A stretch of DNA of 64,000 nucleotides from an uncultured cyanobacterium (GTDB lineage: Bacteria; Cyanobacteriota; Cyanobacteriia; PCC-9006; JAAUQQ01), in contig OY970368.1 of NCBI GenBank assembly GCA_963718615.1, positions 3,347,973-3,411,972 on the forward strand, in the 5' to 3' direction. A program made the translations under genes and the position numbers. Under the pieces are notes generated by a model that was not told where the DNA came from, did no database searches, and was given only the letters and a program-made list of their open reading frames with translations. How positions within the stretch are numbered: position 1 is the stretch's first letter; every line of letters begins with the position of its first letter. Shown here piece by piece: positions 1 through 64,000 of this stretch.

Positions 1-3000
1 AATGAGCAATTTGTCGATCAATTTGTTTATGCGGCTTTCACTAATGTTGGTGAGCAGCAGGCTAGTGGTCAGATTAACGGGATTAATTTTACCTACACAA
101 CGACTCAGACTGTCCTCAACATTACAAACTCAATGTATAACCATGGGACTTTCCCATCTGAGTACGATGTTCCCAATGTAAATCCCACCATTCGCAATGA
201 CCAAGCCTCAACGAATCAATTGGTATTTGAGCAGCCAATGCTCAATCCAGTGCTGGTTTTTTCGTCGATTGGCAATCCTTTGACTCCTGTGCCAATTGAG
301 TTTGGAGCGCCAGTTGAAATTCTCTGGTCTCAAGATGTAACGATTAATAGCCCCACTAGTATCACAGGAGCAGAAGGGTTTGCGATCGTTCGATTTAACG
401 GCCTGTTTGATGTCATTGATTTTCAATATCTAGCAGACGAGACATATGTAAACTTTGCCTTTGGGGCTAGCTTTAAACAGGGGGAGGATACCGACGGTGA
501 TGGTATTCAGGATTATCTGGACCTCGACTCCGATAACGACGGTATTACCGACAATGTCGAGGCGCAAACGACAGCCGACTATATTGCGCCGACCGGCACC
601 GATAACGATGGTGACGGTCTCGATGATGCCTATGAGGGCGCGGGTAACCAGGGGCTGACTCCGGTCAACACCGACGGCACGGATGCCGTCGACTATCTGG
701 ACTCAGATTCTGATAACGACGGCATCAGCGATGCTGCCGAGCGTGGAACCGGTGGACCCACAACGAATGCAACGGGACTCTCCGACGCGACCACCGATGC
801 TGACGGCGATGGTCTGTTCGACGTTTTCGAAGGAGGTACGCCCAACGATGGCTTCGACGTCAACGGTGACAACCTGACGGGCACGACTTTTAATCTCGCC
901 GATACTGATAACGATGTCCTCTCTGATGGCAGCGATGCCATTGCCCGATCTAATGATCTCGACTATCGCGACAACAGCACCGAAGTTTCGATCACCGCTA
1001 ACGATGCTAACGCGGCTGAAGCCGCCGACAACGGTCAATTCACCGTCACCCTAAACCAGCCCTTCAGTAGCGACACCACCGTCAACTACAGCATTAGTGG
1101 AACGGCCAGCAATGGCACAGACTACACAACCCTGACCGGCTCGGTCATAATTCCTGCTGGTGCCACTTCCGCGCCCATCAATATCGCTGTTACGGATGAT
1201 CCCTTAGTGGAGCAGGATGAAACCGTCATCCTAACCCTTACCAGTGCCACCAACCCCAAGGGCACTGTGACGCTAGGAAGTGAAAATACTGCAACGGTCA
1301 ACATCACTGATACAGATACGGCTTTAGTGTCTATCAGTGCTACGGATGCGATCGCGGCAGAAGATATCAACAATGGGCAATTTACCGTTAGCCTCACGAA
1401 TCCCAGCGATGTTGATACCGTCATCAGCTACAGCATCGGGGGAGATGCAACCCCCGGCAGTGACTATACGCCCCTTACCGGAACGGTCACCATTCTGGCA
1501 GGTAATACCAGCGCCACCATCAACGTATCGGTTCTAGATGACAGCCTTAGTGAGCTCGATGAAGCCGTCACGGTTACCCTAATAGCCATAACCAGTGGGG
1601 ATAGCGATGTTTCCATTAACCTCGCCCAAAACGCTTCGACAGTAACGATTCTGGCGGATACCGATGGCGACAATGTTCCTGACATCATTGACCTAGACGA
1701 CGACAACGATGGCATCCTCGACACGGTTGAAGCTGCCACTGCTCCTGCGAATGGTGACACCGATGGAGATGGCATTCCGGATCGCCTCGACCTTGATTCT
1801 GACAACGACGGCATCAACGATGTCATCGAAGCGGGTCATGGCGTCACCGATACCGATGGCGATGGTATGCTCGATGGGCCTGTCGGTAGCGATGGGATTC
1901 CCGATGCCGTTCAATCTAGTCCGAATAGTGGCATCGTCAACTATGCTCTGGCGAATACCGATGGTGATGGTCAGCCTGACTTCCAAGACCTCGACTCCGA
2001 TAATGATAGTCTCTCCGACCTGATCGAAGGCGGCAGTGGCGGAGCCGATGCAAATAACGATGGCGTAGTGGATGGTCCCGATACCGATGGCGATGGCATC
2101 CAGGATTCAGTTGATGCAACACCTACGACCTATGGTGATGGAGCCAGTCCTGCACTGCCCGATGCCGATAGTGCAGCCAATCCCAATACCCCCGACTATA
2201 TCGATGTTGATAGCAACAACAACGGAATCAACGACATCGCTGAAGCGGGCAATGGCATTCTCGATCCCAATGGGGATGGGGCGATCGATAACATCACCGA
2301 CAATGACAAAGACGGCATTCCCGACGTCGTCGACGATTCCGATCTCGATGGAATTCCTGACGCCGTTGATGGCACACCCAATCCAGCTTTCGGGGGGCTG
2401 GGAGAGCCCGATAGCGATGGGGATGGCATTGCAAACGTTGATGACCTCGACGACGACAATGATGGAATTTTAGATGCGGTTGAAGAAGCAGGAAACGCCA
2501 TTCGCGACACCGATGGCGATGGAATTCTCGATCGCCTAGACCTAGACTCTGATAACGACGGCATCAACGATGTGCTCGAAGCGGGCCACGGAGCACCGGA
2601 TGCCAATGGCGACGGCATCCTCGATGGTCCCGTTGGAAGTGATGGTATTCCCGATTCAGTCCAGGCTTCACCCAATGATGGCACCGTGAACTACGGTTTA
2701 CCTGCCAACAGTGACAGCGACCCCATCCCCGACTTCCAAGACCTCGACTCTGACAACGACAGCCTCAGCGACCTCTACGAAGGCGGGAGCGGTGGCCCCG
2801 ATGCCAACAATGATGGCGTCGTTGACGGGATTGATAGTGACGGCGATGGCATTCTCGACGCAGTAGATGGTGTGCCTGCAACCTATGGGGATGCGGGAAG
2901 TCCTGCACTGCCCAACGCTGATAATGACCTAGTCCCGAACTACATTGACCCCGACAGCGATAGTGATGGGGTCAATGACATCGATGAAGCTAGCAATGGT

Positions 3001-6000
3001 AGTTTAGATGTCAATAACGATGGCGAGATAGATGACCTTGCTGATGCCGATGGGGATGGTGTTCCCGATGTCATTGATGACTCCGATTTAGATGGCACGC
3101 CTGATAAAACTGATACCACGCCCAATGCTGGCTTTGGTGGTCTGGGTCTTGTGGACACGGATGGCGATGGCGTTGCTGATATTGCAGACCTGGATGACGA
3201 CAACGATGGCATTCTGGATACTGTTGAAGAGGCAGGGAATCCGGATCGAGATACTGATGGCGATAGCATTCTAGATCGTTTGGATCTAGACGCCGATAAT
3301 GACGGCATCAATGACTTGATTGAAGCTGGACATGGTGCCATTGATGCCAATGGCGATGGCTTGGTGGATGGCAATGTCGGAGCCAATGGTTATGTGGATA
3401 TTCTAGAGACCACTCCCGATTCCGGCGAAGCGAATTTTGCACCTCGTAATAGCGACAACGATGCCAATCCCGATTTTCAAGATCTTGATGCTGATAATGA
3501 CAGCATTAGCGATCTGATTGAAGGCGGCAGCAATGGTGCAGACGCCAACAACGATGGCGTGGTGGATGGACCCGACACCGATGGAGATGGTATCCAAGAT
3601 AGTGTGGATGGCACACCCAATAGTTTTGGGGATAGCGGCAGTCCTGCGGTCCCCAATGATGATGCAGACACAACACCCAACTACATCGACCCAGACAGCA
3701 ACAATGATGGCACTCATGACATCCTCGAAACCGGCAACGGTGTTCTAGATGGCAATGGGGATGGGGTCATCGATAATGCCACAGATCTGGATGGAGACGG
3801 CATTGCTGATGTCATTGATGATTCTGACAACGATGGCACACCTGATGCAGTAGACACGACACCGAATGCAGCCTTTGGCGGTTTAGGGGGGCCTGCACCG
3901 GATGCAGATGGGGATGGCATTGCCAACGATGCAGATCTCGACGATGACAACGATGGCATTTTAGACAGCATTGAAGAAGCGGGAGACCCAACCAGGGATA
4001 CGGATGGAGATGGCATTCCGGATCGCCTCGACCTTGATTCTGACAACGATGGCATCAACGATGTCATCGAAGCGGGTCATGGCGTAACCGATACCGATGG
4101 CGATGGTATGCTCGATGGGCCTATCGGTAGCGATGGGATTCCCGATGCCGTTCAATCTAGTCCGAATAGTGGCATCGTCAACTATGCTCTGGCGAATACC
4201 GATGGTGATGGCCAGCCCGACTTCCAAGACCTTGATTCTGATAACGATAGCCTTAGTGACTTAGTTGAAGGCGGCAGCGGAGGTAATGATAGCGATGGCG
4301 ATGGCGTCGTCGATGGTCCCGATACCGACAAAGATGGAATTCAAGATTCCGTCGATGGTAACCCAGGTCTCTATGGGGATGGAGGAAATTTCGCACCGCA
4401 AAACAGCGATAGCGATCCAAATCCGGATTACATCGATATTGATAGTGACGGAAATGGCGTTGATGATATTGACCAGGCCGGAAGTACAATTCTCGACGGG
4501 AATAACGATGGCAGAATCGATGACATTACCGATAACGATAACGACGGCATTGCTGATGTTATTGACGATTCCGATCAAGATGGGATTCCTGATATTTCCG
4601 ATAGTGATCCCCAAAGCTTTGGCGGGCTAGGTAAGGCCGACACCGATGGCGATGGCATTCTCAACTCGGAGGATTTGGATGATGATAATGATGGGATTCT
4701 GGATACCGTTGAAGAAGCTGGAGATATCGATCGCGACACCGATGGCGATGGCATTCTAGACCGTTTGGATCTCGACAGCGATAACGACGGCATCAACGAT
4801 GTGCTCGAAGCGGGTCACGGAGCACCTGACGCCAATGGCGACGGCATCCTCGATGGTCCCGTTGGAAGCGATGGTATTCCCGATTCAGTGCAGGCTTCAC
4901 CCAATGATGGCACCGTGAACTACGGTTTACCTGCCAACAGTGACAGCGACCCCATCCCCGATTTCCAAGACCTCGACTCTGACAACGACAGCCTCAGCGA
5001 CCTCTACGAAGGCGGGAGCGGTGGCCCCGATGCCAACAATGATGGCGTCGTTGACGGGATTGATAGTGACGGCGATGGCATTCTCGACGCAGTAGATGGT
5101 GTGCCTGCAACCTATGGGGATGCGGGAAGTCCTGCGCTGCCCAACGCTGATAATGACCTAGCCCCGAACTACATTGACCCCGACAGCGATGGTGATGGGG
5201 TCAATGACATCGATGAAGCTAGCAATGGTGGTTTAGATGTCAATAACGATGGCGAGATTGATGACCTTGCTGATGCCGATGGAGATGGTGTTCCCGATGT
5301 CATTGATGACTCCGATTTAGATGGCACGCCTGATAAAACTGATACCACGCCCAATGCTGGCTTTGGTGGTCTGGGTCTTGTGGACACGGATGGTGATGGC
5401 GTTGCTGATATTGCAGACCTGGATGACGACAACGATGGCATTCTGGATACTGTTGAAGAGGCAGGGAATCCGGATCGAGATACCGATGGCGATGGCATTC
5501 TAGATCGTTTGGATCTAGACGCCGATAACGACGGCATCAATGACTTGATTGAAGCTGGACATGGTGCCATCGATGCTAATGGCGATGGCTTGGTGGATGG
5601 CAATGTCGGAGCCAATGGTTATGTGGATATTCTAGAGACCACTCCCGATTCCGGCGAAGCGAATTTTGCACCTCGTAATAGCGACAACGATGCCAATCCC
5701 GATTTTCAAGATCTTGATGCTGATAATGACAGCATTAGCGATCTGATTGAAGGCGGCAGCAATGGTGCAGATGCCAACAACGATGGCGTGGTGGATGGGC
5801 CCGACACCGATGGAGATGGTATCCAAGATAGTGTGGATGGTACACCCAATAGTTTTGGGGATAGCGGCAGTCCTGCGGTCCCCAATGATGATGCAGACAC
5901 AACACCCAACTACATCGACCCAGACAGCAACAATGATGGCACTCATGACATCCTCGAAACCGGCAACGGTGTTTTAGATGGCAATGGGGATGGAGTCATC

Positions 6001-8328
6001 GATAATGCCACAGATCTGGATGGAGACGGCATCGCCGATGTCATTGACGATTCTGACAACGATGGCACACCTGATGCAGTAGACACGACACCGAATGCAG
6101 CCTTTGGCGGTTTAGGGGGGCCTGCACCGGATGCAGATGGGGATGGCATTGCCAACGATGCAGATCTCGACGATGACAACGATGGCATTTTAGACAGCAT
6201 TGAAGAAGCGGGAGACCCAACCAGGGATACGGATGGAGATGGCATTCCGGATCGCCTCGACCTTGATTCTGACAACGACGGCATCAACGATGTCATCGAA
6301 GCGGGTCATGGCGTCACCGATACCGATGGCGATGGTATGCTCGATGGCCCAGTGGGGGCCAATGGCGTGGATGATGCTGTTGAATCCTCACCGGATAGTG
6401 GGATTGTGGATGCTCCTGTCAACAGCGACAGTGATGCTCAGCCAGATTTCCAGGATTTGGATGCGGATAACGATGGTCTCTCTGATTTCCTCGAAGGAGG
6501 TGCGCTGTTCAATGGCGGATTTGATGCTGACGATAATGGCGTAATTGATGGACCAGATACAGACAAGGATGGTATTCCTGATTCGGTTGATGGCACACCC
6601 AATGCCTATGGAGATAGCGGCAGTCCGGCATTGCCCGATGGCGATAGTGCTACGGATCCAGATTCGCCGGATTATCGCGATCGCACCAACAACGAAAATG
6701 GCCTCAATGACATCAATCCCGATCTAGATCTCAACAACGACGGTGAAATCGACGATGTCACCGATAACGATAACGATGGCATTGCCGACATCATTGATGA
6801 CTCTGACAGCGATGGTATGGTCGATGCAAACCCCGCAGAAACCGATCCTCAAAGCTTTGGCGGTCTGCCCGCAACGGACACGGATGGGGATGGCGTGCCT
6901 GACAGCCGTGACCTAGACGATGACAACGATGGCATTCTTGACAGCGATGAAGGCAACGGCAAGATTGATACCGATGGCGACGGAATTGTTGATTCCCGCG
7001 ACCTAGATACGGATAACGACGGTATCCTTGATGTGGAAGAAGCGGGCCATAGTCAAGCCGATATCGATGGAGATGGACGGGTTGATGGTCCTGTCGGTAA
7101 TAACGGACTGCCAGATACCGTTGAATCGACTCCCGACAGTGGCATTCCTAGCTATACGGTGTTGGATACCGATGGGGATGGCATTGAGGACTTCAAAGAC
7201 CTCGATTCCGACAACGACGGTATCAATGATGTGATTGAAGGGGGTGGCCAAGACCCCGATGGAGACGGGACGATCCACGGCGGTGGTCCGATTGTGGATG
7301 TGGACCGAGATGGCATTTTGGATGTCATTGATCCGTCCCAAGGGGGAAGTCCTGTTCCTGTGCTGGATACGGATGGCGATGGCATCGAAAATTATCGGGA
7401 TTTAGATTCTGACAATGATGGCGTCAAAGATATTGTCGAAGGTGGAAATGCGGCTGCCGATGCTGATGGGGATGGTCGCATTGACGGGCCAGATGCCGAT
7501 GGGGATGGCATTCCTGATCGGGTCGATCCGTCCCTCGGCTTTGGCGACTCGGGCGATGGCACTGCACCGGATAGCAATGGTGATGGTATTCCCGATTTCC
7601 TCCAACCCGGCAGCAACACGGGCTCCGGCAGCCAAGGCACTGGCGGTAGCGATGTGATTAATGGCGGTGCTGGGGGCGATATTATCAATGGTCTCAGCGA
7701 CGACGACGTTTTGGACGGTGGTGCAGGCGATGATGTGATCAATGGCGGCAGCGACCAAGATACGACTGTTGGGGGAAGCGGCAACGATATTGTTAACGGC
7801 GGTAGCGATGGTGACCAAGTCAATGGCGGCGATGGCAATGACATCGCGAACGGCGGCAGTGGTAATGACCTCATTGCTGGGGATGACGGTGACGATATCA
7901 TGAACGGCGGTAGCGGTCTGGATACACTCTATGGTGGTCTCGGGAATGACATCCTCAATGGCGGCAGTGGAGATGACCTGATCTATGGCGGTGCAGGCAG
8001 TGACATTATTCGTGGCTCTACGGGCAATGACATGCTGGTAGGCGGCGATGGTTCCGATCTGTTGTTTGGTGGTCAAGGAGATGATCGCTTTGTCTACGAA
8101 TCCCTGAGCGAATTCGGCGATACGATTCTTGATTTTGAGATTGTGCGCGATCGCATCGATCTCCAAGGCATTTTCAACGGTAATGCGGCCCTAGGTAGCA
8201 ATGTGCAAGCGCAACAGCTCGGTCTGCATTCGCTGATTCTTGCCAATACAGGCTCCGGTATGCAACAGGTTGCCATGCTGCTCAATGTTAATGCCAGTAC
8301 CTTAGATAGCAGCAACTTTATCTTCTAA
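1..8328 (+). CDS. Giant secreted calcium-binding repeat protein (5' partial; thrombospondin-type-3-like Asp-rich repeats, two Calx-beta domains, 7 tandem ~247-aa units, C-terminal RTX nonapeptide block)
   Basis: Frame is open from nt 1, so the gene continues upstream of the window (ORF track starts at an internal Met, 133). Dense DxDxDGxxD motifs; Calx-beta-like segments (e.g. 'NYSISGTASNGTDYTTLTGSVIIPAGATS...DDPLVEQDETVILTLTS'); GGxGxDxxx repeats at about nt 7650-8090; C-terminal region typical of type I secretion substrates. Confidence 0.85.
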   Translation, partial: NEQFVDQFVYAAFTNVGEQQASGQINGINFTYTTTQTVLNITNSMYNHGTFPSEYDVPNVNPTIRNDQASTNQLVFEQPMLNPVLVFSSIGNPLTPVPIEFGAPVEILWSQDVTINSPTSITGAEGFAIVRFNGLFDVIDFQYLADETYVNFAFGASFKQGEDTDGDGIQDYLDLDSDNDGITDNVEAQTTADYIAPTGTDNDGDGLDDAYEGAGNQGLTPVNTDGTDAVDYLDSDSDNDGISDAAERGTGGPTTNATGLSDATTDADGDGLFDVFEGGTPNDGFDVNGDNLTGTTFNLADTDNDVLSDGSDAIARSNDLDYRDNSTEVSITANDANAAEAADNGQFTVTLNQPFSSDTTVNYSISGTASNGTDYTTLTGSVIIPAGATSAPINIAVTDDPLVEQDETVILTLTSATNPKGTVTLGSENTATVNITDTDTALVSISATDAIAAEDINNGQFTVSLTNPSDVDTVISYSIGGDATPGSDYTPLTGTVTILAGNTSATINVSVLDDSLSELDEAVTVTLIAITSGDSDVSINLAQNASTVTILADTDGDNVPDIIDLDDDNDGILDTVEAATAPANGDTDGDGIPDRLDLDSDNDGINDVIEAGHGVTDTDGDGMLDGPVGSDGIPDAVQSSPNSGIVNYALANTDGDGQPDFQDLDSDNDSLSDLIEGGSGGADANNDGVVDGPDTDGDGIQDSVDATPTTYGDGASPALPDADSAANPNTPDYIDVDSNNNGINDIAEAGNGILDPNGDGAIDNITDNDKDGIPDVVDDSDLDGIPDAVDGTPNPAFGGLGEPDSDGDGIANVDDLDDDNDGILDAVEEAGNAIRDTDGDGILDRLDLDSDNDGINDVLEAGHGAPDANGDGILDGPVGSDGIPDSVQASPNDGTVNYGLPANSDSDPIPDFQDLDSDNDSLSDLYEGGSGGPDANNDGVVDGIDSDGDGILDAVDGVPATYGDAGSPALPNADNDLVPNYIDPDSDSDGVNDIDEASNGSLDVNNDGEIDDLADADGDGVPDVIDDSDLDGTPDKTDTTPNAGFGGLGLVDTDGDGVADIADLDDDNDGILDTVEEAGNPDRDTDGDSILDRLDLDADNDGINDLIEAGHGAIDANGDGLVDGNVGANGYVDILETTPDSGEANFAPRNSDNDANPDFQDLDADNDSISDLIEGGSNGADANNDGVVDGPDTDGDGIQDSVDGTPNSFGDSGSPAVPNDDADTTPNYIDPDSNNDGTHDILETGNGVLDGNGDGVIDNATDLDGDGIADVIDDSDNDGTPDAVDTTPNAAFGGLGGPAPDADGDGIANDADLDDDNDGILDSIEEAGDPTRDTDGDGIPDRLDLDSDNDGINDVIEAGHGVTDTDGDGMLDGPIGSDGIPDAVQSSPNSGIVNYALANTDGDGQPDFQDLDSDNDSLSDLVEGGSGGNDSDGDGVVDGPDTDKDGIQDSVDGNPGLYGDGGNFAPQNSDSDPNPDYIDIDSDGNGVDDIDQAGSTILDGNNDGRIDDITDNDNDGIADVIDDSDQDGIPDISDSDPQSFGGLGKADTDGDGILNSEDLDDDNDGILDTVEEAGDIDRDTDGDGILDRLDLDSDNDGINDVLEAGHGAPDANGDGILDGPVGSDGIPDSVQASPNDGTVNYGLPANSDSDPIPDFQDLDSDNDSLSDLYEGGSGGPDANNDGVVDGIDSDGDGILDAVDGVPATYGDAGSPALPNADNDLAPNYIDPDSDGDGVNDIDEASNGGLDVNNDGEIDDLADADGDGVPDVIDDSDLDGTPDKTDTTPNAGFGGLGLVDTDGDGVADIADLDDDNDGILDTVEEAGNPDRDTDGDGILDRLDLDADNDGINDLIEAGHGAIDANGDGLVDGNVGANGYVDILETTPDSGEANFAPRNSDNDANPDFQDLDADNDSISDLIEGGSNGADANNDGVVDGPDTDGDGIQDSVDGTPNSFGDSGSPAVPNDDADTTPNYIDPDSNNDGTHDILETGNGVLDGNGDGVIDNATDLDGDGIADVIDDSDNDGTPDAVDTTPNAAFGGLGGPAPDADGDGIANDADLDDDNDGILDSIEEAGDPTRDTDGDGIPDRLDLDSDNDGINDVIEAGHGVTDTDGDGMLDGPVGANGVDDAVESSPDSGIVDAPVNSDSDAQPDFQDLDADNDGLSDFLEGGALFNGGFDADDNGVIDGPDTDKDGIPDSVDGTPNAYGDSGSPALPDGDSATDPDSPDYRDRTNNENGLNDINPDLDLNNDGEIDDVTDNDNDGIADIIDDSDSDGMVDANPAETDPQSFGGLPATDTDGDGVPDSRDLDDDNDGILDSDEGNGKIDTDGDGIVDSRDLDTDNDGILDVEEAGHSQADIDGDGRVDGPVGNNGLPDTVESTPDSGIPSYTVLDTDGDGIEDFKDLDSDNDGINDVIEGGGQDPDGDGTIHGGGPIVDVDRDGILDVIDPSQGGSPVPVLDTDGDGIENYRDLDSDNDGVKDIVEGGNAAADADGDGRIDGPDADGDGIPDRVDPSLGFGDSGDGTAPDSNGDGIPDFLQPGSNTGSGSQGTGGSDVINGGAGGDIINGLSDDDVLDGGAGDDVINGGSDQDTTVGGSGNDIVNGGSDGDQVNGGDGNDIANGGSGNDLIAGDDGDDIMNGGSGLDTLYGGLGNDILNGGSGDDLIYGGAGSDIIRGSTGNDMLVGGDGSDLLFGGQGDDRFVYESLSEFGDTILDFEIVRDRIDLQGIFNGNAALGSNVQAQQLGLHSLILANTGSGMQQVAMLLNVNASTLDSSNFIF
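1690..6909 (+). repeat. Intragenic tandem array: 7 units of 738-753 bp (types A-C-B-A-C-B-A), each starting with 'DLDDDNDGILD'; higher-order period 2229 bp
   Basis: Unit starts read at 1690, 2443, 3187, 3934, 4672, 5416, 6163, next at 6910. Units 2-3 and the first part of unit 4 (about 2500-4125) are near-identical at DNA level to units 5-6 and the first part of unit 7 (about 4730-6355). Antisense ORF-track entries 2940..3386 and 5169..5615 are near-duplicates exactly 2229 bp apart. Confidence 0.9.
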
Positions 8329-8378
8329 GGTGTTGAGCTTGCTTCTCCTCCTGGAGAAAAGGGTGGATGCTTAAAAGT

Positions 8379-8411
8379 CTAGATTGGGTTAATTGACGAA
8401 ACCCAATCTAG
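8379..8411 (+). terminator. Stem-loop downstream of the giant gene (11-bp perfect stem ctagattgggt / acccaatctag, 11-nt loop); no clear U-tract
   Basis: Inverted repeat read directly in the sequence about 50 nt after the stop at 8328. Confidence 0.35.
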
Positions 8412-8505
8412 GCTGAAAAGAGGTTTCGAAAGAAGGTTAAAAATGAGTTTCAGTGGGGCATTCTAGCAACTTTTAAATTTTGAATTGAAAAGGCAGAGTT
8501 TTTCC

Positions 8506-10242
8506 ATGGCTGAGCTGACCCCGGTAGAGTTGGGTAACCCTGTTTCCTTGCTCAACGAGAGTGATTATGCTGCGCTTCAGGCGTTGTATATTAACACGGA
8601 TGGTGAGCAGTGGAAAAATAATCAAGGTTGGCAAGATTGGGATTTTTTAAGCCCAACACCACCCGAACTGTCGGTCATGAATGGCTGGTTTGGAGTCAGT
8701 TTGAGTGGCGATCGCATCACCACTCTCTCCCTCGGCAGCAATCGACTGAAGGGCAACTTACCAACGGCCTTAGGCCAACTCTCCGACCTCAAAACGCTCT
8801 ATCTTTATGGTAATCAGTTAACCGGTGTTATCCCGGAATCCCTGGGAAATTTGAGCCAGCTTAATCACCTAGCATTGAGTGGTAATCAACTGGATGGAGC
8901 ATTGCCTTCAAACCTGGGAAATCTTGCTAATTTACAATATCTTTATCTGAACAACAATCGTTTACAAGGGGTGCTACCGACAGAATTTGCCGATCTGGAA
9001 GAGCTGATTTACCTCTCTCTTGCAGACAACCAATTCAGGGGTGAAATCCCGGAGACTTGGGGCAGTTGGCCCAACCTTAAAACCTTGCAATTGGCCAATA
9101 ACCAACTGAGCGGAACGGTTCCCCCAGCGCTAATAGATGCAATTCATCAAGGGAGCGGTTCTTACAATCTCAATAACCCGATCGCGGTGACCGGTTTGCC
9201 AGCGACCATTGCCCTCATGGAAGCGATTGAACCCACTGCGATCGCCTTGACGTTCAGCGATCTCGATGCTCTGGGCAGTGACGATCTGGAGACTTTGGCC
9301 CTCACCGCAACGGTCGATCATCCCGATCTCGTGACCCTCGAACTCACTGGAACCGGGGCCGATCGAACCCTCAACCTCATGCCCCAACCCAATCGAGCTG
9401 GAACCACAACGCTGCGGCTAACCGCCCAAGATGACAGTGGCGAACAAACGACGGTGGCGATCGCCCTCACACTCCAGGACCAACCGGAAACCGGAAGTTT
9501 TAGCGCTGTTAGGGATTTGTTGTGGCGCAATCCCACCACAGGCGAAAATCTCCTTTGGCGGATGGCCGGACTCGATCGAGTTGAAACAATTGCGCTCACG
9601 GCAGGATTGGATGCTAACTGGGAATGGGTCGGCCTCGGCCAATTTAATGGGGATGATCAGACGGATTTGGTCGGGCGAAATGCTCAAACGGGCGAGACCC
9701 AACTGTGGCTGATGAATGGCAATGCCTTGGCCGAAACGGTGACTTGGACTGCGAACCAAAACGAAGGACAGTTGGTAGGATTAGGTGATTTTGATGGCGA
9801 TGCTCAAACCGATTTGATTTGGCGAAATTCCCAAACAGGGCAAAATTATATTTGGTATTTGAACGGTAATGCGCTGCGTCAGCGTCAGCCATTGATGGCG
9901 ATCGCCGACTCCCATTGGCAGATCGTCGGCACAGGACAATTTAATCAGGATGCCTACAGCGATCTAATTTGGCGCAATCTTAAAACAGGGCAAACTTTGC
10001 TTTGGCTCATGCAAGCCGGAAGCCCCATGGCGGCCTTACCGCTCCCATCCGTATCCAATCTAGACTGGCAACTGGTGGGGACCCGAGATTTAAATCAAGA
10101 TGGTGGATCAGACCTACTCTGGCAAAATGCCCAGACCGGGGCCGCAGTGGCTTGGTTGATGCAGAGCGGTCAGCGGCTGTCGGCCCATCACTTGAACCCT
10201 GCGGGAGATTTGGGAGCATCGGCCCATTGGAGTTTGAGTTAA
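8506..10242 (+). CDS. Leucine-rich repeat protein fused to FG-GAP/VCBS-like beta-propeller repeats
   Basis: N-terminal half has about 7 LRRs of the LxxLxxLxLxxNxLxGxIP type ('LSDLKTLYLYGNQLTGVIPESLGNLSQL...'); C-terminal half has repeated 'GxFxGDxQTDLIWRNxxTGQ' motifs. ATG at 8506; ORF track begins at an in-frame TTG at 8485. Confidence 0.75.
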   Translation: MAELTPVELGNPVSLLNESDYAALQALYINTDGEQWKNNQGWQDWDFLSPTPPELSVMNGWFGVSLSGDRITTLSLGSNRLKGNLPTALGQLSDLKTLYLYGNQLTGVIPESLGNLSQLNHLALSGNQLDGALPSNLGNLANLQYLYLNNNRLQGVLPTEFADLEELIYLSLADNQFRGEIPETWGSWPNLKTLQLANNQLSGTVPPALIDAIHQGSGSYNLNNPIAVTGLPATIALMEAIEPTAIALTFSDLDALGSDDLETLALTATVDHPDLVTLELTGTGADRTLNLMPQPNRAGTTTLRLTAQDDSGEQTTVAIALTLQDQPETGSFSAVRDLLWRNPTTGENLLWRMAGLDRVETIALTAGLDANWEWVGLGQFNGDDQTDLVGRNAQTGETQLWLMNGNALAETVTWTANQNEGQLVGLGDFDGDAQTDLIWRNSQTGQNYIWYLNGNALRQRQPLMAIADSHWQIVGTGQFNQDAYSDLIWRNLKTGQTLLWLMQAGSPMAALPLPSVSNLDWQLVGTRDLNQDGGSDLLWQNAQTGAAVAWLMQSGQRLSAHHLNPAGDLGASAHWSLS

Positions 10243-10243
10243 C

Positions 10244-11368
10244 CTAATCCTTGGGTAAGCGATTGCCTCGGGACGATTGCCATTGATTCAGCCAAACCGC
10301 TAACAGCGTCACCACCGACAGCGGAATCACAAATAGAATCATCGCTCCACTAAAGGGACCTAGGACCGCATGGTCCATAGTTCGCAGCACCAAATAGGCA
10401 ACGTAGGCCGCGTAATAGCCCACAAACACCAGCCCTTCCCAGCGGCTAATGACATTTCCCGTAAAGAAAATCGGCAGACAGGCGATCGCCACCGCAATCA
10501 TAATCGGAATATCAAACCGGACCGCTGCGGAGGATACCGCCAACCCCGCCGGAGAAAACAAACTGGAAAGACCCAAAACCACCAAAATATTAAAAATATT
10601 GCTGCCAACCACATTGCCCACGGCAATATCCCGTTCGCCCTTCAGCGTCGCCACGATCGAGGTTGCCAGCTCCGGCAGCGATGTTCCGGCGGCCACAATG
10701 GTCAAGCCAATCACCAGTTCACTCACCCCGATGGCTTGGGCGATCGCGATCGCAGAAGTCACTAACCACCGAGACCCCAAAAGCAACAACCCAACGCCCA
10801 AACCAATCCAGCCTAGGTTAATGGCCCATGTCTTTAGCGTCATTTTCTGATTGCTCTGGTCTCCGCCTCCATATTCCTGCGCATATTCCGCCCGCACGGC
10901 TTCATTTTGCTCTCGGCGGGATTGGATAATCTGAAAGGCCGTATAGCCAATACCACCTGCGCTCAGGAGCAGCCCATCGGGCAACGTCAGGCGACCATCA
11001 GCACCCAGAACCAGCATCAGAATCGAGACCCCGATCATCACTGGCACATCAATCCGAACCAGCTGTTGGGCGACGACAAGGGGGGCCGCAAGGGCAGACA
11101 ATCCCAAAATCAGCAAGACATTAAAAATATTGCTCCCCACGACATTGCCCACGGCGATATCAATCTGGCCCGTAAGGCTCGACTGAATACTCACCGCCAG
11201 CTCCGGCGCACTCGTTCCGTAGGCAACAATCGTCAATCCAATAATTAACGGCGAAATGCCCAGACTCGTGGCTAAGTTTGAGGCTCCCCGTACCAGCGCA
11301 TCCGCGCCAACCACCAATAGTGCAAGACCCGCAACTAACAGAACGATCGTAGCGATGCTCATACACAA
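10244..11368 (-). CDS. Na+/Ca2+ exchanger (CaCA family, YrbG-like)
   Basis: Polytopic membrane protein with two internal alpha-repeats 'GNVVGSNIFNVLLILG' and 'GNVVGSNIFNILVVLG', the signature of CaCA exchangers. Confidence 0.85.
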   Translation of the reverse strand: MCMSIATIVLLVAGLALLVVGADALVRGASNLATSLGISPLIIGLTIVAYGTSAPELAVSIQSSLTGQIDIAVGNVVGSNIFNVLLILGLSALAAPLVVAQQLVRIDVPVMIGVSILMLVLGADGRLTLPDGLLLSAGGIGYTAFQIIQSRREQNEAVRAEYAQEYGGGDQSNQKMTLKTWAINLGWIGLGVGLLLLGSRWLVTSAIAIAQAIGVSELVIGLTIVAAGTSLPELATSIVATLKGERDIAVGNVVGSNIFNILVVLGLSSLFSPAGLAVSSAAVRFDIPIMIAVAIACLPIFFTGNVISRWEGLVFVGYYAAYVAYLVLRTMDHAVLGPFSGAMILFVIPLSVVTLLAVWLNQWQSSRGNRLPKD

Positions 11369-11567
11369 AGACAGCCGGAGACATCTCTCGGAGGAAAAGG
11401 TTGACGATGTTTAAGAATTTGAGTTAGCCCTCGATTTTCCCACGAAAGCCGGGTCTGGGGATCACGCTGCGATAAATCTTGATTCCTCTGCACGCTTCCT
11501 AGGGAGAGCTGCTACGCTAAAATCGTTAACTTACGTAACAGATTCGCTGAAACTGTTTAGTGAAGTC

Positions 11568-12623
11568 GTGGTGGAATCCCGTGAACGTCAAATTCGCCGC
11601 GAGCTTATTGCCGCCATCTTGCTCTTCTTGGGGGTTCTGCTGATCGGCACGGCAGGATATCGGACGATTGAGCGATGGAGCTTGCTGGACTCCGCTTATA
11701 TGACCATTATTACCCTAAGCAGCGTAGGGTTCGGCGAAATCCAGCCCCTCAGCCCCCCAGGAAGACTCTTTACAATTTCGCTGATTTTGATGGGCCTTTT
11801 GAGCATTGGCTATATTGTCAATCGATTTACAGAGGCTATTGTCCAGGGCTACTTTCAAGATAGCCTGCGTTCTCGCCGGAAACGACGTGTGATCAAGAAA
11901 CTACGCAATCACTATATTTTATGTGGCTATGGCAGGGCCGGTCGCCATGTGGCCCATGAATTTGCCGAGGAGCAGGTACCGTTTATCGTCGTCGATCCGC
12001 AGCCCGAAGCAATTCTGGATGCAAAACAGCGTGGCTACCTTACCTACCAGGGAGATGCGACCCTTGATCAAACCCTGATTGCAGTGGGAATCCAGGATGC
12101 CAATTGCATTGTGGCGGCGATGCCTTCGGACTCGGACAATCTTTACACCGTGCTTTCCGCCAAAGCCCTGCGACCAGGTTTACGGACGATCGCCCGCGCC
12201 AATACCGAAGAAGCCGTCATCAAGATGCAGCGAGCGGGGGCCGATGCGGTGATCTCTCCTTATATTACGGGGGGAAAACGGTTGGCCGCAGCAGCACTAC
12301 GCCCTCAGGTGATGGATTTTGTAGATGGCATTGGATTGGGAGGCGATCGCTCCTTTTATCTAGAGGAGGTCGTGATTCACGCCCAGGACTGTCCCTATGT
12401 GAATCAGGAATTGCGGGAGACGGATTTGCGATCGCGCAGCAGCGCTCTCATCCTGGCGATTCGTCGCACCGAGGGGGAGCTAATTCCAGGGCCTACCGGA
12501 GAAACTCGCTTGCTGGATGGCGATTTGCTGATTTGCATGGGAACAGCAGAACAACTCCGAACGCTCATCAAAATTCTGATCCCCCTGGGCTCGACCATGC
12601 CGCGTTTGCCCCGCAATCAGTAA
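11568..12623 (+). CDS. Two-TM K+-channel-like protein with cytoplasmic RCK (TrkA-N/TrkA-C) domain
   Basis: Pore segment 'TLSSVGFGE' between two hydrophobic helices; Rossmann motif 'ILCGYGRAGRHVA' of TrkA-N/RCK follows. GTG start. Confidence 0.8.
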   Translation: MVESRERQIRRELIAAILLFLGVLLIGTAGYRTIERWSLLDSAYMTIITLSSVGFGEIQPLSPPGRLFTISLILMGLLSIGYIVNRFTEAIVQGYFQDSLRSRRKRRVIKKLRNHYILCGYGRAGRHVAHEFAEEQVPFIVVDPQPEAILDAKQRGYLTYQGDATLDQTLIAVGIQDANCIVAAMPSDSDNLYTVLSAKALRPGLRTIARANTEEAVIKMQRAGADAVISPYITGGKRLAAAALRPQVMDFVDGIGLGGDRSFYLEEVVIHAQDCPYVNQELRETDLRSRSSALILAIRRTEGELIPGPTGETRLLDGDLLICMGTAEQLRTLIKILIPLGSTMPRLPRNQ

Positions 12624-12700
12624 AATTCCTTAAAATTGCTTGCAACCCAAAAGTTGACCGGACCTTCGGCTTAATCTCCGCACAATTTCGATGGCGTGTC

Positions 12701-12913
12701 CTAATTGAGCTTGAGCGCTGCAACCGGAACCTCATCCCAGGAGGAAACCCTATACATCCGAACGGTCCATCCCTGAGCTTTTTGAGCATCGCTTAAATTT
12801 TCCTGAAAGGAAACATAACATTCCCTGGCTTGCTCTTCATTGCAACAAGCGATACAGGCATAGAGAATCCCAGCCGGATCCACCTGTTCATTTACCCAAA
12901 TGGTTTTAGACAT
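12701..12913 (-). CDS. Small hypothetical protein (70 aa)
   Basis: ATG-initiated ORF in the gap between the channel gene and psbA; no recognisable domain. Confidence 0.3.
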   Translation of the reverse strand: MSKTIWVNEQVDPAGILYACIACCNEEQARECYVSFQENLSDAQKAQGWTVRMYRVSSWDEVPVAALKLN

Positions 12914-13148
12914 GCTTTCACTTTACAAAAATAAACAAAGCTTGAGCAAATACTCAAACAAACTACAAATAAGTTAATGGCAAGGTTTTTGAAAGTCTTG
13001 TAGCCTTTAATTAAGGCATTGCAACGAAAGTTGACTGTCTTTTCATAATTCGCATTCCTAGTTAAAAGCTTACAGGCAATTTGTCTAAATGGCTTTAGCC
13101 GGGATTGTCAGTCTTTATCTGTACATTTCTCGCAATTCATAAATCACC

Positions 13149-14231
13149 ATGACGACTACACTTCGCGGACGCGAAAGTGCCAGTACGTGGGAGCGCTTTT
13201 GCGCTTGGATCACAAGCACCAACAACCGCATTTATGTGGGTTGGTTTGGCGTTCTGATGATCCCTTGCCTGCTTACTGCCACGATTTGCTTCATTATTGC
13301 GTTTATCGCAGCACCTCCCGTCGATATCGATGGCATCCGTGAGCCTGTGGCTGGCTCCTTGCTCTACGGCAACAACATCATGTCTGGCGCGGTTGTGCCC
13401 TCTTCCAACGCCATTGGCCTGCACTTCTACCCCATCTGGGAAGCAGCTTCCCTCGATGAGTGGTTGTACAACGGCGGCCCTTACCAATTGGTTTGCTTCC
13501 ACTTCCTCATCGGCATTTTCTGCTGGATGGGTCGTCAGTGGGAACTCTCCTACCGCCTCGGCATGCGTCCTTGGATTTGTGTGGCTTACTCTGCACCTGT
13601 AGCAGCAGCAACCTCAGTTTTCCTGATCTACCCGATCGGCCAAGGTTCGTTCTCCGATGGTATGCCCCTGGGTATCTCCGGTACATTCAACTTCATGTTC
13701 GTGTTCCAGGCTGAGCACAACATTCTGATGCACCCCTTCCACATGCTCGGTGTGGCTGGCGTCTTCGGTGGAAGCTTGTTCTCCGCAATGCACGGTTCGT
13801 TGGTGACTTCTTCCTTGGTGCGTGAGACCACTGAAGTAGAATCCCAGAACTACGGCTACAAGTTTGGACAAGAAGAGGAAACCTACAACATCGTTGCAGC
13901 CCACGGCTACTTCGGTCGTCTGATTTTCCAATACGCTTCGTTCAACAACAGTCGTGCACTGCACTTCTTCTTGGGTGCATGGCCGGTTGTAGGCATTTGG
14001 TTGACCGCAATGGGCATCAGTACCATGGCATTCAACCTCAATGGCTTTAACTTCAACCAGTCTGTGATTGATAGCCAAGGTCGCGTTGTTGCAACCTGGG
14101 CCGATGTCCTCAACCGTGCGAACCTGGGTATGGAAGTGATGCACGAGCGCAATGCTCACAACTTCCCCTTGGATCTCGCTTCGGGTGAAGCTACTCCCGT
14201 TGCCCTGACTGCTCCTGCGATCAACGGCTAA
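13149..14231 (+). CDS. psbA: Photosystem II reaction centre protein D1
   Basis: Translation is unmistakably D1 ([39 protein letters not shown] ... [23 protein letters not shown]), including the C-terminal extension removed by CtpA. Confidence 0.97.
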
Positions 14232-14290
14232 GAGTAATCTGAAAGAGCTAATCATTGACCGATTTTCGGGACTCTGATTTAGCAGGCTTA

Positions 14291-14320
14291 AAAAGGCGCT
14301 CTCTTCGGGGAGCGCTTTTG
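14291..14320. terminator. Intrinsic terminator hairpin between convergent psbA and tex (aaaaGGCGCTC-loop-GAGCGCtttt)
   Basis: GC stem flanked by an A-run on one side and a T-run on the other, so it can terminate transcripts from either strand. Confidence 0.6.
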
Positions 14321-14393
14321 ATTTGCATATTTTTTGTGCGAGCTCGTTTTAAGCTCAATTATCGGGCGCGGAATGCGCGCCCCAACACAAGGA

Positions 14394-16754
14394 CTAAAGC
14401 TTGCGGCCAAACTTGCGCTTGAGTTCATCCAGGGAATTGCCCGAGGTCGAGTGAGTCTGGCGAGGCCGCTGGGTCGCTGGATTTTGCGGTGCGCCGGAAA
14501 GCTTTTGATGCACAGGATTTGGCTTGCTCGGTCGACTGGTGCTGGGAGTAGCAGACAGTATTTCTGCCCCAGGCTGAGCCCCACCGCTCACGGCTTTCAT
14601 CGAAAGGCCAATGCGTTTGAGCTTTTCGTTCACCTCCATGACCCGAACCTTGACCACCTGACCCACCTTCACCACATCCTTGGGATCTTGAACAAATTGG
14701 TTAGCCAATTGAGAAATATGAACCAAACCATCTTGGTGCACGCCGATATCGACAAAAGCGCCAAAATTTGCCACATTAGTGACAATTCCTTCTAGCTCCA
14801 TGCCTTCCTTGAGGTCACTCATTTCGTTGATATCTTCCCGGAACTGGGCATAGGTAAACTGGGCACGGGGGTCACGACCTGGTTTTTCGAGTTCTTGAAG
14901 AATGTCTCGCAGCGTTGGTTCGCCCACCGTATCAGTCACATAACGTTTGAGGTCAATCCGATTAATTTCTAGATTCTTCAGAAAATTGGGGGATATTGTA
15001 TCGACCTGAGCATCGCTCAAAATGCTTGATACAATGCCATAGCTTTCCGGGTGAACGGCAGTATTATCCAGGGGGTTTTTGCCCCCGCGAATCCGCAAAA
15101 ACCCTGCACATTGTTCAAAGGCTTTGGGTCCTAGTTTAGGCACTTTGAGCAACTGTTTGCGATCGCCAAAGGCCCCATTCTCATTGCGGTAGCTAACGAT
15201 ATTGTTGGCGATCGCCCCAGTAATTCCCGACACATACATCAGCAATTCTTTTGAAGCGGTATTAAGGTCAACCCCCACATAGTTCACACAGCTTTCAACC
15301 GTTTCTGCCAGCTTTTGTTTGAGCAATTTCTGATCGACATCATGCTGATATTGACCTACACCAATGGATTTTGGGTCGATTTTCACCAACTCAGCCAGGG
15401 GGTCTTGCAAGCGACGACCAATGCTGATAGCACCTCGAACGGTGATATCTAAATCGGGAAATTCGGCGATCGCCACCTCACTCGCTGAATAAATCGACGC
15501 CCCCGCCTCATTCACCATGACCTTAATGGGCGGTTGCTTAAGGCATTGAAACACTTCCCCTACAAAGGCTTCAGTCTCGCGACTGGCGGTGCCATTGCCA
15601 ATGGCCACGAGCTCAATTTTGTACTGTTCAATTAACTGTTGAATCGTTTGAGCAGCCTGTTCGCGCTTGCCGGCTCCCGTGTGGGGAAACACCGCTTGAT
15701 AGTTAAGATATTTGCCGGTCTGATCAATGACAGCGACTTTGCAGCCCGTGCGAAAACCGGGGTCGATGGCCAATGTGGGCTTCATGCCCGCAGGCGCAGT
15801 CAAAAGCAAATCCCGCAGATTGGCCTCAAAGGTTTTAATCGACTCAATATCGGCCCATTCTTTCTTCTCGCCAATCACCCCAGTGACCAGCGAGGTTTTC
15901 ATCAGACGGCCAAAGGCATCTCGAATCAGGGTTTGATAAAACTGACGCAGTTGCGGAGATTGGCTGCGCAGAATGCAGGACTCTAGATAGTCAATCACCA
16001 CATCTTCTTCAAACTCAAGATTCATTCCCAGAATCCCTTCACTTTGGCCCCGCAGCAGGGCCAGGAGATTGTGGGGGGCGATCGCCTTGATGGAAATTTG
16101 ATAGTTGCGATAGGTCTCGAATTTGGTGCTGCCTTCAGGAAACTCAGCTTTGATTTTGGACGTGAAGATTCCGGTTTTGAGCAGAAACTCCCGTACCCAA
16201 GCCCGCAGTTCTGCCCGTTCTGCAATGCCTTCTGCCAAGATATCGGCGGCTCCCTGGAGGGCATCTTCAGCCGTGGCAACGCCTTTTTCTGGATCTACAT
16301 ATTGCGAAGCTTCTGCCCCAAGGTCGGCCTTGGGGGATTGGGGGGTATTGAGGGATTCAAGCCAATCTGCTAAGGGTGCTAAACCCTTTTCTCGGGCCAT
16401 GGTGGCGCGGGTGCGGCGTTTGGGCTTGTAGGGCAGATAGAGGTCTTCGAGATCGGTTTTTTGGCTGCAGGCTGCGATTTTGGCCTGGAGTTCGAGGGTG
16501 AGTTTGCCTTGGTCGGCGATCGCCTTAAGGATGGTTTGTTTGCGATCGCTCAGTTCGCTCAGGTAGCCATGGCGCTCTTGAATCTGCCGCAGTTGGGTTT
16601 CGTCCAATTCGCCAGTGCGCTCTTTGCGGTAGCGGGCAATGAAGGGAATGGTTGCGCCTTCGGCGAAGAGGTCTAGGGCGCTTTGGACCTGAGCCGGGTG
16701 AATGTCAAGTTCTTGGGCGATTTGAGCGGTAAAGGATAGCTGGGGAGAAGACAT
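14394..16754 (-). CDS. tex: Transcription accessory protein Tex (YqgF/RuvC-like, HhH and S1 RNA-binding domains)
   Basis: Full-length Tex-like translation ending in an S1 domain ('GMELEGIVTNVANFGAFVDIGVHQDGLVHISQL'). Start placed at the ATG giving 'MSSPQLSFTAQIAQELDIHPAQV'; the ORF track extends 46 codons further to a TTG at 16892. Confidence 0.85.
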   Translation of the reverse strand: MSSPQLSFTAQIAQELDIHPAQVQSALDLFAEGATIPFIARYRKERTGELDETQLRQIQERHGYLSELSDRKQTILKAIADQGKLTLELQAKIAACSQKTDLEDLYLPYKPKRRTRATMAREKGLAPLADWLESLNTPQSPKADLGAEASQYVDPEKGVATAEDALQGAADILAEGIAERAELRAWVREFLLKTGIFTSKIKAEFPEGSTKFETYRNYQISIKAIAPHNLLALLRGQSEGILGMNLEFEEDVVIDYLESCILRSQSPQLRQFYQTLIRDAFGRLMKTSLVTGVIGEKKEWADIESIKTFEANLRDLLLTAPAGMKPTLAIDPGFRTGCKVAVIDQTGKYLNYQAVFPHTGAGKREQAAQTIQQLIEQYKIELVAIGNGTASRETEAFVGEVFQCLKQPPIKVMVNEAGASIYSASEVAIAEFPDLDITVRGAISIGRRLQDPLAELVKIDPKSIGVGQYQHDVDQKLLKQKLAETVESCVNYVGVDLNTASKELLMYVSGITGAIANNIVSYRNENGAFGDRKQLLKVPKLGPKAFEQCAGFLRIRGGKNPLDNTAVHPESYGIVSSILSDAQVDTISPNFLKNLEINRIDLKRYVTDTVGEPTLRDILQELEKPGRDPRAQFTYAQFREDINEMSDLKEGMELEGIVTNVANFGAFVDIGVHQDGLVHISQLANQFVQDPKDVVKVGQVVKVRVMEVNEKLKRIGLSMKAVSGGAQPGAEILSATPSTSRPSKPNPVHQKLSGAPQNPATQRPRQTHSTSGNSLDELKRKFGRKL

Positions 16755-16776
16755 ATGGGTTATGCAGAAAGGTCGC

Positions 16777-18042
16777 TTAGGAGGAAGCATCATCCGGCGA
16801 TGGCGATGCCTGGAGTATGGTTTTCGAGACGATGCGGGTCTTTTTGCGATCGCTCTCCGATAACTCCTCTCCCGACTGTAACCGCGTCGCATTTTCCTGC
16901 AACACCGTTGCCGCTCGCTGGTCGCCCATTTGCAACGCCGTTTGCGCAGCCGTTTGCAGCATGGTGGCGGCCCCTGTGCGATCGCCCGCCTGAAGTTTCG
17001 CCTCGGCGATCTGGGTTTGTCGATATTTGGCTAGCGTCAAGACTTGCTGTTGGACATCGGCATCCACCTGGGCCGCATGATCCGCCACCGCTTCGACGGC
17101 GATCGCCACCGGCTCAGACAGCAGGCCGGTTTTCCCCGAAGCCGGATCATCGTAACGAACCCGAAGCTGAGCAATGTCGTGGCGACCCTCAGGCAACTGC
17201 TGAATATAGAGATTGACCAACACCTGCCGGGGAAAATCCACCATCAGGTCTCCCAGTCTGGCCTCAATGCGGTTGCCTTCGACGAGGGGCTGTAGCTCAA
17301 TGACATCTGGGCTGACCTGGGCCAGGGGCTTGGTGTTGGCCAACGTCACCCGAGGATCCAGTTCTAGCAGGAGCTGGGCATTGGTCAACCCCACGGTTTG
17401 CATCCGCTGAAAGAGGCGGCTAAATTCTCCTAGAACCTCTTCAGACCGTTCAATGTAGGTGAGGCTGCCGCCGCCCACGTCGGCGATTTGTTCCAGGATA
17501 TTTTGGTTCCAGTGGTCGCCAAACCCCAGCGTATTCACCGTTAGGCCAAAATCCGCCGCCAGTTTCGCAAATTTCAAACAGCGCTCATTGCTGCCATGTT
17601 CATTTTCGCCATCGGTGAGTAGCAGCGCCTGGGACACCGCCTCGCCCTTGCCCTTAGCCAATTCTTCAATGCCGAGCCGGAGTCCTTCGTCAATGGCGGT
17701 GCCCCCGCCCGCCTCCAGTTGGGCGATCGCCCCCCGAATTGTCGCCGGATTGTCGATCACCTGGTTGGGAATTAACAGCCGCGCCCGATGGTCAAAGCTG
17801 ACGACCGACAGGCGATCGCCCGGTGTTAGTTTTTCCAGCAACCGCAAGGCCGCCTGTTTCACCGTTTCGAGGGGACGGCCCCCCATGGAGCCGCTCTGGT
17901 CCAGCATGAGGCAAAGATTTAGCGGCGCACGGCCTGCCCCTGCCGCCAAGGCACTGATCGAGACCGCGAGCTGTCGTTGACTCTGGGGTTGGGCGATCGC
18001 CACCTGGGGGTCACTCAGCGTACCGTTTAAACCAACTTGCAT
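16777..18042 (-). CDS. von Willebrand factor type A (VWA) domain protein
   Basis: VWA signature with MIDAS-like 'DQSGSM', 'LSVVSFDHRA' and 'LLLTDGENEHG'; ATG start. Confidence 0.75.
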   Translation of the reverse strand: MQVGLNGTLSDPQVAIAQPQSQRQLAVSISALAAGAGRAPLNLCLMLDQSGSMGGRPLETVKQAALRLLEKLTPGDRLSVVSFDHRARLLIPNQVIDNPATIRGAIAQLEAGGGTAIDEGLRLGIEELAKGKGEAVSQALLLTDGENEHGSNERCLKFAKLAADFGLTVNTLGFGDHWNQNILEQIADVGGGSLTYIERSEEVLGEFSRLFQRMQTVGLTNAQLLLELDPRVTLANTKPLAQVSPDVIELQPLVEGNRIEARLGDLMVDFPRQVLVNLYIQQLPEGRHDIAQLRVRYDDPASGKTGLLSEPVAIAVEAVADHAAQVDADVQQQVLTLAKYRQTQIAEAKLQAGDRTGAATMLQTAAQTALQMGDQRAATVLQENATRLQSGEELSESDRKKTRIVSKTILQASPSPDDASS

Positions 18043-18285
18043 TCGCCTTTTCCTTTCCGACAGGTCATTCGTTCCAACTGCTTCAACTCAGCGACCGAAC
18101 GGGGGTCTTGTTCTCTATTCTGACCTAAGATTTCGGCCCTGTGGCCCCTCACTCGCTTTCAGTTTGCCCAAATGGAGTTAAAAAGAATTGCAGAAAAAAT
18201 TTAGGGCTGATCAACCGCAGCCGTCTCGTCAAACCGAGCGCTAGTATGGTACTGGTAACGCGCAAAGCCTAGGCAAGACCAATTT

Positions 18286-18981
18286 ATGAGTGGACCGATC
18301 AAAGCTGTTCAAGCGGCTTCCTACGGAGACGCCTACTATCGCACTCCGCCGCCCGATCTCCCTTCACTATTACTGAAGGAGCGGATTGTTTATTTGGGCC
18401 TGCCCCTCTTCTCTGACGACAACGTTAAACGTCAGGTGGGGGTTGATGTCACTGAGTTGATCATTGCTCAACTGCTGTACTTGCAGTTTGATAGCCCTGA
18501 AAAGCCGATTTACTTCTACATCAACTCGACGGGCACCTCCTGGTATGACGGGGCCTCTGTGGGATATGAAACCGAGGCCTTTGCGATTTGCGATACCCTC
18601 AGCTACATCAAGCCACCGGTCCATACCATTTGCATTGGTCAGGCCATGGGCACCGCTGCGGTAATTTTGTCCGCTGGCACCAAAGGCTGTCGGGCCAGCT
18701 TGCCCCACGCCACCATCGTGCTCAATCAGCCTCGAACCGGCGCAGGCCAAGGGCAAGCTACGGATATTCAGATTCGGGCCCAGGAAGTGTTGGACAACAA
18801 GCACACCATGATGGAGATTCTCTCGAAGAACACCGGCCAGCCTATTGAAAAGCTTGTAAAGGATACCGATCGCACCTTCTATCTCACCCCTGACGTGGCA
18901 AAGGAATACGGCATCATTGATCGAGTTCTGGAAAGTACCAAGGACTTGCCTGTCCCGCCCGTTGCGGCAGGGATTGGCTAG
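18286..18981 (+). CDS. clpR: ClpR, catalytically inactive ClpP paralogue
   Basis: ClpP fold but the catalytic-serine motif is replaced ('CIGQAMGTAAVIL' instead of G-x-A-A-S-M-G); lies directly upstream of an intact clpP as in the cyanobacterial clpR-clpP3 operon. Confidence 0.85.
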   Translation: MSGPIKAVQAASYGDAYYRTPPPDLPSLLLKERIVYLGLPLFSDDNVKRQVGVDVTELIIAQLLYLQFDSPEKPIYFYINSTGTSWYDGASVGYETEAFAICDTLSYIKPPVHTICIGQAMGTAAVILSAGTKGCRASLPHATIVLNQPRTGAGQGQATDIQIRAQEVLDNKHTMMEILSKNTGQPIEKLVKDTDRTFYLTPDVAKEYGIIDRVLESTKDLPVPPVAAGIG

Positions 18982-19062
18982 GGCCCAGAGTTGGGCTAAC
19001 CCATTGGTTGGGAATTTTTGTTGAATCTTTGTTGAATTTTTGTCGTTTTTTCCTGAACTTCT

Positions 19063-19656
19063 ATGCCTATTGGTGTTCCTAGCGTTCCCTATCGCCTACC
19101 GGGTAGTCCTTACGAGCGCTGGATTGATATCTATACCCGTTTGAGTCAAGAGCGCATTATTTTTCTGGGCCAAGAGGTCACGGATTCCCTCGCCAACAAT
19201 ATTGTGGCGGTGATGCTCTATCTCGACTCCGAGGACAATACCAAGCCCATCAACCTGTATATCAATTCTCCCGGTGGCTCCGTCACAGCAGGCATGGCGA
19301 TCTATGACACCATGCAATACATCAAGTCCCCCGTAGTGACGATCTGTGTGGGGTTGGCTGCGTCCATGGGAGCCTTTTTGCTCGCCGCCGGTGCGCCGGG
19401 TAAGCGGTTGGCCTTGCCCCATGCTCGGATTATGATCCACCAGCCCCTGGGGGGAACAGGCCGTCGGCAGGCGACGGATATTGAGATTGAGGCGCGGGAA
19501 ATCCTACGGATTAAACACAACCTCAACGAGATTTTGGCCCAGCGCTCGGGTCAAAGCTTGGCCAAAATTGAAAAGGATACCGATCGCGACTATTTCCTCT
19601 CCGCTGCCGAAGCCAAGGAATATGGGTTGATTGATCGGGTGATCGAAGATGCCTAG
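19063..19656 (+). CDS. clpP: ATP-dependent Clp protease proteolytic subunit (ClpP3-type)
   Basis: Catalytic Ser in '[11 protein letters not shown]' and His in 'MIHQPLGG' are intact. Confidence 0.9.
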
Positions 19657-19807
19657 GGCATGACCCTGGCGGCCAGCCTGACGGTGGGGGCGTGAATTCC
19701 ACGCCCTCGTAAATCTTTGCCCTCGTGAATCTTTAGAAATTTGTGACGATTCGGTATCTTCAGGGTAATTTTGTATCTGATGACTCACCTATCGCGATCG
19801 CCAGGGA

Positions 19808-20383
19808 ATGAAGTTGCCCGACTGCTACCGCATCCTAGGACTCCGTGAGGGCGCTTCCTACGAGGATATTAAGGCGTCCTATCGCCGTCTGGCACGGCAG
19901 TATCACCCCGATGCCAATCCGGGTAATGATGACGCTCACGCCAAGTTTGTACGGGTTGCCCAAGCCTACCAGCATTTATCGCAACAGATTTCGCCGCTGG
20001 AAGCACGGAATTTTACGGGTATTTATAACGATCTGCTGGGGCCACCGAGTCCCTCTCCGGCGGAGACCAGTCCTCAAACCCTGGCGCGGGAGAACAAGCT
20101 CAAGCAAGACATCTATGGCAAGCTTCAGATGACCTTGCAAAATCAACGCTTTCCCCGTGCTGTGGCGTTGGTTGAAGGTTTGGCCCAGCGTTTGCCCCAG
20201 GATGCGGAAGTGCGCCAGTGGCAGGCCATCACCTATCAGTATTGGGCGCGTCATTTGATTAGCGAGCGGCAATTCGACAAGGCTCGGGTCTACTTGAGAA
20301 AAGCCCTGCGTGTCGTGCCCCATAACCGCACGCTCACCGAAGAAATGGAGCGCGAACTAGAGCGCATTGAGCAATTGCGCTAG
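19808..20383 (+). CDS. J-domain (DnaJ-like) protein
   Basis: N-terminal J-domain 'CYRILGLREGASYEDIKASYRRLARQYHPDANPG' with the HPD motif; no zinc-finger or C-terminal DnaJ domains. Confidence 0.8.
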   Translation: MKLPDCYRILGLREGASYEDIKASYRRLARQYHPDANPGNDDAHAKFVRVAQAYQHLSQQISPLEARNFTGIYNDLLGPPSPSPAETSPQTLARENKLKQDIYGKLQMTLQNQRFPRAVALVEGLAQRLPQDAEVRQWQAITYQYWARHLISERQFDKARVYLRKALRVVPHNRTLTEEMERELERIEQLR

Positions 20384-20406
20384 CCCAGACCGTTTTGAGC
20401 CTTCCC

Positions 20407-21675
20407 ATGACTCCTCCCCATGACCCTTCTGCCTCGCGATCGCCCCTTCGGTGGCTCACCCCCAAACCTTGGCTGCTCCAGCGCGATCGCCTCACCCACG
20501 GGCTCGAAATCCGCTGGGTCAACCCCTCCTATAGCGGTTGGGTGTTGATAGGACTAGGGGCGTTTTTCTTTTTGGCGGCGAGCAACACCATGGCGGGTTG
20601 GCTCTACGTGATGAGTGGGGTGACCGTGGCGCTGTTGGCGATCGCCACCTACCTGGCTCGGCGCAGTCTGAAAGGATTGACCGTGACTCGGAGCGATCGC
20701 GCCGCCTTTGTCAGCACCGATCAGCCGATTCCCCTGAGCCTCGCGATCGAAAATTCTACAAGTCAGCCCAAAACCCTTCTGGAACTCCAAGAGGGTCCAC
20801 CGCTTGCGGTCGAGAGCTGCTATCGACAGGCGATCGCCCTGATCCCCGCCCGCGATCGCTTGCCCCTGCGCTACAGCCTCCCAGGCCAACCCCGAGGCAT
20901 TCTTCGCTGGGAAACCTTGACACTGCGCAGTGCCGCGCCCCTAGGGTTGCTCTGGCACCGTCGGACCCTAGAGGCTCCCTTCAAAGCCGTCGTCTCTCCC
21001 CCGATTTTGCCCCTTGATCGCTGTTCCCTGGTGGATAGTCTTGGACAGGAGCAAAACCCCAACCTCCTGAAGATTCAGCGATCGCAAACCGCCAACGAAG
21101 GCCTCACCCGCGCCCTGCGACCCTATCGCTGGGGCGACCCCATCCGCATGGTCCATTGGCGAACCAGCGCCCGTTATGGCGAACTGCGCGTCCGCGAACT
21201 AGAAACCCTCCAAGCCGGGGAAGACATTGTTTTTGCCCTGGACGACCAACATCCTTGGTTTGCCATCCCCGAACTGAACCTTACCGGCCTAGGCCAGCTT
21301 CGCCCCCAGGCGATCAATAGCTTCGAGCAAGCCGTCGTCGCCCTCGCGTCCCTGTATCGTTACGCGAGCCGTTATCAGAGCCGAGTTGCCCTCTGGACCC
21401 AAACCCATGGGTTGCTTCGAGGCGATCGCCCCATCCTCGAAGCCCTCGCCGGCATTCAGCCCCCTGCCCCCACGCCCCAAACCATTCGTTCTCCTAGCGA
21501 TCGCCCCCAGCAACCGCTCATCTGGCTGACCCAAACCCCCAACACCCTCAGTCAACTTCCTCCCGGCAGCCGCTGGCTCCTTTGGCCTCATCCTGCGATC
21601 CCTCTTCAATCCTTGAATACCAAGGGACTGACCCTAGATCCCCCTCAACCCCTCCAATTCCAGCTGCAATTCTAG
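20407..21675 (+). CDS. DUF58-family protein
   Basis: N-terminal TM helices followed by the DUF58-like motif 'YRWGDPIRMVHWRTSARYGELRVRELE'. ATG at 20407; ORF track starts at TTG 20395. Confidence 0.65.
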   Translation: MTPPHDPSASRSPLRWLTPKPWLLQRDRLTHGLEIRWVNPSYSGWVLIGLGAFFFLAASNTMAGWLYVMSGVTVALLAIATYLARRSLKGLTVTRSDRAAFVSTDQPIPLSLAIENSTSQPKTLLELQEGPPLAVESCYRQAIALIPARDRLPLRYSLPGQPRGILRWETLTLRSAAPLGLLWHRRTLEAPFKAVVSPPILPLDRCSLVDSLGQEQNPNLLKIQRSQTANEGLTRALRPYRWGDPIRMVHWRTSARYGELRVRELETLQAGEDIVFALDDQHPWFAIPELNLTGLGQLRPQAINSFEQAVVALASLYRYASRYQSRVALWTQTHGLLRGDRPILEALAGIQPPAPTPQTIRSPSDRPQQPLIWLTQTPNTLSQLPPGSRWLLWPHPAIPLQSLNTKGLTLDPPQPLQFQLQF

Positions 21676-21712
21676 AAATCCTTCTTTCTTCTCTCTTTTT
21701 CTTCTTTTCTCT

Positions 21713-22129
21713 ATGCTGCCCCCCGAATTTTGGCAAGGTGCTGACCAGTTCAATCAAAGCGAGTTTTACGCCTGTCACGACACCTTCGAAGCCCTTTGGA
21801 TGGAAACCCTAGATCCCGATCGCACCTTTTATCAGGGTCTACTGCAAATCGCCGTCGGTCTATATCACCTCAGCAACCTCAACTGGCAGGGAGCCGTTAC
21901 CCTCCTCGGCAGCGGCAGCGGTCGGCTGCGGGGCTATGAGCCGGACTACGAAGGCGTTCAGGTCACCCCCGTGCGCGAGGCGGCTCAAGCGATTTTGGAA
22001 TTGCTGCAAACCGAAGGCCCCGATCAGATTAAACCCTGCGCCGAAGCCGTTGGATTACAGCCTGGGGGAGAGCCGGCTCGGCTGACATTACCTCAGATTT
22101 ATCCCCTCGACGAAGCTTCAATCCTTTGA
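21713..22129 (+). CDS. DUF309-family protein
   Basis: 'FNQSEFYACHDTFEALW' matches the DUF309 core (FN-x-G-x-[FY]-x-x-HE-x-x-E-x-x-W). Confidence 0.55.
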   Translation: MLPPEFWQGADQFNQSEFYACHDTFEALWMETLDPDRTFYQGLLQIAVGLYHLSNLNWQGAVTLLGSGSGRLRGYEPDYEGVQVTPVREAAQAILELLQTEGPDQIKPCAEAVGLQPGGEPARLTLPQIYPLDEASIL

Positions 22130-22417
22130 TAGACCTTTATTGAATCGATCATTAATCGAACAATTAACCGAATCACGGCATTGTCCGATGGCTTTGTCCT
22201 GGGGAAATAAAAAATTTCTGGGAAAACTAATAGCGAGCACGCCCTGGGCAGCCCGTCCGGTCGTTAGTAGCCGTAAGCTAAGATCACGAAAGCAGGCAAC
22301 CTTGAGCCCGATTGCACAGTCCCTAGATCATAGAGGCTGACATGGATGGCTCTGGGCCGAAGTCGGTCTGAGTGAATCCATTGTGACTCAGTTCTTGGTT
22401 GGGTGAAGTAATTTCTG

Positions 22418-22918
22418 GTGTTGGTGGCAATCATGGTGGCGTTCTTCAAAACTCCTCGAATGTTTTTAGGGCAAGGCGGATCTCGTAAAACCGCTCTGGT
22501 GGCGGGATTAGTGGCGGTCTGCGTCGGGGGGCTAGGGTCCATCGTTGGGCCGAGTCTGACGGGGGGCGATCGCGCCCAAGCCCAAACGGGTTCCCCCAAT
22601 GCCATCACGCTCGATGCGGATGTGCAGGAAGCCAACGCCAAAACCGGCGTAGTGACCGCCCGAGGCAACGTACGAATTGTCTATCCTGCACGCCAAATCC
22701 AAGCTACAGCTGCCCAAGCCCAATACTTTAGCCAAGAGCGCCGCATTGTCATGACGGGCAATGTCAATGTCATTCAATCCGGGACCAATAGCATTCGCGG
22801 CGAAGTGGTGACCTATTTGATTGATGAAGGTCGGTTTGTGGCCTTGCCCAAGCAAACTCAGCAGGTGCGATCGGTCTATACGATTAATGACCCAAACCCG
22901 GTCCCCGCTGGGCAGTAA
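22418..22918 (+). CDS. LptA/OstA-family protein (LPS transport periplasmic component; could be LptC-like)
   Basis: N-terminal anchor then OstA-like strands ('TARGNVRIVYPARQIQATAAQAQY...IVMTGNVNVIQSGTNSIRGEVVTY'); immediately upstream of lptB. GTG start, ATG alternative at 22433. Confidence 0.65.
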   Translation: MLVAIMVAFFKTPRMFLGQGGSRKTALVAGLVAVCVGGLGSIVGPSLTGGDRAQAQTGSPNAITLDADVQEANAKTGVVTARGNVRIVYPARQIQATAAQAQYFSQERRIVMTGNVNVIQSGTNSIRGEVVTYLIDEGRFVALPKQTQQVRSVYTINDPNPVPAGQ

Positions 22919-22934
22919 GCCGAACCTTGGGTTG

Positions 22935-22980
22935 GTCTTACAGCCTTTAGTCTTACAGCCTTTGGTCTTACAGCCTTTGG
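22935..22980. repeat. Intergenic tandem repeat, 3 copies of a 15-bp unit (gtcttacagccttt[ag])
   Basis: Read directly in the lptA-like/lptB spacer. Confidence 0.8.
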
Positions 22981-23071
22981 TTTCACTGCATAAAGCGAAG
23001 CAATTCAACCGAAGAGTCCACTAGATACCTCTTTAGCGTCCCGTTCAGCCTATTCCCGTTCAGCTCAGGAG

Positions 23072-23806
23072 TTGTCCTTGAAGATTCTGCTTGAAAACGT
23101 CCAAAAGAGTTATGGCAAAAAGCCCATTGTGCGTCGAGTCAATCTCTCGATCTCCCAGGGGGAAATTGTCGGGCTTTTGGGACCCAATGGCGCAGGCAAG
23201 ACAACGACGTTTTATATGGCTACCGGCATTGAAAAACCCGATCACGGACGGGTGTGGCTCGATGACCACGACATTACTCGGCTCTCCATGACCCATCGCG
23301 CTCGTCTGGGGGTGGGCTATTTGGCTCAGGAAGCTAGTATTTTCCGGCATCTGAGTGTCGAAGACAATCTTCGCCTCGTCCTCCAACAGAGTGCGCTGTC
23401 CAGAACTGAGCAAGCGGAGCGCCTGAACCAACTGATGAAAGAGTTTCGGCTCCAGCGGGTGGCCCACACCCTAGGGATTCAGGTGTCCGGGGGAGAGCGA
23501 CGACGGACGGAAATTGCCCGAGCCCTAGCAACCGGAAGCGCTGGGCCTAAGTTTTTGCTCTTGGATGAGCCCTTTGCGGGGATTGATCCGATTTCCGTGG
23601 CGGAAATTCAGGAGATTATCGAACAGCTTCGTCGCAAGCAAATTGGTATCCTCATCACAGACCATAATGTGCGCGAGACGTTGAGTATTACCGATCGCGC
23701 CTATATTCTCCGGGATGGCGAAATCCTCGCAGCCGGGAGCCCCGAGGAACTCTACGGTAATCCCTTGGTTCGCCAATATTACCTCGGCGAAAATTTTCAG
23801 CTTTAG
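23072..23806 (+). CDS. lptB: LPS export ABC transporter ATP-binding protein
   Basis: Walker A 'GPNGAGKTT', ABC signature 'VSGGERRR', Walker B 'LLLDEPFAGID'; size and context typical of LptB. TTG start. Confidence 0.9.
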   Translation: MSLKILLENVQKSYGKKPIVRRVNLSISQGEIVGLLGPNGAGKTTTFYMATGIEKPDHGRVWLDDHDITRLSMTHRARLGVGYLAQEASIFRHLSVEDNLRLVLQQSALSRTEQAERLNQLMKEFRLQRVAHTLGIQVSGGERRRTEIARALATGSAGPKFLLLDEPFAGIDPISVAEIQEIIEQLRRKQIGILITDHNVRETLSITDRAYILRDGEILAAGSPEELYGNPLVRQYYLGENFQL

Positions 23807-23839
23807 TCCACTCTTCTTTGATTTACGCCCAGATCTTCA

Positions 23840-25036
23840 ATGGCCTCTATTACCCCTAGCCTTGCTAAATCCCTTGGTCGCTCCCAGTCTTGGCGATCGC
23901 TTTGGGGTTGGCTACCGATTATGGATCGCTACATTTTTATGCAGCTCCTGGGGCCATTTTTGTTTGGGGTAGGCATTTTTTCCTCCGTGGCGCTCTCCAT
24001 TGGGGTTGTCTTTGACCTGGTACGTAAAGTCACCGAATCAGGGCTACCGTTGGGGATTGCGCTGGAAGTTTTCTTGCTAAAAATGCCGTCGTTTGTGGTG
24101 TTGGCGTTTCCGATGTCGATGCTGCTGGCCACGCTCATGGCCTACAGTCGCTTGTCCAGTGATAGTGAGCTGACGGCGCTGCGCAGTTGTGGCATTAGCG
24201 CCTATCGGTTTGTGATTCCGGCGATTTTGCTCAGCGTTATGGTTACGGGGCTGACGTTTGTCTTTAACGAAGCCGTGGTTCCCGCTGCAACCACCCAGGC
24301 GAATGAGACGCTGAAAATGGCACTGGAGGGCGATCGCCCCATGTTCCAGGACCAAAATATTCTCTACGAACAATACGAGCGAGTGCGGACGCCAGAAGGC
24401 GACAGAATTAATGTCCTTAACCGCTTGTTTTATGCCCAGAGCTATGACGGCGAGCGGATGCATGGTCTGACAATTTTGGATTTTTCACGGGGGAGCCTCA
24501 GCCAAATTTTGACCGCCGATTCGGGCCTCTGGAATATGTCCGCCAATACCTGGGACTTTTTTGATGGTTCTATCTATTTGGTTGCGCCGGATGGTTCCTA
24601 TCGCAATATTGTGACGTTCCAGCAGCATCAGCTCAATTTGGCCAAAACCCCCATCGACTTGAGCCAGCGTAGACGAGATTCGACGGAGATGAATATTGCA
24701 GAATCCAAAGAATATTTAGCGTTGTTGGAGCAGGGGGGCGATCGCAAAAAGGCCCAAAAGCTAGAGGTCCGCATTGCCCAAAAATACGCCTTTCCCTTTG
24801 TTTGCTTAATCTTTGGCCTGATTGGCGCAGCCCTGGGCATTGTGCCCAATCAGCGCACCAGCAAAGCCACGGGGTTTGGCCTGAGTGTGTTGATTATTTT
24901 TGCCTACTACATTACCGATTTCATTTGTGGGGCGATCGGCATTCGTGGCGCGCTACCGCCCTTGGTTGCCGCATTTTTACCCATCCTCATTGGGTTTGGC
25001 GTGGGCACAGGTCTGCTGGTGCGGGCGGCTCGCTAG
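23840..25036 (+). CDS. LptF/LptG-family permease (YjgP/YjgQ)
   Basis: About 400 aa with TM helices at both ends and a central periplasmic domain, directly after lptB. Confidence 0.8.
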   Translation: MASITPSLAKSLGRSQSWRSLWGWLPIMDRYIFMQLLGPFLFGVGIFSSVALSIGVVFDLVRKVTESGLPLGIALEVFLLKMPSFVVLAFPMSMLLATLMAYSRLSSDSELTALRSCGISAYRFVIPAILLSVMVTGLTFVFNEAVVPAATTQANETLKMALEGDRPMFQDQNILYEQYERVRTPEGDRINVLNRLFYAQSYDGERMHGLTILDFSRGSLSQILTADSGLWNMSANTWDFFDGSIYLVAPDGSYRNIVTFQQHQLNLAKTPIDLSQRRRDSTEMNIAESKEYLALLEQGGDRKKAQKLEVRIAQKYAFPFVCLIFGLIGAALGIVPNQRTSKATGFGLSVLIIFAYYITDFICGAIGIRGALPPLVAAFLPILIGFGVGTGLLVRAAR

Positions 25037-25074
25037 GCCTCCTCAGCCCCTTGACGGTCTAAGCCGTTGGTCCC

Positions 25075-27717
25075 CTATGTTGCTTGTAAACTCAGTTCAG
25101 CCTTGGGGGGAGTCCAATCCTGAGGCAATTGTTGAAAGAGCGGATGATCGGCAGCTAATCCCATTTCCTCAGACAAATACTGCGCCACTTGATGCAAATA
25201 ATCCGAAGCCCGTTGATGCACTTCAACCCCCTCGGGCTGTTCCTTGAGCAGCGACACATAGGTCTGGGTCGCCATTTCTAAATGGGCAAACGTCACATTG
25301 GAATTGTGGCTGGACTGGGGCAACATCCCTAGGCGTTGATGTACCAATCCCAGATTGAGCCGAGTGGCCACCGGATCAAACCCAAAGGAGGTTGCCCCTA
25401 CAGCCGTCAGCTCCCGCACCATCTGGAGGGCGGCATCATAGGCAATCACGCTTTGCTCTAGGGATTCTTGGGTGGTTTGTGGATCGGCATAGGGATGGCT
25501 CGCCAGATGCAGGAGCGATGCCCCGAGATTGTTTTGGGTGGCCGCGTGGGACAGGGGGGCTTCTGTACGGGTCCGGTACAGCAGCGCAATTTGATAGGTG
25601 CCGACGGCCAAACGCAAGAGGTCCAGGGATCGCTCCATTTGGCCCAGATGTAGATAGGCCGTTCCTAGGTTGTTCTGGATCATGCCGTACCGGAGGGGAT
25701 CCGTTTCGGGGTCATTGGCTGCTGCCGCTGCGGTATAGGCTGCGATCGCCTGTTGCAGACAGTTTGCGGCGCGATCGCCCATTTCCTGTTGGGCCAAGTT
25801 CCAATAGGCCGTCCCCAAATTATTAGGAATCGCTGCGGCTAGCATCGCAGTGGGTTGGGAGAGAGAGCGTTCGTCGGGGGCGATGTCATCGTTATCGTCC
25901 TCAGCTTTGGCCAACTGGGCTTTTTGACAGGCAGTCCAGGCCACTTCGTAGGCACGCACGGCCAATCGCCAGCTATTTTTGGGATTCTCCAGCGTGGCAA
26001 GACTGCCGTAGGCTTCGCCTAAATGGTCATGCAACTCAATCCAGGCACTAGAGAAGGGGTGCACCTGACAGCGCTGGATACCTTTGCGGTAGGTTTGCAC
26101 CGCTCGATGCAAACTTCTGAGGCGATGGTTGGGCTGTTGTCGACTCAAAGTCCAGTACAGATAGCCCAAATCATCATAGGTTTTGGGGTTGAGTGAGGCG
26201 TCGCGATCCAGATAGGGAAGGGCTTGTTCATAGGCGGCAATGGCAATCACAATATGCATCAAATTGCGCTGCCCTTGATTGACCCGTTCGCGATAGAAAT
26301 CAGCCAGGTTCAACAACCCCGAAGCCACTTGGCTGGCGGGAGGGGGTGCGTCGGTATGGGTCGCGTCCAATTGTTCCCAGATCATCAATGGCGGATAGGC
26401 TACCGAGCCCCCACCGGGCTGTAGTTGTGCCAGTTTTTCGATGAGTTTACCGAGGGGAATCTGTGTGGGTTGATTGATCAGAGCCGCCACCAGATCGGAG
26501 GCCCCAAGCTGGGCCAAATCGCCTTGGGCAAGACTCTGCTCTGTCCGGTTGGTTGCCTCGGAACCGACATCTGGAGGGGATTGGGTGGGGGCTTCTGCTT
26601 CTAGCTGGAAGGCGGTAGCTTCTGGGGCTTCTAGCTCCCCAATCTCCTCTAAATTCTCTAGCTCTTCTGGGTCTTCTAGATTCTCTAGGTTCTCTTCGGT
26701 GGTGGCCCTCCATTCCGCATTGGGCTTTAAATCTGTGTAGGTTTCCAAATCCGTAAACGCATCGGGATCGGGTGGAACAGCAACTGCGGCTAACACCATC
26801 GGCTGAGCAGTTTCCAGCGCTTGCAATGCAGCTAGGGCTTCAGAGGCTTGGCGGTAGCGTTGACGGGTGGCGCGCTGCAAGAGTCGATTTAAAATCGCTT
26901 TGAGCCCTTCACTGATGGCGATCGCGCAGTCTTCTTCCCAGCGCCAACAGTCCTCTTCCAAATCCCACAGCTTTTCAGGATGCTTGCCGGTTAAGAGCTG
27001 AATCGCCGTTACCCCAAGGCTATACAAATCGCTAGACAAAACCAGATTGCCCAGGAGGCATTCCGGGGCACGATAGCGCAATTGCTGCAAATCCTGGATG
27101 CGTTCGGGGGCCGGGGTGACATAGCCCTGGGAAGGATGGCCCACTTGCTTGGGGAGGGCGATCGCCCGATAGCTGACCAACTTAAGCCCCACCTGAGCCC
27201 CGCCGTCCACCAGCGTCAGCGGTCGCAAATCTCCATGAATAATCTGGGCCTGATGGAGTTCATCCAAAGCGCTCAAAACGGTCGTCATGACCGCGCGAAC
27301 TTCTGCCTCAGACAACAGCCCTTGGCGATCCAGACGCTGGGCGAGGTTTTCCCCTTCAATCCACTGATGAATTAAAAACTGGGCTCCTCGATAGGTACCT
27401 CCAGAGGGACCTAATTGCTCAACCACGGCCAAAATTCGGGGCAGGGCCCGCTGGTGACTCAGTTGCTCCAAACGCAGCAGTGCCGACGGTTCCCAATAGG
27501 GGATCGATTGGGTTTCGTCTCCCAGCCGCAAGGCCACCCCTTGGGGCTGGGACGGTAAATGCTCATCCCGCACAATCAGCGATTGGCCCAGTGCCCCCAA
27601 GGGTTGTAGCGGACGAAAGCGATTCACAATCAGGAGGGGGCTACCACAATGGTGACAAAATCTTGCTGTGGGAGGGTTTTGTGGCTTAGAACAGGCGGCG
27701 TTGGAGCAGTAGGTCAT
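25075..27717 (-). CDS. Ser/Thr protein kinase with N-terminal zinc ribbon and C-terminal TPR-like repeats
   Basis: 'CSNAACSKPQNPPTARFCHHCGSPL' zinc ribbon; Hanks kinase motifs ('IIHGDLRP', 'YRAPECL'); long helical repeat region C-terminal. Confidence 0.85.
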   Translation of the reverse strand: MTYCSNAACSKPQNPPTARFCHHCGSPLLIVNRFRPLQPLGALGQSLIVRDEHLPSQPQGVALRLGDETQSIPYWEPSALLRLEQLSHQRALPRILAVVEQLGPSGGTYRGAQFLIHQWIEGENLAQRLDRQGLLSEAEVRAVMTTVLSALDELHQAQIIHGDLRPLTLVDGGAQVGLKLVSYRAIALPKQVGHPSQGYVTPAPERIQDLQQLRYRAPECLLGNLVLSSDLYSLGVTAIQLLTGKHPEKLWDLEEDCWRWEEDCAIAISEGLKAILNRLLQRATRQRYRQASEALAALQALETAQPMVLAAVAVPPDPDAFTDLETYTDLKPNAEWRATTEENLENLEDPEELENLEEIGELEAPEATAFQLEAEAPTQSPPDVGSEATNRTEQSLAQGDLAQLGASDLVAALINQPTQIPLGKLIEKLAQLQPGGGSVAYPPLMIWEQLDATHTDAPPPASQVASGLLNLADFYRERVNQGQRNLMHIVIAIAAYEQALPYLDRDASLNPKTYDDLGYLYWTLSRQQPNHRLRSLHRAVQTYRKGIQRCQVHPFSSAWIELHDHLGEAYGSLATLENPKNSWRLAVRAYEVAWTACQKAQLAKAEDDNDDIAPDERSLSQPTAMLAAAIPNNLGTAYWNLAQQEMGDRAANCLQQAIAAYTAAAAANDPETDPLRYGMIQNNLGTAYLHLGQMERSLDLLRLAVGTYQIALLYRTRTEAPLSHAATQNNLGASLLHLASHPYADPQTTQESLEQSVIAYDAALQMVRELTAVGATSFGFDPVATRLNLGLVHQRLGMLPQSSHNSNVTFAHLEMATQTYVSLLKEQPEGVEVHQRASDYLHQVAQYLSEEMGLAADHPLFQQLPQDWTPPKAELSLQAT

Positions 27718-27831
27718 GACATTCGGTAGCTCATATCTTTATGAGTACCCAATTTGATGACCTGTCTCAGAGAATGGCTCAAATTTCACGGAACGGCATG
27801 ACCCGACAAAGACGCCGGCTGGAAAAAAGAC

Positions 27832-28719
27832 TTAAAGCTTCAAATCTCCCTTAGGGTTCAGCCATTCATTCAATCCCTCACCCAGCAGCGAGAGGCTCAC
27901 CACTAACGTGGTCAAGGCCAGTCCCGGAAACAGCGCTGTCCACCAAATTCCTGTGGGCAACGCCCCCAGAGCCTGTTGCAAATCCTGCCCCCATTCCGGT
28001 GTAGTGGGGGGTAAGCCCAAGCCTAAAAATCCTAAGCCTCCCAGAACCAACACCGCATCCGCCGCATTGAGCGTAAACAGCACCGGTACGCTGGGAATCA
28101 CATTCAAAAATAAATATCGACTGATAATTTTCCAGGTCGACGCGCCCATGGCCTGGGCCGCTTCCACAAACAGCTCGGCCTTGACGCTGACGGTCTGGTT
28201 ACGCACGACCCGATAGTACTGGGGCACATAGGCAACACAGAGGGCCAGCGCCGCATTGAGCAACCCTCGCCCTACCACAAAGGCCAGCGTAATCGATAGC
28301 AACAACCCCGGCAAGGTGTACAGCGTATCCATCAAAAACAGCAGGATCCGATCCAACCCGCCCCCCAAATAGCCGCTGACCAGCCCAAGGGGAACACCGA
28401 TCAGCAAACTGAGCAACGTCGCTAAAACAACCACCTTGAGCGCGGCCTGGGTCCCAAACAGCGTCCGCGAAAACACGTCATACCCCTCTTGGCTAGTGCC
28501 AAACCAGTGGGCCGCTGACGGAGGCTCATGGATCGGATTGATTAGGGATGCTGTGGGATCCTGCACCCAGCCCAACCCTTGGAACAGGGGCGCGAGCAGC
28601 GCGAGCAAGATAAAGGCCAAGGTCATCAGCAAGCCCACCCCCGTCAGCCGCGCCGACAAACTGGGTCCAAATAGACCCCGAATCTGACGCAGTGATCCAG
28701 ATTGAATGAAAGATGCCAT
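27832..28719 (-). CDS. ABC transporter permease (DppC/OppC-type)
   Basis: Six predicted TM helices and an EAA-loop motif 'VEAAQAMGAS'. Start placed at the ATG giving 'MASFIQ...'; ORF track extends to 28788. Confidence 0.7.
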   Translation of the reverse strand: MASFIQSGSLRQIRGLFGPSLSARLTGVGLLMTLAFILLALLAPLFQGLGWVQDPTASLINPIHEPPSAAHWFGTSQEGYDVFSRTLFGTQAALKVVVLATLLSLLIGVPLGLVSGYLGGGLDRILLFLMDTLYTLPGLLLSITLAFVVGRGLLNAALALCVAYVPQYYRVVRNQTVSVKAELFVEAAQAMGASTWKIISRYLFLNVIPSVPVLFTLNAADAVLVLGGLGFLGLGLPPTTPEWGQDLQQALGALPTGIWWTALFPGLALTTLVVSLSLLGEGLNEWLNPKGDLKL

Positions 28720-28965
28720 GGCAGATTGCACCGAATGATTGAACCGAATGCTGTCGCCCCATTCTAAAACTGAAGACAACACAAACAAATGTTAACCAGA
28801 TCGATCGTTTACTTTGCCCCTCTAAAATTCTCGTTTACCATTGGGCCGGGTTGCAGCTCGATGAAGACTTGCTTGCGAGTGATCAGGCAGGTCTGTTTTG
28901 TGCATGAATTCCAGGATTTCCCAGACTTTGCTAACCTAGCTTAGATAGTCTTGGAAGGTTGACGC

Positions 28966-30129
28966 GTGGATATCCAACTGGGAAGGGGTAAGGCTGCCCG
29001 TAGAGCCTATGGAATTGACGAAATTGCGCTGGTTCCTGGCCCGCGTACGTTAGATCCCAGTCTGGCGGATACTCGCTGGAGCATTGGTGGCATCGAGCGG
29101 GAAATCCCAATTATTGCGAGCGCGATGGATGGCGTCGTGGATGTGAAAATGGCGGTCCGCCTCGCTCAGTTGGGCAGTATGGGTGTGATTAATTTGGAGG
29201 GGATTCAGGCCCGCTACGAAGATCCGGAGCCCATTCTAGATCGCATTGCGGCGGTGGGTAAGGACGAGTTTGTGCCCTTGATGCAGGAACTCTATGCCAA
29301 GCCGGTTCAGCCGGAGCTGATTCAACGAAGAATTCGGCAAGTCAAGGACCAGGGGGGCATTGCTGCGGTGAGCGTGACGCCTGTGGGCGCGCTGAAATAT
29401 GGAGGGGCGATCGCCGAAGCCGGAGCCGATCTGCTCTTTATTCAGGCCACAGTCGTTTCTACCGATCATCTCTCTCCTGAGGCCATTACACCCCTAGACT
29501 TAGCTCAGTTTTGCGCGGAAATGTCCATGCCCGTCGTCTTGGGTAACTGTGTGACCTATGACGTTACCCTGAATCTAATGAAAACGGGCGCAGCCGCAGT
29601 TTTGGTTGGCATTGGTCCCGGTGCTGCCTGCACATCCCGTGGGGTCCTCGGCGTCGGAATTCCTCAAGCAACGGCGGTCGCTGACTGCGCCGCAGCTCGG
29701 GATGACTATTTCAAGGAGACCGGACGATACGTCCCGATCATTGCCGATGGTGGGTTGGTGACAGGGGGGGATATTTGCAAATGTATTGCCTGTGGAGCCG
29801 ATGGCGTCATGATTGGCTCTCCCTTTGCGCGAGCACAGGAAGCTCCTGGACGGGGCTTCCACTGGGGCATGGCGACCCCTAGCCCTGTACTACCACGGGG
29901 CACCCGTATCCGGGTCGGAACAACCGGAACACTGGAACAAATTTTGCGCGGTCCGGCCCAACTGGACGATGGCACCCATAACTTCCTCGGGGCTCTGCAA
30001 ACCAGCATGGGAACCTTGGGAGCCAAGGACATCAAGGAAATGCAGCAGGTTGAGGTGGTCATTGCCCCTTCTTTGCTGACGGAAGGCAAGGTTTACCAAA
30101 AGGCCCAGCAGTTGGGAATGGGTAAGTAG
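28966..30129 (+). CDS. IMP dehydrogenase-related protein (GuaB3-like, no CBS insert)
   Basis: 'GRGKAARRAYGIDEIALVPG' N-terminus and 'IADGGLVTGGDICKCIACGADGVMIGS' TIM-barrel phosphate-binding motif. GTG start. Confidence 0.8.
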   Translation: MDIQLGRGKAARRAYGIDEIALVPGPRTLDPSLADTRWSIGGIEREIPIIASAMDGVVDVKMAVRLAQLGSMGVINLEGIQARYEDPEPILDRIAAVGKDEFVPLMQELYAKPVQPELIQRRIRQVKDQGGIAAVSVTPVGALKYGGAIAEAGADLLFIQATVVSTDHLSPEAITPLDLAQFCAEMSMPVVLGNCVTYDVTLNLMKTGAAAVLVGIGPGAACTSRGVLGVGIPQATAVADCAAARDDYFKETGRYVPIIADGGLVTGGDICKCIACGADGVMIGSPFARAQEAPGRGFHWGMATPSPVLPRGTRIRVGTTGTLEQILRGPAQLDDGTHNFLGALQTSMGTLGAKDIKEMQQVEVVIAPSLLTEGKVYQKAQQLGMGK

Positions 30130-30450
30130 GGAGCGTCATGGCGTCGTAAAGAAATGTTGCAAAACCCCGCAACTGTTTATCTTTCAACGCTTTTCCGCTC
30201 ATTTCCTTGTGATATTGCGTGATATTGCACTGATAAATTGAGACGAGGCAACTACAATAAAGTGAGCGGAGACGCATGTTTCCGTTCACTCCTCACACCA
30301 CACTTCGCCTGGACGGAAGTTCAGGCGTTTCTTCTTTTATTTGTCCCCTCGTTTTCTGTATCCAAGTATGTCGGTCCTATTATCAAAATTCTCAGAGTTC
30401 GCTATTGTAGGAAATTGAGGATAATGATTCATTAACCAAGGGTTTTAAGC

Positions 30451-30774
30451 ATGTCAGCAGCCGCTTCGGTGACGGATGCCAATTTCAAGTCGGAAGTGTT
30501 GGAAAGTGAGCTTCCCGTACTCGTGGACTTTTGGGCTCCTTGGTGTGGCCCCTGTCGGATGGTTGCACCGGTTGTCGATGAAATCGCCCAACAGTACGAA
30601 GGTCAAGTCAAAGTGGTCAAGGTCAATACGGACGAGAGTCCAAGCGTGGCCAGCCAGTATGGCATTCGGAGCATTCCGACTCTAATGGTCTTCAAGGGAG
30701 GGCAGCGGGTCGATATGGTTGTGGGTGCTGTCCCCAAAGCAACATTGGCCAATACCCTCGAAAAATATCTCTAA
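30451..30774 (+). CDS. trxA: Thioredoxin
   Basis: 107 aa with the 'WAPWCGPC' active site. Confidence 0.93.
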
Positions 30775-30934
30775 GGTCTCCCTAAGCCCGTTTTCGGCAT
30801 TAGGCCAAAAACAGATTGACGAGCGAGGTCTCAGGACGGGGCCTCGCTTTTGCTAGTCTGATTTTGTGGCGTCTGCGCTTCATTCCCTGAGAAGTCATTG
30901 GGTACAATGAGAGTCCAATTCGTAAGCATCACCT

Positions 30935-32002
30935 ATGGGCTCATCCAATCCGACGGCAGCGCTGGAAACCCTTCAGTCAGAACTCTCTACCCTTATTGCT
31001 CAATTACCGTCCTTAGAACATGGCAAGCTGATTAAGCGTGTTCTAGAAAGCCTCTTGGTGATGGCCCAGGAAGACCTAGAACGCCTGGATTGGAAAATTT
31101 TGCTGGGCTCTTTGCAAGACATGGAGCGAGCCTTCACGCTGTTTTCGCCCTATCGACATATTCGCAAAATTGCGGTGTTTGGTTCAGCGCGAACGCCAAA
31201 GACGGACCCGGATTATCCGATGGCGGTTGAGTTTTCTCGCCGGATGGCGGAGCAAGGCTTCATGATTATGACGGGTGCAGGGGGGGGGATCATGGAGGCA
31301 GCGAATGAAGGGGCGGGGCGATCGCAATCCTTTGGGCTCAATGTCCAACTCCCCTTCGAGCAAAGCGCCAATCCCTTTATCAAAGGGGATAATAAGCTTC
31401 TGCAATTTAAATACTTTTTCACCCGCAAACTCTTTTTTCTGCGGGAAACCGATGCAGTCGCGGCCTTCCCTGGTGGTTATGGCACCATGGATGAACTCTA
31501 TGAATGTTTAACCCTGGTGCAAACGGGAAAATTTGGACCAGCACCGCTCATTTTGGTTGATCGACCGGGTGGAGATTATTGGCAGGAGTGGGAGAAATTT
31601 AGTAAGGATCAGCTTCTTCTAAAAGGACTCATTAGTCCTGAAGATCCTTGCCTATATACGATTACGGATCAAGTCGAAGTTGCCTGTCGAGTTATCTCTG
31701 ATTTCTATCGTGTTTACCATTCTAGTCGCTATGTTGGACCCTTGTTTATCATGCGGCTCAAGGCTGAACTAACGGATGAAGATGTAGAGTTTCTGAATCA
31801 TTCATTCAAAGATATTTTAGTCACCGATCGGATTGAAAAAACTCAAGCCCTGCCGGAAGAGGCCGCCGATGAAACCGTTGGCATGCCGCGCCTTAAGTTT
31901 CACTATAATCAGCGAGATACGGGACGTCTTTATCAACTGATTGCAGAAGTGAATCGATTGGGTGTCAAGTCCCTAGGTGAAGCTCACCCAGAGCAAAAAT
32001 AA
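30935..32002 (+). CDS. LOG-family protein (lysine-decarboxylase-like fold, long form)
   Basis: 'IAVFGSART', 'TGAGGGIMEAANEGA' and 'PGGYGTMDELYE' motifs. Confidence 0.8.
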   Translation: MGSSNPTAALETLQSELSTLIAQLPSLEHGKLIKRVLESLLVMAQEDLERLDWKILLGSLQDMERAFTLFSPYRHIRKIAVFGSARTPKTDPDYPMAVEFSRRMAEQGFMIMTGAGGGIMEAANEGAGRSQSFGLNVQLPFEQSANPFIKGDNKLLQFKYFFTRKLFFLRETDAVAAFPGGYGTMDELYECLTLVQTGKFGPAPLILVDRPGGDYWQEWEKFSKDQLLLKGLISPEDPCLYTITDQVEVACRVISDFYRVYHSSRYVGPLFIMRLKAELTDEDVEFLNHSFKDILVTDRIEKTQALPEEAADETVGMPRLKFHYNQRDTGRLYQLIAEVNRLGVKSLGEAHPEQK

Positions 32003-32311
32003 TTTGATTATCGCATCCTAAGAAGAGTCAATGTTCCAATTTTATAGCATTGACTTTGTGGGCCTAATGATTGCTCTCGACCTTGACTCCAATACAGTTC
32101 TTGGCCCAGTAAATTAATATTGTCTAAAGTTATTCGTGATCATTTTACCAACAGCTTTCTTACGTATTTGAGACAGCTTTATCGATAAATTGGGAAAACT
32201 AGAAGCTAAGCACTACACGATTTAATTTTCTGTTTCTCGGAAAATCGAGGATCTTTATCAGGGTTGCATTTGCTGTACTCCCGTCAGGAAAGTCTACCAG
32301 GACTGTGTCTC

Positions 32312-34924
32312 ATGAGTTACGGCCATGTTTCCGATCTAGCATCTCCTAGGAGCCAGCCAGGTCGGGATGCTGCATCCAATTCTCACCCGACCGACCCGAT
32401 GTCTTCAGGTTGGTCTGAGTTTCAGCATCTGTTCCTAACGCTGAATGAAAGCGATGGCTTTTCTCAGCTTAAACTCGTCTTGGAGAGTATGGATGATGCC
32501 ATTGTTTTGCTTAATGCTCAGAGAGCACTCCTCTTTGTCAACTCAGCCGCTAATCATCTTTTAGGAGATGGGGTGCATAGCTTTGTGCAACAAGATTGGG
32601 CAATTAGGTTAAGCGAGCTCTATGGAGCCCAAAAGTCTGCCCCAATCTCTTTGTCTGCTCAATCTTTTCTAGAGTCTACAGATTCTTCCTCCCTTTCAGA
32701 GGCAAAACCTAGAGTCTTTAAAATTTATAGCACGGATGAGCCCGAGCAATGGATCACAGTTGTTGAACGTCCTCTCCATAATCCTCAACAGCAGTTGCTT
32801 GGCAGTTTAATTATTTGCCGTGATATCAGTGAACATAAGCGGGTTGAGGAAAAGCTGTTACATGATGCTTTCCATGACAAGCTAACGGGATTGCCCAATC
32901 GCAATCTACTACTCAAGCAGTTGGAACGGGCGATCGCCACTACTCAACAATCCTCTAAATATCAATTTTCTGTTTTATTTTTAGATCTTGATCGGTTTAA
33001 GGTCATTAATGATAGCCTTGGTCCCATAGTTGGAGACCAACTACTGATTGCAGTAGCACAACGACTGAAACGTTGCCTAAGGGTAGAAGATATAATTGTG
33101 CGCTTAGGCGGTGACGAATTTGCAATTTTGTTGAATGATATCAAAGATATCAACTATAGTCAGCAGGTTGCTGATCGAGTCAACCAAGAGCTAGTCTTAC
33201 CCTTTAATCTGAATGGACATGAAGTGTTCGCGGATGTCAGTATTGGCATTGCGACTGGTGCCCAGGGGTATGAAAAACCAGAAGAAATTTTGCGGGATGC
33301 AGACATTGCAATGCACCATGCTAAAGAACTGGGAAAATCCTGTTATCAGTTCTTTGATAAAGCGATGCATATCGATGCAGTCAAGCTGCTTCAGCTTGAA
33401 AACGATATTCGTCGAGCAGTTGATCGGAAGGAATTTCAAGTTCACTACCAACCGATCATCTCACTGCACAGCGAGGAAATTGCAGGATTTGAAGCGTTAG
33501 CTCGCTGGCGACATCCTCAACAAGGATTTATTCCTCCCTCAGAATTTATTCCCGTTGCAGAAGAAACAGGTTTAATCATTCCCCTAGGACTTTGGGTTTT
33601 ACAGGAAAGCTGTTGGCAGATGAAAGTCTGGCAACTTCAGTTTCCTGAGGCGCACCAATGGACAATCAGCGTCAACATCTCCGGTCGTCAGTTGATGAAG
33701 CCACACTTTGTGGAGCATGTAAAGCATATCTTAGCTGACACAAATCTCTCTTCTAAAAACCTAAAGCTGGAAATTACTGAGAGTGTTTTACTAAATAGTA
33801 ATCAAGAGGTTACTTATATCCTAAAACAGCTTCAATCAATTGGTATTCAGCTTGCAATGGATGACTTTGGCACTGGATATTCTTCGATGAGCTATCTCTT
33901 AGATTTTCCATTTAATACGCTTAAAATTGATCGATCATTTATTAAGAGCATGGAAGGGTCTAGGAAAAAACTAGGCATTGTTCGTTCCATTATTAACATG
34001 TCAAGCAATTTAGATATGAATGTCATTGCTGAGGGTGTTGAAACTATGGGACATCTGGCTCAGCTCAAAGTTTTAAAGTGTGGCTATGGTCAGGGACATT
34101 TCTTTGCTAAAGCATTAGACTCTCAATCTGCTGAAGGGTTTATTATTTCTGAGCTTGCAAAAGTTGGAAGTAATCGTTATTCCGATCTTGAGATGTCGGT
34201 TGAAGAACTGCGATCTCGAGAACAACTACTTCTACAAATCGAAAGCCTTCAACAGGAATTAAACGAAATTAAGCAAGAGAAAGTCGATCTTGAAATTTTA
34301 TTGGAAACAGCCACAGAACATGCGAGCATTGTCGAACTAGAATTAGAGCAAGAGATTTTCGACTATCAGAAAAACGAAGAGGCTCTTCAAAAAGCCAATC
34401 GTGAACTAGAAAATTTATCTAGCCTAGATAGCCTAACTCAGTTGGCAAATCGCCGTCGTTTTGATGAATATATCAGAGAACAATGGGATATCTTAGGTCA
34501 ACAAAACAAGCCACTCTCGCTTATTCTTTTGGATGTTGACTACTTTAAAAATTATAACGACCATTATGGACATCAAGCTGGAGATAACTGCCTCATTCAA
34601 GTTGCCCAAGTGATGATGCAATCTGTCAAAAGTTCTCAGGATTTAACGGCTCGATATGGTGGCGAAGAATTCGCAGTGATTATGCCTAATACAGGGGCAG
34701 GAAGTGCAATTAGAACTGCTGAGCAAATCCGCATCACATTAAAATCTCGCCAAATTTCTCATGCCGGATCTCTAGTTGGTGAACATGTTACAGTCAGTCT
34801 TGGTATTGTTAGTTTAGTACCAACCGCAACGGGCAAACCAAATGCACTGATTGACTTAGCTGATCGCGCACTCTATGAAGCTAAGTCTCAAGGGCGTGAT
34901 CGGTTTATCTTATTTTCAAGCTAA
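32312..34924 (+). CDS. PAS-GGDEF-EAL-GGDEF signalling protein (diguanylate cyclase/phosphodiesterase)
   Basis: First GGDEF 'RLGGDEFAIL', EAL domain 'FEALARWRHPQQGFIPPSEFIPVAEETGLI', coiled coil, second GGDEF 'YGGEEFAVIMP'. ATG at 32312; ORF track starts at TTG 32264. Confidence 0.85.
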   Translation: MSYGHVSDLASPRSQPGRDAASNSHPTDPMSSGWSEFQHLFLTLNESDGFSQLKLVLESMDDAIVLLNAQRALLFVNSAANHLLGDGVHSFVQQDWAIRLSELYGAQKSAPISLSAQSFLESTDSSSLSEAKPRVFKIYSTDEPEQWITVVERPLHNPQQQLLGSLIICRDISEHKRVEEKLLHDAFHDKLTGLPNRNLLLKQLERAIATTQQSSKYQFSVLFLDLDRFKVINDSLGPIVGDQLLIAVAQRLKRCLRVEDIIVRLGGDEFAILLNDIKDINYSQQVADRVNQELVLPFNLNGHEVFADVSIGIATGAQGYEKPEEILRDADIAMHHAKELGKSCYQFFDKAMHIDAVKLLQLENDIRRAVDRKEFQVHYQPIISLHSEEIAGFEALARWRHPQQGFIPPSEFIPVAEETGLIIPLGLWVLQESCWQMKVWQLQFPEAHQWTISVNISGRQLMKPHFVEHVKHILADTNLSSKNLKLEITESVLLNSNQEVTYILKQLQSIGIQLAMDDFGTGYSSMSYLLDFPFNTLKIDRSFIKSMEGSRKKLGIVRSIINMSSNLDMNVIAEGVETMGHLAQLKVLKCGYGQGHFFAKALDSQSAEGFIISELAKVGSNRYSDLEMSVEELRSREQLLLQIESLQQELNEIKQEKVDLEILLETATEHASIVELELEQEIFDYQKNEEALQKANRELENLSSLDSLTQLANRRRFDEYIREQWDILGQQNKPLSLILLDVDYFKNYNDHYGHQAGDNCLIQVAQVMMQSVKSSQDLTARYGGEEFAVIMPNTGAGSAIRTAEQIRITLKSRQISHAGSLVGEHVTVSLGIVSLVPTATGKPNALIDLADRALYEAKSQGRDRFILFSS

Positions 34925-35231
34925 ATTAGTAAAACTATCTTTTCAAAGAGATACCTTTTAATAACATTTTGATGGACTGTATGAGTGCAAAACTAAATCA
35001 TTAAAAATTGAGAAAGCTATTTACTTCTCTACAGACAATTATTAATCAATGCCTTTGGGTCTGATGAACGACATCTACTGGTGCGAATATATCGAGAATT
35101 TAAAAAGAAAAAACTAGATTTATAGGCTCACAAGGCATTGGCAAGGCATTAGCAATGTCTTACCTCCAAAAAGCATAGACTCGACAACCTCCCAAATATT
35201 CTAAACAGCCAATAAAGAGAAGAAAAAACTT

Positions 35232-35627
35232 TTATTGTATTTCTAGTTTCAGGCTTGGCATCAAACGTTGTAAATTCTTTAGAGATTTACCCTGCCAAGG
35301 AATCTCTTCGTTACCTAGCACAGTTAATTGAACTGTTTTACGCTTCCTAATGTTGATTACAAACTTAGATAATAAGCTAATTCCCAAGCTATTTAGGAAC
35401 TGGAGCGAGCGTAAGTCAATTATAATTAGAGACGACTCTTGGTCTGCCATGGCTTCTAACATAGAGATAATTTGTTGATAATCAGGCTCACTGCCTTGAA
35501 ATCTCATCGAGCCTTCCAGTCGGATAGTTGCTTGATTAGAATCGTAAAAGACACAATATTTTTCATGGGAAATTTTCATATGTAATACTTCTTTGAATGG
35601 AGATTGAGAACTAGGCATGATATTCAA
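35232..35627 (-). CDS. STAS-domain protein (anti-sigma-factor-antagonist / SpoIIAA-RsbV-like)
   Basis: 'IIDLRSLQFLNSLGISLL' resembles the SpoIIAA phospho-serine region (DLSxVxF[MI]DSSGLG); last gene of the minus-strand operon. Confidence 0.5.
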   Translation of the reverse strand: MNIMPSSQSPFKEVLHMKISHEKYCVFYDSNQATIRLEGSMRFQGSEPDYQQIISMLEAMADQESSLIIIDLRSLQFLNSLGISLLSKFVINIRKRKTVQLTVLGNEEIPWQGKSLKNLQRLMPSLKLEIQ

Positions 35628-35695
35628 AAAATGTGAAGCAGAAAGGATCGTTAACAGCTTTAAAGATGACCAAATCGAACAGTAGTCCTATAAGT

Positions 35696-36295
35696 CTAAA
35701 TAGCTAGTTGTACCATAGTCGTAACCGTTATACTATCCTGACTAGTCGACTCATATTCAAACTTCCAGCCTAACTTTGCCGAATAGTCATTTAGCATAGT
35801 AAGTAGACCCAGCCCAGAATCAATATGATTTTCAGCATTTCTTTCGAGCTGACGAATATAAAGCTCTTCTGGATCTGAATTGACAACCTCTTCAATATAG
35901 CGTTGGAAACTTAAAACTGAATGCGGATTGATACTGTTTTTGATAAAGAAGATAATTTTGTCGACATCAAAGCAGAGACGAATTTGCGTATAGTCTACTT
36001 GGTTTTTATAACTAAACTTCATCGCATTTTCCAATAGCTCGTTGGCAATGAAGCTTACTGCATCTTTAATTTCAGCTTGTTTTTTCTGAGCCGCAAGATC
36101 TTCGTCCTTAATTGGTAAACAAGTTACAAGATAATCAGCGAGGAAATCAGCAGATATACCATTATTGCGCCATCTTTTCCTAGGAGGAGCACTACTAGGT
36201 GTGAAATGCAAAACTAGCTGCTCTCTGCAAGGAGGTAAGGCATCAATAAAATCACCAAACGTTGTAGCTGTTGGTATTATATTTCTGATAGTCAT
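35696..36295 (-). CDS. GHKL-type ATPase, anti-sigma-factor-like serine kinase (RsbW/SiaB-like)
   Basis: N-box-like 'ANELLENAMKFS' and G-box-like 'DSGLGL'; about 200 aa with no HisKA domain; adjacent to the STAS gene. Confidence 0.5.
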   Translation of the reverse strand: MTIRNIIPTATTFGDFIDALPPCREQLVLHFTPSSAPPRKRWRNNGISADFLADYLVTCLPIKDEDLAAQKKQAEIKDAVSFIANELLENAMKFSYKNQVDYTQIRLCFDVDKIIFFIKNSINPHSVLSFQRYIEEVVNSDPEELYIRQLERNAENHIDSGLGLLTMLNDYSAKLGWKFEYESTSQDSITVTTMVQLAI

Positions 36296-36323
36296 TGTTT
36301 TTCCTCGGAGTAGTTAATTAGTT

Positions 36324-38126
36324 TCAGTTTTTACGTTTAATAACTAAAAGTGTAATGTCATCGTAAATTTTACTATTGTCGATATGATCGTATAAGTCCT
36401 TAATTACAGTATCCTTAATTTCTAAAGCTGATTGATGACGGCATTGATTGATGCGATCGCACATTCGTTCCAGACCATACAACTTTCCCTCTTTACTCTC
36501 CGCTTCTGTAACACCATCAGTATAAAGAACAATAACGTCTCCTGGATGAATATAAACCTCGGTTTGATCAATAAAATCAAGAATCTCCTCTTCAAGTCCA
36601 ATGGGAAAACCCAAATCAACTGTACTAATTTGATTAATTTTTCCAGATTGAGTAAAGATTAATACTTCCTCATGCTGTCCACTTATCTTTAAACGCCCCT
36701 CATTATAGTCAACTAGCATCAACGTCAGATTTTTATCAGTTTCCATCCTCTTAATGTTGTGAAATATGGTTCGATTAACAACATCAAGAATTCGATTTTG
36801 TTCCGTTTCTCCATTCTCAATCAATGTTCGAATTGTGGTCTGGACCATTAACATTAACACGCCACTTTCTAGGCCGTGTCCCGTTACGTCTCCTATACCA
36901 ATCCGAATAGAGTCTCCATAGCAAATCACGTCATAATAATCTCCTCCAACTTCTTCCGCAGGCGTCATAAATCCTGCAATTTCCAGATCCTCAATTTTGG
37001 CAAGCTCTTTTTCTTTTGGAAGGATCATTTGCTGTAACTTTTGTGTGATTTCTAATTCAGCATTTAGTCGTGTATTTTCTTGTTCTAGCTTTTGATTTAA
37101 TGTTGTAATTTCATGATTAGCTTGTGCAAGTTGGTCGAGATATGAAGTTTCTTGATCTCGTAATCTTTTCTTCTCAAGACAAGCATCTACACGTGCTTTG
37201 AGTAAAACTGGATTAAAGGGCTTTGCTAGATAGTCTTCTGCCCCCATTTCAATGCATTTAACGACACTATCAATTTCGTCTAAAGATGAAATCATAATTA
37301 CAGGTAAATATCGCCAATCGCTGTTTCTTAGCCATTTTAATACCTGATATCCATTAATCTCTGGCATAATAACATCGAGCAACACTAAATCAAAGCTGCC
37401 TGACGTAATTGCTTGAATTGCTTCTAATCCACTCGAAACTTCTGTTTTCTGATGCCCTTGTCGCTGAACATATCGACTTAGTAAATCTCGATTGACAGCG
37501 TTGTTATCAACAATCAAAATATGAGATTTATAACTTAGATCAGACTTGTGTTCAGTATCTTTATTCTTAGAATGACAGTTTATTTCTTGTCTGTAGTCGG
37601 ATAGAGAAGGCGAGAAGTCTGAAATATTTTCTTGTTGCTTTTGAGTCGAAAACTTTAATGGCATTGTAACTGAGCTTTGTTGGATCAAGTCTTGAAAGAG
37701 ACAAGCTGCAACTTCTATTTTCTCAACATCAGCCCTGAAGGATTTAGGTGCTAAAGGTTTAAGATTTTGGCACTTTTCCAGCAATGGCTGAGCCAAAGGC
37801 TGCAACCGTGCTCGAACCCAATGTTTTGCACAATTCGATATCTCAAAAGCTATATTTTCGTCAATGACAAACTCATCTTGCAATGATTCTATCGTTAAAC
37901 CGCGACCAATATAGGATACTAAATGTTTGTTCTTTAGTGAGATCTCATGTAACTGTGACGATAGGATTTGGATATCTTGCAGATCAACTGATTCTTCCAA
38001 CTCCTCTATTAATAGCTCACTGTAGCCTTGAATTGCATTTAAAGGCGTATAAAGCTCATGTCTAAAATGAGCAATCCATGAGCTATAGTCTATTAGTTCA
38101 GCATCTAATGCTTGAGACACATTCAT
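36324..38126 (-). CDS. HisKA-like / receiver / PP2C (SpoIIE-type) phosphatase fusion protein
   Basis: N-terminal H-box 'HELYTPLNAIQGYSELL' with no ATPase domain; REC domain ('ILIVDNN...DLVLLDVIMPEINGY...MISS...KP'); coiled coil; C-terminal PP2C ('GGDYYD...GIGDVTGHGLESG...LYTDGVTEA'). Confidence 0.8.
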   Translation of the reverse strand: MNVSQALDAELIDYSSWIAHFRHELYTPLNAIQGYSELLIEELEESVDLQDIQILSSQLHEISLKNKHLVSYIGRGLTIESLQDEFVIDENIAFEISNCAKHWVRARLQPLAQPLLEKCQNLKPLAPKSFRADVEKIEVAACLFQDLIQQSSVTMPLKFSTQKQQENISDFSPSLSDYRQEINCHSKNKDTEHKSDLSYKSHILIVDNNAVNRDLLSRYVQRQGHQKTEVSSGLEAIQAITSGSFDLVLLDVIMPEINGYQVLKWLRNSDWRYLPVIMISSLDEIDSVVKCIEMGAEDYLAKPFNPVLLKARVDACLEKKRLRDQETSYLDQLAQANHEITTLNQKLEQENTRLNAELEITQKLQQMILPKEKELAKIEDLEIAGFMTPAEEVGGDYYDVICYGDSIRIGIGDVTGHGLESGVLMLMVQTTIRTLIENGETEQNRILDVVNRTIFHNIKRMETDKNLTLMLVDYNEGRLKISGQHEEVLIFTQSGKINQISTVDLGFPIGLEEEILDFIDQTEVYIHPGDVIVLYTDGVTEAESKEGKLYGLERMCDRINQCRHQSALEIKDTVIKDLYDHIDNSKIYDDITLLVIKRKN

Positions 38127-38128
38127 AG

Positions 38129-38515
38129 CTACTCGTTTGAATAGGGCTGCGTTTTTTTGAGCAATGCTTCGATTTTACTAATCAGGCGTTTTAGATCTAC
38201 TGGCTTAGTATCATAGTCATCACAACCGGCTTCTAGTGCCTTTTCGCGATCGCCTGACATTGCATGAGCAGTTAATGCAATAATCGGAATAGATTGAGTT
38301 TGAGGATTAAATTTAATATAACGCGTTGCTTCCCATCCATCTAAAATAGGTAAGCTCATATCCATTAAGACTAAGTCAGGTTTTTCTGCAATACTCATTG
38401 TCACACCTTGGGCCCCATCGGAAGCAATTGCAACCTCGTAGCCACGTCGACTTAATCGTCGAGACAGCATATCTTGATTCATTTCGTTGTCTTCAACCAG
38501 AAGTAGCTTTACCAT
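38129..38515 (-). CDS. Single-domain response regulator (CheY-like receiver)
   Basis: 'LLLVEDNEMNQDM...DLVLMDMSLPILDGWEA...ALTAHAM...KP'. Start placed at the ATG giving 'MVKLLLVED'; ORF track extends to 38560. Confidence 0.8.
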   Translation of the reverse strand: MVKLLLVEDNEMNQDMLSRRLSRRGYEVAIASDGAQGVTMSIAEKPDLVLMDMSLPILDGWEATRYIKFNPQTQSIPIIALTAHAMSGDREKALEAGCDDYDTKPVDLKRLISKIEALLKKTQPYSNE

Positions 38516-38576
38516 AAATTTAAAGGTCAAAATTCTTAAAAAGATTAGGGAAATAGGCAAAAGTTTAAATCTCCAA

Positions 38577-41054
38577 CTAAGATATATATGGTATTAGTAA
38601 TTGAGAGTTTTCTTTTAACCTTTCCTGTCTTTCTATTGCTTTTAATAATAGATCTTTTAATGTTGAAAGGAGAATCTTGCTTTCGCATAAATCTTTAATT
38701 AAAATTTCCTCAACTTGTCCTTGCAAACTTTGACGTTCAATGAAAGTTAGATCTTTAGCAGTCATTAAGATAACTGGGATTGCATCATAGAGACTATCCT
38801 GCCGTAAAGCCTGTAAAAACTCAAAACCATTCATTTTAGGCATCAAAAGATCTAATATAATTAAATTAGGATAGAAACCTGAATTTAATAGATGAAGACC
38901 TTCTATACCATTTTCAGCCGTTTTGACTATCCAACCTGCTGGTTCAAGTTGATGCGTTAATAAGTCTCGAATGATAGGATCGTCATCAATGAGCAGGATT
39001 TCTCGATTTTCTCCCTCTTGACAACAGCGTTGTAAAACCTCATATAGTCTTTGACGATCTATTGGCTTTGTTAAATATTCTGAGGCACCGAGCGCATATC
39101 CTCGACTCTGATCGTTTACAAAACTCATCATAATAACAGGAACCTCAGCTAGTTCTGAGTCGCTCTTAATCTGACTTAAAACAGACCAACCATCAATATC
39201 AGGCAAAATTACATCCAAGGTAATTGCCTGAGGACGGATTTCCCGAGCTAATCGTAGGCCCTCACTTCCTGTCGTAACAGTTTGTACAGCAAATCCCTGT
39301 TTAACAAGAAAACGACGCATAATGTCGTGAACGGCTAGATCATCATCTATGACTAATATCGTTTTTTGTAAGTTAGGCTTTGAAAAGTCTTCGTTTTCCT
39401 GGACAACACTTAAATTATTTTTATGGATATCAACCTTTCTAGGTAGTTGAATTATAAATGTGGAACCCTCTCTCAATTGACTGTCTACTTTAATGCTTCC
39501 TCCCATCATTAAACAGAACTCCTTAGTAATTGCTAATCCAAGTCCTGTTCCTCCATACTTACGGGTAGTAGAAGCATCTGCTTGAGAAAATGCTTGAAAT
39601 AACTTATTTTGCTGCTCAATCGTCATTCCAATACCCGTATCTCGAACTTTAAATAGAATCAAGTTTTGATCACTATCTTGATCCTCGACGATTTCTAAAT
39701 AAATTTTTCCACAACTTGTAAACTTACTTGCATTGCTCAGTAAGTTTAGTAAGCATTGGCGAATTTTAGTTAGATCAGCATACATTTCGCCAATATCGAC
39801 AGCACATTCTATAATCAACTGATTTTGCTGTTTATCTATTAATGGATGTACTGTTGTAACGACGTCCTCTATTAAATCTTGAATTGAAAAAGTTTCTAAG
39901 TAAACTTCCATTCGGCCTGCTTCTATTTTAGATAAATCTAAAATATCGTTGATCAGACCTAGCAAATGCTTTCCCGCACTATGAATTTTAACTAAATCTG
40001 GGACAAAATCTTCTTCGCCTAAATCAAGCGCCTCTTCATGCAGCATCTCACTGTATCCAATAATTGCATTAAGTGGTGTTCGTAGCTCATGACTCATATT
40101 GGCAAGAAACATACTCTTCGCCTGATTTGCCTCTTCTGCAGCGGCTTTTGCCTCACGAGCTTCTTCAATGCTATCCGCTAACTCTGTAGTTCGCTGAATG
40201 ACCTTCTGTTCTAGAGTTCGATTATAGTCTGCTAAATCTTCTTTTGCCTTTTCCAAGTCAATTTGGCTACTTTCTAGAGCTTCTGTTTTATTTTGAATCA
40301 TGCTAGCCATTTGATCAAACGCACGGGAAATTGTTGCGAGTTCATCAGACCCCTTGAGCTGAGCACGCACACTTAAGATTCCCTCTGATAATAAGTTACT
40401 GGCTGAGACTAACCTGGCAGCACGTCGAGTTAAGACCTCTTCAAAAAAGAACCAAACTGCTATACAAAGAAGGGTAAGAACAAAGGTGGATTCTAGCGAT
40501 CGCTTTAAAGCATCTCCATAGGTCTGTTGGCGTAGGCGCTTTAAGTCATAATCTAGGAACAAAATACCAATTTTTGAGGGTAATATTTCGCCTGGATCTG
40601 ACTTGAAAGCAACTGGATATAGGGCTTGAATAGATTGATGATCTGGACTGATTAAAACTTCACCTGCCTGCATTTGACGAATTTTTTCTATCTTTACATG
40701 GAGTTGATCTGCGGGAGTTTCTTCAATTGAAAGACCCTTGAGAAGCTGAGATGTCGTTAGAAGTACCTTATTTTGATCATCGAAGAGAATCGCAGACTTT
40801 AATTCAACTTCGTCTTCTAACTGACTGATCATAAGAGCAGCACCATCCCCGCTGACGCGACGATACAAGTATTCCAAGATACCAGAGGTATGGTCGCCCA
40901 TAAATCTGACGTAGTTGCTTACATTTTGCTCATTGCGACGATGAGCGAGGTATACTTCACGCCGAAATGAGTAAAAGCTAGAAAAACTACCTAAGATTAG
41001 TAAAATTAACGGAATTGAAAGGCGTAGGGGTGGTGGAAACCGCTTTGACATCAT
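38577..41054 (-). CDS. Hybrid sensor histidine kinase (periplasmic sensor region, TM, HisKA, HATPase_c, two C-terminal REC domains)
   Basis: H-box '[19 protein letters not shown]', G-boxes 'RDTGIGM' and 'GGTGLGLAI', then two receiver domains; N-terminal 180-aa region lies between two hydrophobic segments. Confidence 0.85.
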
Positions 41055-41092
41055 CAGCTCCTAAGAAAGGACAAACAACAATCGTTGTTTGA

Positions 41093-42121
41093 CTAAGGAC
41101 GAATACTTTTGATGACGCTGTCGTCCATCAGTAGAGTTGGATCAACTGTCTTTTTCAATAAACCGTTCTGTTTCATAATTGTTACAAGATGTTTTGAGCT
41201 TTGTACTAAAGTAGATTCTTGACTTCCTAATAGAGTTTTATTTTCTTCTAGACTCGGGACTCTTACTCCTTTTAAGGATGCTAAGAAGTCTGTAGACGAC
41301 ATATTGTAATCAGCAGCCAAGAGTTCAGCAGATTTTTGAGGATTTGCTTCTAGATATTCTTGAGCCTTAAACCATCCTTCCAGTAGGTGTTTTAGATTAC
41401 GATGTTGATTTTTGAGCGTCTCTGTATGCACACCCAGAACATCGACAATCTCTCCAGGAATCTGGCTACTATCAAATAGGTGATTTGCACCTTCCGTAAC
41501 CAGTCGAGAGCTCATCGGTTCATAGGTCACTAATCCATCAACCTTGTCTTTTTTAAAGGCTTGACCATGTTCGAAGGTTGCCAAAGGGACGATTTGCAAA
41601 TCCTTAGTTGAAAGATTTACGGTTTCTAGAGCTCGGGTTAGAAGAAACGCACCTAATCCTGATGATTCAACGCCGACTCGCTTCCCTGATAGTTCCTTTA
41701 AACTGGAAATGTCAGGCTTGCCTAAAATCGCATCGGCTCCATGGGAGCTGTCAATAACTAAGACAAAGCGCATATCCTGCATGACCTCAGCGATTGGCAT
41801 TGCATCGTTCATCGTCAATGCAACGGCGTCAAGTTCACCATTTCGAAAGGCTTTGAACATTGCACTATTGGAAGAATAGGTTGTTAGGTTGGCAACATTA
41901 GAATCGTAATACTTTAAGTCCTTTGCAAGATAAAAGCTTGCATATCCTGGCCAAACAACAACACCTATCCTGATAGGATTTTCTCCAATTTGAATACAGG
42001 ACGGCAAAGAAACGGTACAGAACAAAGAAACGAGAAGAAGGGAAATCCATTGAACTTTCAATTGAGAAGCAAACAACTTGATACAAGACAAAGTTTTTGC
42101 TTTCAAGAGACTTAGATCCAT
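41093..42121 (-). CDS. Periplasmic substrate-binding protein (NMT1/SsuA/TauA-like fold)
   Basis: Hydrophobic N-terminus, then 'IRIGVVVWPGYASFYLAKD' and overall class-II SBP layout; no ABC permease or ATPase nearby. Confidence 0.65.
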   Translation of the reverse strand: MDLSLLKAKTLSCIKLFASQLKVQWISLLLVSLFCTVSLPSCIQIGENPIRIGVVVWPGYASFYLAKDLKYYDSNVANLTTYSSNSAMFKAFRNGELDAVALTMNDAMPIAEVMQDMRFVLVIDSSHGADAILGKPDISSLKELSGKRVGVESSGLGAFLLTRALETVNLSTKDLQIVPLATFEHGQAFKKDKVDGLVTYEPMSSRLVTEGANHLFDSSQIPGEIVDVLGVHTETLKNQHRNLKHLLEGWFKAQEYLEANPQKSAELLAADYNMSSTDFLASLKGVRVPSLEENKTLLGSQESTLVQSSKHLVTIMKQNGLLKKTVDPTLLMDDSVIKSIRP

Positions 42122-42174
42122 GACTCAATACCTCAAAAATAAAGAGAAAAACTATATTGGTTTATTAATGAAAC

Positions 42175-43227
42175 CTATTGGTTAGACGCTAGTGCTTCAA
42201 TAAGATGATTGTCAATCAATTCTTCTAGTGGATAAATCTTTTGAAGATGGTGACTTTGTGCCAATTCTTCTTGAAGCTTATGTACACATTTTTCTAACCA
42301 TGATTCTTTGAGAGAGAGCATCCTTGCATTTTCCTCTAAAGTATATTCATGAATTCCTTGCATTGCTTTGAAAAGTTCTTTACTCATTAGCTTATTGCGA
42401 GCAAAAATTATTTTAGCCGCATCTTGAGGCTTGTTTCTGTAGTATTCTTGTGCTTTAAACCAACCGTTTATGAGCTCTTGAAGAGCTAATTTATAGCTTT
42501 CTATTGAATCATCTCGAACCAACAAAACATCAACGATCTCGTTCAGCATTTGATGACTACTAAAGACTTCTTGAGCTCCTTCTGCTATTAGCTGAGAAAG
42601 AATTGGTTCATAGGTGATAATCGTAGAAACTGATGACTGACGGAATGAATTAATTTGATCATTCAGATCAAGGGGAACAACCTGAATATCCTCTATCGTC
42701 AGTCCTGCCAGATCGAGTAGACGTGTGAGCATTAAGGTTCCCCGGCTCGAAGCTTCTATAGCAACAGTTTGTTTTTTTAATTCATAGAGAGATTTTATAG
42801 GATTTCGAGTAATAACAGCATCTGCCCCACAGGAACTACTCAAGATCAAGACAATTTTGAGATGCGGATCTGTATCTGAAAGAAGCAAAGCATCTCCCAA
42901 TGAAAGCAGTAATCCGTCAAGTTGCTGATTGCGAAAGGCACGATTTTTATCTTCAACGGTAGGATAATTAATCAGCCTAATATCTTGTTGATCGTAATAG
43001 CCTAAACGTTGAGCAAGATAAACGTTGTTATAAGAAAGGCCAGTAGTTGTTCCAATTCTGAGAGGAGCTGCATTCGAGGTGCAACTCACAAAGGCTAGAC
43101 TAATAGCGCTAATGAGTCCAACCAAAAGCGTCTTGAAGCGATGTTTTTTGGGAACCGGCGATCGCCAAGCGGAATATATTCTATTGATCAATCTAATTGA
43201 TCTAAGTGGTAGAGAACGGCGCATCAC
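42175..43227 (-). CDS. Periplasmic substrate-binding protein, paralogue of 41093..42121
   Basis: Same layout, with 'LLEGWFKAQEYLEANPQ' in one and 'LINGWFKAQEYYRNKPQ' in the other; first gene of the operon. Confidence 0.65.
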   Translation of the reverse strand: MMRRSLPLRSIRLINRIYSAWRSPVPKKHRFKTLLVGLISAISLAFVSCTSNAAPLRIGTTTGLSYNNVYLAQRLGYYDQQDIRLINYPTVEDKNRAFRNQQLDGLLLSLGDALLLSDTDPHLKIVLILSSSCGADAVITRNPIKSLYELKKQTVAIEASSRGTLMLTRLLDLAGLTIEDIQVVPLDLNDQINSFRQSSVSTIITYEPILSQLIAEGAQEVFSSHQMLNEIVDVLLVRDDSIESYKLALQELINGWFKAQEYYRNKPQDAAKIIFARNKLMSKELFKAMQGIHEYTLEENARMLSLKESWLEKCVHKLQEELAQSHHLQKIYPLEELIDNHLIEALASNQ

Positions 43228-43676
43228 CTTTACTTACCCAACAAACTGCTGGAAATTGACTCATTATCCTTTTGACCCATTAATCGCCTTTAACTCCGTC
43301 TCTGTTTTATAGAAAAGCGGTTTATCTACGGCTTTGGATAGGATGTCCTTCAGTATGCCCAGCGAGATTTTAAAACCGACAAAATTTGATTAGTCCGTAA
43401 AACCTAGGAAGCACTTGAGTCATGATTCTCTAGGAAACCGTGTTTTTACTCAATTCTCCTTAGTCAGGGTTATCTATGCTAGATATGTAGATCTTGTCTA
43501 TGGGCTTCATCTCTATTACTTAGAAGCTGTCTGCTTAAATGTTATCCGTCTTGTCGTTTTCCATCTTGATTGCTATCTAGCGTTGATCACTCAGTTGATT
43601 CATCAAGTTGGTACACTCAATTAGTACGTCGCCATTCTCATCCATCATTCTTGTACGTTGTAGAGTTTTGAACACA

Positions 43677-44900
43677 ATGAAATCCTCTGTGCATAGGCTG
43701 AATGACATTACCCAGCATGAAATTGAGGCACTCAAACATGAATATAATATGTCTGATGCTCATACACATCAATCTCAGTCTCCAAGCCAGAGGAAAATTG
43801 TAGAGCGTCTACCACAGCTTTGGTTTGACGCAGAGAATAAGCGACAACATGAGTTAGAGCAATGCTTCTTAGAAAATTTCTTTCGGGTACAGGGACGACC
43901 TTGGGCGCTTAAAAATAAGCTTCCTATGCTGGTCTATTCAGCTTCAATTGCAATGGCAATTACTGCAAACTACCTGCTTAAGAAAAAGCTGACTGTAAGT
44001 TTAATTCATCCATGTTTTGACAACTTGGTCGATCTGATGAAAAACATGCAGGTTCCACTTCAAGCACTTGAAGAGGAATGGCTGTATGATCCCGAAATGA
44101 TCTATGAGAATCTCGAAAAGAATGTCAAGAGTGACGCTATCTTCTTGGTTGATCCTAACAATCCATCTGGATTTACGCTATATCAGCAAGGAATAGTCGG
44201 TTGGCAAGAGCTAATCCGGTTTGCGAAAGAAAACAAAAAGTTGCTGATTTTTGACTTTTGCTTTGCAGCTTTCATGCTGAATAACAAAAATCTACAGCTC
44301 TTCGACATTTATGAAATGTTGGAGACTTCTGGTGTAAGCTATATTGCGATGGAGGATACGGGTAAGACTTGGCCGCTACAAGATGCTAAGGTTGCTATGC
44401 TTAAAAGCAGTGCTGATCTTTACGCGGATATCTACAATCTTTATACTGCTTATCTTCTGAACGTATCACCTTTTATACTGAATATCGTAACTCAGTATAT
44501 TCTTGATTCTGAAAAAGATAAATTTGCATCAGTGCACGGTTTGCTGAGCCGCAATCGTGCGATCGCTGAAGGAATTCTCAAAGATTCTATTTTAGAACCA
44601 ATGACTCCTTTGGTGAATGTTAGTGTGATGTGGTGTCGAATCAACAGTGAACAGATTCAATCTAGTCAGCTCAAGACTTACTTGACAGAATTTGACATTC
44701 ACATTTTACCTGGAACTTTCTTTTTCTGGAATTCACCCCAGCGCGGCGAACGCTTTATTCGCTTGGCTTTAGCGCGTAATACTGAAACTTTCGAACCTGC
44801 CGTACGAGCCCTTCGAGATGCTGTTGACCAATACGAAGTTTTCCTCTCCGCTCAGAAAACTCAGCGGGATTTATGCTCCCCTAGTAACGCCCTTTTATAA
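43677..44900 (+). CDS. PLP-dependent aminotransferase-fold protein
   Basis: 'LVDPNNPSGF' and a candidate PLP-lysine in 'MEDTGKTW'. Start placed at the ATG giving 'MKSSVHRL'; ORF track begins at TTG 43608. Confidence 0.6.
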   Translation: MKSSVHRLNDITQHEIEALKHEYNMSDAHTHQSQSPSQRKIVERLPQLWFDAENKRQHELEQCFLENFFRVQGRPWALKNKLPMLVYSASIAMAITANYLLKKKLTVSLIHPCFDNLVDLMKNMQVPLQALEEEWLYDPEMIYENLEKNVKSDAIFLVDPNNPSGFTLYQQGIVGWQELIRFAKENKKLLIFDFCFAAFMLNNKNLQLFDIYEMLETSGVSYIAMEDTGKTWPLQDAKVAMLKSSADLYADIYNLYTAYLLNVSPFILNIVTQYILDSEKDKFASVHGLLSRNRAIAEGILKDSILEPMTPLVNVSVMWCRINSEQIQSSQLKTYLTEFDIHILPGTFFFWNSPQRGERFIRLALARNTETFEPAVRALRDAVDQYEVFLSAQKTQRDLCSPSNALL

Positions 44901-45672
44901 GGGACAGTTTGATCAAGACTCACTCTATCGCCTGATGGATACGATTGAGCCCTTTGCAGAGGGATTTGTACCCTGTTTGAGTTCTGGCGAAGGTCAGTTT
45001 CTTTCCCTCTCAACTTGGCAGAATGTTATCCAGGCAACGCGTCAATATACTCAGAAGGTAGTTATTGCGGGGATCAAACGTGAAACTCTACAAGAGACAA
45101 TAGCGTTAGGTAAACTGGCACAACAGTTGGGTTGTGATGCCATTATTGTGCCGGTACCTGTCTCAGATGATAGGGTTACCGTTGGTTACTTCAATCAAAT
45201 TACCGCTGCGATCGCCCTACCCATTGTTATCTATAATACGGAAAGCCATTCTATTCAATCACTAGATGGTTTAAGGCAACTGGAGAGCTTACCTCAAATC
45301 ATTGCTATTAAGGATTCTTCCATGAATGAAGAATTTTTTAAGCTCCTTTGTAATTTGAGAACTCAAGCGCAGCTCCGTCTTTCGGTTCTACAGGGATTTG
45401 AACATCTTTTGCAAGTCCCCCCTGGTTGTGATGGCTATCTCATTGCCTTGGCAAATCTTGAACCAGAGCTTTGCCATCGAATGTTGCTTGAAAATTCTGA
45501 TGTGATCAATAGTGAAATTCTAGATTGCTTTTGGCGTTATAACCTGGGTGCTGATTGGTTTGTGAGTATGAAGGCAATTTTGATGGCTCGCCAAGTCATT
45601 CGCTCTGCGGAACAAGTTAATCTAATGGTTCAACCCGATCTTAAATCGGTTCCTAATTTGGCGATCGCATAG
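44818..45672 (+). CDS. DapA/NAL-family (class I aldolase, dihydrodipicolinate-synthase-like) protein
   Basis: 'GIYAPLVTPF' N-terminal motif and 'IIAIKDSS' candidate Schiff-base lysine. Overlaps the preceding gene by 83 bp; true start may be a non-ATG codon further in. Confidence 0.65.
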   Translation: MLLTNTKFSSPLRKLSGIYAPLVTPFYKGQFDQDSLYRLMDTIEPFAEGFVPCLSSGEGQFLSLSTWQNVIQATRQYTQKVVIAGIKRETLQETIALGKLAQQLGCDAIIVPVPVSDDRVTVGYFNQITAAIALPIVIYNTESHSIQSLDGLRQLESLPQIIAIKDSSMNEEFFKLLCNLRTQAQLRLSVLQGFEHLLQVPPGCDGYLIALANLEPELCHRMLLENSDVINSEILDCFWRYNLGADWFVSMKAILMARQVIRSAEQVNLMVQPDLKSVPNLAIA

Positions 45673-45984
45673 CCATCATCAAGCTTAACTAAGCATGCTT
45701 CCATCATTCCAATGATCGAGTGGATAAAAACAAGTTAACTGATTGCCTGCGATTTTTTTTATGAGTTGCAGGCTTTTTCGATATTTAATTTGATCAATAA
45801 CCCAATGCTGTGTAATTTACTTAAGCTTGAATGTTTTCAAATAAATTTGAAATTTTAGGCTACTTAGTCTGATATTGCTTTTGTTTTATTCATAAAAAGT
45901 TCGGATTGTATCTATGAACTAGGAAGATGGAAATAGAGATGGCTATCACGGTTATTTCTTGCTTATCTTCATTGCTTTATTTCT

Positions 45985-46485
45985 ATGTTGGGCTGGATCT
46001 TCTTGGCTTTTGCAGTTTGTTTGGATGTTCTGGGCACATTTGCTGCAAAATATGCGAATGGGTTTACAACACTGATTCCATCACTCATTACTATTGGGGC
46101 CTATTGTTTATCATTTACAGCGTTGACCTTTTCGATCAAAACACTCGATGTCAGCGTGGCTTATCCGGTTTGGACTGGCTCTGCAATCTTTTTAGTGGCT
46201 GTTTTAGGGGCTGTATTCTTCCACGAAACGGTCAATTTCTTTAAAGTCTTTTCAACACTTTTGGTCGTCTTTGGCATCGTTGGCTTAGTGGTTAGTAGCC
46301 AGCCCGATGCAGCGGCTTGTCCGCCGGAGGTAGAACAAACTCAGCACCTACTCCAGAGCAGTAATCGCCCAAGGCTGTCCATGTCTCCTGTCTTTCATCG
46401 ATTAGGCACACCTGTACTCTATGCAACTGTTAAGGGATACTCTGCCAACGTCATTCGTTTAAAGCCAGAGTTTTCTGAAAACTAA
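45985..46485 (+). CDS. SMR/DMT-like small membrane transporter with about 60-aa C-terminal extension
   Basis: Four TM helices in the first ~105 aa; hydrophilic tail follows. ATG start. Confidence 0.45.
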   Translation: MLGWIFLAFAVCLDVLGTFAAKYANGFTTLIPSLITIGAYCLSFTALTFSIKTLDVSVAYPVWTGSAIFLVAVLGAVFFHETVNFFKVFSTLLVVFGIVGLVVSSQPDAAACPPEVEQTQHLLQSSNRPRLSMSPVFHRLGTPVLYATVKGYSANVIRLKPEFSEN

Positions 46486-46523
46486 GGATGGCAACGCAAT
46501 CTCGTGCTTAGGTTGCCATCCTT
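46484..46523. terminator. Hairpin with perfect 12-bp stem (aaggatggcaac / gttgccatcctt) and 16-nt loop, between convergent genes
   Basis: Starts at the stop codon of the 45985..46485 ORF. Confidence 0.5.
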
Positions 46524-46543
46524 GAGAGACTCAACAGGAAATT

Positions 46544-46580
46544 TTAAGACAAGAATTCTAAGACAAGAATTCTAAGACAG
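46544..46580. repeat. Intergenic tandem repeat, about 2.5 copies of a 14-bp unit (taagacaagaattc)
   Basis: Read directly in the sequence. Confidence 0.8.
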
Positions 46581-46586
46581 AAACTC

Positions 46587-48077
46587 CTAGGACAATACCC
46601 AGTTGACTAGCGTCCGAACCCCATAACCAGTTGCTCCAGCCGGACTGTAACCATGCTCTTTGTCAGCCCAGACGGGTCCTGCAACGTCGAGATGTGCCCA
46701 AGCGGAGGTTTCTTTGACAAATTCCCGTAGGAATAAAGCCGCAGTGATCGACCCCCCTGCCCGTGGACCTGTGTTTTTCATGTCAGCGATCGGGGATTTG
46801 ATGCCTTCAAAATACCGATCTTCTAGGGGCATTTGCCAAAGTTTTTCACCCGCCAAATCCGCTGCTGCCTTGAGGGAAGTTGCAAGATCATCATCAATGC
46901 TCCAGAGCCCCGCAATGTCATTGCCCAAGGCCACGACACAGGCTCCTGTCAAGGTTGCTAGGTCAACGATCGCATCCACTCCCAGCTGATCAGCATAGAC
47001 CAAAGCATCTGCTAGCGTGAGCCGTCCTTCTGCGTCGGTGTTGTTCACTTCAATGGTTTTGCCGTTGGACGCGGTCAGAATGTCGCCGGGGCGCATGGCA
47101 TGACCACTAATCATATTCTCCGTCACAGCGCTGATAAAATGAACCTCCACATCGGGTTTAAGTTGGGCGATCGCCTTAGCCGCACCCAGCGTCGCAGCCG
47201 CTCCCCCCATATCCATTTTCATCGTCTCAATACCACTCCCCGGCCCCTTGAGATTGAGTCCTCCGGAATCAAAAGTTAATCCTTTGCCGACGATCGCCAG
47301 CTTTTTGCGCGGGGACCCCTCGGGACGATAGATCAAATGAATAAACTTAGGGGGTAAATCAGACGCCTGGGCAACGCCCAGGAATGCGCCCATACCTCGG
47401 GCCTCACAAGCCTCTTTTTCTAATATTTCCAAGCTTAAGCCATAATCATTGGCCAGTTGCTGAGCAATGTCTGCCATGGCCGGGGGATCAATCCGGTTCG
47501 GTGGTGCCGCGACCAACTGCCTTGCTAAAACTACACCGGAAACAATTTTTTCGGCTTGGGCGATCGCCGCCTCTTGCTGGTCCAGATCGAGTAAGCTTAC
47601 TCTCTGAATTTCCGAAGGATTCTCATCGTCTGGTTTCGACTTAAAGCGATGATCTTCGTACAGTGCTAACAAGACCCCTTCCACCAAAGCTTGCGTGGTG
47701 GCTGCCGGATCGCCGCTCCAGCAAGGCAAACTCAATGCCAACGTCTGGCACCGCTGTTTTTGAGCCGCCTTGGCGGCGGTGGCCGCTGCGCGTCGCAGAC
47801 CCTCCAGCGTCAACGTTTCTGAGGCCCCTAAGCCCACCAGGATGAGCTTTTTAACGGGACTGTCCCGCCCGACCCGTAGAACCGTACTGCTATTGCTTTT
47901 GCCTGTGAACTTGGCATCAGCGATCGCATCCGAAAGAGCGCCCTCCAAGCGCTCATCCAACGCGCTCCAATTGCTTGAAACCGTCCCATCCTCTTGAATA
48001 TCCGTCTCGCAGAGCCCCAACGCTAGGGCATCACCGGTCCAACTCAACGCGGAAGTAGAAGTTGCTTGAAAATCCAT
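46587..48077 (-). CDS. pepA: Leucyl aminopeptidase (M17 family)
   Basis: M17 signature '[14 protein letters not shown]'. Confidence 0.9.
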
Positions 48078-48259
48078 GCTTGCTATTATCTTCGAAATCC
48101 TACTGATCTTGCTATCCTTCAGTCTGCCGTGATACCCGCATTCCCGGCAATCCTCTTCTCCAGATTCTCCCAGGGATTTGTGAAATAAGGCCCTGTCAAG
48201 GGCACGTTTGCCTCCGTGGGTGAGCGCTTAAAAATCGGCTAGCATCAGCCATATCATGC

Positions 48260-49804
48260 ATGGCTGGGAAATGGAGCCTCATATCAATGGAGATTGTTGC
48301 TGGGTTCGGGTTGCGCTCAGAGACTGCGTTAGGTGTTTTCTCAGACCCCCAGGGGATTGAATCCTGGGAGGGGATTGGGGTCGGGCTCGGAATGCTGGCT
48401 GGGACTGGGGCTGGGATTGGAATTGGAATTGGAATTGGAGCAGAGACGCCACGAGAGGAGTTGGAGCGGTTGAGCGGGGCGATCGCCCAAGACTCGATCA
48501 CCCTGGATCCCACCCAGGAATCGCTCACGTTTTGGCCTAGTCACGACACCAATAATACGCTCACCACAGCCCAATCCTTAGGAATCTTAGAAGACTCGAT
48601 TGTTCTCCAAGGCAGCCTGGGAGAAGCCGAATTTTTAGGACTGGATACCCAGGATTATTTCCAATTTCAAATTGAAGAGCCATCGCGCATTAACTTGACC
48701 TTGGACTATCTGAGTGCCGATGCCGATTTAGAGATTTTGGATGCTCAAGGCAATGTATTGCTTCAATCTAACCGTTGGGGAACCGCGACAGAGGCCATTA
48801 CCTATCGGGTTGAGCAGACTGGGTTCTACTATGCGCGAGTGATTTGGGAAGCACCTCAAACCTTTCCACTGACGTTGCCCGCAACGGATTACGAATTGCG
48901 TTTGGTGTCGCTGGAGAGCGATTTGCAGGTGGGCGATCGCACCTATCCCGATGGCGTTAGTTTCTGGCGTTACGATGCCCAAGGCCAAATTGAACAGGGG
49001 GTGGGTAATGAGGCGATCGCTACCAACCAAAATACAATCCTGGTTATCCATGGCAATAATCCCGATGGCCGGAGCCTCCGCGAAGACACCCAAATTGAGT
49101 CCCTCGCCAAGCAGGCAGCGACGGCCTATCCTGCCTATCAAGTGCTAGCGCTAGACTGGAAAAAACCTGCGGCCAACGGCAAGGACTTGGTCCCGCTGGA
49201 ATCGGCTCAGGCCATTCAGCCTGTGGCACTGTGGGCCAAGGCTACGTTAGAATCTTTAGGATTAAGTGCCGATCAAATCAGTATATTTGGCCATAGTTTA
49301 GGCTCCTATGTGGGGGCCGAAATTGGCCGCTTGTTGAACCAAGTAAATGCATTAGTGGCCTTGGATCCAGCCTTTCCCGCCCAAAACTATGACATCAATG
49401 GCAATGAGCCAGGACAGCAAAAGATTACGAATTTCAACTTGGCAGCTACGCGATCGATCGCCTTTGTGGCCTCCGATGAACGGGGTGGAATTGCTGGGGA
49501 CAATAACCAAGCGGCAACGGCCCAGGCTTCGTTTATTGTGCAGTTTGAAGATCCCCGCTGGTTTGCCTTTACGGCTTTGGAGTATCACGGGGGCGTAGTT
49601 GAAGTATTTTCCAGCTTGCTACAACAGGATCAGTTGATGTTTTCTGGCTATAGCAACAATTGGTTTGGTAATCGGGGCGGGCGCTATCGCAATCCCCGTG
49701 CAACGGCCCATGAAGGGGTTATTGTGGCCCATGAAGTCGATGGTGTTTGGCAGGCGGATCAATGGGGATTTGTGCCGGGGGATGGGGCGATCGCCTGGGT
49801 CTAG
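48260..49804 (+). CDS. PPC (pre-peptidase C-terminal-like) domain fused to alpha/beta-hydrolase (lipase/esterase-like) domain
   Basis: 'DYFQFQIEEPSRINLTLDYLSADADLEILDAQGNVLL...GFYYARV' PPC-like; nucleophile elbow 'GHSLGS'. Start uncertain. Confidence 0.6.
   Translation: MAGKWSLISMEIVAGFGLRSETALGVFSDPQGIESWEGIGVGLGMLAGTGAGIGIGIGIGAETPREELERLSGAIAQDSITLDPTQESLTFWPSHDTNNTLTTAQSLGILEDSIVLQGSLGEAEFLGLDTQDYFQFQIEEPSRINLTLDYLSADADLEILDAQGNVLLQSNRWGTATEAITYRVEQTGFYYARVIWEAPQTFPLTLPATDYELRLVSLESDLQVGDRTYPDGVSFWRYDAQGQIEQGVGNEAIATNQNTILVIHGNNPDGRSLREDTQIESLAKQAATAYPAYQVLALDWKKPAANGKDLVPLESAQAIQPVALWAKATLESLGLSADQISIFGHSLGSYVGAEIGRLLNQVNALVALDPAFPAQNYDINGNEPGQQKITNFNLAATRSIAFVASDERGGIAGDNNQAATAQASFIVQFEDPRWFAFTALEYHGGVVEVFSSLLQQDQLMFSGYSNNWFGNRGGRYRNPRATAHEGVIVAHEVDGVWQADQWGFVPGDGAIAWV
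48413..48439 (+). repeat. Hexanucleotide microsatellite (attgga)x4 encoding GIGIGIGIG
   Basis: Read directly in the sequence, inside the 5' end of ORF 48260..49804. Confidence 0.85.
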
Positions 49805-49938
49805 CCCTCAGGAAAACGATGAAGCGCTTTCCATTGACTCTCTGGCAGTAAATGTCAAAAATCGCTTTGCGATCGACAAATGAGTCCTATTGAATGGCAA
49901 ACCTTTCTTCTTCCTTTCCCGAGTCGCGCGACCTGCTT

Positions 49939-51606
49939 TTAGAACCCCAGATCAGCCTTAGCGGCGGCGGCGGCTTCGAGCAAGTCCGCTGTGGCCATGG
50001 TGTCCCAGTCCATCGCCCCAATATCCCGATAAAATTGCGAATCATAGGCTCGGGTTTGCACGACCACGGGCATGGGCACAGCATGACCCAAAAGCAACGC
50101 CTGTTGTTTAGAATCCAGTTTTGACAGAACCGATCGCAAACTCTGTCCTCCTGAAACCCCGGTAAAAATCGCTTCGATATCCTTATCATCATTGAGCAAC
50201 GCCGTAATTCTGGTGCCTACCTGGGACATCACCTCCGGATCAATCCCCGAAGGGCGTTGGTCTACCACCAGCAGTGTGACAAAATACTTGCGCATTTCGC
50301 GAGCGATCGTCCCGAAAATCGTCTGACGCACCGTGGCTGAATCTAAAAATCGGTGGGCTTCTTCAATGGTAATAACCAGTTGCCGGGGGCGATCGCTCGG
50401 GTTCTTCGACTGCAAAAAACGATCGGCTTTGCGCACATAGGCTTCATGAATCCGGCGAGAAATGAGATTCGTGGCCAGCATATAGGACAACATATTCGAC
50501 TGGGAACCAAACTCGATGACCACATGCTTCCCGGCCTCTAAAGCATCTAAAATTTGGCCAATATAGTTGCGCTTGCAGGAGTTTTGAATATATTTGAGAT
50601 CATCCAATCGGGTGAGCTTGCGCTGCAACGCCATAATCGACGCCTTACTGCCCATTTTGACTTCACAAAATTCCTGAATTTCGCCATTGGTCATCGTCAG
50701 TAACCGCTGAATCCAGGACTTGCCAAACTCATTGCGCAGGATAATCGCATTTTCCAAACTCGCATCGGATAGGTTGAGCTCCTGGCGCACGAGGGCTAAA
50801 TCCTCCACCGAAATCTGGTCATAGCCGATATACAACTCTTGGGCATCGCGGACGCCACGTCGCTGGGTGGATTCCGGATCTAGGGTGTAGATTTGTACCT
50901 GATCTGGAAACAGTTGGCGCAGCCCCTTAACCATGGCAACCCGATGGCGATCGCCCCCTTCACTCGTGGCCTCCCAGCCATACTCCGAGTGCATATCAAA
51001 AATCAAATTCACCGCCGCCTGTTTGCGAATAATTCCTGAAAGCAAGAGTCGGGTTAGAAACGATTTGCCCGTGCCGGATTTACCAAAAATCCCGTTGCTG
51101 CGCTCGACAAAACGGTCAAGATCCAAACAAATCGGCACATCCATATCAATCGGACGACCCACGGCAAAATTGCAGCGATGGGGGTCATCTTCCCAGCCAA
51201 AGACGGCTCGAAAATCGCGTTCGCTCGCCTCATAAACCTGACTAAAATGGCTCGGAATTGTTTTCACCGGCAGCAGTTCTAGCTCCTGATCCCCCAGCGC
51301 CATGCCATCCTTGGGCGTAAACATCAGCATCGGAGCCAGCTCCGCCATCCCGTAGGTTGCAGACCCGGCCAACACCTCCTGCAAAAACAGATTAGCCGGG
51401 TCCGGCGGATCCGCTAAAATTCTCGGACTGCTGGTGCCTAAACTAACATCCGTGAGCATACAAAAAAAACGCGATCGCCGCCCCTGCACCACCAAAAACT
51501 TTCCCACCCGCAACTCTTCCACCGAGATATCCGGGTTGAGGCGAATCTCTAACCCTTTGCTCAGCGAACCTTGTACGACAACGCCAAGGGGGTAATCCAA
51601 ATACAT
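49939..51606 (-). CDS. HerA-like (DUF87) P-loop ATPase
   Basis: Walker A 'GIFGKSGTGKS', Walker B-like 'LLVVDQ'. Start placed at the ATG giving 'MYLDYPLG'; ORF track extends to TTG 51645. Confidence 0.7.
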   Translation of the reverse strand: MYLDYPLGVVVQGSLSKGLEIRLNPDISVEELRVGKFLVVQGRRSRFFCMLTDVSLGTSSPRILADPPDPANLFLQEVLAGSATYGMAELAPMLMFTPKDGMALGDQELELLPVKTIPSHFSQVYEASERDFRAVFGWEDDPHRCNFAVGRPIDMDVPICLDLDRFVERSNGIFGKSGTGKSFLTRLLLSGIIRKQAAVNLIFDMHSEYGWEATSEGGDRHRVAMVKGLRQLFPDQVQIYTLDPESTQRRGVRDAQELYIGYDQISVEDLALVRQELNLSDASLENAIILRNEFGKSWIQRLLTMTNGEIQEFCEVKMGSKASIMALQRKLTRLDDLKYIQNSCKRNYIGQILDALEAGKHVVIEFGSQSNMLSYMLATNLISRRIHEAYVRKADRFLQSKNPSDRPRQLVITIEEAHRFLDSATVRQTIFGTIAREMRKYFVTLLVVDQRPSGIDPEVMSQVGTRITALLNDDKDIEAIFTGVSGGQSLRSVLSKLDSKQQALLLGHAVPMPVVVQTRAYDSQFYRDIGAMDWDTMATADLLEAAAAAKADLGF

Positions 51607-51713
51607 GGCGATCGGAGATAAACAGGATAGGGCGCTATTTCTCAAGCGCTGTTTCCGAGTATAGAACAGGAATAGAAAAAATGTTCTATGGGAAATACTT
51701 CAGGGTTCAGGAC

Positions 51714-53492
51714 TTACCGCATTGGTTTAGGGTAGTTCATCCGCAGCTCAGTGATCGGGGGCGTACTATCCGGTAAGGTTTTAGCCTTTTGGTAGGCCAA
51801 CCGATTGGGGGAAATCTGCCAGCGATCGACCAGATACTGGCGAATGGCTCTATAACGCTGGATGGCGATCGCCTCCGGTTCCTGACGTTCCACATTGATT
51901 TCACAGATCGTTTGCAGCTGGGGATGGTCTTGCAATAACGTGCCTAAGCGATCGAGCGCCGTCTTACTCTCCTCGGAAAGCTCCACGCCATCTAGGTCAA
52001 ACGTTAGCCGTCCGGCGATCGCCGGAATTCGCTCAAACCGAACCTGGGCTTCGGGAAATTGCAGTCGTCGCAGCAACTCTTCCGTTAGCAGCAGTCGGGC
52101 ATCGGGGTCAATCGCGCGGGGACTGAGATAAACCAACGCCACGGTCAGCGGTTGTGCTGGACTGGTGATCACGTCATAGCGCAACAGTTGAGCGGGTTCC
52201 GGCAAACTCAAACCACTCAACGCCGTTTCCACAGCATTCAGCAACTGCTGCTGACTTTCAGTCACAGAGGGCAAGGTCTCAACCACGGGTTCCGGCGGAG
52301 CCTGAATGGTGCGTTGGATCAGCTCATTGGAGGTGGTAGGAATTTCAATCAATTGCAGCAGCACCGACTCTGAGGGACGGCGTAGTCGCTCGGCAACCTG
52401 CTGGGTAAAGACCGCTTTTTCCTCCGGTGAATAGTCTCGACTGGTAAACACCGTCATTTGCAAAATCAGTTGCTTCGGTTCAATTTGGGTTGAAAGCTGA
52501 CTCAAATAGGCCCGAGGCTCACCATTGGCCGTGTTGGCAAAGCTATTCTGCCAAATGTCAGTGGCTACTCTGCGCACCTGATTGTTTTCCTGGCGGGCCA
52601 AAATATCCTTTTGTAACCGTCCGAGGGACTGGTACAGCGGCACGAGCAAAATCACGAGGGGCAGCGCGATCGCCAAAAAGCGACTGGGCAAACTTCCCAC
52701 AATCCGCAGCCGCCCCGACGCGGGAATCCGTCGCAAAAACGACAGCATCCAGCGGCTTTGGTCATCCCGCAAATGGATTTCCTTGATTTCTTTCTTCACC
52801 TCTGGCGTAGCAATATGCAAAATCGAAAACACCACCATGGCCATAAACGTAATCGCAGCCAAATTGGTGACAAATAATAAAGCCCCCCCTCGGGCGATCG
52901 GCCAGCCTTCCACCGGATTAATGCTGAGGGCAAAGCCCAGCCCATACCCTGTGACACAGAGGGGCGGCATCAGGGCGACGGCGATCGCCACCCCTGGAAT
53001 TGAAGTCACTACGCCCTTAGGCTCCTTGCAAGTGGCCACCGAGCCCAGTGCTCCGGAAAATAGCGCAATGACCAAATCCAACGCATTGGGTTGCGTCCGC
53101 GCCAAAATTTCAGCGGTTTGTTCCTTAAACGGCATTACCGCAATCAGCAGCATGGCAAACAGCACTGCCACAACACAGCTTGCGGCCAAACTGGCGATCG
53201 CCCGCAGGGCCAAGACCACATCCCCCGCCGCAAAGGCCATACCGTTGGCCAAAATCGGCCCCATCAGCGGTGAAATCAGCATCGCCCCGATAATCACCGC
53301 CGGACTGTTGAGCAATAATCCCAGCGTGGCAATCCCCGCCGCAAACAACACCTGCAGCCAGTAGCTCACATCTGTCAGCGTCACCGATTGGATCAGGTCT
53401 GTATAGAGCTCTGCTTTGCGGACGGGGGTAATGCCGAGATTGTGGGTGAGGCGATCGCGCCAATCCCTCGGCGATTGAGATTTGAGTGTCAT
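51714..53492 (-). CDS. DUF389-type integral membrane protein with large C-terminal soluble domain
   Basis: N-terminal ~300 aa multi-TM region with glycine-rich helices ('LISPLMGPILANGMAFAAGD'); ~290-aa hydrophilic C-terminus. Confidence 0.6.
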   Translation of the reverse strand: MTLKSQSPRDWRDRLTHNLGITPVRKAELYTDLIQSVTLTDVSYWLQVLFAAGIATLGLLLNSPAVIIGAMLISPLMGPILANGMAFAAGDVVLALRAIASLAASCVVAVLFAMLLIAVMPFKEQTAEILARTQPNALDLVIALFSGALGSVATCKEPKGVVTSIPGVAIAVALMPPLCVTGYGLGFALSINPVEGWPIARGGALLFVTNLAAITFMAMVVFSILHIATPEVKKEIKEIHLRDDQSRWMLSFLRRIPASGRLRIVGSLPSRFLAIALPLVILLVPLYQSLGRLQKDILARQENNQVRRVATDIWQNSFANTANGEPRAYLSQLSTQIEPKQLILQMTVFTSRDYSPEEKAVFTQQVAERLRRPSESVLLQLIEIPTTSNELIQRTIQAPPEPVVETLPSVTESQQQLLNAVETALSGLSLPEPAQLLRYDVITSPAQPLTVALVYLSPRAIDPDARLLLTEELLRRLQFPEAQVRFERIPAIAGRLTFDLDGVELSEESKTALDRLGTLLQDHPQLQTICEINVERQEPEAIAIQRYRAIRQYLVDRWQISPNRLAYQKAKTLPDSTPPITELRMNYPKPMR

Positions 53493-53523
53493 TTTTCAGG
53501 ATCCTTATAGTGTCATGCTCCTG

Positions 53524-54012
53524 CTAATGCCACCCTTGATCCGCCTGATCGAGGACGTATTGGGCCACGGTTTTGATGTCCTCCGGGGAGAGGCGATCGC
53601 CAAAGGCCGACATAATCCCTTTTCCCTGGGTGATCAACGGTATCATCGTCTCTAAAGAATCCACCTGATAGCGCTGAAGCGCCTTGAGTTTGAGGGTTTT
53701 ACCCCGCCGAATAATATTGCCCCCACCGGGATGACAACCGGAACAGTGCAGATCAAATAGGACTGCGCCGTTATCGTGCGGATTATCGTGCGGATGGGCC
53801 AGCTCCGCCGCTTCAACCCCTAAATCCAGCCCCAGGCTTAGACCTATCCATATCCCAAAGCAGACCCCCAGCCAGCCCGTCAGCCAGAGGCCCAGTCCCA
53901 TGCCCCGGCTCAACCGCCGACCCCATTTGCGCCAGACCCGCTCCCTTGTTTGACCCATGACGGCTCGCTCCCTTGTTGCGCTTAACATCAGTGATACGCT
54001 TAATGAGGCCAT
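53524..54012 (-). CDS. c-type cytochrome (c6/c553-like) with N-terminal membrane anchor
   Basis: Haem-binding 'CSGCH', distal Met in 'GIMSAFG', preceded by a TM segment. Start placed at the ATG giving 'MASLSV'; ORF track extends to 54105. Confidence 0.7.
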   Translation of the reverse strand: MASLSVSLMLSATRERAVMGQTRERVWRKWGRRLSRGMGLGLWLTGWLGVCFGIWIGLSLGLDLGVEAAELAHPHDNPHDNGAVLFDLHCSGCHPGGGNIIRRGKTLKLKALQRYQVDSLETMIPLITQGKGIMSAFGDRLSPEDIKTVAQYVLDQADQGWH

Positions 54013-54470
54013 GACACTCGCCCTATTGCAACCCCAGGGGTTATTAAGTCGTGGAATTTGCTGACACCGGAAACCTTGACATGGGGCAATTGTATACAAT
54101 CGCATAGAGTGTAAAATATGACATTTTGCGGATGCATTTAGTCTCGATTTACCCTCATAAACCCACCGGATAGATGATTCAGTGGGTTTGTCGCCTATTC
54201 CTATTAATCTTTGGCCAAATTAATATCCTTCGCGGTACATTGAAGGGCACTACGCAAAGCTAGAGTTACTTTTGTGGCTCAAGTTTTTCGGTGCGTTGGA
54301 ACGCATCCCGTTGGGATGATTGAGCGGCGATTAGCCGGTGTAATCATTTAACTTCGGGGTTTTGGGTCGTTCCAAAACGATGAAGCTAGGGCACACTTCA
54401 ATCGTGGCCCCGTGTATGACGTTGCTGGCGTCCTATTCGCTGCTTTGTTCTTTGTGCCAAGAGTCAGGAC

Positions 54471-55928
54471 ATGCTATCCCTTTCTAAAACGATCGCTCCC
54501 GATCCCCATAGACTTTTAGATCAGATTAATGTTTCTGCTGATTGGGTTGGACTGCGGGTCGTTAAAACCACAGAAACCCGACGGCGCGTTCGAGATGGCA
54601 AGCCCCAGGACAATAGTCGGCGGATGGGCTACGGTGCCATGGTTGAGGTTCTCCATCGAGGACAAATGGGCTACGGTGCCACGAGCTCGCTCTCGCCAGA
54701 GGCGATCCAAGCTGCTGCGGTGACCGCCAAGCTCCAAGCCGAATCAGCCTATCAGTGGTCCTTGGCTCCCTTTACCCCCCAGGTGCGACCTCGGGTAGTT
54801 GGACAGTTTGTCTCGGAGGTGGGGCAGGGATTAAAAGGTCTCAGCCCTCGGGAGATTAACGAACTGCTGATGCGGGTCTGTTACGGCCTCAAGGTCTCGG
54901 ACAAAATTGTTCAAACCAGCGCCACGGCGATCGCCACCGAGCGAGAAACCTGGTTTGTGAGCAGCAATGGTTCAGATATCTATCAGCATTTTACCTCCGT
55001 GACCACGGATTACGATGCCACCGCCACAGCAGGATTGATTACCCAGAAACGCAGCGCCAATGGTTGGTTTGCGCGGGCCTATCAAGGGGGGTGGGAGCGG
55101 CTGATCAACGACGCACTCTGGGACCAGGTTCAGCAGGTGGGCGAACAGGCCGTTGAGCTGTTGAGCGCGCCGGAATGTCCCGATGAAACCCTGACGCTGG
55201 TGCTGGCTCCGGATCAGATGATGCTGCAAATTCATGAAAGCATCGGTCATCCCCTAGAGCTCGATCGCATTCTGGGTGACGAACGCAACTACGCCGGGGG
55301 CAGCTTTGTCAAACCGGCGGATTTTGGTCAACTGGCCTATGGTTCGGCGCTGATGAATGTGACGTTTGACCCCACGGTACCGGGAGAATTGGCCAGCTAC
55401 CGATTTGACGATACCGGAGCCGCAGCGGAGCGCCAATATCTGATTCGCAATGGCATTTTGCAACGGGGGTTGGGGGGCCTCGAAAGTCAGACCCGCAGCA
55501 ACTTACCCGGTGTGGCCTGTGCCCGAGCCTCCTCCTGGAATCGTCCCCCCATCGATCGCATGGCTAATCTCAATATTGAGCCGGGGGAGACCTGCTTAGC
55601 GGATCTGATTGGCGGGGTTAAACGCGGTGTCCTCATGCAATCGAATCGCTCTTGGTCCATTGATGATCAGCGCTATAAATTCCAGTTTGGCTGCGAATAT
55701 GGCCAACTGATTGAAAATGGCGAAATCACCCAAACCGTTCGCAATCCCAACTACCGCTCAACTACGCCTGACTTTTGGCGCAGTCTGGTGCAGGTGGGCA
55801 ATCGCGACACCTGGGAAGTCTTCGGAACCCCTATGTGCGGCAAAGGGGAACCCAACCAAATTATCTGGGTTGGCCACGCGGCCCCCGTCTGCGCCTTTGA
55901 GCAGATTGAAGTGTTTGGCGGCGGATAA
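54471..55928 (+). CDS. tldD: TldD-family metalloprotease
   Basis: 'HESIGHPLELD' (HExxxH) and TldD-like C-terminus. Confidence 0.85.
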   Translation: MLSLSKTIAPDPHRLLDQINVSADWVGLRVVKTTETRRRVRDGKPQDNSRRMGYGAMVEVLHRGQMGYGATSSLSPEAIQAAAVTAKLQAESAYQWSLAPFTPQVRPRVVGQFVSEVGQGLKGLSPREINELLMRVCYGLKVSDKIVQTSATAIATERETWFVSSNGSDIYQHFTSVTTDYDATATAGLITQKRSANGWFARAYQGGWERLINDALWDQVQQVGEQAVELLSAPECPDETLTLVLAPDQMMLQIHESIGHPLELDRILGDERNYAGGSFVKPADFGQLAYGSALMNVTFDPTVPGELASYRFDDTGAAAERQYLIRNGILQRGLGGLESQTRSNLPGVACARASSWNRPPIDRMANLNIEPGETCLADLIGGVKRGVLMQSNRSWSIDDQRYKFQFGCEYGQLIENGEITQTVRNPNYRSTTPDFWRSLVQVGNRDTWEVFGTPMCGKGEPNQIIWVGHAAPVCAFEQIEVFGGG

Positions 55929-56023
55929 TTCGGCTGAGCCCGGATCCCTTCGGCTCCGGTCCTCTGTCGTGTCTCTCCGTTTTTCGTCTTTTTGCTTCGT
56001 CGGTTCGCTTTCGTCTTCTGGCT

Positions 56024-56060
56024 ATTCCCTTCTGGCCATTCCCTTCTGGCCATTTCCTTC
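56024..56060. repeat. Intergenic tandem repeat, 2 copies of a 14-bp unit (attcccttctggcc) plus a partial copy
   Basis: Read directly in the tldD/pmbA spacer. Confidence 0.8.
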
Positions 56061-56162
56061 CTTCACCTAGCACTCTCTGTTGTAAGAACTCCCGTGCTCA
56101 ATACTGGATCCCCTGACCTGTCTCCTGTCTCGGCTGCATTGCCCCTTGAACGTTCGTTTCCC

Positions 56163-57509
56163 ATGAATGCGAAAATTTTGGAGCGATGGGAAAAAACCTT
56201 CTATCGCCTCAGCGATGCGCTTCAAGAGGCCTGTGCTGCGGGCGAAGCGTTCACCCTGGCGCTCACTGCCGAAGACAGTCAATTTACTCGGTTTAACCAA
56301 GCCCGCGTCCGCCAGACGGGTAATGTCTGTGGCGGCACCCTCAAGCTTACCTGGATCTGCAATCAACGCACCTGTAGCGAATCCATTCCCTTTAGCGGCG
56401 AGTGGGAGCAGGACTGGGACTGGGTTCAGCAGGCCCTAGCCCGATTGCGGCAGGAAGTGTTGGAACTGCCCGAGGACCCCTATTTGGTGTTGCCCCAGGG
56501 TCAGGCCCAGAGTCGGGCGGTCTACCTGGGGAAGTTGCTGCCCCAGAAACGGGCGATCGCCGAACTCCTCGGTCCGGTGCAAGGCTTGGATTTTGCCGGA
56601 ATTTATGCCGCAGGGCTTTCGGTTCGAGCCCAGGCGGATTCGGCAGGGCAACGCCATTGGTTTGCCACCGAGTCCTTTACGCTGGATTATTCGCTGTTTA
56701 ATGAACAAAATCGGGCGGTGAAAGGGACGTTTGCCGATCGCACCTGGGATGGTAAAGCCTACCGGGCCAATGTGACGCGATCGCGAGAACAGCTTGCCCT
56801 GCTCAACCGACCGATCAAAGTGGTTTCCAAGGGGAAATACCGCACCTATCTGGCTCCGGCAGCGGTTTCAGAATTGATTTTGATGCTCTCCTGGAGTGGC
56901 CTCAGCGAAGCCGCCATTCGCCAGGGGGGCAGCCCCATAGAGCACCTGCGAACCGGACGCCGAGCGCTTTCGCCCCTGTTTACGCTGCGGGAGAACTTTA
57001 GCCGAGGGCTGGTGCCCCAGTTTAATGGCGATGGCGACATGGCTCCAGATAACTTGCCGCTGATTGCACAGGGACGACTGGTGAATACGCCGATTAATGG
57101 CCGCACGGCTCAGGAATACGGGCTGCAGTCCAACGGAGCCATTGGCAGCGAGGATTTGCGCGCCGCTGAGGTGGATGCTGGAACCCTGGATCCTAGGGAG
57201 ATTCTCCAGGCCCTCGACACTGGATTATATTTATCGAATTTGCACTATCTCAATTGGAGCGATCGCCCCGCAGGCCGCATCACCGGTATGACCCGCTACG
57301 CCTGTTTCTGGGTCGAAAAGGGCGAAATCGTCGCCCCCATTGAAGATCTCCGCTTTGACGACAGCCTGTTTAACTTTTGGGGGGATAACCTGATCGCCCT
57401 GACCCGTCAGCAGGAACTGGTGCCTGCGGTCGATACCTATGACCATCGGGATCTGGGCGGAACTTGGACGCCGGGGATGCTAGTGGAAGACTTTACCTAT
57501 ACACTTTGA
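56163..57509 (+). CDS. pmbA: PmbA/TldE-family protein (TldD partner)
   Basis: TldD/PmbA-like fold without the HExxxH motif, directly downstream of tldD. Start placed at the ATG giving 'MNAKILERW'; ORF track starts at 55992. Confidence 0.8.
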   Translation: MNAKILERWEKTFYRLSDALQEACAAGEAFTLALTAEDSQFTRFNQARVRQTGNVCGGTLKLTWICNQRTCSESIPFSGEWEQDWDWVQQALARLRQEVLELPEDPYLVLPQGQAQSRAVYLGKLLPQKRAIAELLGPVQGLDFAGIYAAGLSVRAQADSAGQRHWFATESFTLDYSLFNEQNRAVKGTFADRTWDGKAYRANVTRSREQLALLNRPIKVVSKGKYRTYLAPAAVSELILMLSWSGLSEAAIRQGGSPIEHLRTGRRALSPLFTLRENFSRGLVPQFNGDGDMAPDNLPLIAQGRLVNTPINGRTAQEYGLQSNGAIGSEDLRAAEVDAGTLDPREILQALDTGLYLSNLHYLNWSDRPAGRITGMTRYACFWVEKGEIVAPIEDLRFDDSLFNFWGDNLIALTRQQELVPAVDTYDHRDLGGTWTPGMLVEDFTYTL

Positions 57510-57551
57510 AGATTCCTTTTGTTGAATCATCGGGTAATAGGACAAAAAACC

Positions 57552-58661
57552 ATGGCAAAGCAGCGGGTTGGGCTTCTCTTCGGCGGTCGTTCCGGAGAAC
57601 ACGAGGTTTCCATTACATCGGCACGGGCGATCGCCACCGCCCTCACCGACCCCCGCGAAGGTAGCCCCAGCAATGCCGAAAAATATGAACTTCACCCGTT
57701 CTATATTCGCAAAGACGGCGTTTGGCTGGCCGGGGCAGCGGCCCAAGCGGTTCTGGATTCCGGCCAGCCAGTTGCCTGCGATGATCGCCCCGCTAACCCG
57801 GCTCAACTCTGGCAGTTTCCGGCTGCGGTGGCTGACGTTGACCTCTGGTTTCCGATTTTGCATGGCCCCAATGGGGAAGACGGTACGATTCAGGGATTGT
57901 TGCAACTGATGCAGGTTCCCTTTGTCGGTTCCGGGGTCCTCGGATCCTCGGCAGGTATGGACAAAACGACAATGCGGATGATTTTTGCCCAGGCCGGGTT
58001 GCCCCAGGTGAACTATTTGGATGTGGATCGCGCCGAAGTCTGGTCCGACCCTTGCCGCTATACCCATCTGATTGAGCAGATCGAAGCAAAACTGGGGTAT
58101 CCCTGCTTTGTCAAACCGGCAAACTTGGGATCTTCGGTGGGGATTGCCAAGGCCAAAACCCAAAAAGAGCTGGAAGCCGCCCTCGATAGCGCTGCTAGTT
58201 ATGATCGCCGTCTCATGGTCGAAGCCGGACTCCAGGGGATTCGCGAAGTGGAATGTGCGGTCCTCGGTAATGATTTTCCCAAGGCGTCGGTGATTGGTGA
58301 GATTACTTACGATGCCGAGTTTTACGATTATGAAACCAAATACACCGATGGTCGTGCCCAACTGATTATTCCAGCGGATTTGCCTCCGGCCCTGGTGCAG
58401 AAAATCCAGGAGATGGCGATCGCCGCGTTCAAAGCCGTCGATGCCGCTGGCCTTAGCCGGGTGGACTTTTTCTATCTAGAATCCACAGGTGAAGTTTTTA
58501 TCAACGAGATCAACACCCTGCCCGGATTCACCGCCTTGAGTATGTATCCCCAACTGTGGCAAGCAACTGGGGTATCCTTTCCGGCCTTGGTCGATCGATT
58601 GGTGCAGTTGGCGCTTGAACGTCAGGGAAATACTGCCCCTGGGCCAACAGCCAACGGCTAA
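57552..58661 (+). CDS. ddl: D-alanine--D-alanine ligase
   Basis: '[16 protein letters not shown]' N-terminus and ATP-grasp motifs. Start placed at the ATG giving '[12 protein letters not shown]'. Confidence 0.9.
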
Positions 58662-59613
58662 GGGACTGCCAAGCCTGCCCCTGAAGCAGGGCATCGAGAT
58701 CGAGGGGATCCTGGCAAGCTGCGGAAAACTGGGCAAAGCATTCGGCCCAATCCATCAACGTTGCAAGGGGGGAACGGTGGGAAAAACCATAGGCCTGCTG
58801 GAGATAATTCACCATGGCAGACGGATGTCCCGTGCGATAGAGATACCAAGCGGCCCAGGTGAGTGTGCCGTAGCGAATCCGTTTTTCGATGAGTCGGGCT
58901 GCGACGGGTAGGTTGGGGTGGTTAAAGGTTTTGTCTAGGAGTTGGGCCAGACATTGGGCCTGAACTAAGCCATTGCCCATGGCGCTGCTGCCGTGCTGTC
59001 GATAGGCGGTGGTGATCTGGGTGAGCCAGCGACTTTGGCAACCGGCGATCGCCAATCGCAACACCAAATCCACATCTTCCGCCGCTGCAAACCGGGGATC
59101 AAATCCTCCAACCTGCAAGAGCTGATCTCGCCGAAACATCATGGCACTGGGCAGAACAGGCTTAAATTGCAACCAGGTGTTTAGATCTAAAACGGGGTAA
59201 TCTTCCCAAGGCTTGACCTCCGTGAGATGTTGGCCTTGGGCATTCACCCGTTGCCAACCGCTATGAACTAGCCCTGTGTCTGGATAGGTTTGAAAGACCT
59301 GAAGCTGGTTCGCTAGCTTGTTGGGTAGGTAATAATCATCGGCATCTAAAAATGCAATAAACCGTCCCCTGGCGACTTGAATTCCATGATTGCGAGCCGC
59401 AGAAACCCCTTGATTTTGCTGACGGATATACCGCAGGTTTTGAGCGTAGGGTTGAATCGCCTGAGCTGTTCCATCCGTTGAACCATCGTCAATCACAATG
59501 AGTTCAAAGGAGCAGTTTTGTTGGGAGAGAACGCTGGCGATCGCCGTTTCAATATAGAGTTTACAGTTATGGACTGGAATAATGACACTGATGTCGGGTG
59601 CAGATGCAATCAC
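58528..59613 (-). CDS. Family-2 glycosyltransferase
   Basis: '[23 protein letters not shown]', '[11 protein letters not shown]', 'AFLDADD' (DxD). GTG start. The 3' end overlaps ddl by 134 bp. Confidence 0.8.
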
Positions 59614-59779
59614 TGCGAGTTTAGAAATAGTGAGAATGGAACAACAGGATTAAACAACAGGGTTGAACAGCAGACTAGGCTTGCCAAGACAGTTTGCCCT
59701 CGCAAGCCTAGTCTTTGTCTTTAAAGACGTTCAAAAGCAGCCAAAGGTTCCTTGAGAGGAAACCACAGATCCTAGAAAG

Positions 59780-60358
59780 TTAGGCGGCTTGCTCTTGCTT
59801 GCGGCGCAGACGACGACGCATGGCACCACCCATGGCAATTACACCGGGCAACAGTGCAGGCGTAGGAACTGCCGTTGCGGGTTGAATGCTAGTTTGCCAA
59901 TTTCCGAATACATCGTCTTCAACAAAGGAAGATCCACCTGGTAAAGTCGCTTGGGCGAAAATAGGACCATTGAAGTTGAGTGCAGCCGTAATATTGGGGT
60001 CAAACATGCCCTGAAAACTTAGATCTAGGCCAGTTCCATCCAGCGTAAAAATGGCTGACGTAATTGGATTATTGATCAGCTTCAGTGAAAAAGGACTTCC
60101 CCCAACACTGCCACTTAAATCTTGCAGAAGAGCCGAAAGATTAGTGAGGTTCGCAACGCGATTGCCATCAACAATATCACCAGTTACCGTTCCCGAGATT
60201 AGGAGTCTTTGACCCAGATCAGGTGCTTTGAAATCATTATTGTACTCGTAGGAGAAATTGATGACGCTGGCAGCCTCTGCACTACCAACACTCAAAGTCC
60301 CATAGGCCACCGTGGCCCCAACAACGACGGTAAATACCGCTTTTGCAGCTATTTTCAT
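59780..60358 (-). CDS. PEP-CTERM sorting-domain secreted protein
   Basis: Signal peptide 'MKIAAKAVFTVVVGATVAYGTLSVGSAEA'; C-terminus 'VPTPALLPGVIAMGGAMRRRLRRKQ' (P-x-P, TM helix, basic tail). Confidence 0.7.
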   Translation of the reverse strand: MKIAAKAVFTVVVGATVAYGTLSVGSAEAASVINFSYEYNNDFKAPDLGQRLLISGTVTGDIVDGNRVANLTNLSALLQDLSGSVGGSPFSLKLINNPITSAIFTLDGTGLDLSFQGMFDPNITAALNFNGPIFAQATLPGGSSFVEDDVFGNWQTSIQPATAVPTPALLPGVIAMGGAMRRRLRRKQEQAA

Positions 60359-60941
60359 CGAAAACAATCCTCAGCTAGCTAAAACGCACAGACAAAAATC
60401 AGGCCAGCAGATTGAAATAGCAACGCGAGCATCTGACTTACGAAAGCACCGATCCAGGAAAGTCATTGTTGTGCGCAAGCTTTTCCTATACACCTCAACA
60501 ACCGTCGCCATCGTAAGTAAACCAATGATTCGCGTTCTTCTCAAAACCGCTGACTACAAGAAACCTGACAAAACCTATGTACGGTAGCACACCAAACGAG
60601 ACCCCTTATGGCTGGCGTCCCATTAAACTCTGCACAGCAGCATAACATGGGCCTCAGCTCCAAGACCATGTGACGATTATGGCACTCACGAAAGCTTTAA
60701 GAAACAGTAAAATTACGCTCACAGAAGGGATATTATCGGAGACTCCCCTTGCGATTCCTCTGGCCGTAAAGTATCTTAACTGACAGGCACCTCAGCCACT
60801 ATCTAATTTTGTGCGCAAGTAAGTATCGCCGCATTCCCGTTCCTTGGCTGAATCGCTAGGGACTTGAGGTGCGGTTCTCTCTGAGTCATGGGCATTTCTA
60901 TCGCAAGTTGATTGTGAAACCTAAGGGAGAACCCAAGTACA

Positions 60942-61676
60942 ATGTCAATTGTAGTCAATGAAACTACGCCACAGTCTTCTGTCGGTAATGATGCAGGCGG
61001 CCAGACGATTACTGGCAAAGCAGGAGAAATCAACCGCATCAACGGCTCAACTGGTGACGATAACTACATTGGAGGTAGTAATACTGATCAGGTTGATGGC
61101 GGTCTAGGTGACGATGAGATTTTAGGTGAGGGAGGTAACGACCTGCTGTTTGGCGGTGCTGGTGACGACCTGCTGAGCGGGGGAGCGGGCCGAGATTTGC
61201 TAGAGGGCGGCACGGGTAACGATAAGTTGTCCGGTGGAGATGACAAAGACTTCCTTCGCGGTGGCTTTGGTGATGATGCTCTCTTTGGCGATGCCGGAAA
61301 TGACTCTCTCTACGGCGATGCTGGCGATGACATTCTGGATGGAGGCCTTGGCAACGACTTCCTCAGTGGGGGTGGGGGTCAAGACTGGCTGAAAGGTGGT
61401 GAAGGCGATGACGTTCTGATAGGGGGTGCAAATAGCGACATCCTTGAGGGTGGCGCAGGTAAAGATACCTTCATCTTTGATGTCAGCGAAACGGGTGTCG
61501 ACCAAGTACTCGACTACAGCCAAGCTGAAGACGTGATTCGGATCTTGGGTGTTACAGATCCCAACAGCGTTACCTACAACGCCAATAACGGTGTTGTCTC
61601 GGTTAATGGTCAAGCCATCTTCAAGCTTGACACAAATCTGACCCTTAATCCTCAAACCGATTTTGAGCTGTTTTAA
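60942..61676 (+). CDS. RTX (hemolysin-type calcium-binding repeat) protein
   Basis: At least 12 consecutive GGxGxDxLx nonapeptides; C-terminal 'DTFIFD' region. Confidence 0.8.
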   Translation: MSIVVNETTPQSSVGNDAGGQTITGKAGEINRINGSTGDDNYIGGSNTDQVDGGLGDDEILGEGGNDLLFGGAGDDLLSGGAGRDLLEGGTGNDKLSGGDDKDFLRGGFGDDALFGDAGNDSLYGDAGDDILDGGLGNDFLSGGGGQDWLKGGEGDDVLIGGANSDILEGGAGKDTFIFDVSETGVDQVLDYSQAEDVIRILGVTDPNSVTYNANNGVVSVNGQAIFKLDTNLTLNPQTDFELF

Positions 61677-61861
61677 GCCTCTGATCCTATGATTGCCGAA
61701 GGCGCGATCGCGCTATCCTGTGTTTCCTGCTGTGTTCCCTAAAAATCGGTGGTTTAGTCTTCCTGTTACTGGCTGTATAGGTCTGAAGATCTCTCTACCT
61801 ACTCAGCCAGTTCCGGGCAGTATTCAGGCAGATCGATACCGAAGACCGCGAAAGCAAAATT

Positions 61862-64000
61862 GTGAACCCAAGTTCTAGTCGTTCAATCCCGTCCACTCCA
61901 GCATCCCGTTATGAAGAATTTGAAAATCACGTCAACCTAGGCCAACACTATAGTCAAAAGTCTCTATTCTCAAAAGCCTGTTGCCACTATCAGCAGGCAT
62001 TGCAGCTGCAACCCCATGCACCTGAAATTCACTACAACCTCGCAGTGGTATTTCATCATTGGGGCGAGTGGGATCTAGCAGAAACTCACTATCAAACTGC
62101 ACTTCAGCAACAGCCCCATTATCCCCATGCCTACTTTAACTTGGGGGTTTTGAAAGCTGACCAGCAGCGCCCTAGCGAGGCCATCGCCTACTATCAACAG
62201 GCCATCGCCCAACAGCCCAATTATTTGAATGCCTATTTAAACTTAGGAGCCCTTTGGGTTCAGCAGGAAGCCTACGGGCAGGCGACGATACTTTATCGAG
62301 AGGCGATCGCCCGTTTTCCCCAACAGGCTTCCCTGCACAATAACCTGGGCCAACTCTATCAAAAACAGGGGGAATTTGCGATCGCCCTAACCCAGTACGA
62401 AACAGCCCTAGGGCTCGCTCCAGGCTTGGCTAAAGTGTACGAAAACCTGGGGTGTTTATGGCTTCAACATCAGGATTATGCGAAAGCCATTCATTATCTT
62501 AAGCAAGCGATCGCCTTTTCTCCCAATCCCAACCACGCCCTCAGCGACTGTGCCGCCGTTGCCCTAGAACAGGGGGATCTAGAGACGGCCCTAGCTGCCA
62601 TTAAACAGTCGATAGATTTGCATCCTGAACCCCTCGCTCGTTACTGCCAGATAACCTTAGAACAGAAAAAGTCTGATAATTTGCTAACTCAGACCCAGCG
62701 TGCTTGCTCATTGTTCATTCAGTCTCTTCAGCAGGGCGACTCCTTGCCGTCTGCCAGTCACAGGTTGTTTCAAGTTTATTGTGGATTGGGGGCGATCGCC
62801 TTTGAATCCAAAGCCTATGCTAGGGCCGCACAATGTTATCAAATGGCTGTGCAAATCGAGCCCCAGGCCCAAGCCCTCTATCGCAAAATTTCCGACTGTT
62901 TAGCTCAGCAAGGGCGTTGGGTCGCAGCCCAAACGGTTGTGCAACTTGCTAATACCTTGACGACTTCTGGGATACAAAAGCATCAAGCAAGCCTACAGCC
63001 TGAAACCCCAAGGATAGATTCTCCTCACCCTAAACCCTCTGTTTATCCGGCGTTAACCACAGCCGAGTGGGTTGCTCAATCATTGCCTCACAAACCGGAA
63101 CGTTTCTCCCAAGCGCCTGTCTATGAATCGCTGAATTTTCAGGTTGAGCAGTGGTTAAGTCGATCGCAAAATTCCTTGATTCGCGTCCTCAATGCTAGCC
63201 CTCTTCCAGTCTGGGAAACTCCCTCGGCTGATTCCTCGACTGGCCAAACTGAACCCGGAAATGCCTGCGGTGGCGTGACTTGCCATCGCTGTATGGAACA
63301 ACTGGTGCAAAGCTTTCGACCGCAACAGCTTGCTGCTGGTGTGTTTCAATGTAATCTCCAAGCTGCTCCTATCTTGCCCAATCCTGCTTTGTTCTGGGCA
63401 ACTATTCCCTTGGGACGGGCCTGGGTTGCTCCCTATGAAAGTGATTGGGTCGCCTGTCACGAAGTAGCTGTGATGACACCAGACCAGTCATTGCTGAGTG
63501 ATTTGTCGCGCTCCTATCCCTGGAAACTGCCGCCCTGTCCTCAGCGACCTCAATCGCAGTCTGGCAGAATCTCAGAGCGCACAACCTTGCCTCCTATTCA
63601 ATATTTAAAGGGTTCTGTTGTACTGCTTTCAACCCTTTCGAGTCATATCTATTACCATTGGATGATTGACCTTTTGCCCCGTCTTCACCTCTTAAAGCTC
63701 GCCGGTGTAGACTTCAATCAAATTGATCGATTTGTGGTGAATAGCTTGCGCCATTCGTTTCAGCGAGAAACGCTGCAAAAACTTGGGATTCCCCTTGAAA
63801 AGGTGATTGAGAGCGATCGCACCCCCCACATTCAAGCCGAACAGCTCATCGTTCCCTCGTTTCCAGGGCATTTAGACTGGATTCCTCCCCATACCATCGA
63901 GTTTTTACGACGGATTTTTGGAGCAGAGCATTCCCGAGCTCAACCGAAATCCCACCTCAAAATTTATATCAGTCGAGCGAAGGCTCGTTATCGCCGGGTC
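61862..64000 (+). CDS. TPR-repeat protein fused to a DUF563/GT61-like glycosyltransferase domain (3' partial, runs off the window)
   Basis: My own translation of frame +2 is open from about 61787 to the window end; it is absent from the ORF track, presumably because no stop is reached. TPR repeats ('AYFNLGVLKADQQRPSEAIAYYQQAIAQQPNYLNAYLNLG'), then 'HIYYHWMIDLLPRLHLLKLAG'. Start codon uncertain (in-frame GTG at 61862). Confidence 0.55.
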   Translation, partial: MNPSSSRSIPSTPASRYEEFENHVNLGQHYSQKSLFSKACCHYQQALQLQPHAPEIHYNLAVVFHHWGEWDLAETHYQTALQQQPHYPHAYFNLGVLKADQQRPSEAIAYYQQAIAQQPNYLNAYLNLGALWVQQEAYGQATILYREAIARFPQQASLHNNLGQLYQKQGEFAIALTQYETALGLAPGLAKVYENLGCLWLQHQDYAKAIHYLKQAIAFSPNPNHALSDCAAVALEQGDLETALAAIKQSIDLHPEPLARYCQITLEQKKSDNLLTQTQRACSLFIQSLQQGDSLPSASHRLFQVYCGLGAIAFESKAYARAAQCYQMAVQIEPQAQALYRKISDCLAQQGRWVAAQTVVQLANTLTTSGIQKHQASLQPETPRIDSPHPKPSVYPALTTAEWVAQSLPHKPERFSQAPVYESLNFQVEQWLSRSQNSLIRVLNASPLPVWETPSADSSTGQTEPGNACGGVTCHRCMEQLVQSFRPQQLAAGVFQCNLQAAPILPNPALFWATIPLGRAWVAPYESDWVACHEVAVMTPDQSLLSDLSRSYPWKLPPCPQRPQSQSGRISERTTLPPIQYLKGSVVLLSTLSSHIYYHWMIDLLPRLHLLKLAGVDFNQIDRFVVNSLRHSFQRETLQKLGIPLEKVIESDRTPHIQAEQLIVPSFPGHLDWIPPHTIEFLRRIFGAEHSRAQPKSHLKIYISRAKARYRRV

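Follow-up and report, generated by a model that had tools for sequence, protein, structure and literature searches.

For a hybrid histidine kinase to reach a terminal receiver, a His-containing transfer step is needed. Spo0B and ChpT are kinase-like His domains that accept phosphate from receivers, and SiaA, a PP2C phosphatase, is a membrane HAMP-PP2C protein with no known receiver or DHp. Hybrid kinases are most abundant in Cyanobacteria, where they make up over 10% of two-component proteins; many of them have no HPt domain, and about a quarter of the surveyed cyanobacterial species lack any HPt (PMC4558063). A precedent for a kinase-like His domain taking phosphate from a receiver is RedE (PMC2755868). 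On the output side, the linker mechanism of RssB-type receiver-PP2C phosphatases has been described (PMC12143880). In Synechocystis, the GGDEF protein Slr1657 adjoins slr1658 and slr1659 (PMC10124867), loss of slr1658 deregulates pgr5 (PMC7555055, PMC6525291), and the slr1658/slr1659 switch affects iron-starvation recovery and pgr5 expression, its upstream signalling chain being described as unknown (PMC6525291).

The window analysed here is a stretch of 64,000 nucleotides from an uncultured cyanobacterium (GCA_963718615.1, contig OY970368.1, positions 3,347,973 to 3,411,972), and its features given below with coordinates lie on the reverse strand. The gene under study (36324..38126) encodes 600 aa arranged as DHp(His), degenerate DHp, linker, receiver, long helix and PP2C, with an AlphaFold2 model of pLDDT 82. 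Conservation was scored over 120 full-length homologs, all of which carry the three Pfam domains of the target. A genome-wide locus scan built from the full-length alignment was uninformative on architecture, its patterns being generic PP2C peptides that matched mostly paralogs, over aa 332-599 only.

The N-terminus is a HisKA-type DHp hairpin (hairpin 1, aa 3-76, 37899..38120; helices 3-44 and 50-76), in which the H-box HELYTP places His23 (38058..38060) at the phospho-acceptor position. HisKA (PF00512) scored 26.6 bits over aa 17-55 of the full-length protein, just under the 26.9 cutoff, and aligned to the isolated N-terminal domain with 31.0 bits, over that gathering score. A hairpin-1 profile made from 21 homologs matched solved DHp domains over both of their helices (HK853 4jas, E 5e-9), with RetS and another kinase DHp also among its best matches (E about 1e-8). 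These matches, together with a His23 conserved in 119/120 homologs, bear out the recognisable H-box of the initial annotation, and sequence comparison confirms the DHp identity of hairpin 1 far beyond chance. The HPt profile (PF01627) gave no match to the N-terminal domain at E<=10; neither SPOB_a nor HPTransfase matched it in Pfam, and the domain is all-helical, without an alpha/beta domain. R22, T27, P28, N30, G34, Y35, E37 and E41 are each kept in 120/120 homologs, as is an E/D at residue 24 (His+1). The first-repeat His is missing from one family member (P0038) and from about 10% of the wider representatives. Judged by this conservation, hairpin 1 is constrained like a working phospho-acceptor and is a genuine DHp.

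At His+3, a Tyr had been noted where the canonical motif has Arg; Tyr26 (38049..38051) is indeed there but has no family-wide meaning, the norm being HELRTP (R in 103 and Y in 13 of the 120 homologs). Tyr26 was accordingly ruled out as a family-defining residue: all 13 sequences fall in one subclade with NMT1/HAMP-type sensors.

Pfam detected no HATPase_c in the target protein at E<=1 in a full-length scan, nor at E<=10 in the isolated N-terminal domain, in agreement with the initial annotation. The two hairpins are followed by a disordered linker alone and then by the receiver, and the HisKA plus HATPase_c pair that makes a transmitter is absent. This linker (aa 151-200, 37527..37676) amounts to ~45-50 disordered residues between the helical N-terminus and the receiver, is of low complexity, has a pLDDT below 50 and varies in length in the alignment. 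A vestigial catalytic domain in aa 90-200 was ruled out, the region being all-helical and homologous to the DHp itself. Because it has no HATPase_c and no upstream sensor, and because its DHp helix begins at residue 3, the target protein cannot autophosphorylate.

A second, degenerate DHp repeat, missed by the initial annotation, completes the N-terminal domain (hairpin 2, aa 92-150, 37677..37853). This duplicate has no His and reads RARLQPL against RHELYTP in hairpin 1. In the PP2C family, hairpin 2 has lost the ExxT motif as well as the His; other lineages retain E/D..T/N-P in a second repeat that is without the His (e.g. RVELRNP, RLELRTP, RADLRTP). The internal duplication is evident at the level of sequence, which indicates that the HisKA hairpin, now without its catalytic ATPase partner, was duplicated in tandem. 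HisKA hairpins make up a four-helix bundle as homodimers; here AlphaFold2 packed both hairpins of one chain as a four-helix bundle, and fold searches with the N-terminal domain returned generic four-helix bundles only. On this model, the tandem DHp is probably a four-helix bundle formed by one chain, in which His23 is the sole phospho-acceptor; the AlphaFold2 input was one chain, which favours intramolecular packing, and a domain-swapped dimer is the alternative.

The receiver (aa 201-305, 37212..37526; Response_reg, PF00072, aa 203-313, 93.7 bits) has its phospho-acceptor at Asp251 (37374..37376). D207, D251, S280 and K302 are kept in 120/120 homologs, and position 208 is Asn in the target and Asp in 117/120. 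In the AlphaFold2 model a long helix of 63 residues (aa 306-368, 37023..37211), around which KPFNP..LKARI.ACLEKKRLRDQE is strongly conserved, joins the receiver to PP2C. We presume this helix to be a crossing or coiled-coil linker. Of the coiled coil initially placed before PP2C, the helix stands, as a single predicted one, and its pairing with a second chain is suggested by analogy to P. aeruginosa RssB. The PP2C/SpoIIE phosphatase domain (aa 381-598, 36333..36986; SpoIIE, PF07228, aa 405-598, 130.8 bits) is predicted to be active, its metal-binding Asp motifs being retained, with GGDYYD, GDVTGHG, YTDG and DDIT invariant over 50 homologs. In structure searches its fold resembled the phosphatase domains of SiaA, RssB, RsbU and SpoIIE (SiaA-PP2C 6k4e, TM 0.84 on the target), and the best structural match of the target was P. 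aeruginosa RssB (E 5e-21). It is not an RssB ortholog, since the RssB equivalog NF045505 scored 98.8 bits, far under its cutoff of 700, in a match limited to aa 201-598.

Upstream, a stand-alone receiver gene (38129..38515; 128 aa from the ATG at 38515; Response_reg 89.1 bits) stops 2 nt ahead of the target's start codon and has its acceptor residues intact, with the Asp at 38360..38362. Beyond it lies a hybrid histidine kinase (38577..41054) with the Pfam order HAMP, HisKA, HATPase_c, receiver, receiver and no HPt, its His322 at 40089..40091 and its receiver aspartates at 39213..39215 (Asp614) and 38850..38852 (Asp735). Pfam found no HPt domain in the proteins of the target's cluster. Helix 1 of the kinase's DHp (17 residues) is nearly identical to HELYTPLNAIQGYSELL of hairpin 1 (target residues 23-39, nt 38010..38060). 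The single and module receivers have in common a helix-1 signature, DN..N(R/Q)D(L/M)LSR.L...G(Y/H), which the kinase's own receivers do not carry. The 'FATGUY' motif marks relay-intermediate receivers (PMC9981736); the stand-alone receiver does not have it, reading ALTAHAM there, and the classifier was of no help. Two NMT1-like solute-binding proteins (41093..42121 and 42175..43227; Pfam NMT1_2 and NMT1) follow further upstream, a pair that L082 and L083, the closest relatives, have upstream too, and they probably form the kinase input in the Tyr26 subclade.

Downstream, a protein of the slr1658 family (DUF6272; 35696..36295; NF052618 250.1 bits vs 200) has an invariant N-box, NELLENAMK, and G-box, SGLGLLTM, and is a putative GHKL-type SiaB/RsbW-like Ser/Thr kinase. 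Next to it is an slr1659-superfamily STAS-like (SiaC-like) protein (35232..35579; NF047705 141.9 bits vs 100), whose orthologs begin at M17 and whose conserved Ser (35388..35390) occupies the STAS phospho-site position in an invariant FLNS(L/S)GI. NF047703 was likewise over its cutoff when the pair was scored (229.1 bits vs 100), and the slr1658 and slr1659 genes are adjacent in 5/5 PP2C-type loci. The SiaB model scored 21.8 bits on the slr1658-type protein (cutoff 85, E 1e-4) and the SiaC Pfam model 13.1 bits on the slr1659-type protein (cutoff 24.5, E 0.078); neither sequence had a significant match in the PDB, and their kinship with SiaB and SiaC rests on weak profile matches and motifs. 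The slr1659-type protein is the presumed PP2C substrate. The two downstream genes are thus a kinase/STAS-like pair, and the 'STAS protein' that the initial annotation assigned to this phosphatase is of the SiaC/slr1659 type, with a weak, sub-cutoff match to Pfam STAS (18.9 bits). A GGDEF-EAL neighbour was ruled out as a conserved SiaD-like output: the gene is convergent and not conserved in four related loci.

The initial annotation also took the architecture for an oddity of one PP2C protein; it is actually one case of a widespread tandem-DHp and receiver module. The unit [DHp(His), degenerate DHp, receiver] recurs before other outputs in Cyanobacteria and in a deltaproteobacterial MAG. Among ~95 representatives the output was a cyclase in 31 (adenylate/guanylate cyclases), PP2C in 8, a complete kinase core in 19 and none recognised in about 21. 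Since the module recurs with other outputs, its role concerns the receiver, not PP2C. We examined nine loci, covering three output types and including one deltaproteobacterial MAG. A single-receiver gene lay directly upstream of the module gene in 9/9, a hybrid kinase lay upstream of the single-receiver gene in 8/9 (the other, L088, has no adjacent kinase), and no HPt domain was found in any. Whichever output follows, hybrid kinase, single receiver and module remain together as a cassette. In at least three representatives the parts are fused in the order receiver, DHp(H), DHp(L), receiver; in one of these, P0144, the fused N-terminal receiver and the window's single receiver share 59% identity over 121 aa, and the locus has no separate receiver gene, the hybrid kinase sitting directly upstream. 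Database annotations of module proteins read 'response regulator', 'adenylate cyclase' or even 'histidine kinase', which would hide the relay because Pfam labels the module only HisKA.

We give an even chance to a relay of the Spo0F/Spo0B/Spo0A kind, in which the target would be the terminal component bearing its own His transfer domain. The upstream hybrid kinase, sensing through the two solute-binding proteins, would start the relay, and phosphate would then pass to a receiver Asp, most likely that of the stand-alone receiver, though the kinase's two receivers are candidates for this step as well. From there it would move to His23 of hairpin 1 and on to Asp251 of the target's own receiver; we infer this passage through His23, as we do every other phosphoryl transfer in the scheme. 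Phosphorylation of the receiver would order or dimerise the long helix and so activate PP2C, in the manner of RsbU and of the RssB-type phosphatases of P. aeruginosa. Active PP2C would dephosphorylate the conserved Ser of the slr1659-type STAS-like protein, which the slr1658-type GHKL kinase would re-phosphorylate, and the unphosphorylated STAS-like protein would act on some further target, following SiaABCD logic. The output half of the scheme is well founded in the PP2C motifs, the likeness to RssB and SiaA and the slr1658/slr1659 pair. The 'relay node' proposed in the initial annotation gains comparative support from the conserved cassette, the absence of HPt and the fusion of receiver and module.

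Several features speak for other routes. Because helix 1 of the kinase's DHp nearly equals that of hairpin 1, it is conceivable that the kinase might phosphorylate Asp251 directly, in which case a transfer domain would be unnecessary. An acidic residue at His+1 is reportedly needed for ATP-dependent autophosphorylation (as attributed to Willett and Kirby 2012), so its invariance here (120/120) suits a catalytic domain acting in trans no less than it suits a relay. The module would then give the neighbouring hybrid kinase a second, detachable DHp to act on. The catalytic domain of the kinase would phosphorylate His23 in trans from ATP, and His23 would in turn phosphorylate Asp251; CheA3 and CheA4 of Rhodobacter sphaeroides are the comparison. 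Such a split kinase would account for the HisKA subtype and near-identical H-box that hairpin 1 shares with the kinase DHp and for the kinase adjacent in 8/9 loci. It leaves the invariably adjacent, sometimes fused, single receiver unexplained, has to accommodate L088, where no kinase is adjacent, and would require a geometry that lets a foreign catalytic domain reach His23 in a single-chain bundle; we hold it to be very improbable. Thr27 (His+4, 120/120) is the residue behind HisKA phosphatase activity, so the conservation of hairpin 1 would suit a phosphatase role equally well. The kinase-less DHp would in that case be a built-in phosphatase or phosphate sink, acting through the HisKA E/DxxT/N motif on Asp251 or on the stand-alone receiver, so as to fix how long the signal lasts or to draw phosphate off by transfer in reverse, with His23 no obligatory forward intermediate. 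Glu/Asp24 is as constant as Thr27 (120/120), and the second repeat of other lineages keeps E/D..T/N-P without the His, as a His-independent phosphatase or docking site would. EnvZ domain A alone is said to have phosphatase activity (the work is ascribed to Zhu et al. 2000). RedE, moreover, dephosphorylates RedF without needing its His (PMC2755868). We nevertheless consider this reading unlikely: phosphatase activity has no need of the His that is near-invariant in the first repeat, the second repeat of the PP2C family is without the ExxT motif, and the route of phosphate from HPt-less hybrid kinases to the terminal receiver stays unexplained if the kinase receivers are intermediates. The fusion order receiver, DHp, receiver, though compatible with a phosphatase, is what a forward relay predicts.

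The tandem DHp might also have no phosphoryl chemistry at all and serve as a docking or regulatory bundle, tethering the kinase through DHp contacts like those of RetS and GacS, holding off its own receiver, or oligomerising to activate PP2C, as the N-terminal four-helix bundle of RsbU does. The high rank of RetS and of another kinase's DHp in the hairpin-1 profile search (E about 1e-8) is consistent with this, as is the missing His of some members; in RsbU an N-terminal helical bundle and linker control the PP2C (PMC12143880). R-1, H, E+1, T+4, P+5 and N+7 are, however, far better conserved than the hydrophobic core or the decaying hairpin 2, and the bundle is poorly placed to drive PP2C dimerisation mechanically, because a ~50-residue disordered linker separates it from receiver, helix and PP2C. 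We regard a purely structural role as improbable.

The forward relay through His23, if it operates, would have consequences beyond this locus. With a duplicated, kinase-less DHp attached to the terminal regulator, the missing His step would be in place, which would explain the route from many HPt-less hybrid kinases, especially in Cyanobacteria, to terminal regulators. We propose tentatively, at somewhat less than even chances, that bacterial histidine phosphotransfer domains include a third structural class beside HPt and the Spo0B/ChpT dimers, namely the tandem DHp, single-chain and monomeric. Such a domain would mark out a relay cassette of three genes, widespread but without a name: a hybrid kinase lacking HPt, a single-domain receiver and [tandem DHp, receiver, exchangeable output]. 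In that event the stepwise decay of the second repeat, from His through L/M/V/Y/A with ExxTP still present to an unrecognisable sequence, would record the passage from a symmetric dimer to an asymmetric transfer module on a single chain, a case in nature of a homodimeric bundle made into one chain. Because it is portable across PP2C, cyclase and kinase outputs, the module, itself uncharacterised so far, is a defined, testable unit of phosphorelay wiring. The target locus, for its part, would tie a solute-binding-protein input to the slr1658/slr1659 switch.

SiaABCD and the slr1657-slr1659 region have, like the target locus, a GHKL kinase (SiaB/slr1658 type), a small STAS-like phosphoprotein (SiaC/slr1659 type) and a PP2C; the locus is not a SiaABCD system, its SiaB and SiaC models being sub-cutoff and its GGDEF-EAL gene convergent and not conserved in relatives. 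P. aeruginosa RssB, B. cereus RsbY and HsbR (of HptB-HsbR-HsbA) share with the target the order receiver, helical linker, PP2C and the conversion of a His-Asp signal into dephosphorylation of a STAS-type partner, but have no N-terminal DHp, and HsbR is fed by HptB, an HPt protein of the classical kind. RedE of the Myxococcus RedCDEF system resembles the proposed module in that it does not autophosphorylate, that its His takes phosphate from the receiver RedD and that it acts on the receiver RedF (PMC2755868); unlike the target, it keeps a conserved HATPase_c, is a separate protein and is mainly a phosphatase. HPt domains (PF01627; ArcB-C, Ypd1, HptB) are monomeric four-helix bundles, as predicted for the target, with one solvent-exposed His placed between hybrid-kinase and terminal receivers, and because the cassette has no HPt, the tandem DHp would fill this role. 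Sequence kinship to HPt is nonetheless absent at E<=10, the His lies in a HisKA H-box and not in an HPt HxxKG, and the domain arose by DHp duplication. Close parallels are Spo0F/Spo0B/Spo0A of Bacillus and ChpT in CckA-ChpT-CtrA of Caulobacter, where a kinase-inactive DHp-type four-helix bundle with a His hands phosphate on from an intermediate receiver to a terminal one. The order seen here in genes and fusions alike (single receiver, His domain, receiver-output) is that of Spo0F, Spo0B and Spo0A, the last two being joined into one protein. Spo0B and ChpT are stand-alone homodimers of their own families that have kept a degenerate catalytic-like alpha/beta domain, whereas the target has no catalytic remnant, and its bundle is predicted to be a single chain built of a HisKA repeat and its decayed copy, fused to the terminal response regulator.

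The gene at 36324..38126 (minus strand) encodes a 600-residue protein in which full-length Pfam searches recover a receiver (Response_reg, residues 203-313, 93.7 bits), a SpoIIE/PP2C phosphatase domain (residues 405-598, 130.8 bits) and a partial HisKA match (residues 17-55) just short of its gathering score (26.6 vs 26.9 bits). When residues 1-155 were scanned alone, HisKA exceeded this cutoff (31.0 bits) and was the only family found at E<=10, with no match to HPt, Spo0B-type or ChpT-type families. The initial annotation had described an H-box that is not followed by a kinase ATPase domain, and we could confirm this observation: the H-box, HELYTPLNAIQGYSELL, spans residues 23-39, and Pfam detects no HATPase_c in the full-length protein at E<=1. 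In the AlphaFold2 model (pLDDT 82, pTM 0.55), four helices (residues 3-45, 50-76, 93-120 and 128-149) form two N-terminal hairpins, followed by a disordered segment (residues ~150-200), the receiver, and a single 63-residue helix (residues 306-368) that connects the receiver to the PP2C domain.

A profile of the first hairpin aligned with the two DHp helices of kinases of known structure (HK853, E 5e-9; RetS and others as well). The second hairpin is a duplicate of the first: family profile-profile comparison aligned the two over 49 columns (93% probability, E 2.8e-7), pairing RHELYTPLNAIQGYSELL with RARLQPLAQPLLEKCQNL, as well as the second helices. The last hairpin helix of the target, FRADVEKIEVAACLFQDLI, is still similar to helix 2 of the neighbouring kinase's DHp. 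This homology rules out that hairpin 2 is the remnant of a catalytic domain. The best PDB sequence match of the hairpin-2 profile was to E. coli RssB residues 153-172, in its linker and helix-1 region (LQELQPPVQQVISHC vs the family's LELQPPAQKVIESCQ; target residues 105-125, window ~37752..37814); it is not significant (E 0.34), but a curious hit in that RssB, too, combines a receiver with a pseudo-PP2C.

At least 120 full-length homologs (47-65% identity) have the three Pfam domains of the target; those with names come from Cyanobacteria, among them Pleurocapsales, Waterburya, Stanieria and Chondrocystis. Conservation was assessed across 120 of them. His23 is kept in 119/120 homologs and is a Tyr in one; R22, T27, P28, N30, G34, Y35, E37 and E41 are found in 120/120, and position 24 is always E or D (120/120). 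The receiver residues D207, D251, S280 and K302 are equally conserved (120/120) and the PP2C motifs GGDYYD, GDVTGHG, YTDG and DDIT are invariant, so that from its motifs the target is expected to be an active phosphatase. The Tyr noted earlier in place of a canonical Arg is indeed present (Tyr26), but it is a subclade trait (Arg in 103/120, Tyr in 13/120), limited to proteins whose systems sense via two NMT1-type binding proteins and a HAMP hybrid kinase. In the one homolog that lacks the phospho-acceptor His (P0038), the motif reads RYELCTP, with Tyr for His, as in DivL, and Cys for the Arg at His+3.

The target lies in a minus-strand operon. Upstream of it are two NMT1-like binding protein genes (42175..43227 and 41093..42121), then a HAMP-HisKA-HATPase_c hybrid kinase that carries two receivers (38577..41054), and a stand-alone receiver (38129..38515, 128 aa) whose stop codon lies 2 nt before the target ATG. 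Downstream are an slr1658-family protein (35696..36295; NF052618, 250 bits vs cutoff 200) and an slr1659-superfamily protein (35232..35579, 115 aa; NF047705, 142 bits vs cutoff 100). Mechanical ORF calls for the receiver and the last gene (38129..38560 and 35232..35627, both minus) take upstream TTG codons as starts; when orthologs and a fused form of the receiver are aligned, the true starts fall at ATG 38515 and ATG 35579. Acceptor residues are intact in all four receiver domains of the cluster, and Pfam finds no HPt domain in any of its proteins. Because two paralogous solute-binding proteins precede a hybrid kinase that has no recognised sensor domain in residues 1-207, ahead of its HAMP, the arrangement implies binding-protein-mediated sensing.

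In the slr1658-like protein the GHKL N-box and G-box motifs are invariant, and there is a weak match to SiaB-family kinases (E 1e-4). For the slr1659-like protein the matches, to STAS and SiaC, are also weak; it carries an invariant Ser in FLNS(L/S)GI, at the phospho-Ser position of anti-sigma antagonists. In Synechocystis, slr1658 disruption impairs recovery from iron limitation and raises pgr5 expression about a thousand-fold, through a signalling chain described as unknown (PMC7555055, PMC6525291). Slr1657, which adjoins slr1658/slr1659 there, is a GGDEF protein (PMC10124867), recalling SiaABCD. This parallel makes a PAS-GGDEF-EAL-GGDEF protein convergent to the operon's last gene (32264..34924, plus strand, 886 aa) a tempting SiaD-like output, but the gene is absent at that position in four related loci and we rejected it. 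A low-GC block of ~15 kb (31500..46500; 36-43% GC vs 50-58% on either side) takes in the PAS-GGDEF-EAL-GGDEF gene together with the entire operon and the divergent aminotransferase and DHDPS genes. The closest relative (locus L082) has the same gene order, including the flanking peptidase M17, with a mild GC dip (47-51% vs 55-57%), and no tRNA gene occurs within the 64-kb window; the block could be a low-GC allele replacement or local compositional drift.

The N-terminal module extends well beyond PP2C proteins. A profile of the N-terminal domain, searched exhaustively, recovered 66 representative clusters at E<=1e-30. Pfam (on ten of the 66) and local HMMs (on all 149 listed representatives) agree on a DHp with its His, a second DHp-like repeat and a receiver, and the repeat pair is not followed by a catalytic domain. 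Of the ~95 representatives that are at least 380 aa long, 31 have an adenylate/guanylate cyclase behind the module, 19 have a complete kinase core and 8 a PP2C; in about 21 the output is PAS or unrecognised. Sources include a deltaproteobacterial and a cyanobacterial MAG, and in public data these proteins go under the names 'response regulator', 'adenylate cyclase' or 'signal transduction histidine kinase'. The H-boxes of the two repeats are ~73 residues apart. His is still present in the second repeat of 23 tandem pairs; in ~20 pairs its position holds L, A, Y, M, F, V, R or Q (often with E..T-P retained around it), and in the target's own family the repeat is decayed past any recognisable motif. 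These states read as a decay series after duplication. In many lineages the His-less second repeats (P0127, P0148, P0144, P0126 and others; for example RVELRNP, RLELRTP, RYELGTP, RADLRTP) retain R-x-E-L-x-T-P-L and G-Y-x-E, which are missing from the target's family; the retained residues suggest that the bundle's second face still offers a surface for receiver docking or for His-independent phosphatase activity. Cyclase-type P0121 and P0123, and locus L088, have four to six consecutive DHp-like repeats before the receiver, with His-bearing and His-less copies alternating.

The gene context of the module is also conserved. The comparison covered nine independent loci where the module is unfused (PP2C type in five, kinase-core type in two and cyclase type in two). 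In 9/9 the gene immediately upstream of the module encodes a single receiver (121-134 aa), and in 8/9 (all except L088) a hybrid kinase directly precedes that receiver gene. The sensors vary (NMT1 binding proteins with HAMP, dCache, Tll0287-like, PAS), and no HPt is among the domains listed at these loci. At least three representatives are fused in the order receiver, DHp(H), DHp(L), receiver. In one of them, P0144, the leading receiver is 59% identical to the window's stand-alone receiver (121 aa, E 1e-52), a hybrid kinase is directly upstream and the separate receiver gene is absent, as predicted for a fusion between two interacting partners. The single and module receivers share a helix-1 signature, DN..N(R/Q)D(L/M)LSR.L...G(Y/H), that kinase-attached receivers do not have.

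The evidence fits best with a multi-step relay whose His transfer step would be the kinase-less DHp; the main uncertainty of this reading is biochemical. The hybrid kinase would donate phosphate to a receiver Asp, in the simplest case that of the stand-alone receiver, from where it would reach His23 and then Asp251; the kinase's own receivers would act as intermediates or as sinks. Phospho-Asp251 would switch on PP2C through the long helix; PP2C would in turn remove phosphate from the slr1659-type protein, and the slr1658-type kinase would counteract it. What the analysis shows are the domain identities, the residue conservation, the duplication, the cassette and the fusion; the phosphoryl transfers and the PP2C substrate are all inferred. 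The relay node proposed in the initial annotation is partly supported, but as an account of one odd phosphatase it is too narrow and should be widened to a general relay module.

Other roles for the kinase-less DHp have to be considered. It could be a built-in phosphatase or phosphate sink: Thr at His+4 is invariant, second repeats of other lineages retain ExxT without the His, and the phosphatase activity of RedE is independent of its His (PMC2755868). Alternatively, the neighbouring kinase's catalytic domain could phosphorylate His23 from ATP as a split kinase, given an H-box near-identical to the kinase's own and an invariant acidic residue at His+1. Both involve phosphoryl chemistry on His23 or beside it, and neither is mutually exclusive with the relay. 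A role in docking or oligomerisation only, like RetS or the RsbU N-terminal domain, fits poorly: conservation holds at the catalytic-type residues while hairpin 2 has decayed, and the bundle is set apart from the rest of the protein by a disordered tether of 50 residues.

Elements of this scheme have precedents. Two-component control of a PP2C partner switch is already known (RsbY, HsbR, P. aeruginosa RssB), as are the kinase-like DHp phosphotransferases Spo0B and ChpT. The His of RedE takes phosphate from a receiver (PMC2755868), and a census counts a second kinase-like His domain among relay elements, with hybrid kinases making up >10% of two-component proteins in Cyanobacteria and HPt found in only 75% of cyanobacterial species (PMC4558063). 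The tandem DHp module has no Pfam or NCBIfam model, and the literature searched contained no description of a catalytic-domain-free tandem HisKA, predicted as a single chain, fused ahead of a terminal receiver, of the conserved cassette it forms with a single receiver and a hybrid kinase that lacks HPt, or of its portability between outputs. The best structural match of the full-length model was P. aeruginosa RssB (E 5e-21), which has the same receiver, crossing helix and PP2C, and the target PP2C domain alone superposes on SiaA-PP2C with a TM of 0.84. The NCBIfam RssB equivalog scores only 98.8 bits (cutoff 700) and covers residues 201-598 only; the target is the same kind of receiver-PP2C protein as P. 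aeruginosa RssB and not its ortholog. In such phosphatases, N-terminal sensors, including receivers, exert control via crossing helical linkers and phosphatase dimerisation, and sensor-linker units are argued to be exchangeable among phosphatases, kinases and cyclases (PMC12143880).

Follow-up and report, generated by a model that had tools for sequence, protein, structure and literature searches.

A solute-binding lipoprotein of the NMT1/SsuA fold as a probable co-sensor of a cyanobacterial hybrid histidine kinase

Many receptors are probably activated through solute-binding proteins (SBPs), yet the number of known examples is small. Among them are LuxP/LuxQ of Vibrio, which responds to AI-2, TorT/TorS, which responds to TMAO, AioX/AioS of Agrobacterium tumefaciens, which responds to arsenite, and NspS/MbaA of Vibrio cholerae, which responds to polyamines. 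A 2021 review describes 13 SBP families with receptor partners, and the NMT1/SsuA family is absent from it (PMC8050422). Our own literature search, which covered few subscription journals, found no report of an NMT1/SsuA-type SBP that acts on a kinase or a GGDEF receptor. Here we analyse a 64-kb stretch of DNA from an uncultured cyanobacterium (hereafter, the window) in which two SBP genes of this type head an operon of signalling genes. By its gene context we assign the locus to the functional class of LuxPQ, TorTS, AioXS, HptAS and XylFII-LytS, and argue that the second protein, SBP2, is probably a dedicated periplasmic co-sensor of the adjoining hybrid kinase and not part of a transporter.

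The operon comprises seven genes, all on the minus strand, with SBP1 and then SBP2 at its head. SBP1 (42175..43227) encodes a divergent lipoprotein of the NMT1/SsuA fold, 350 aa long from a GTG start and with its lipobox cysteine at Cys49; the public annotation starts one codon later, giving 349 aa. SBP2 (41093..42121), the predicted ligand-binding co-sensor, encodes a 342-aa lipoprotein of the same fold with lipobox Cys42. The preliminary description had placed both ORFs correctly, and the paralogy that it proposed is confirmed by BLASTP (35% identity over 314 aa, E = 9e-65). Downstream of them lie genes for an 825-aa hybrid sensor histidine kinase (38577..41054; Pfam and hydrophobic segments), a single-domain response regulator that consists of REC only (38129..38560; Pfam Response_reg, 2.8e-25), a 600-aa HisKA-like/REC/PP2C-SpoIIE protein (36324..38126; Pfam), an Slr1658-family protein containing DUF6272 (35696..36295; NCBIfam slr1658_cyano) and an Slr1659-superfamily STAS protein (35232..35627; NCBIfam slr1659_superfam).

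Judging from the ORF layout, a 380-bp divergent intergenic region 5′ of SBP1 (43228..43607) presumably holds the operon promoter and is shared with an oppositely oriented MppP-like gene; a promoter consensus scan of this region gave no signal above chance. A terminator-like hairpin with a T-rich tail (41072..41091, minus strand) follows the SBP2 stop and precedes the kinase start. By damping transcription into the kinase gene it might keep SBP in excess over kinase, an idea to which we attach little weight because the region contains three terminator-like sites where 5.1 are expected by chance.

Both SBPs exceed the Pfam gathering scores of NMT1_2 (PF13379; 66.1 bits and 5.5e-18 for SBP2, 36.2 bits and 7.5e-09 for SBP1, cut-off 24.7) and NMT1 (PF09084; 43.3 bits for SBP2, 33.9 bits and 3.8e-08 for SBP1, cut-off 20.5). 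The AlphaFold2 model of SBP2 (pLDDT 92.7, pTM 0.83) shows the two-lobed class II SBP fold and resembles TauA most closely (6ssy; Foldseek E = 4.8e-22, TM 0.85 normalised to TauA), followed by SsuA, ThiY and Thi5. The SBP fold proposed earlier holds; the sole CmpABCD-related structure among the matches ranks 35th (TM 0.54–0.58). Each protein has a hydrophobic N terminus that ends in the lipobox cysteine, which argues against a cytoplasmic location, and of 120 listed homologs nearly all keep this cysteine, approximately 8–10 residues before the mature domain. An exact-sequence look-up of SBP2 of the window returned no match on record; 1172 homologs were found at E <= 1e-5. SBP2 retains 66 of 70 family-conserved columns and is a canonical member of a receptor-linked family of NMT1/SsuA-fold lipoproteins.

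The family resemblance raises the possibility that the SBPs are ordinary transport components, feeding a sulfonate, a taurine-like compound or something similar into a NitT/TauT ABC permease and ATPase whose genes lie elsewhere, in which case the kinase would be a mere neighbour, or a secondary user of the SBP as Tar is of MalE. Without exception, Pfam and NCBIfam match them to SBPs of transporters (SsuA_fam, taurine and urea-carboxylase-associated SBP), the best structural matches are TauA and SsuA, and orphan SBP genes are known (PMC9602780); as our survey covered a 64-kb window, the permease and ATPase could lie elsewhere in the genome. Yet every NCBIfam score of SBP2 is below the family cut-off, at 116.6 versus 163.5 bits for SsuA_fam, 108.8 versus 333.9 for TIGR03427 (urea-carboxylase-associated SBP) and 33.8 versus 304 for the taurine model, and no NrtA or CmpA family model is among the NCBIfam hits. 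In agreement with the preliminary description, Pfam and NCBIfam identify no ABC permease or ATPase among the operon genes. A Walker-A/signature regular expression, used without a positive control, found no ABC ATPase in the window or in related loci L001–L088, and neither ABC_tran nor BPD_transp_1 is a recurrent family when the 205 genes that flank related loci are tallied.

What SBP genes of this family do accompany, consistently, is a receptor. Our SBP-profile search retrieved 567 metagenomic relatives, and 80 loci were fetched. An HMM of the periplasmic domain of the kinase matched the same-strand ORF directly downstream of the SBP in 81 of 88 loci; the contigs of the remaining seven end within approximately 250 nt of the SBP stop, so that the count is 81 of 81 where it can be tested. 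In two further annotated loci, the SBP gene overlaps by 4 nt with a gene for a HAMP-GGDEF-EAL protein (L089) or lies between genes for an OmpR-type response regulator and a hybrid histidine kinase, with overlapping starts (L090). Including these, a receptor gene is found directly downstream on the same strand in 83/83 testable loci. The linked loci span a GC content of 0.36–0.71 and derive from cyanobacteria, gammaproteobacteria and betaproteobacteria. Reverse look-ups from four receptors, with sensor identities as low as 25%, recovered an SBP upstream in every case (4/4).

All of these receptors have in common an N-terminal module that consists of a transmembrane (TM) segment, a periplasmic domain of approximately 155 aa, a second TM segment and HAMP. 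This sensor module is 35–70% identical across receptors while the outputs differ: among 59 receptors, we counted HAMP in 59, HisKA in 52, GGDEF in 7, EAL in 3, PAS in about 25 and GAF in 11. The sensor family forms at least 149 clusters at 50% identity.

Adjacency is not proof of partnership, as an sbp gene beside a kinase gene need not work with it; the sensors AgtS and AruS of Pseudomonas aeruginosa, for example, show no SBP binding (PMC11113362). In the present family adjacency extends across phyla, with stop and start codons that often overlap. Dual-use SBPs of the chemoreceptor type are encoded beside transporter genes, and those linked to kinases beside signalling genes (PMC8050422). The operon shows the latter context: an exported SBP adjoins a receptor gene and is accompanied by signalling, not transporter, genes. 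We consider a plain transport role very improbable. The reading of the SBP as a co-sensor, already offered in the preliminary description, gains support from the invariable adjacency, the reverse look-ups, the variety of outputs and the lack of transporter enrichment. The SBP together with its TM-PDC-TM-HAMP receptor is a widespread and apparently undescribed cassette that most likely senses an extracellular small molecule.

The gene that follows SBP2 encodes a hybrid kinase with a periplasmic region, as had been described, although this region measures approximately 155 aa and not the approximately 180 aa first given. The architecture is TM1, periplasmic domain, TM2, HAMP, HisKA, HATPase_c, REC and REC, and the hydrophobic segments lie at residues ~9–30 and ~186–210. 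The periplasmic sensor domain (40497..40964, minus strand; residues ~31–186), which is the predicted docking site of the SBP, matches the HMM built in this analysis at 7e-62. Searched in isolation it had no Pfam match at E <= 10, and it matches neither the LuxQ-periplasm family (PF09308) nor the TorS sensor domain. It is predicted to be a single PDC/sCache domain: the model has an antiparallel sheet at its centre, flanked by helices, with a long helix at the N terminus and another at the C terminus that continues into TM2, and the closest fold neighbours are the PDC domains of WalK and CitA. The best NCBIfam match to the cytoplasmic part is TorS (334 bits over residues 193–682, cut-off 676.5), and the match to LuxQ_Vibrio (273 bits, cut-off 1200) is confined to the cytoplasmic core.

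PDC domains usually bind ligands themselves, and the kinase might sense directly. Were its PDC domain the true sensor, the SBP-like lipoprotein would act independently of any ligand, for example as a scaffold, inhibitor or anchor; lipoproteins such as LpqB accompany MtrB in this way. CitA, PctD and many other receptors bind their ligands directly through a PDC/sCache fold, and the sensor domain has near-invariant residues of its own (P147, G163, R126 and D170). However, the sensors of LuxQ, VirA, ChiS and AioS are likewise Cache- or PDC-like and are nonetheless stimulated by SBPs (PMC8050422). The conservation of the SBP cleft, which we describe below, also speaks against this alternative, and we rate it as quite improbable.

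In TauA, Glu106 and Asp205 bind the amine of taurine (PMC6906117). By sequence alignment at approximately 17% identity to TauA, rather than by coordinates, these hinge and return-strand residues correspond to D130 and D227 of SBP2, and among the locus-derived SBPs D130 is kept in 84/84 and D227 in 82/84 (Asn in two). Another nine positions (W57, S84, D124, S126, G128, E152, G157, T199 and D217) show conservation of 95% or more in loci that range in GC content from 0.36 to 0.71. Such conservation of cleft positions suggests one shared ligand or interface, and across distant phyla it is hard to explain without a ligand, as is the retention of the equivalents of the TauA carboxylates. Because the amine-binding carboxylates of TauA are kept in the pocket, we infer that the ligand of SBP2, acting as co-sensor, is probably a small solute that carries an amine or a positive charge. 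Nitrate and bicarbonate, which had been put forward as ligands, look unlikely because there is no match to the NrtA/CmpA family and the pocket has acidic and aromatic residues at its positions. Some of the conserved acidic residues may be structural or belong to the receptor interface; D217 and S218, for instance, are shared with TauA, where they are D192 and S193.

Two sets of neighbouring genes were considered as clues to the ligand and neither was sustained. Genes for SMR exporters recur upstream solely in a Calothrix-like clade (4/111 upstream genes), and none reached an SMR subfamily cut-off. The pair formed by the MppP-like gene and an aldolase gene, to which the RohP/RohR route to azomycin may be a parallel, is confined to the clade of the window; a literature search for a pathway that combines MppP with an aldolase found nothing. 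The low GC content of the island was also considered as a sign of recent transfer. This was ruled out by the similar divergence of flank and island from related locus L001, to which the flanking PepA (76%) is about as diverged as the island genes (68–75%).

SBP1 has followed a different course. It retains 46 of the 70 family-conserved columns, and the 24 losses include W57, G59, D124, D217, P222 and G223 (SBP2 numbering); no SBP1 homolog of more than 40% identity was found among 5.8 billion proteins. Its ortholog in L001 is 49% identical with a pN/pS of 0.42, a value below neutrality; synonymous sites between the window and L001 are saturated (pS 0.76–0.88), which renders dN/dS unusable, and we report pN/pS ratios. 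In L006 the counterpart of SBP1 is a decayed remnant of 257 aa, and the rest of the operon is intact. Outside the clade of the window, L016 is the one fetched locus in which two family members stand in tandem, and the rest have a single SBP.

One could still see the duplication as the point of the locus, with SBP1 and SBP2 working together, whether by forming a heterodimer or by bringing two specificities to one kinase. The two genes are intact and point the same way, 53 nt apart, the ortholog of SBP1 is kept in L001 with a pN/pS below neutrality, and the tandem pair in L016 is independent. Moreover, AibA and AibB of Helicobacter pylori both serve one chemoreceptor (PMC8050422). Such a pairing sits poorly with the lost positions in SBP1, the decayed counterpart within an intact operon and the rarity of tandem copies beyond this clade, and we think it unlikely. 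By its sequence, SBP1 is a fast-diverging, clade-restricted copy of SBP2, and its cleft is probably altered. This duplicate would either tune the system, through a second ligand or through competition for the receptor, or be drifting towards loss.

The genes downstream of the kinase connect this input to a regulatory module with a counterpart in Synechocystis sp. PCC 6803. The last two operon genes, the families of which are shared with the Slr1658 locus of that organism, score 250.1 bits for slr1658_cyano (cut-off 200) and 141.9 bits for slr1659_superfam (cut-off 100). The Slr1658-family protein is weakly similar to SiaB-type switch kinases (SiaB_fam_kinase, 1.1e-4) and the Slr1659-superfamily protein weakly matches STAS/anti-sigma antagonists; the STAS protein is the likely phospho-substrate of a partner switch. 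In the 600-aa protein, Pfam detects SpoIIE (7.8e-38), Response_reg (1.1e-26) and HisKA (6.1e-06, residues 17–55); the HisKA-like phosphotransfer segment, at the N terminus, retains its histidine and has no ATPase domain. The single-domain response regulator is conserved in L001 and L006. Disruption of Slr1658 in Synechocystis derepresses pgr5 approximately 1000-fold and impairs recovery from iron limitation, and the signalling chain of Slr1658 is reported as unknown (PMC7555055, PMC6525291).

For the contact between SBP and receptor, the direction of regulation and the order of the relay, we propose the following scheme. SBP2, anchored to the membrane as a lipoprotein, would bind its solute in the cleft between the lobes, and the PDC-like periplasmic domain of the kinase would read this bound state and convey the change by way of TM2 and HAMP to the catalytic core. 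From there, phosphoryl groups may be relayed via the REC domains of the kinase and the stand-alone REC protein to the HisKA-like/REC/PP2C protein, whose phosphatase would set the phosphorylation of the Slr1659-type STAS protein, the putative partner of the Slr1658-type switch protein. More generally, the SBP and its TM-PDC-TM-HAMP receptor probably form an ancient, portable two-gene input cassette that is attached to histidine kinases or to c-di-GMP enzymes in many phyla.

The operon ties extracellular input to the Slr1658/Slr1659 module and, if the scheme is correct, supplies its missing input. It is possible, at somewhat under an even chance in our estimate, that the phylum-spanning cassette represents all of the following: a first periplasmic signalling role for the NMT1/SsuA fold, a response to one conserved small signal, cationic or an amine, that is fed into histidine-kinase or c-di-GMP outputs, and the missing Slr1658/Slr1659 input in this clade. 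The family has at least 567 metagenomic SBP relatives, and the constant adjacency of the two genes makes the receptor partner unambiguous; the hundreds of natural SBP–receptor pairs suffice for an analysis of co-evolution at the interface. A pocket so nearly invariant suggests one ligand, which could be found by a single thermal-shift screen.

Of the described systems, AioX/AioS is the one that the cassette would work especially like. Both have a dedicated SBP, signalling genes and no transporter, and the sensor of AioS is, as here, a single sCache/PDC-like domain that is unannotated by Pfam (PMC8050422, Table 1). AioX, however, belongs to the Phosphonate-bd family (PF12974), which some SBP2 homologs match weakly and SBP2 itself does not. 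The pocket of SBP2 is acidic and aromatic, unlike one that would suit an oxyanion, its receptors belong to a different family with many outputs, and the likeness of AioS to this sensor stops short of demonstrated homology.

The cassette shows homology to none of AioX/AioS, LuxP/LuxQ and TorT/TorS, and the likeness to the last two that had been noted from the outset stands as a functional analogy, not as homology, given that the SBP family and the sensor fold are different. LuxP/LuxQ is alike in having an SBP without a transporter, an sbp gene upstream of the kinase gene and a Cache-like periplasmic domain, but LuxP is a Peripla_BP_4 protein and LuxQ has a tandem PF09308 sensor, compared with an NMT1/SsuA-fold SBP and a single PDC domain here. 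TorT/TorS shares the dedicated SBP and hybrid kinase; TorT, in contrast, belongs to Peripla_BP_1, the TorS sensor is helical (HBM-like), and the match of our kinase to TorS excludes the periplasmic region. In NspS/MbaA, an SBP-like protein controls a GGDEF-EAL enzyme, as in L007, L089 and L091, and the amine chemistry would be alike if the ligand here is an amine; NspS is an SBP_bac_8 protein, the MbaA sensor is dCache-like, and this pair is not homologous to the cassette.

Among solved folds, TauA and SsuA come closest to SBP2 (TM 0.80–0.85 normalised to the target), at 17–18% identity. The position of the sulfonate-binding Gln30 of TauA is variable in the SBP2 family and is followed by a family-specific Trp-Pro insertion. 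In place of a TauBC- or SsuBC-type partner, SBP2 and its relatives are always next to a receptor.

The operon opens on the minus strand with two genes, SBP1 (43227..42175; 350-aa ORF) and SBP2 (42121..41093; 342-aa ORF), which are separated by 53 nt and encode proteins that share 35% identity over 314 residues in a pairwise comparison (E = 9e-65). The preliminary description had taken the two ORFs within 41093-43227 for paralogues with a solute-binding-protein (SBP) fold, and both points are borne out. SBP1 and SBP2 each pass the Pfam gathering scores for NMT1_2 and NMT1, and an AlphaFold2 model of SBP2 built from 52 homologs (pLDDT 92.7, pTM 0.83) is closest among solved structures to Escherichia coli TauA (Foldseek E = 4.8e-22, target-normalised TM 0.85) and SsuA, with PqqT, ThiY and Thi5 ranking next. 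Both proteins miss every NCBIfam cut-off for transporter SBPs; SBP2, for example, scores 116.6 against 163.5 for SsuA_fam, 108.8 against 333.9 for the urea-carboxylase-associated SBP and 33.8 against 304 for the taurine model. Each N terminus has a basic stretch followed by a hydrophobic one that ends in a lipobox cysteine (Cys49 in SBP1, Cys42 in SBP2), and in nearly all of 120 homologs listed this cysteine lies 8-10 residues ahead of the conserved 'PLRVG' at the start of the mature domain. On these grounds both are predicted to be exported lipoproteins; neither a cytoplasmic protein lacking an export signal nor an unrelated fold, which had been named as counting against the description, was found.

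The genes 3′ of SBP2 share its strand and are spaced 2 to ~70 nt apart. The first of them encodes an 825-aa hybrid kinase (41054..38577) with hydrophobic segments at residues 9-30 and 186-210, followed by HAMP, HisKA, HATPase_c and two REC domains. It has the periplasmic region that had been proposed, with a length of ~155 aa instead of ~180 aa. A REC-only protein, a 600-aa HisKA-like/REC/PP2C-SpoIIE phosphatase protein (36324-38126, minus), an Slr1658-family protein (NCBIfam 250 bits, cut-off 200) and, as the last gene, an Slr1659-superfamily STAS protein (142 bits, cut-off 100) follow. As had been claimed, no transporter genes accompany them: domain searches found no ABC permease or ATPase in the operon, and a Walker-A/ABC-signature motif scan found no ABC ATPase across the whole window. 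The domain content of the downstream genes suggests a phosphorelay that would run from the kinase, in an inferred order of transfer, and end in a PP2C-controlled partner switch. In the PP2C protein, the HisKA-like segment keeps its phospho-accepting histidine ('FRHELYTPLNAI') and lacks an ATPase domain, which hints that histidine phosphotransfer is built into this protein instead of being left to an Hpt protein; L001 and L006, the closest related loci, share this architecture. An 8-bp hairpin with a T-rich tail (41072-41091, minus) falls precisely in the gap that separates the SBP2 stop from the kinase start and could be an intra-operon attenuator that gives an excess of SBP over kinase; such sites are not above chance number in the region.

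SBP2 has 1172 homologs at E ≤ 1e-5. Those with names are mostly cyanobacterial (Calothrix, Microcoleus, Leptolyngbya, Geminocystis and Phormidium), and others occur in gammaproteobacterial and Casimicrobiaceae metagenome-assembled genomes (MAGs). In the first contexts inspected, a single SBP gene is followed directly by a membrane receptor gene, the outputs of which vary: HAMP-GAF-HK in Calothrix, HAMP-PAS-HK in Microcoleus, HAMP-GAF-PAS-GGDEF-EAL in L007, and the same hybrid kinase operon as the window in L001 and L006. Despite these differences, the first ~210 receptor residues are readily alignable, and the periplasmic domains are 35-70% identical to that of the window. We therefore built an HMM from the periplasmic domain and ran it on 88 loci, 80 fetched from metagenomes with the SBP profile (of 567 relatives) and 8 fetched earlier. 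The sensor domain is encoded in the same-strand ORF directly 3′ of the SBP in 81 of these; at the other 7, the contig stops within ~250 nt of the SBP stop. With GC contents between 0.36 and 0.71, the loci represent many lineages. Of two annotated loci of proteobacterial type, one pairs the SBP with a HAMP-GGDEF-EAL protein (4-nt overlap) and the other encodes an OmpR-type regulator, the SBP and a hybrid kinase with overlapping starts. Reverse look-up from four receptors, one with only 25% sensor identity, also recovered an SBP as the upstream gene in every case; two of these SBPs are cut by a contig end, yet match at E = 1.6e-45 and 1.1e-7. Response regulators recur among 205 flanking genes, 12 upstream (11 with an OmpR-type output domain) and 12 downstream; ABC_tran and BPD_transp_1 do not. 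The receptor of L008 is divided into a HAMP ORF and a HisKA/HATPase ORF, which suggests a frameshift or assembly error.

Searched on its own, the periplasmic domain has no Pfam match at any E-value up to 10. When 1.84 billion representatives were searched exhaustively, 149 clusters were returned at E ≤ 1e-3, with the domain always at residues ~26-190 of the matching receptors. Across 59 receptors, HAMP occurs in all 59, HisKA in 52, REC in 31, PAS in ~25, GAF in 11, GGDEF in 7 and EAL in 3. In the AlphaFold2 model (pLDDT 87.5), a long N-terminal helix and a second helix precede two strands, a helix, three strands and a C-terminal helix that runs into TM2.

The two SBPs differ in how far they have kept the family pattern. 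Of 70 columns that are each at least 90% conserved in 50 other members, SBP2 keeps 66 and SBP1 46; in SBP1, W57 is replaced by G and S84 by T, and G59, D124, D217, P222 and G223 are also lost; D130, E152, E224 and D227 are retained. Mean identity to the family is 32% for SBP1 and 44% for SBP2, against 50% among the other members, and no SBP1 homolog above 40% identity was found in 5.8 billion proteins. Between the window and the syntenic MAG locus L001, SBP1 is 49% identical (pN/pS 0.42) and SBP2 72% (0.23). In L006 the SBP1 counterpart is a decayed 257-aa remnant with the other operon genes intact, and L016 has an independent tandem pair of two canonical copies that are 58% identical. Because of this divergence, decay and comparison, we conclude that the core unit is one SBP and one receptor, and that SBP1 is a clade-specific, fast-changing extra, which may be acquiring a new function or be on its way out.

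TauA binds the taurine sulfonate through Gln30 and the backbone amides of Gly61, Gly79 and Thr132, and the amine through Glu106, Thr132 and Asp205 (PMC6906117). HMMER alignments, at ~17% identity, map TauA Ser60/Gly61 to S84/N85 of SBP2, Gly79 to T103, Glu106 to D130, Thr132 to L156/G157, Trp176 to Y200 and Asp205 to D227; the position of Gln30 varies across the family, and a Trp57-Pro58 insertion specific to the family comes after it. At least 95% conserved in 84 SBPs from loci across the whole GC range are W57, G59, S84, D124, S126, G128, D130, E152, A155, G157, T199, P202, F216, D217, S218, P222 and D227. This combination of an aromatic residue with several carboxylates, including both counterparts of the TauA amine-binding residues, points tentatively to a small solute that is cationic or bears an amine as the SBP2 ligand, and away from nitrate or bicarbonate; nor was there an NrtA or CmpA match among the NCBIfam models searched. 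Some residues at pocket positions may instead be structural or contact the receptor. The family motif 'WPGYE' reads 'WPGYA' in SBP2 and its closest relatives (P0002-P0007); the change is at residue 61 (window about 41939-41941), where Glu is otherwise at least 95% conserved, and even the canonical copy of the window's clade may thus have a slightly different ligand or affinity.

The whole signalling operon lies in a pronounced low-GC island (31000-46500; 0.36-0.42 versus ~0.52 in the flanks), together with a convergent GGDEF/EAL gene and divergent MppP-like, aldolase and SMR genes. The orthologous region of L001 has only a mild dip (0.47-0.51 versus 0.53-0.58). Recent transfer was rejected because proteins encoded in the island and in its flanks have diverged from L001 to much the same degree (68-76%). 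Divergent from SBP1 are an MppP-like PLP enzyme and a DHDPS-family aldolase (43608-45672, plus), conserved as a pair in L001 and L006; the former scores 164 bits for TIGR04462 (cut-off 450), with a weaker GntC match, and the aldolase ORF overlaps it by 83 nt. As in the biosynthesis of azomycin, guanidinoacetaldehyde would be the product of an MppP-type arginine oxidase together with an aldolase; a search of the literature found no confirmation of this route. Next is an unusual 166-aa SMR-family protein (45985-46485, plus; L001 counterpart 5572-6072, minus) that passes no SMR subfamily cut-off. It has an Asp in TM1 in place of the canonical membrane-embedded Glu ('LDVLGT' versus 'FEVLAT' in the canonical SMR of L008) and a C-terminal tail of ~60 aa, both conserved in L001. 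In the Calothrix-like loci (L002, L003, L008, L009 and L010), the gene immediately before the SBP encodes a canonical SMR protein of 104 aa, and a creatininase-family gene follows a few kb downstream. Between its aldolase and SMR genes, L006 (2935-6024) has a bufferin-type RiPP gene set (BufA1, MbnB/TglH/ChrH-family, HvfC_N and Rce1-like) that the window lacks. The partner-switch operon ends facing a convergent gene (32264-34924, plus) for an 886-aa PAS-GGDEF-EAL-GGDEF protein, in which GGDEF occurs twice; a c-di-GMP enzyme adjoining a SiaB-like/STAS/PP2C module is reminiscent of SiaABCD of Pseudomonas.

Most likely, the SBP would signal directly to the PDC domain of the receptor. The main argument is the strict linkage of the two genes; it is supported by stop and start codons that often overlap, a lack of transporter genes, the predicted export of the SBP as a lipoprotein, and a single input module that serves different outputs. 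Gene adjacency alone failed experimentally as a sign of an SBP-sensor link for AgtS and AruS of P. aeruginosa (PMC11113362). This conserved two-gene cassette is tractable, since the partner is unambiguous, natural pairs number in the hundreds and the pocket is near-invariant, and it is a candidate input to the Slr1658/Slr1659 module, the signalling chain of which has been reported as unknown. For the specialist, we consider it useful rather than astonishing.

Signalling from SBPs to receptors is documented for LuxP/LuxQ, TorT/TorS, AioX/AioS, ChvE/VirA, CBP/ChiS and NspS/MbaA (Table 1 of PMC8050422). Kinase-stimulating SBPs are typically encoded among signalling genes (PMC8050422), as is the case here. 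The same survey lists 13 SBP families with receptor partners, of which NMT1 is not one, and our literature searches, with subscription journals largely outside their coverage, found no report of an NMT1/SsuA-type SBP acting on a receptor. From SsuA/TauA-type transporter SBPs the window proteins differ in scoring below the NCBIfam cut-offs and in gene context. By homology, the system falls outside the LuxPQ, TorTS and AioXS families; in architecture it is closest to AioX/AioS, with a related SBP clan, a single sCache-like sensor and a signalling-gene context. By analogy, it would work like known SBP-dependent receptors; what is new is an SBP family and an unannotated sensor family that are unusually strictly coupled and widely distributed.
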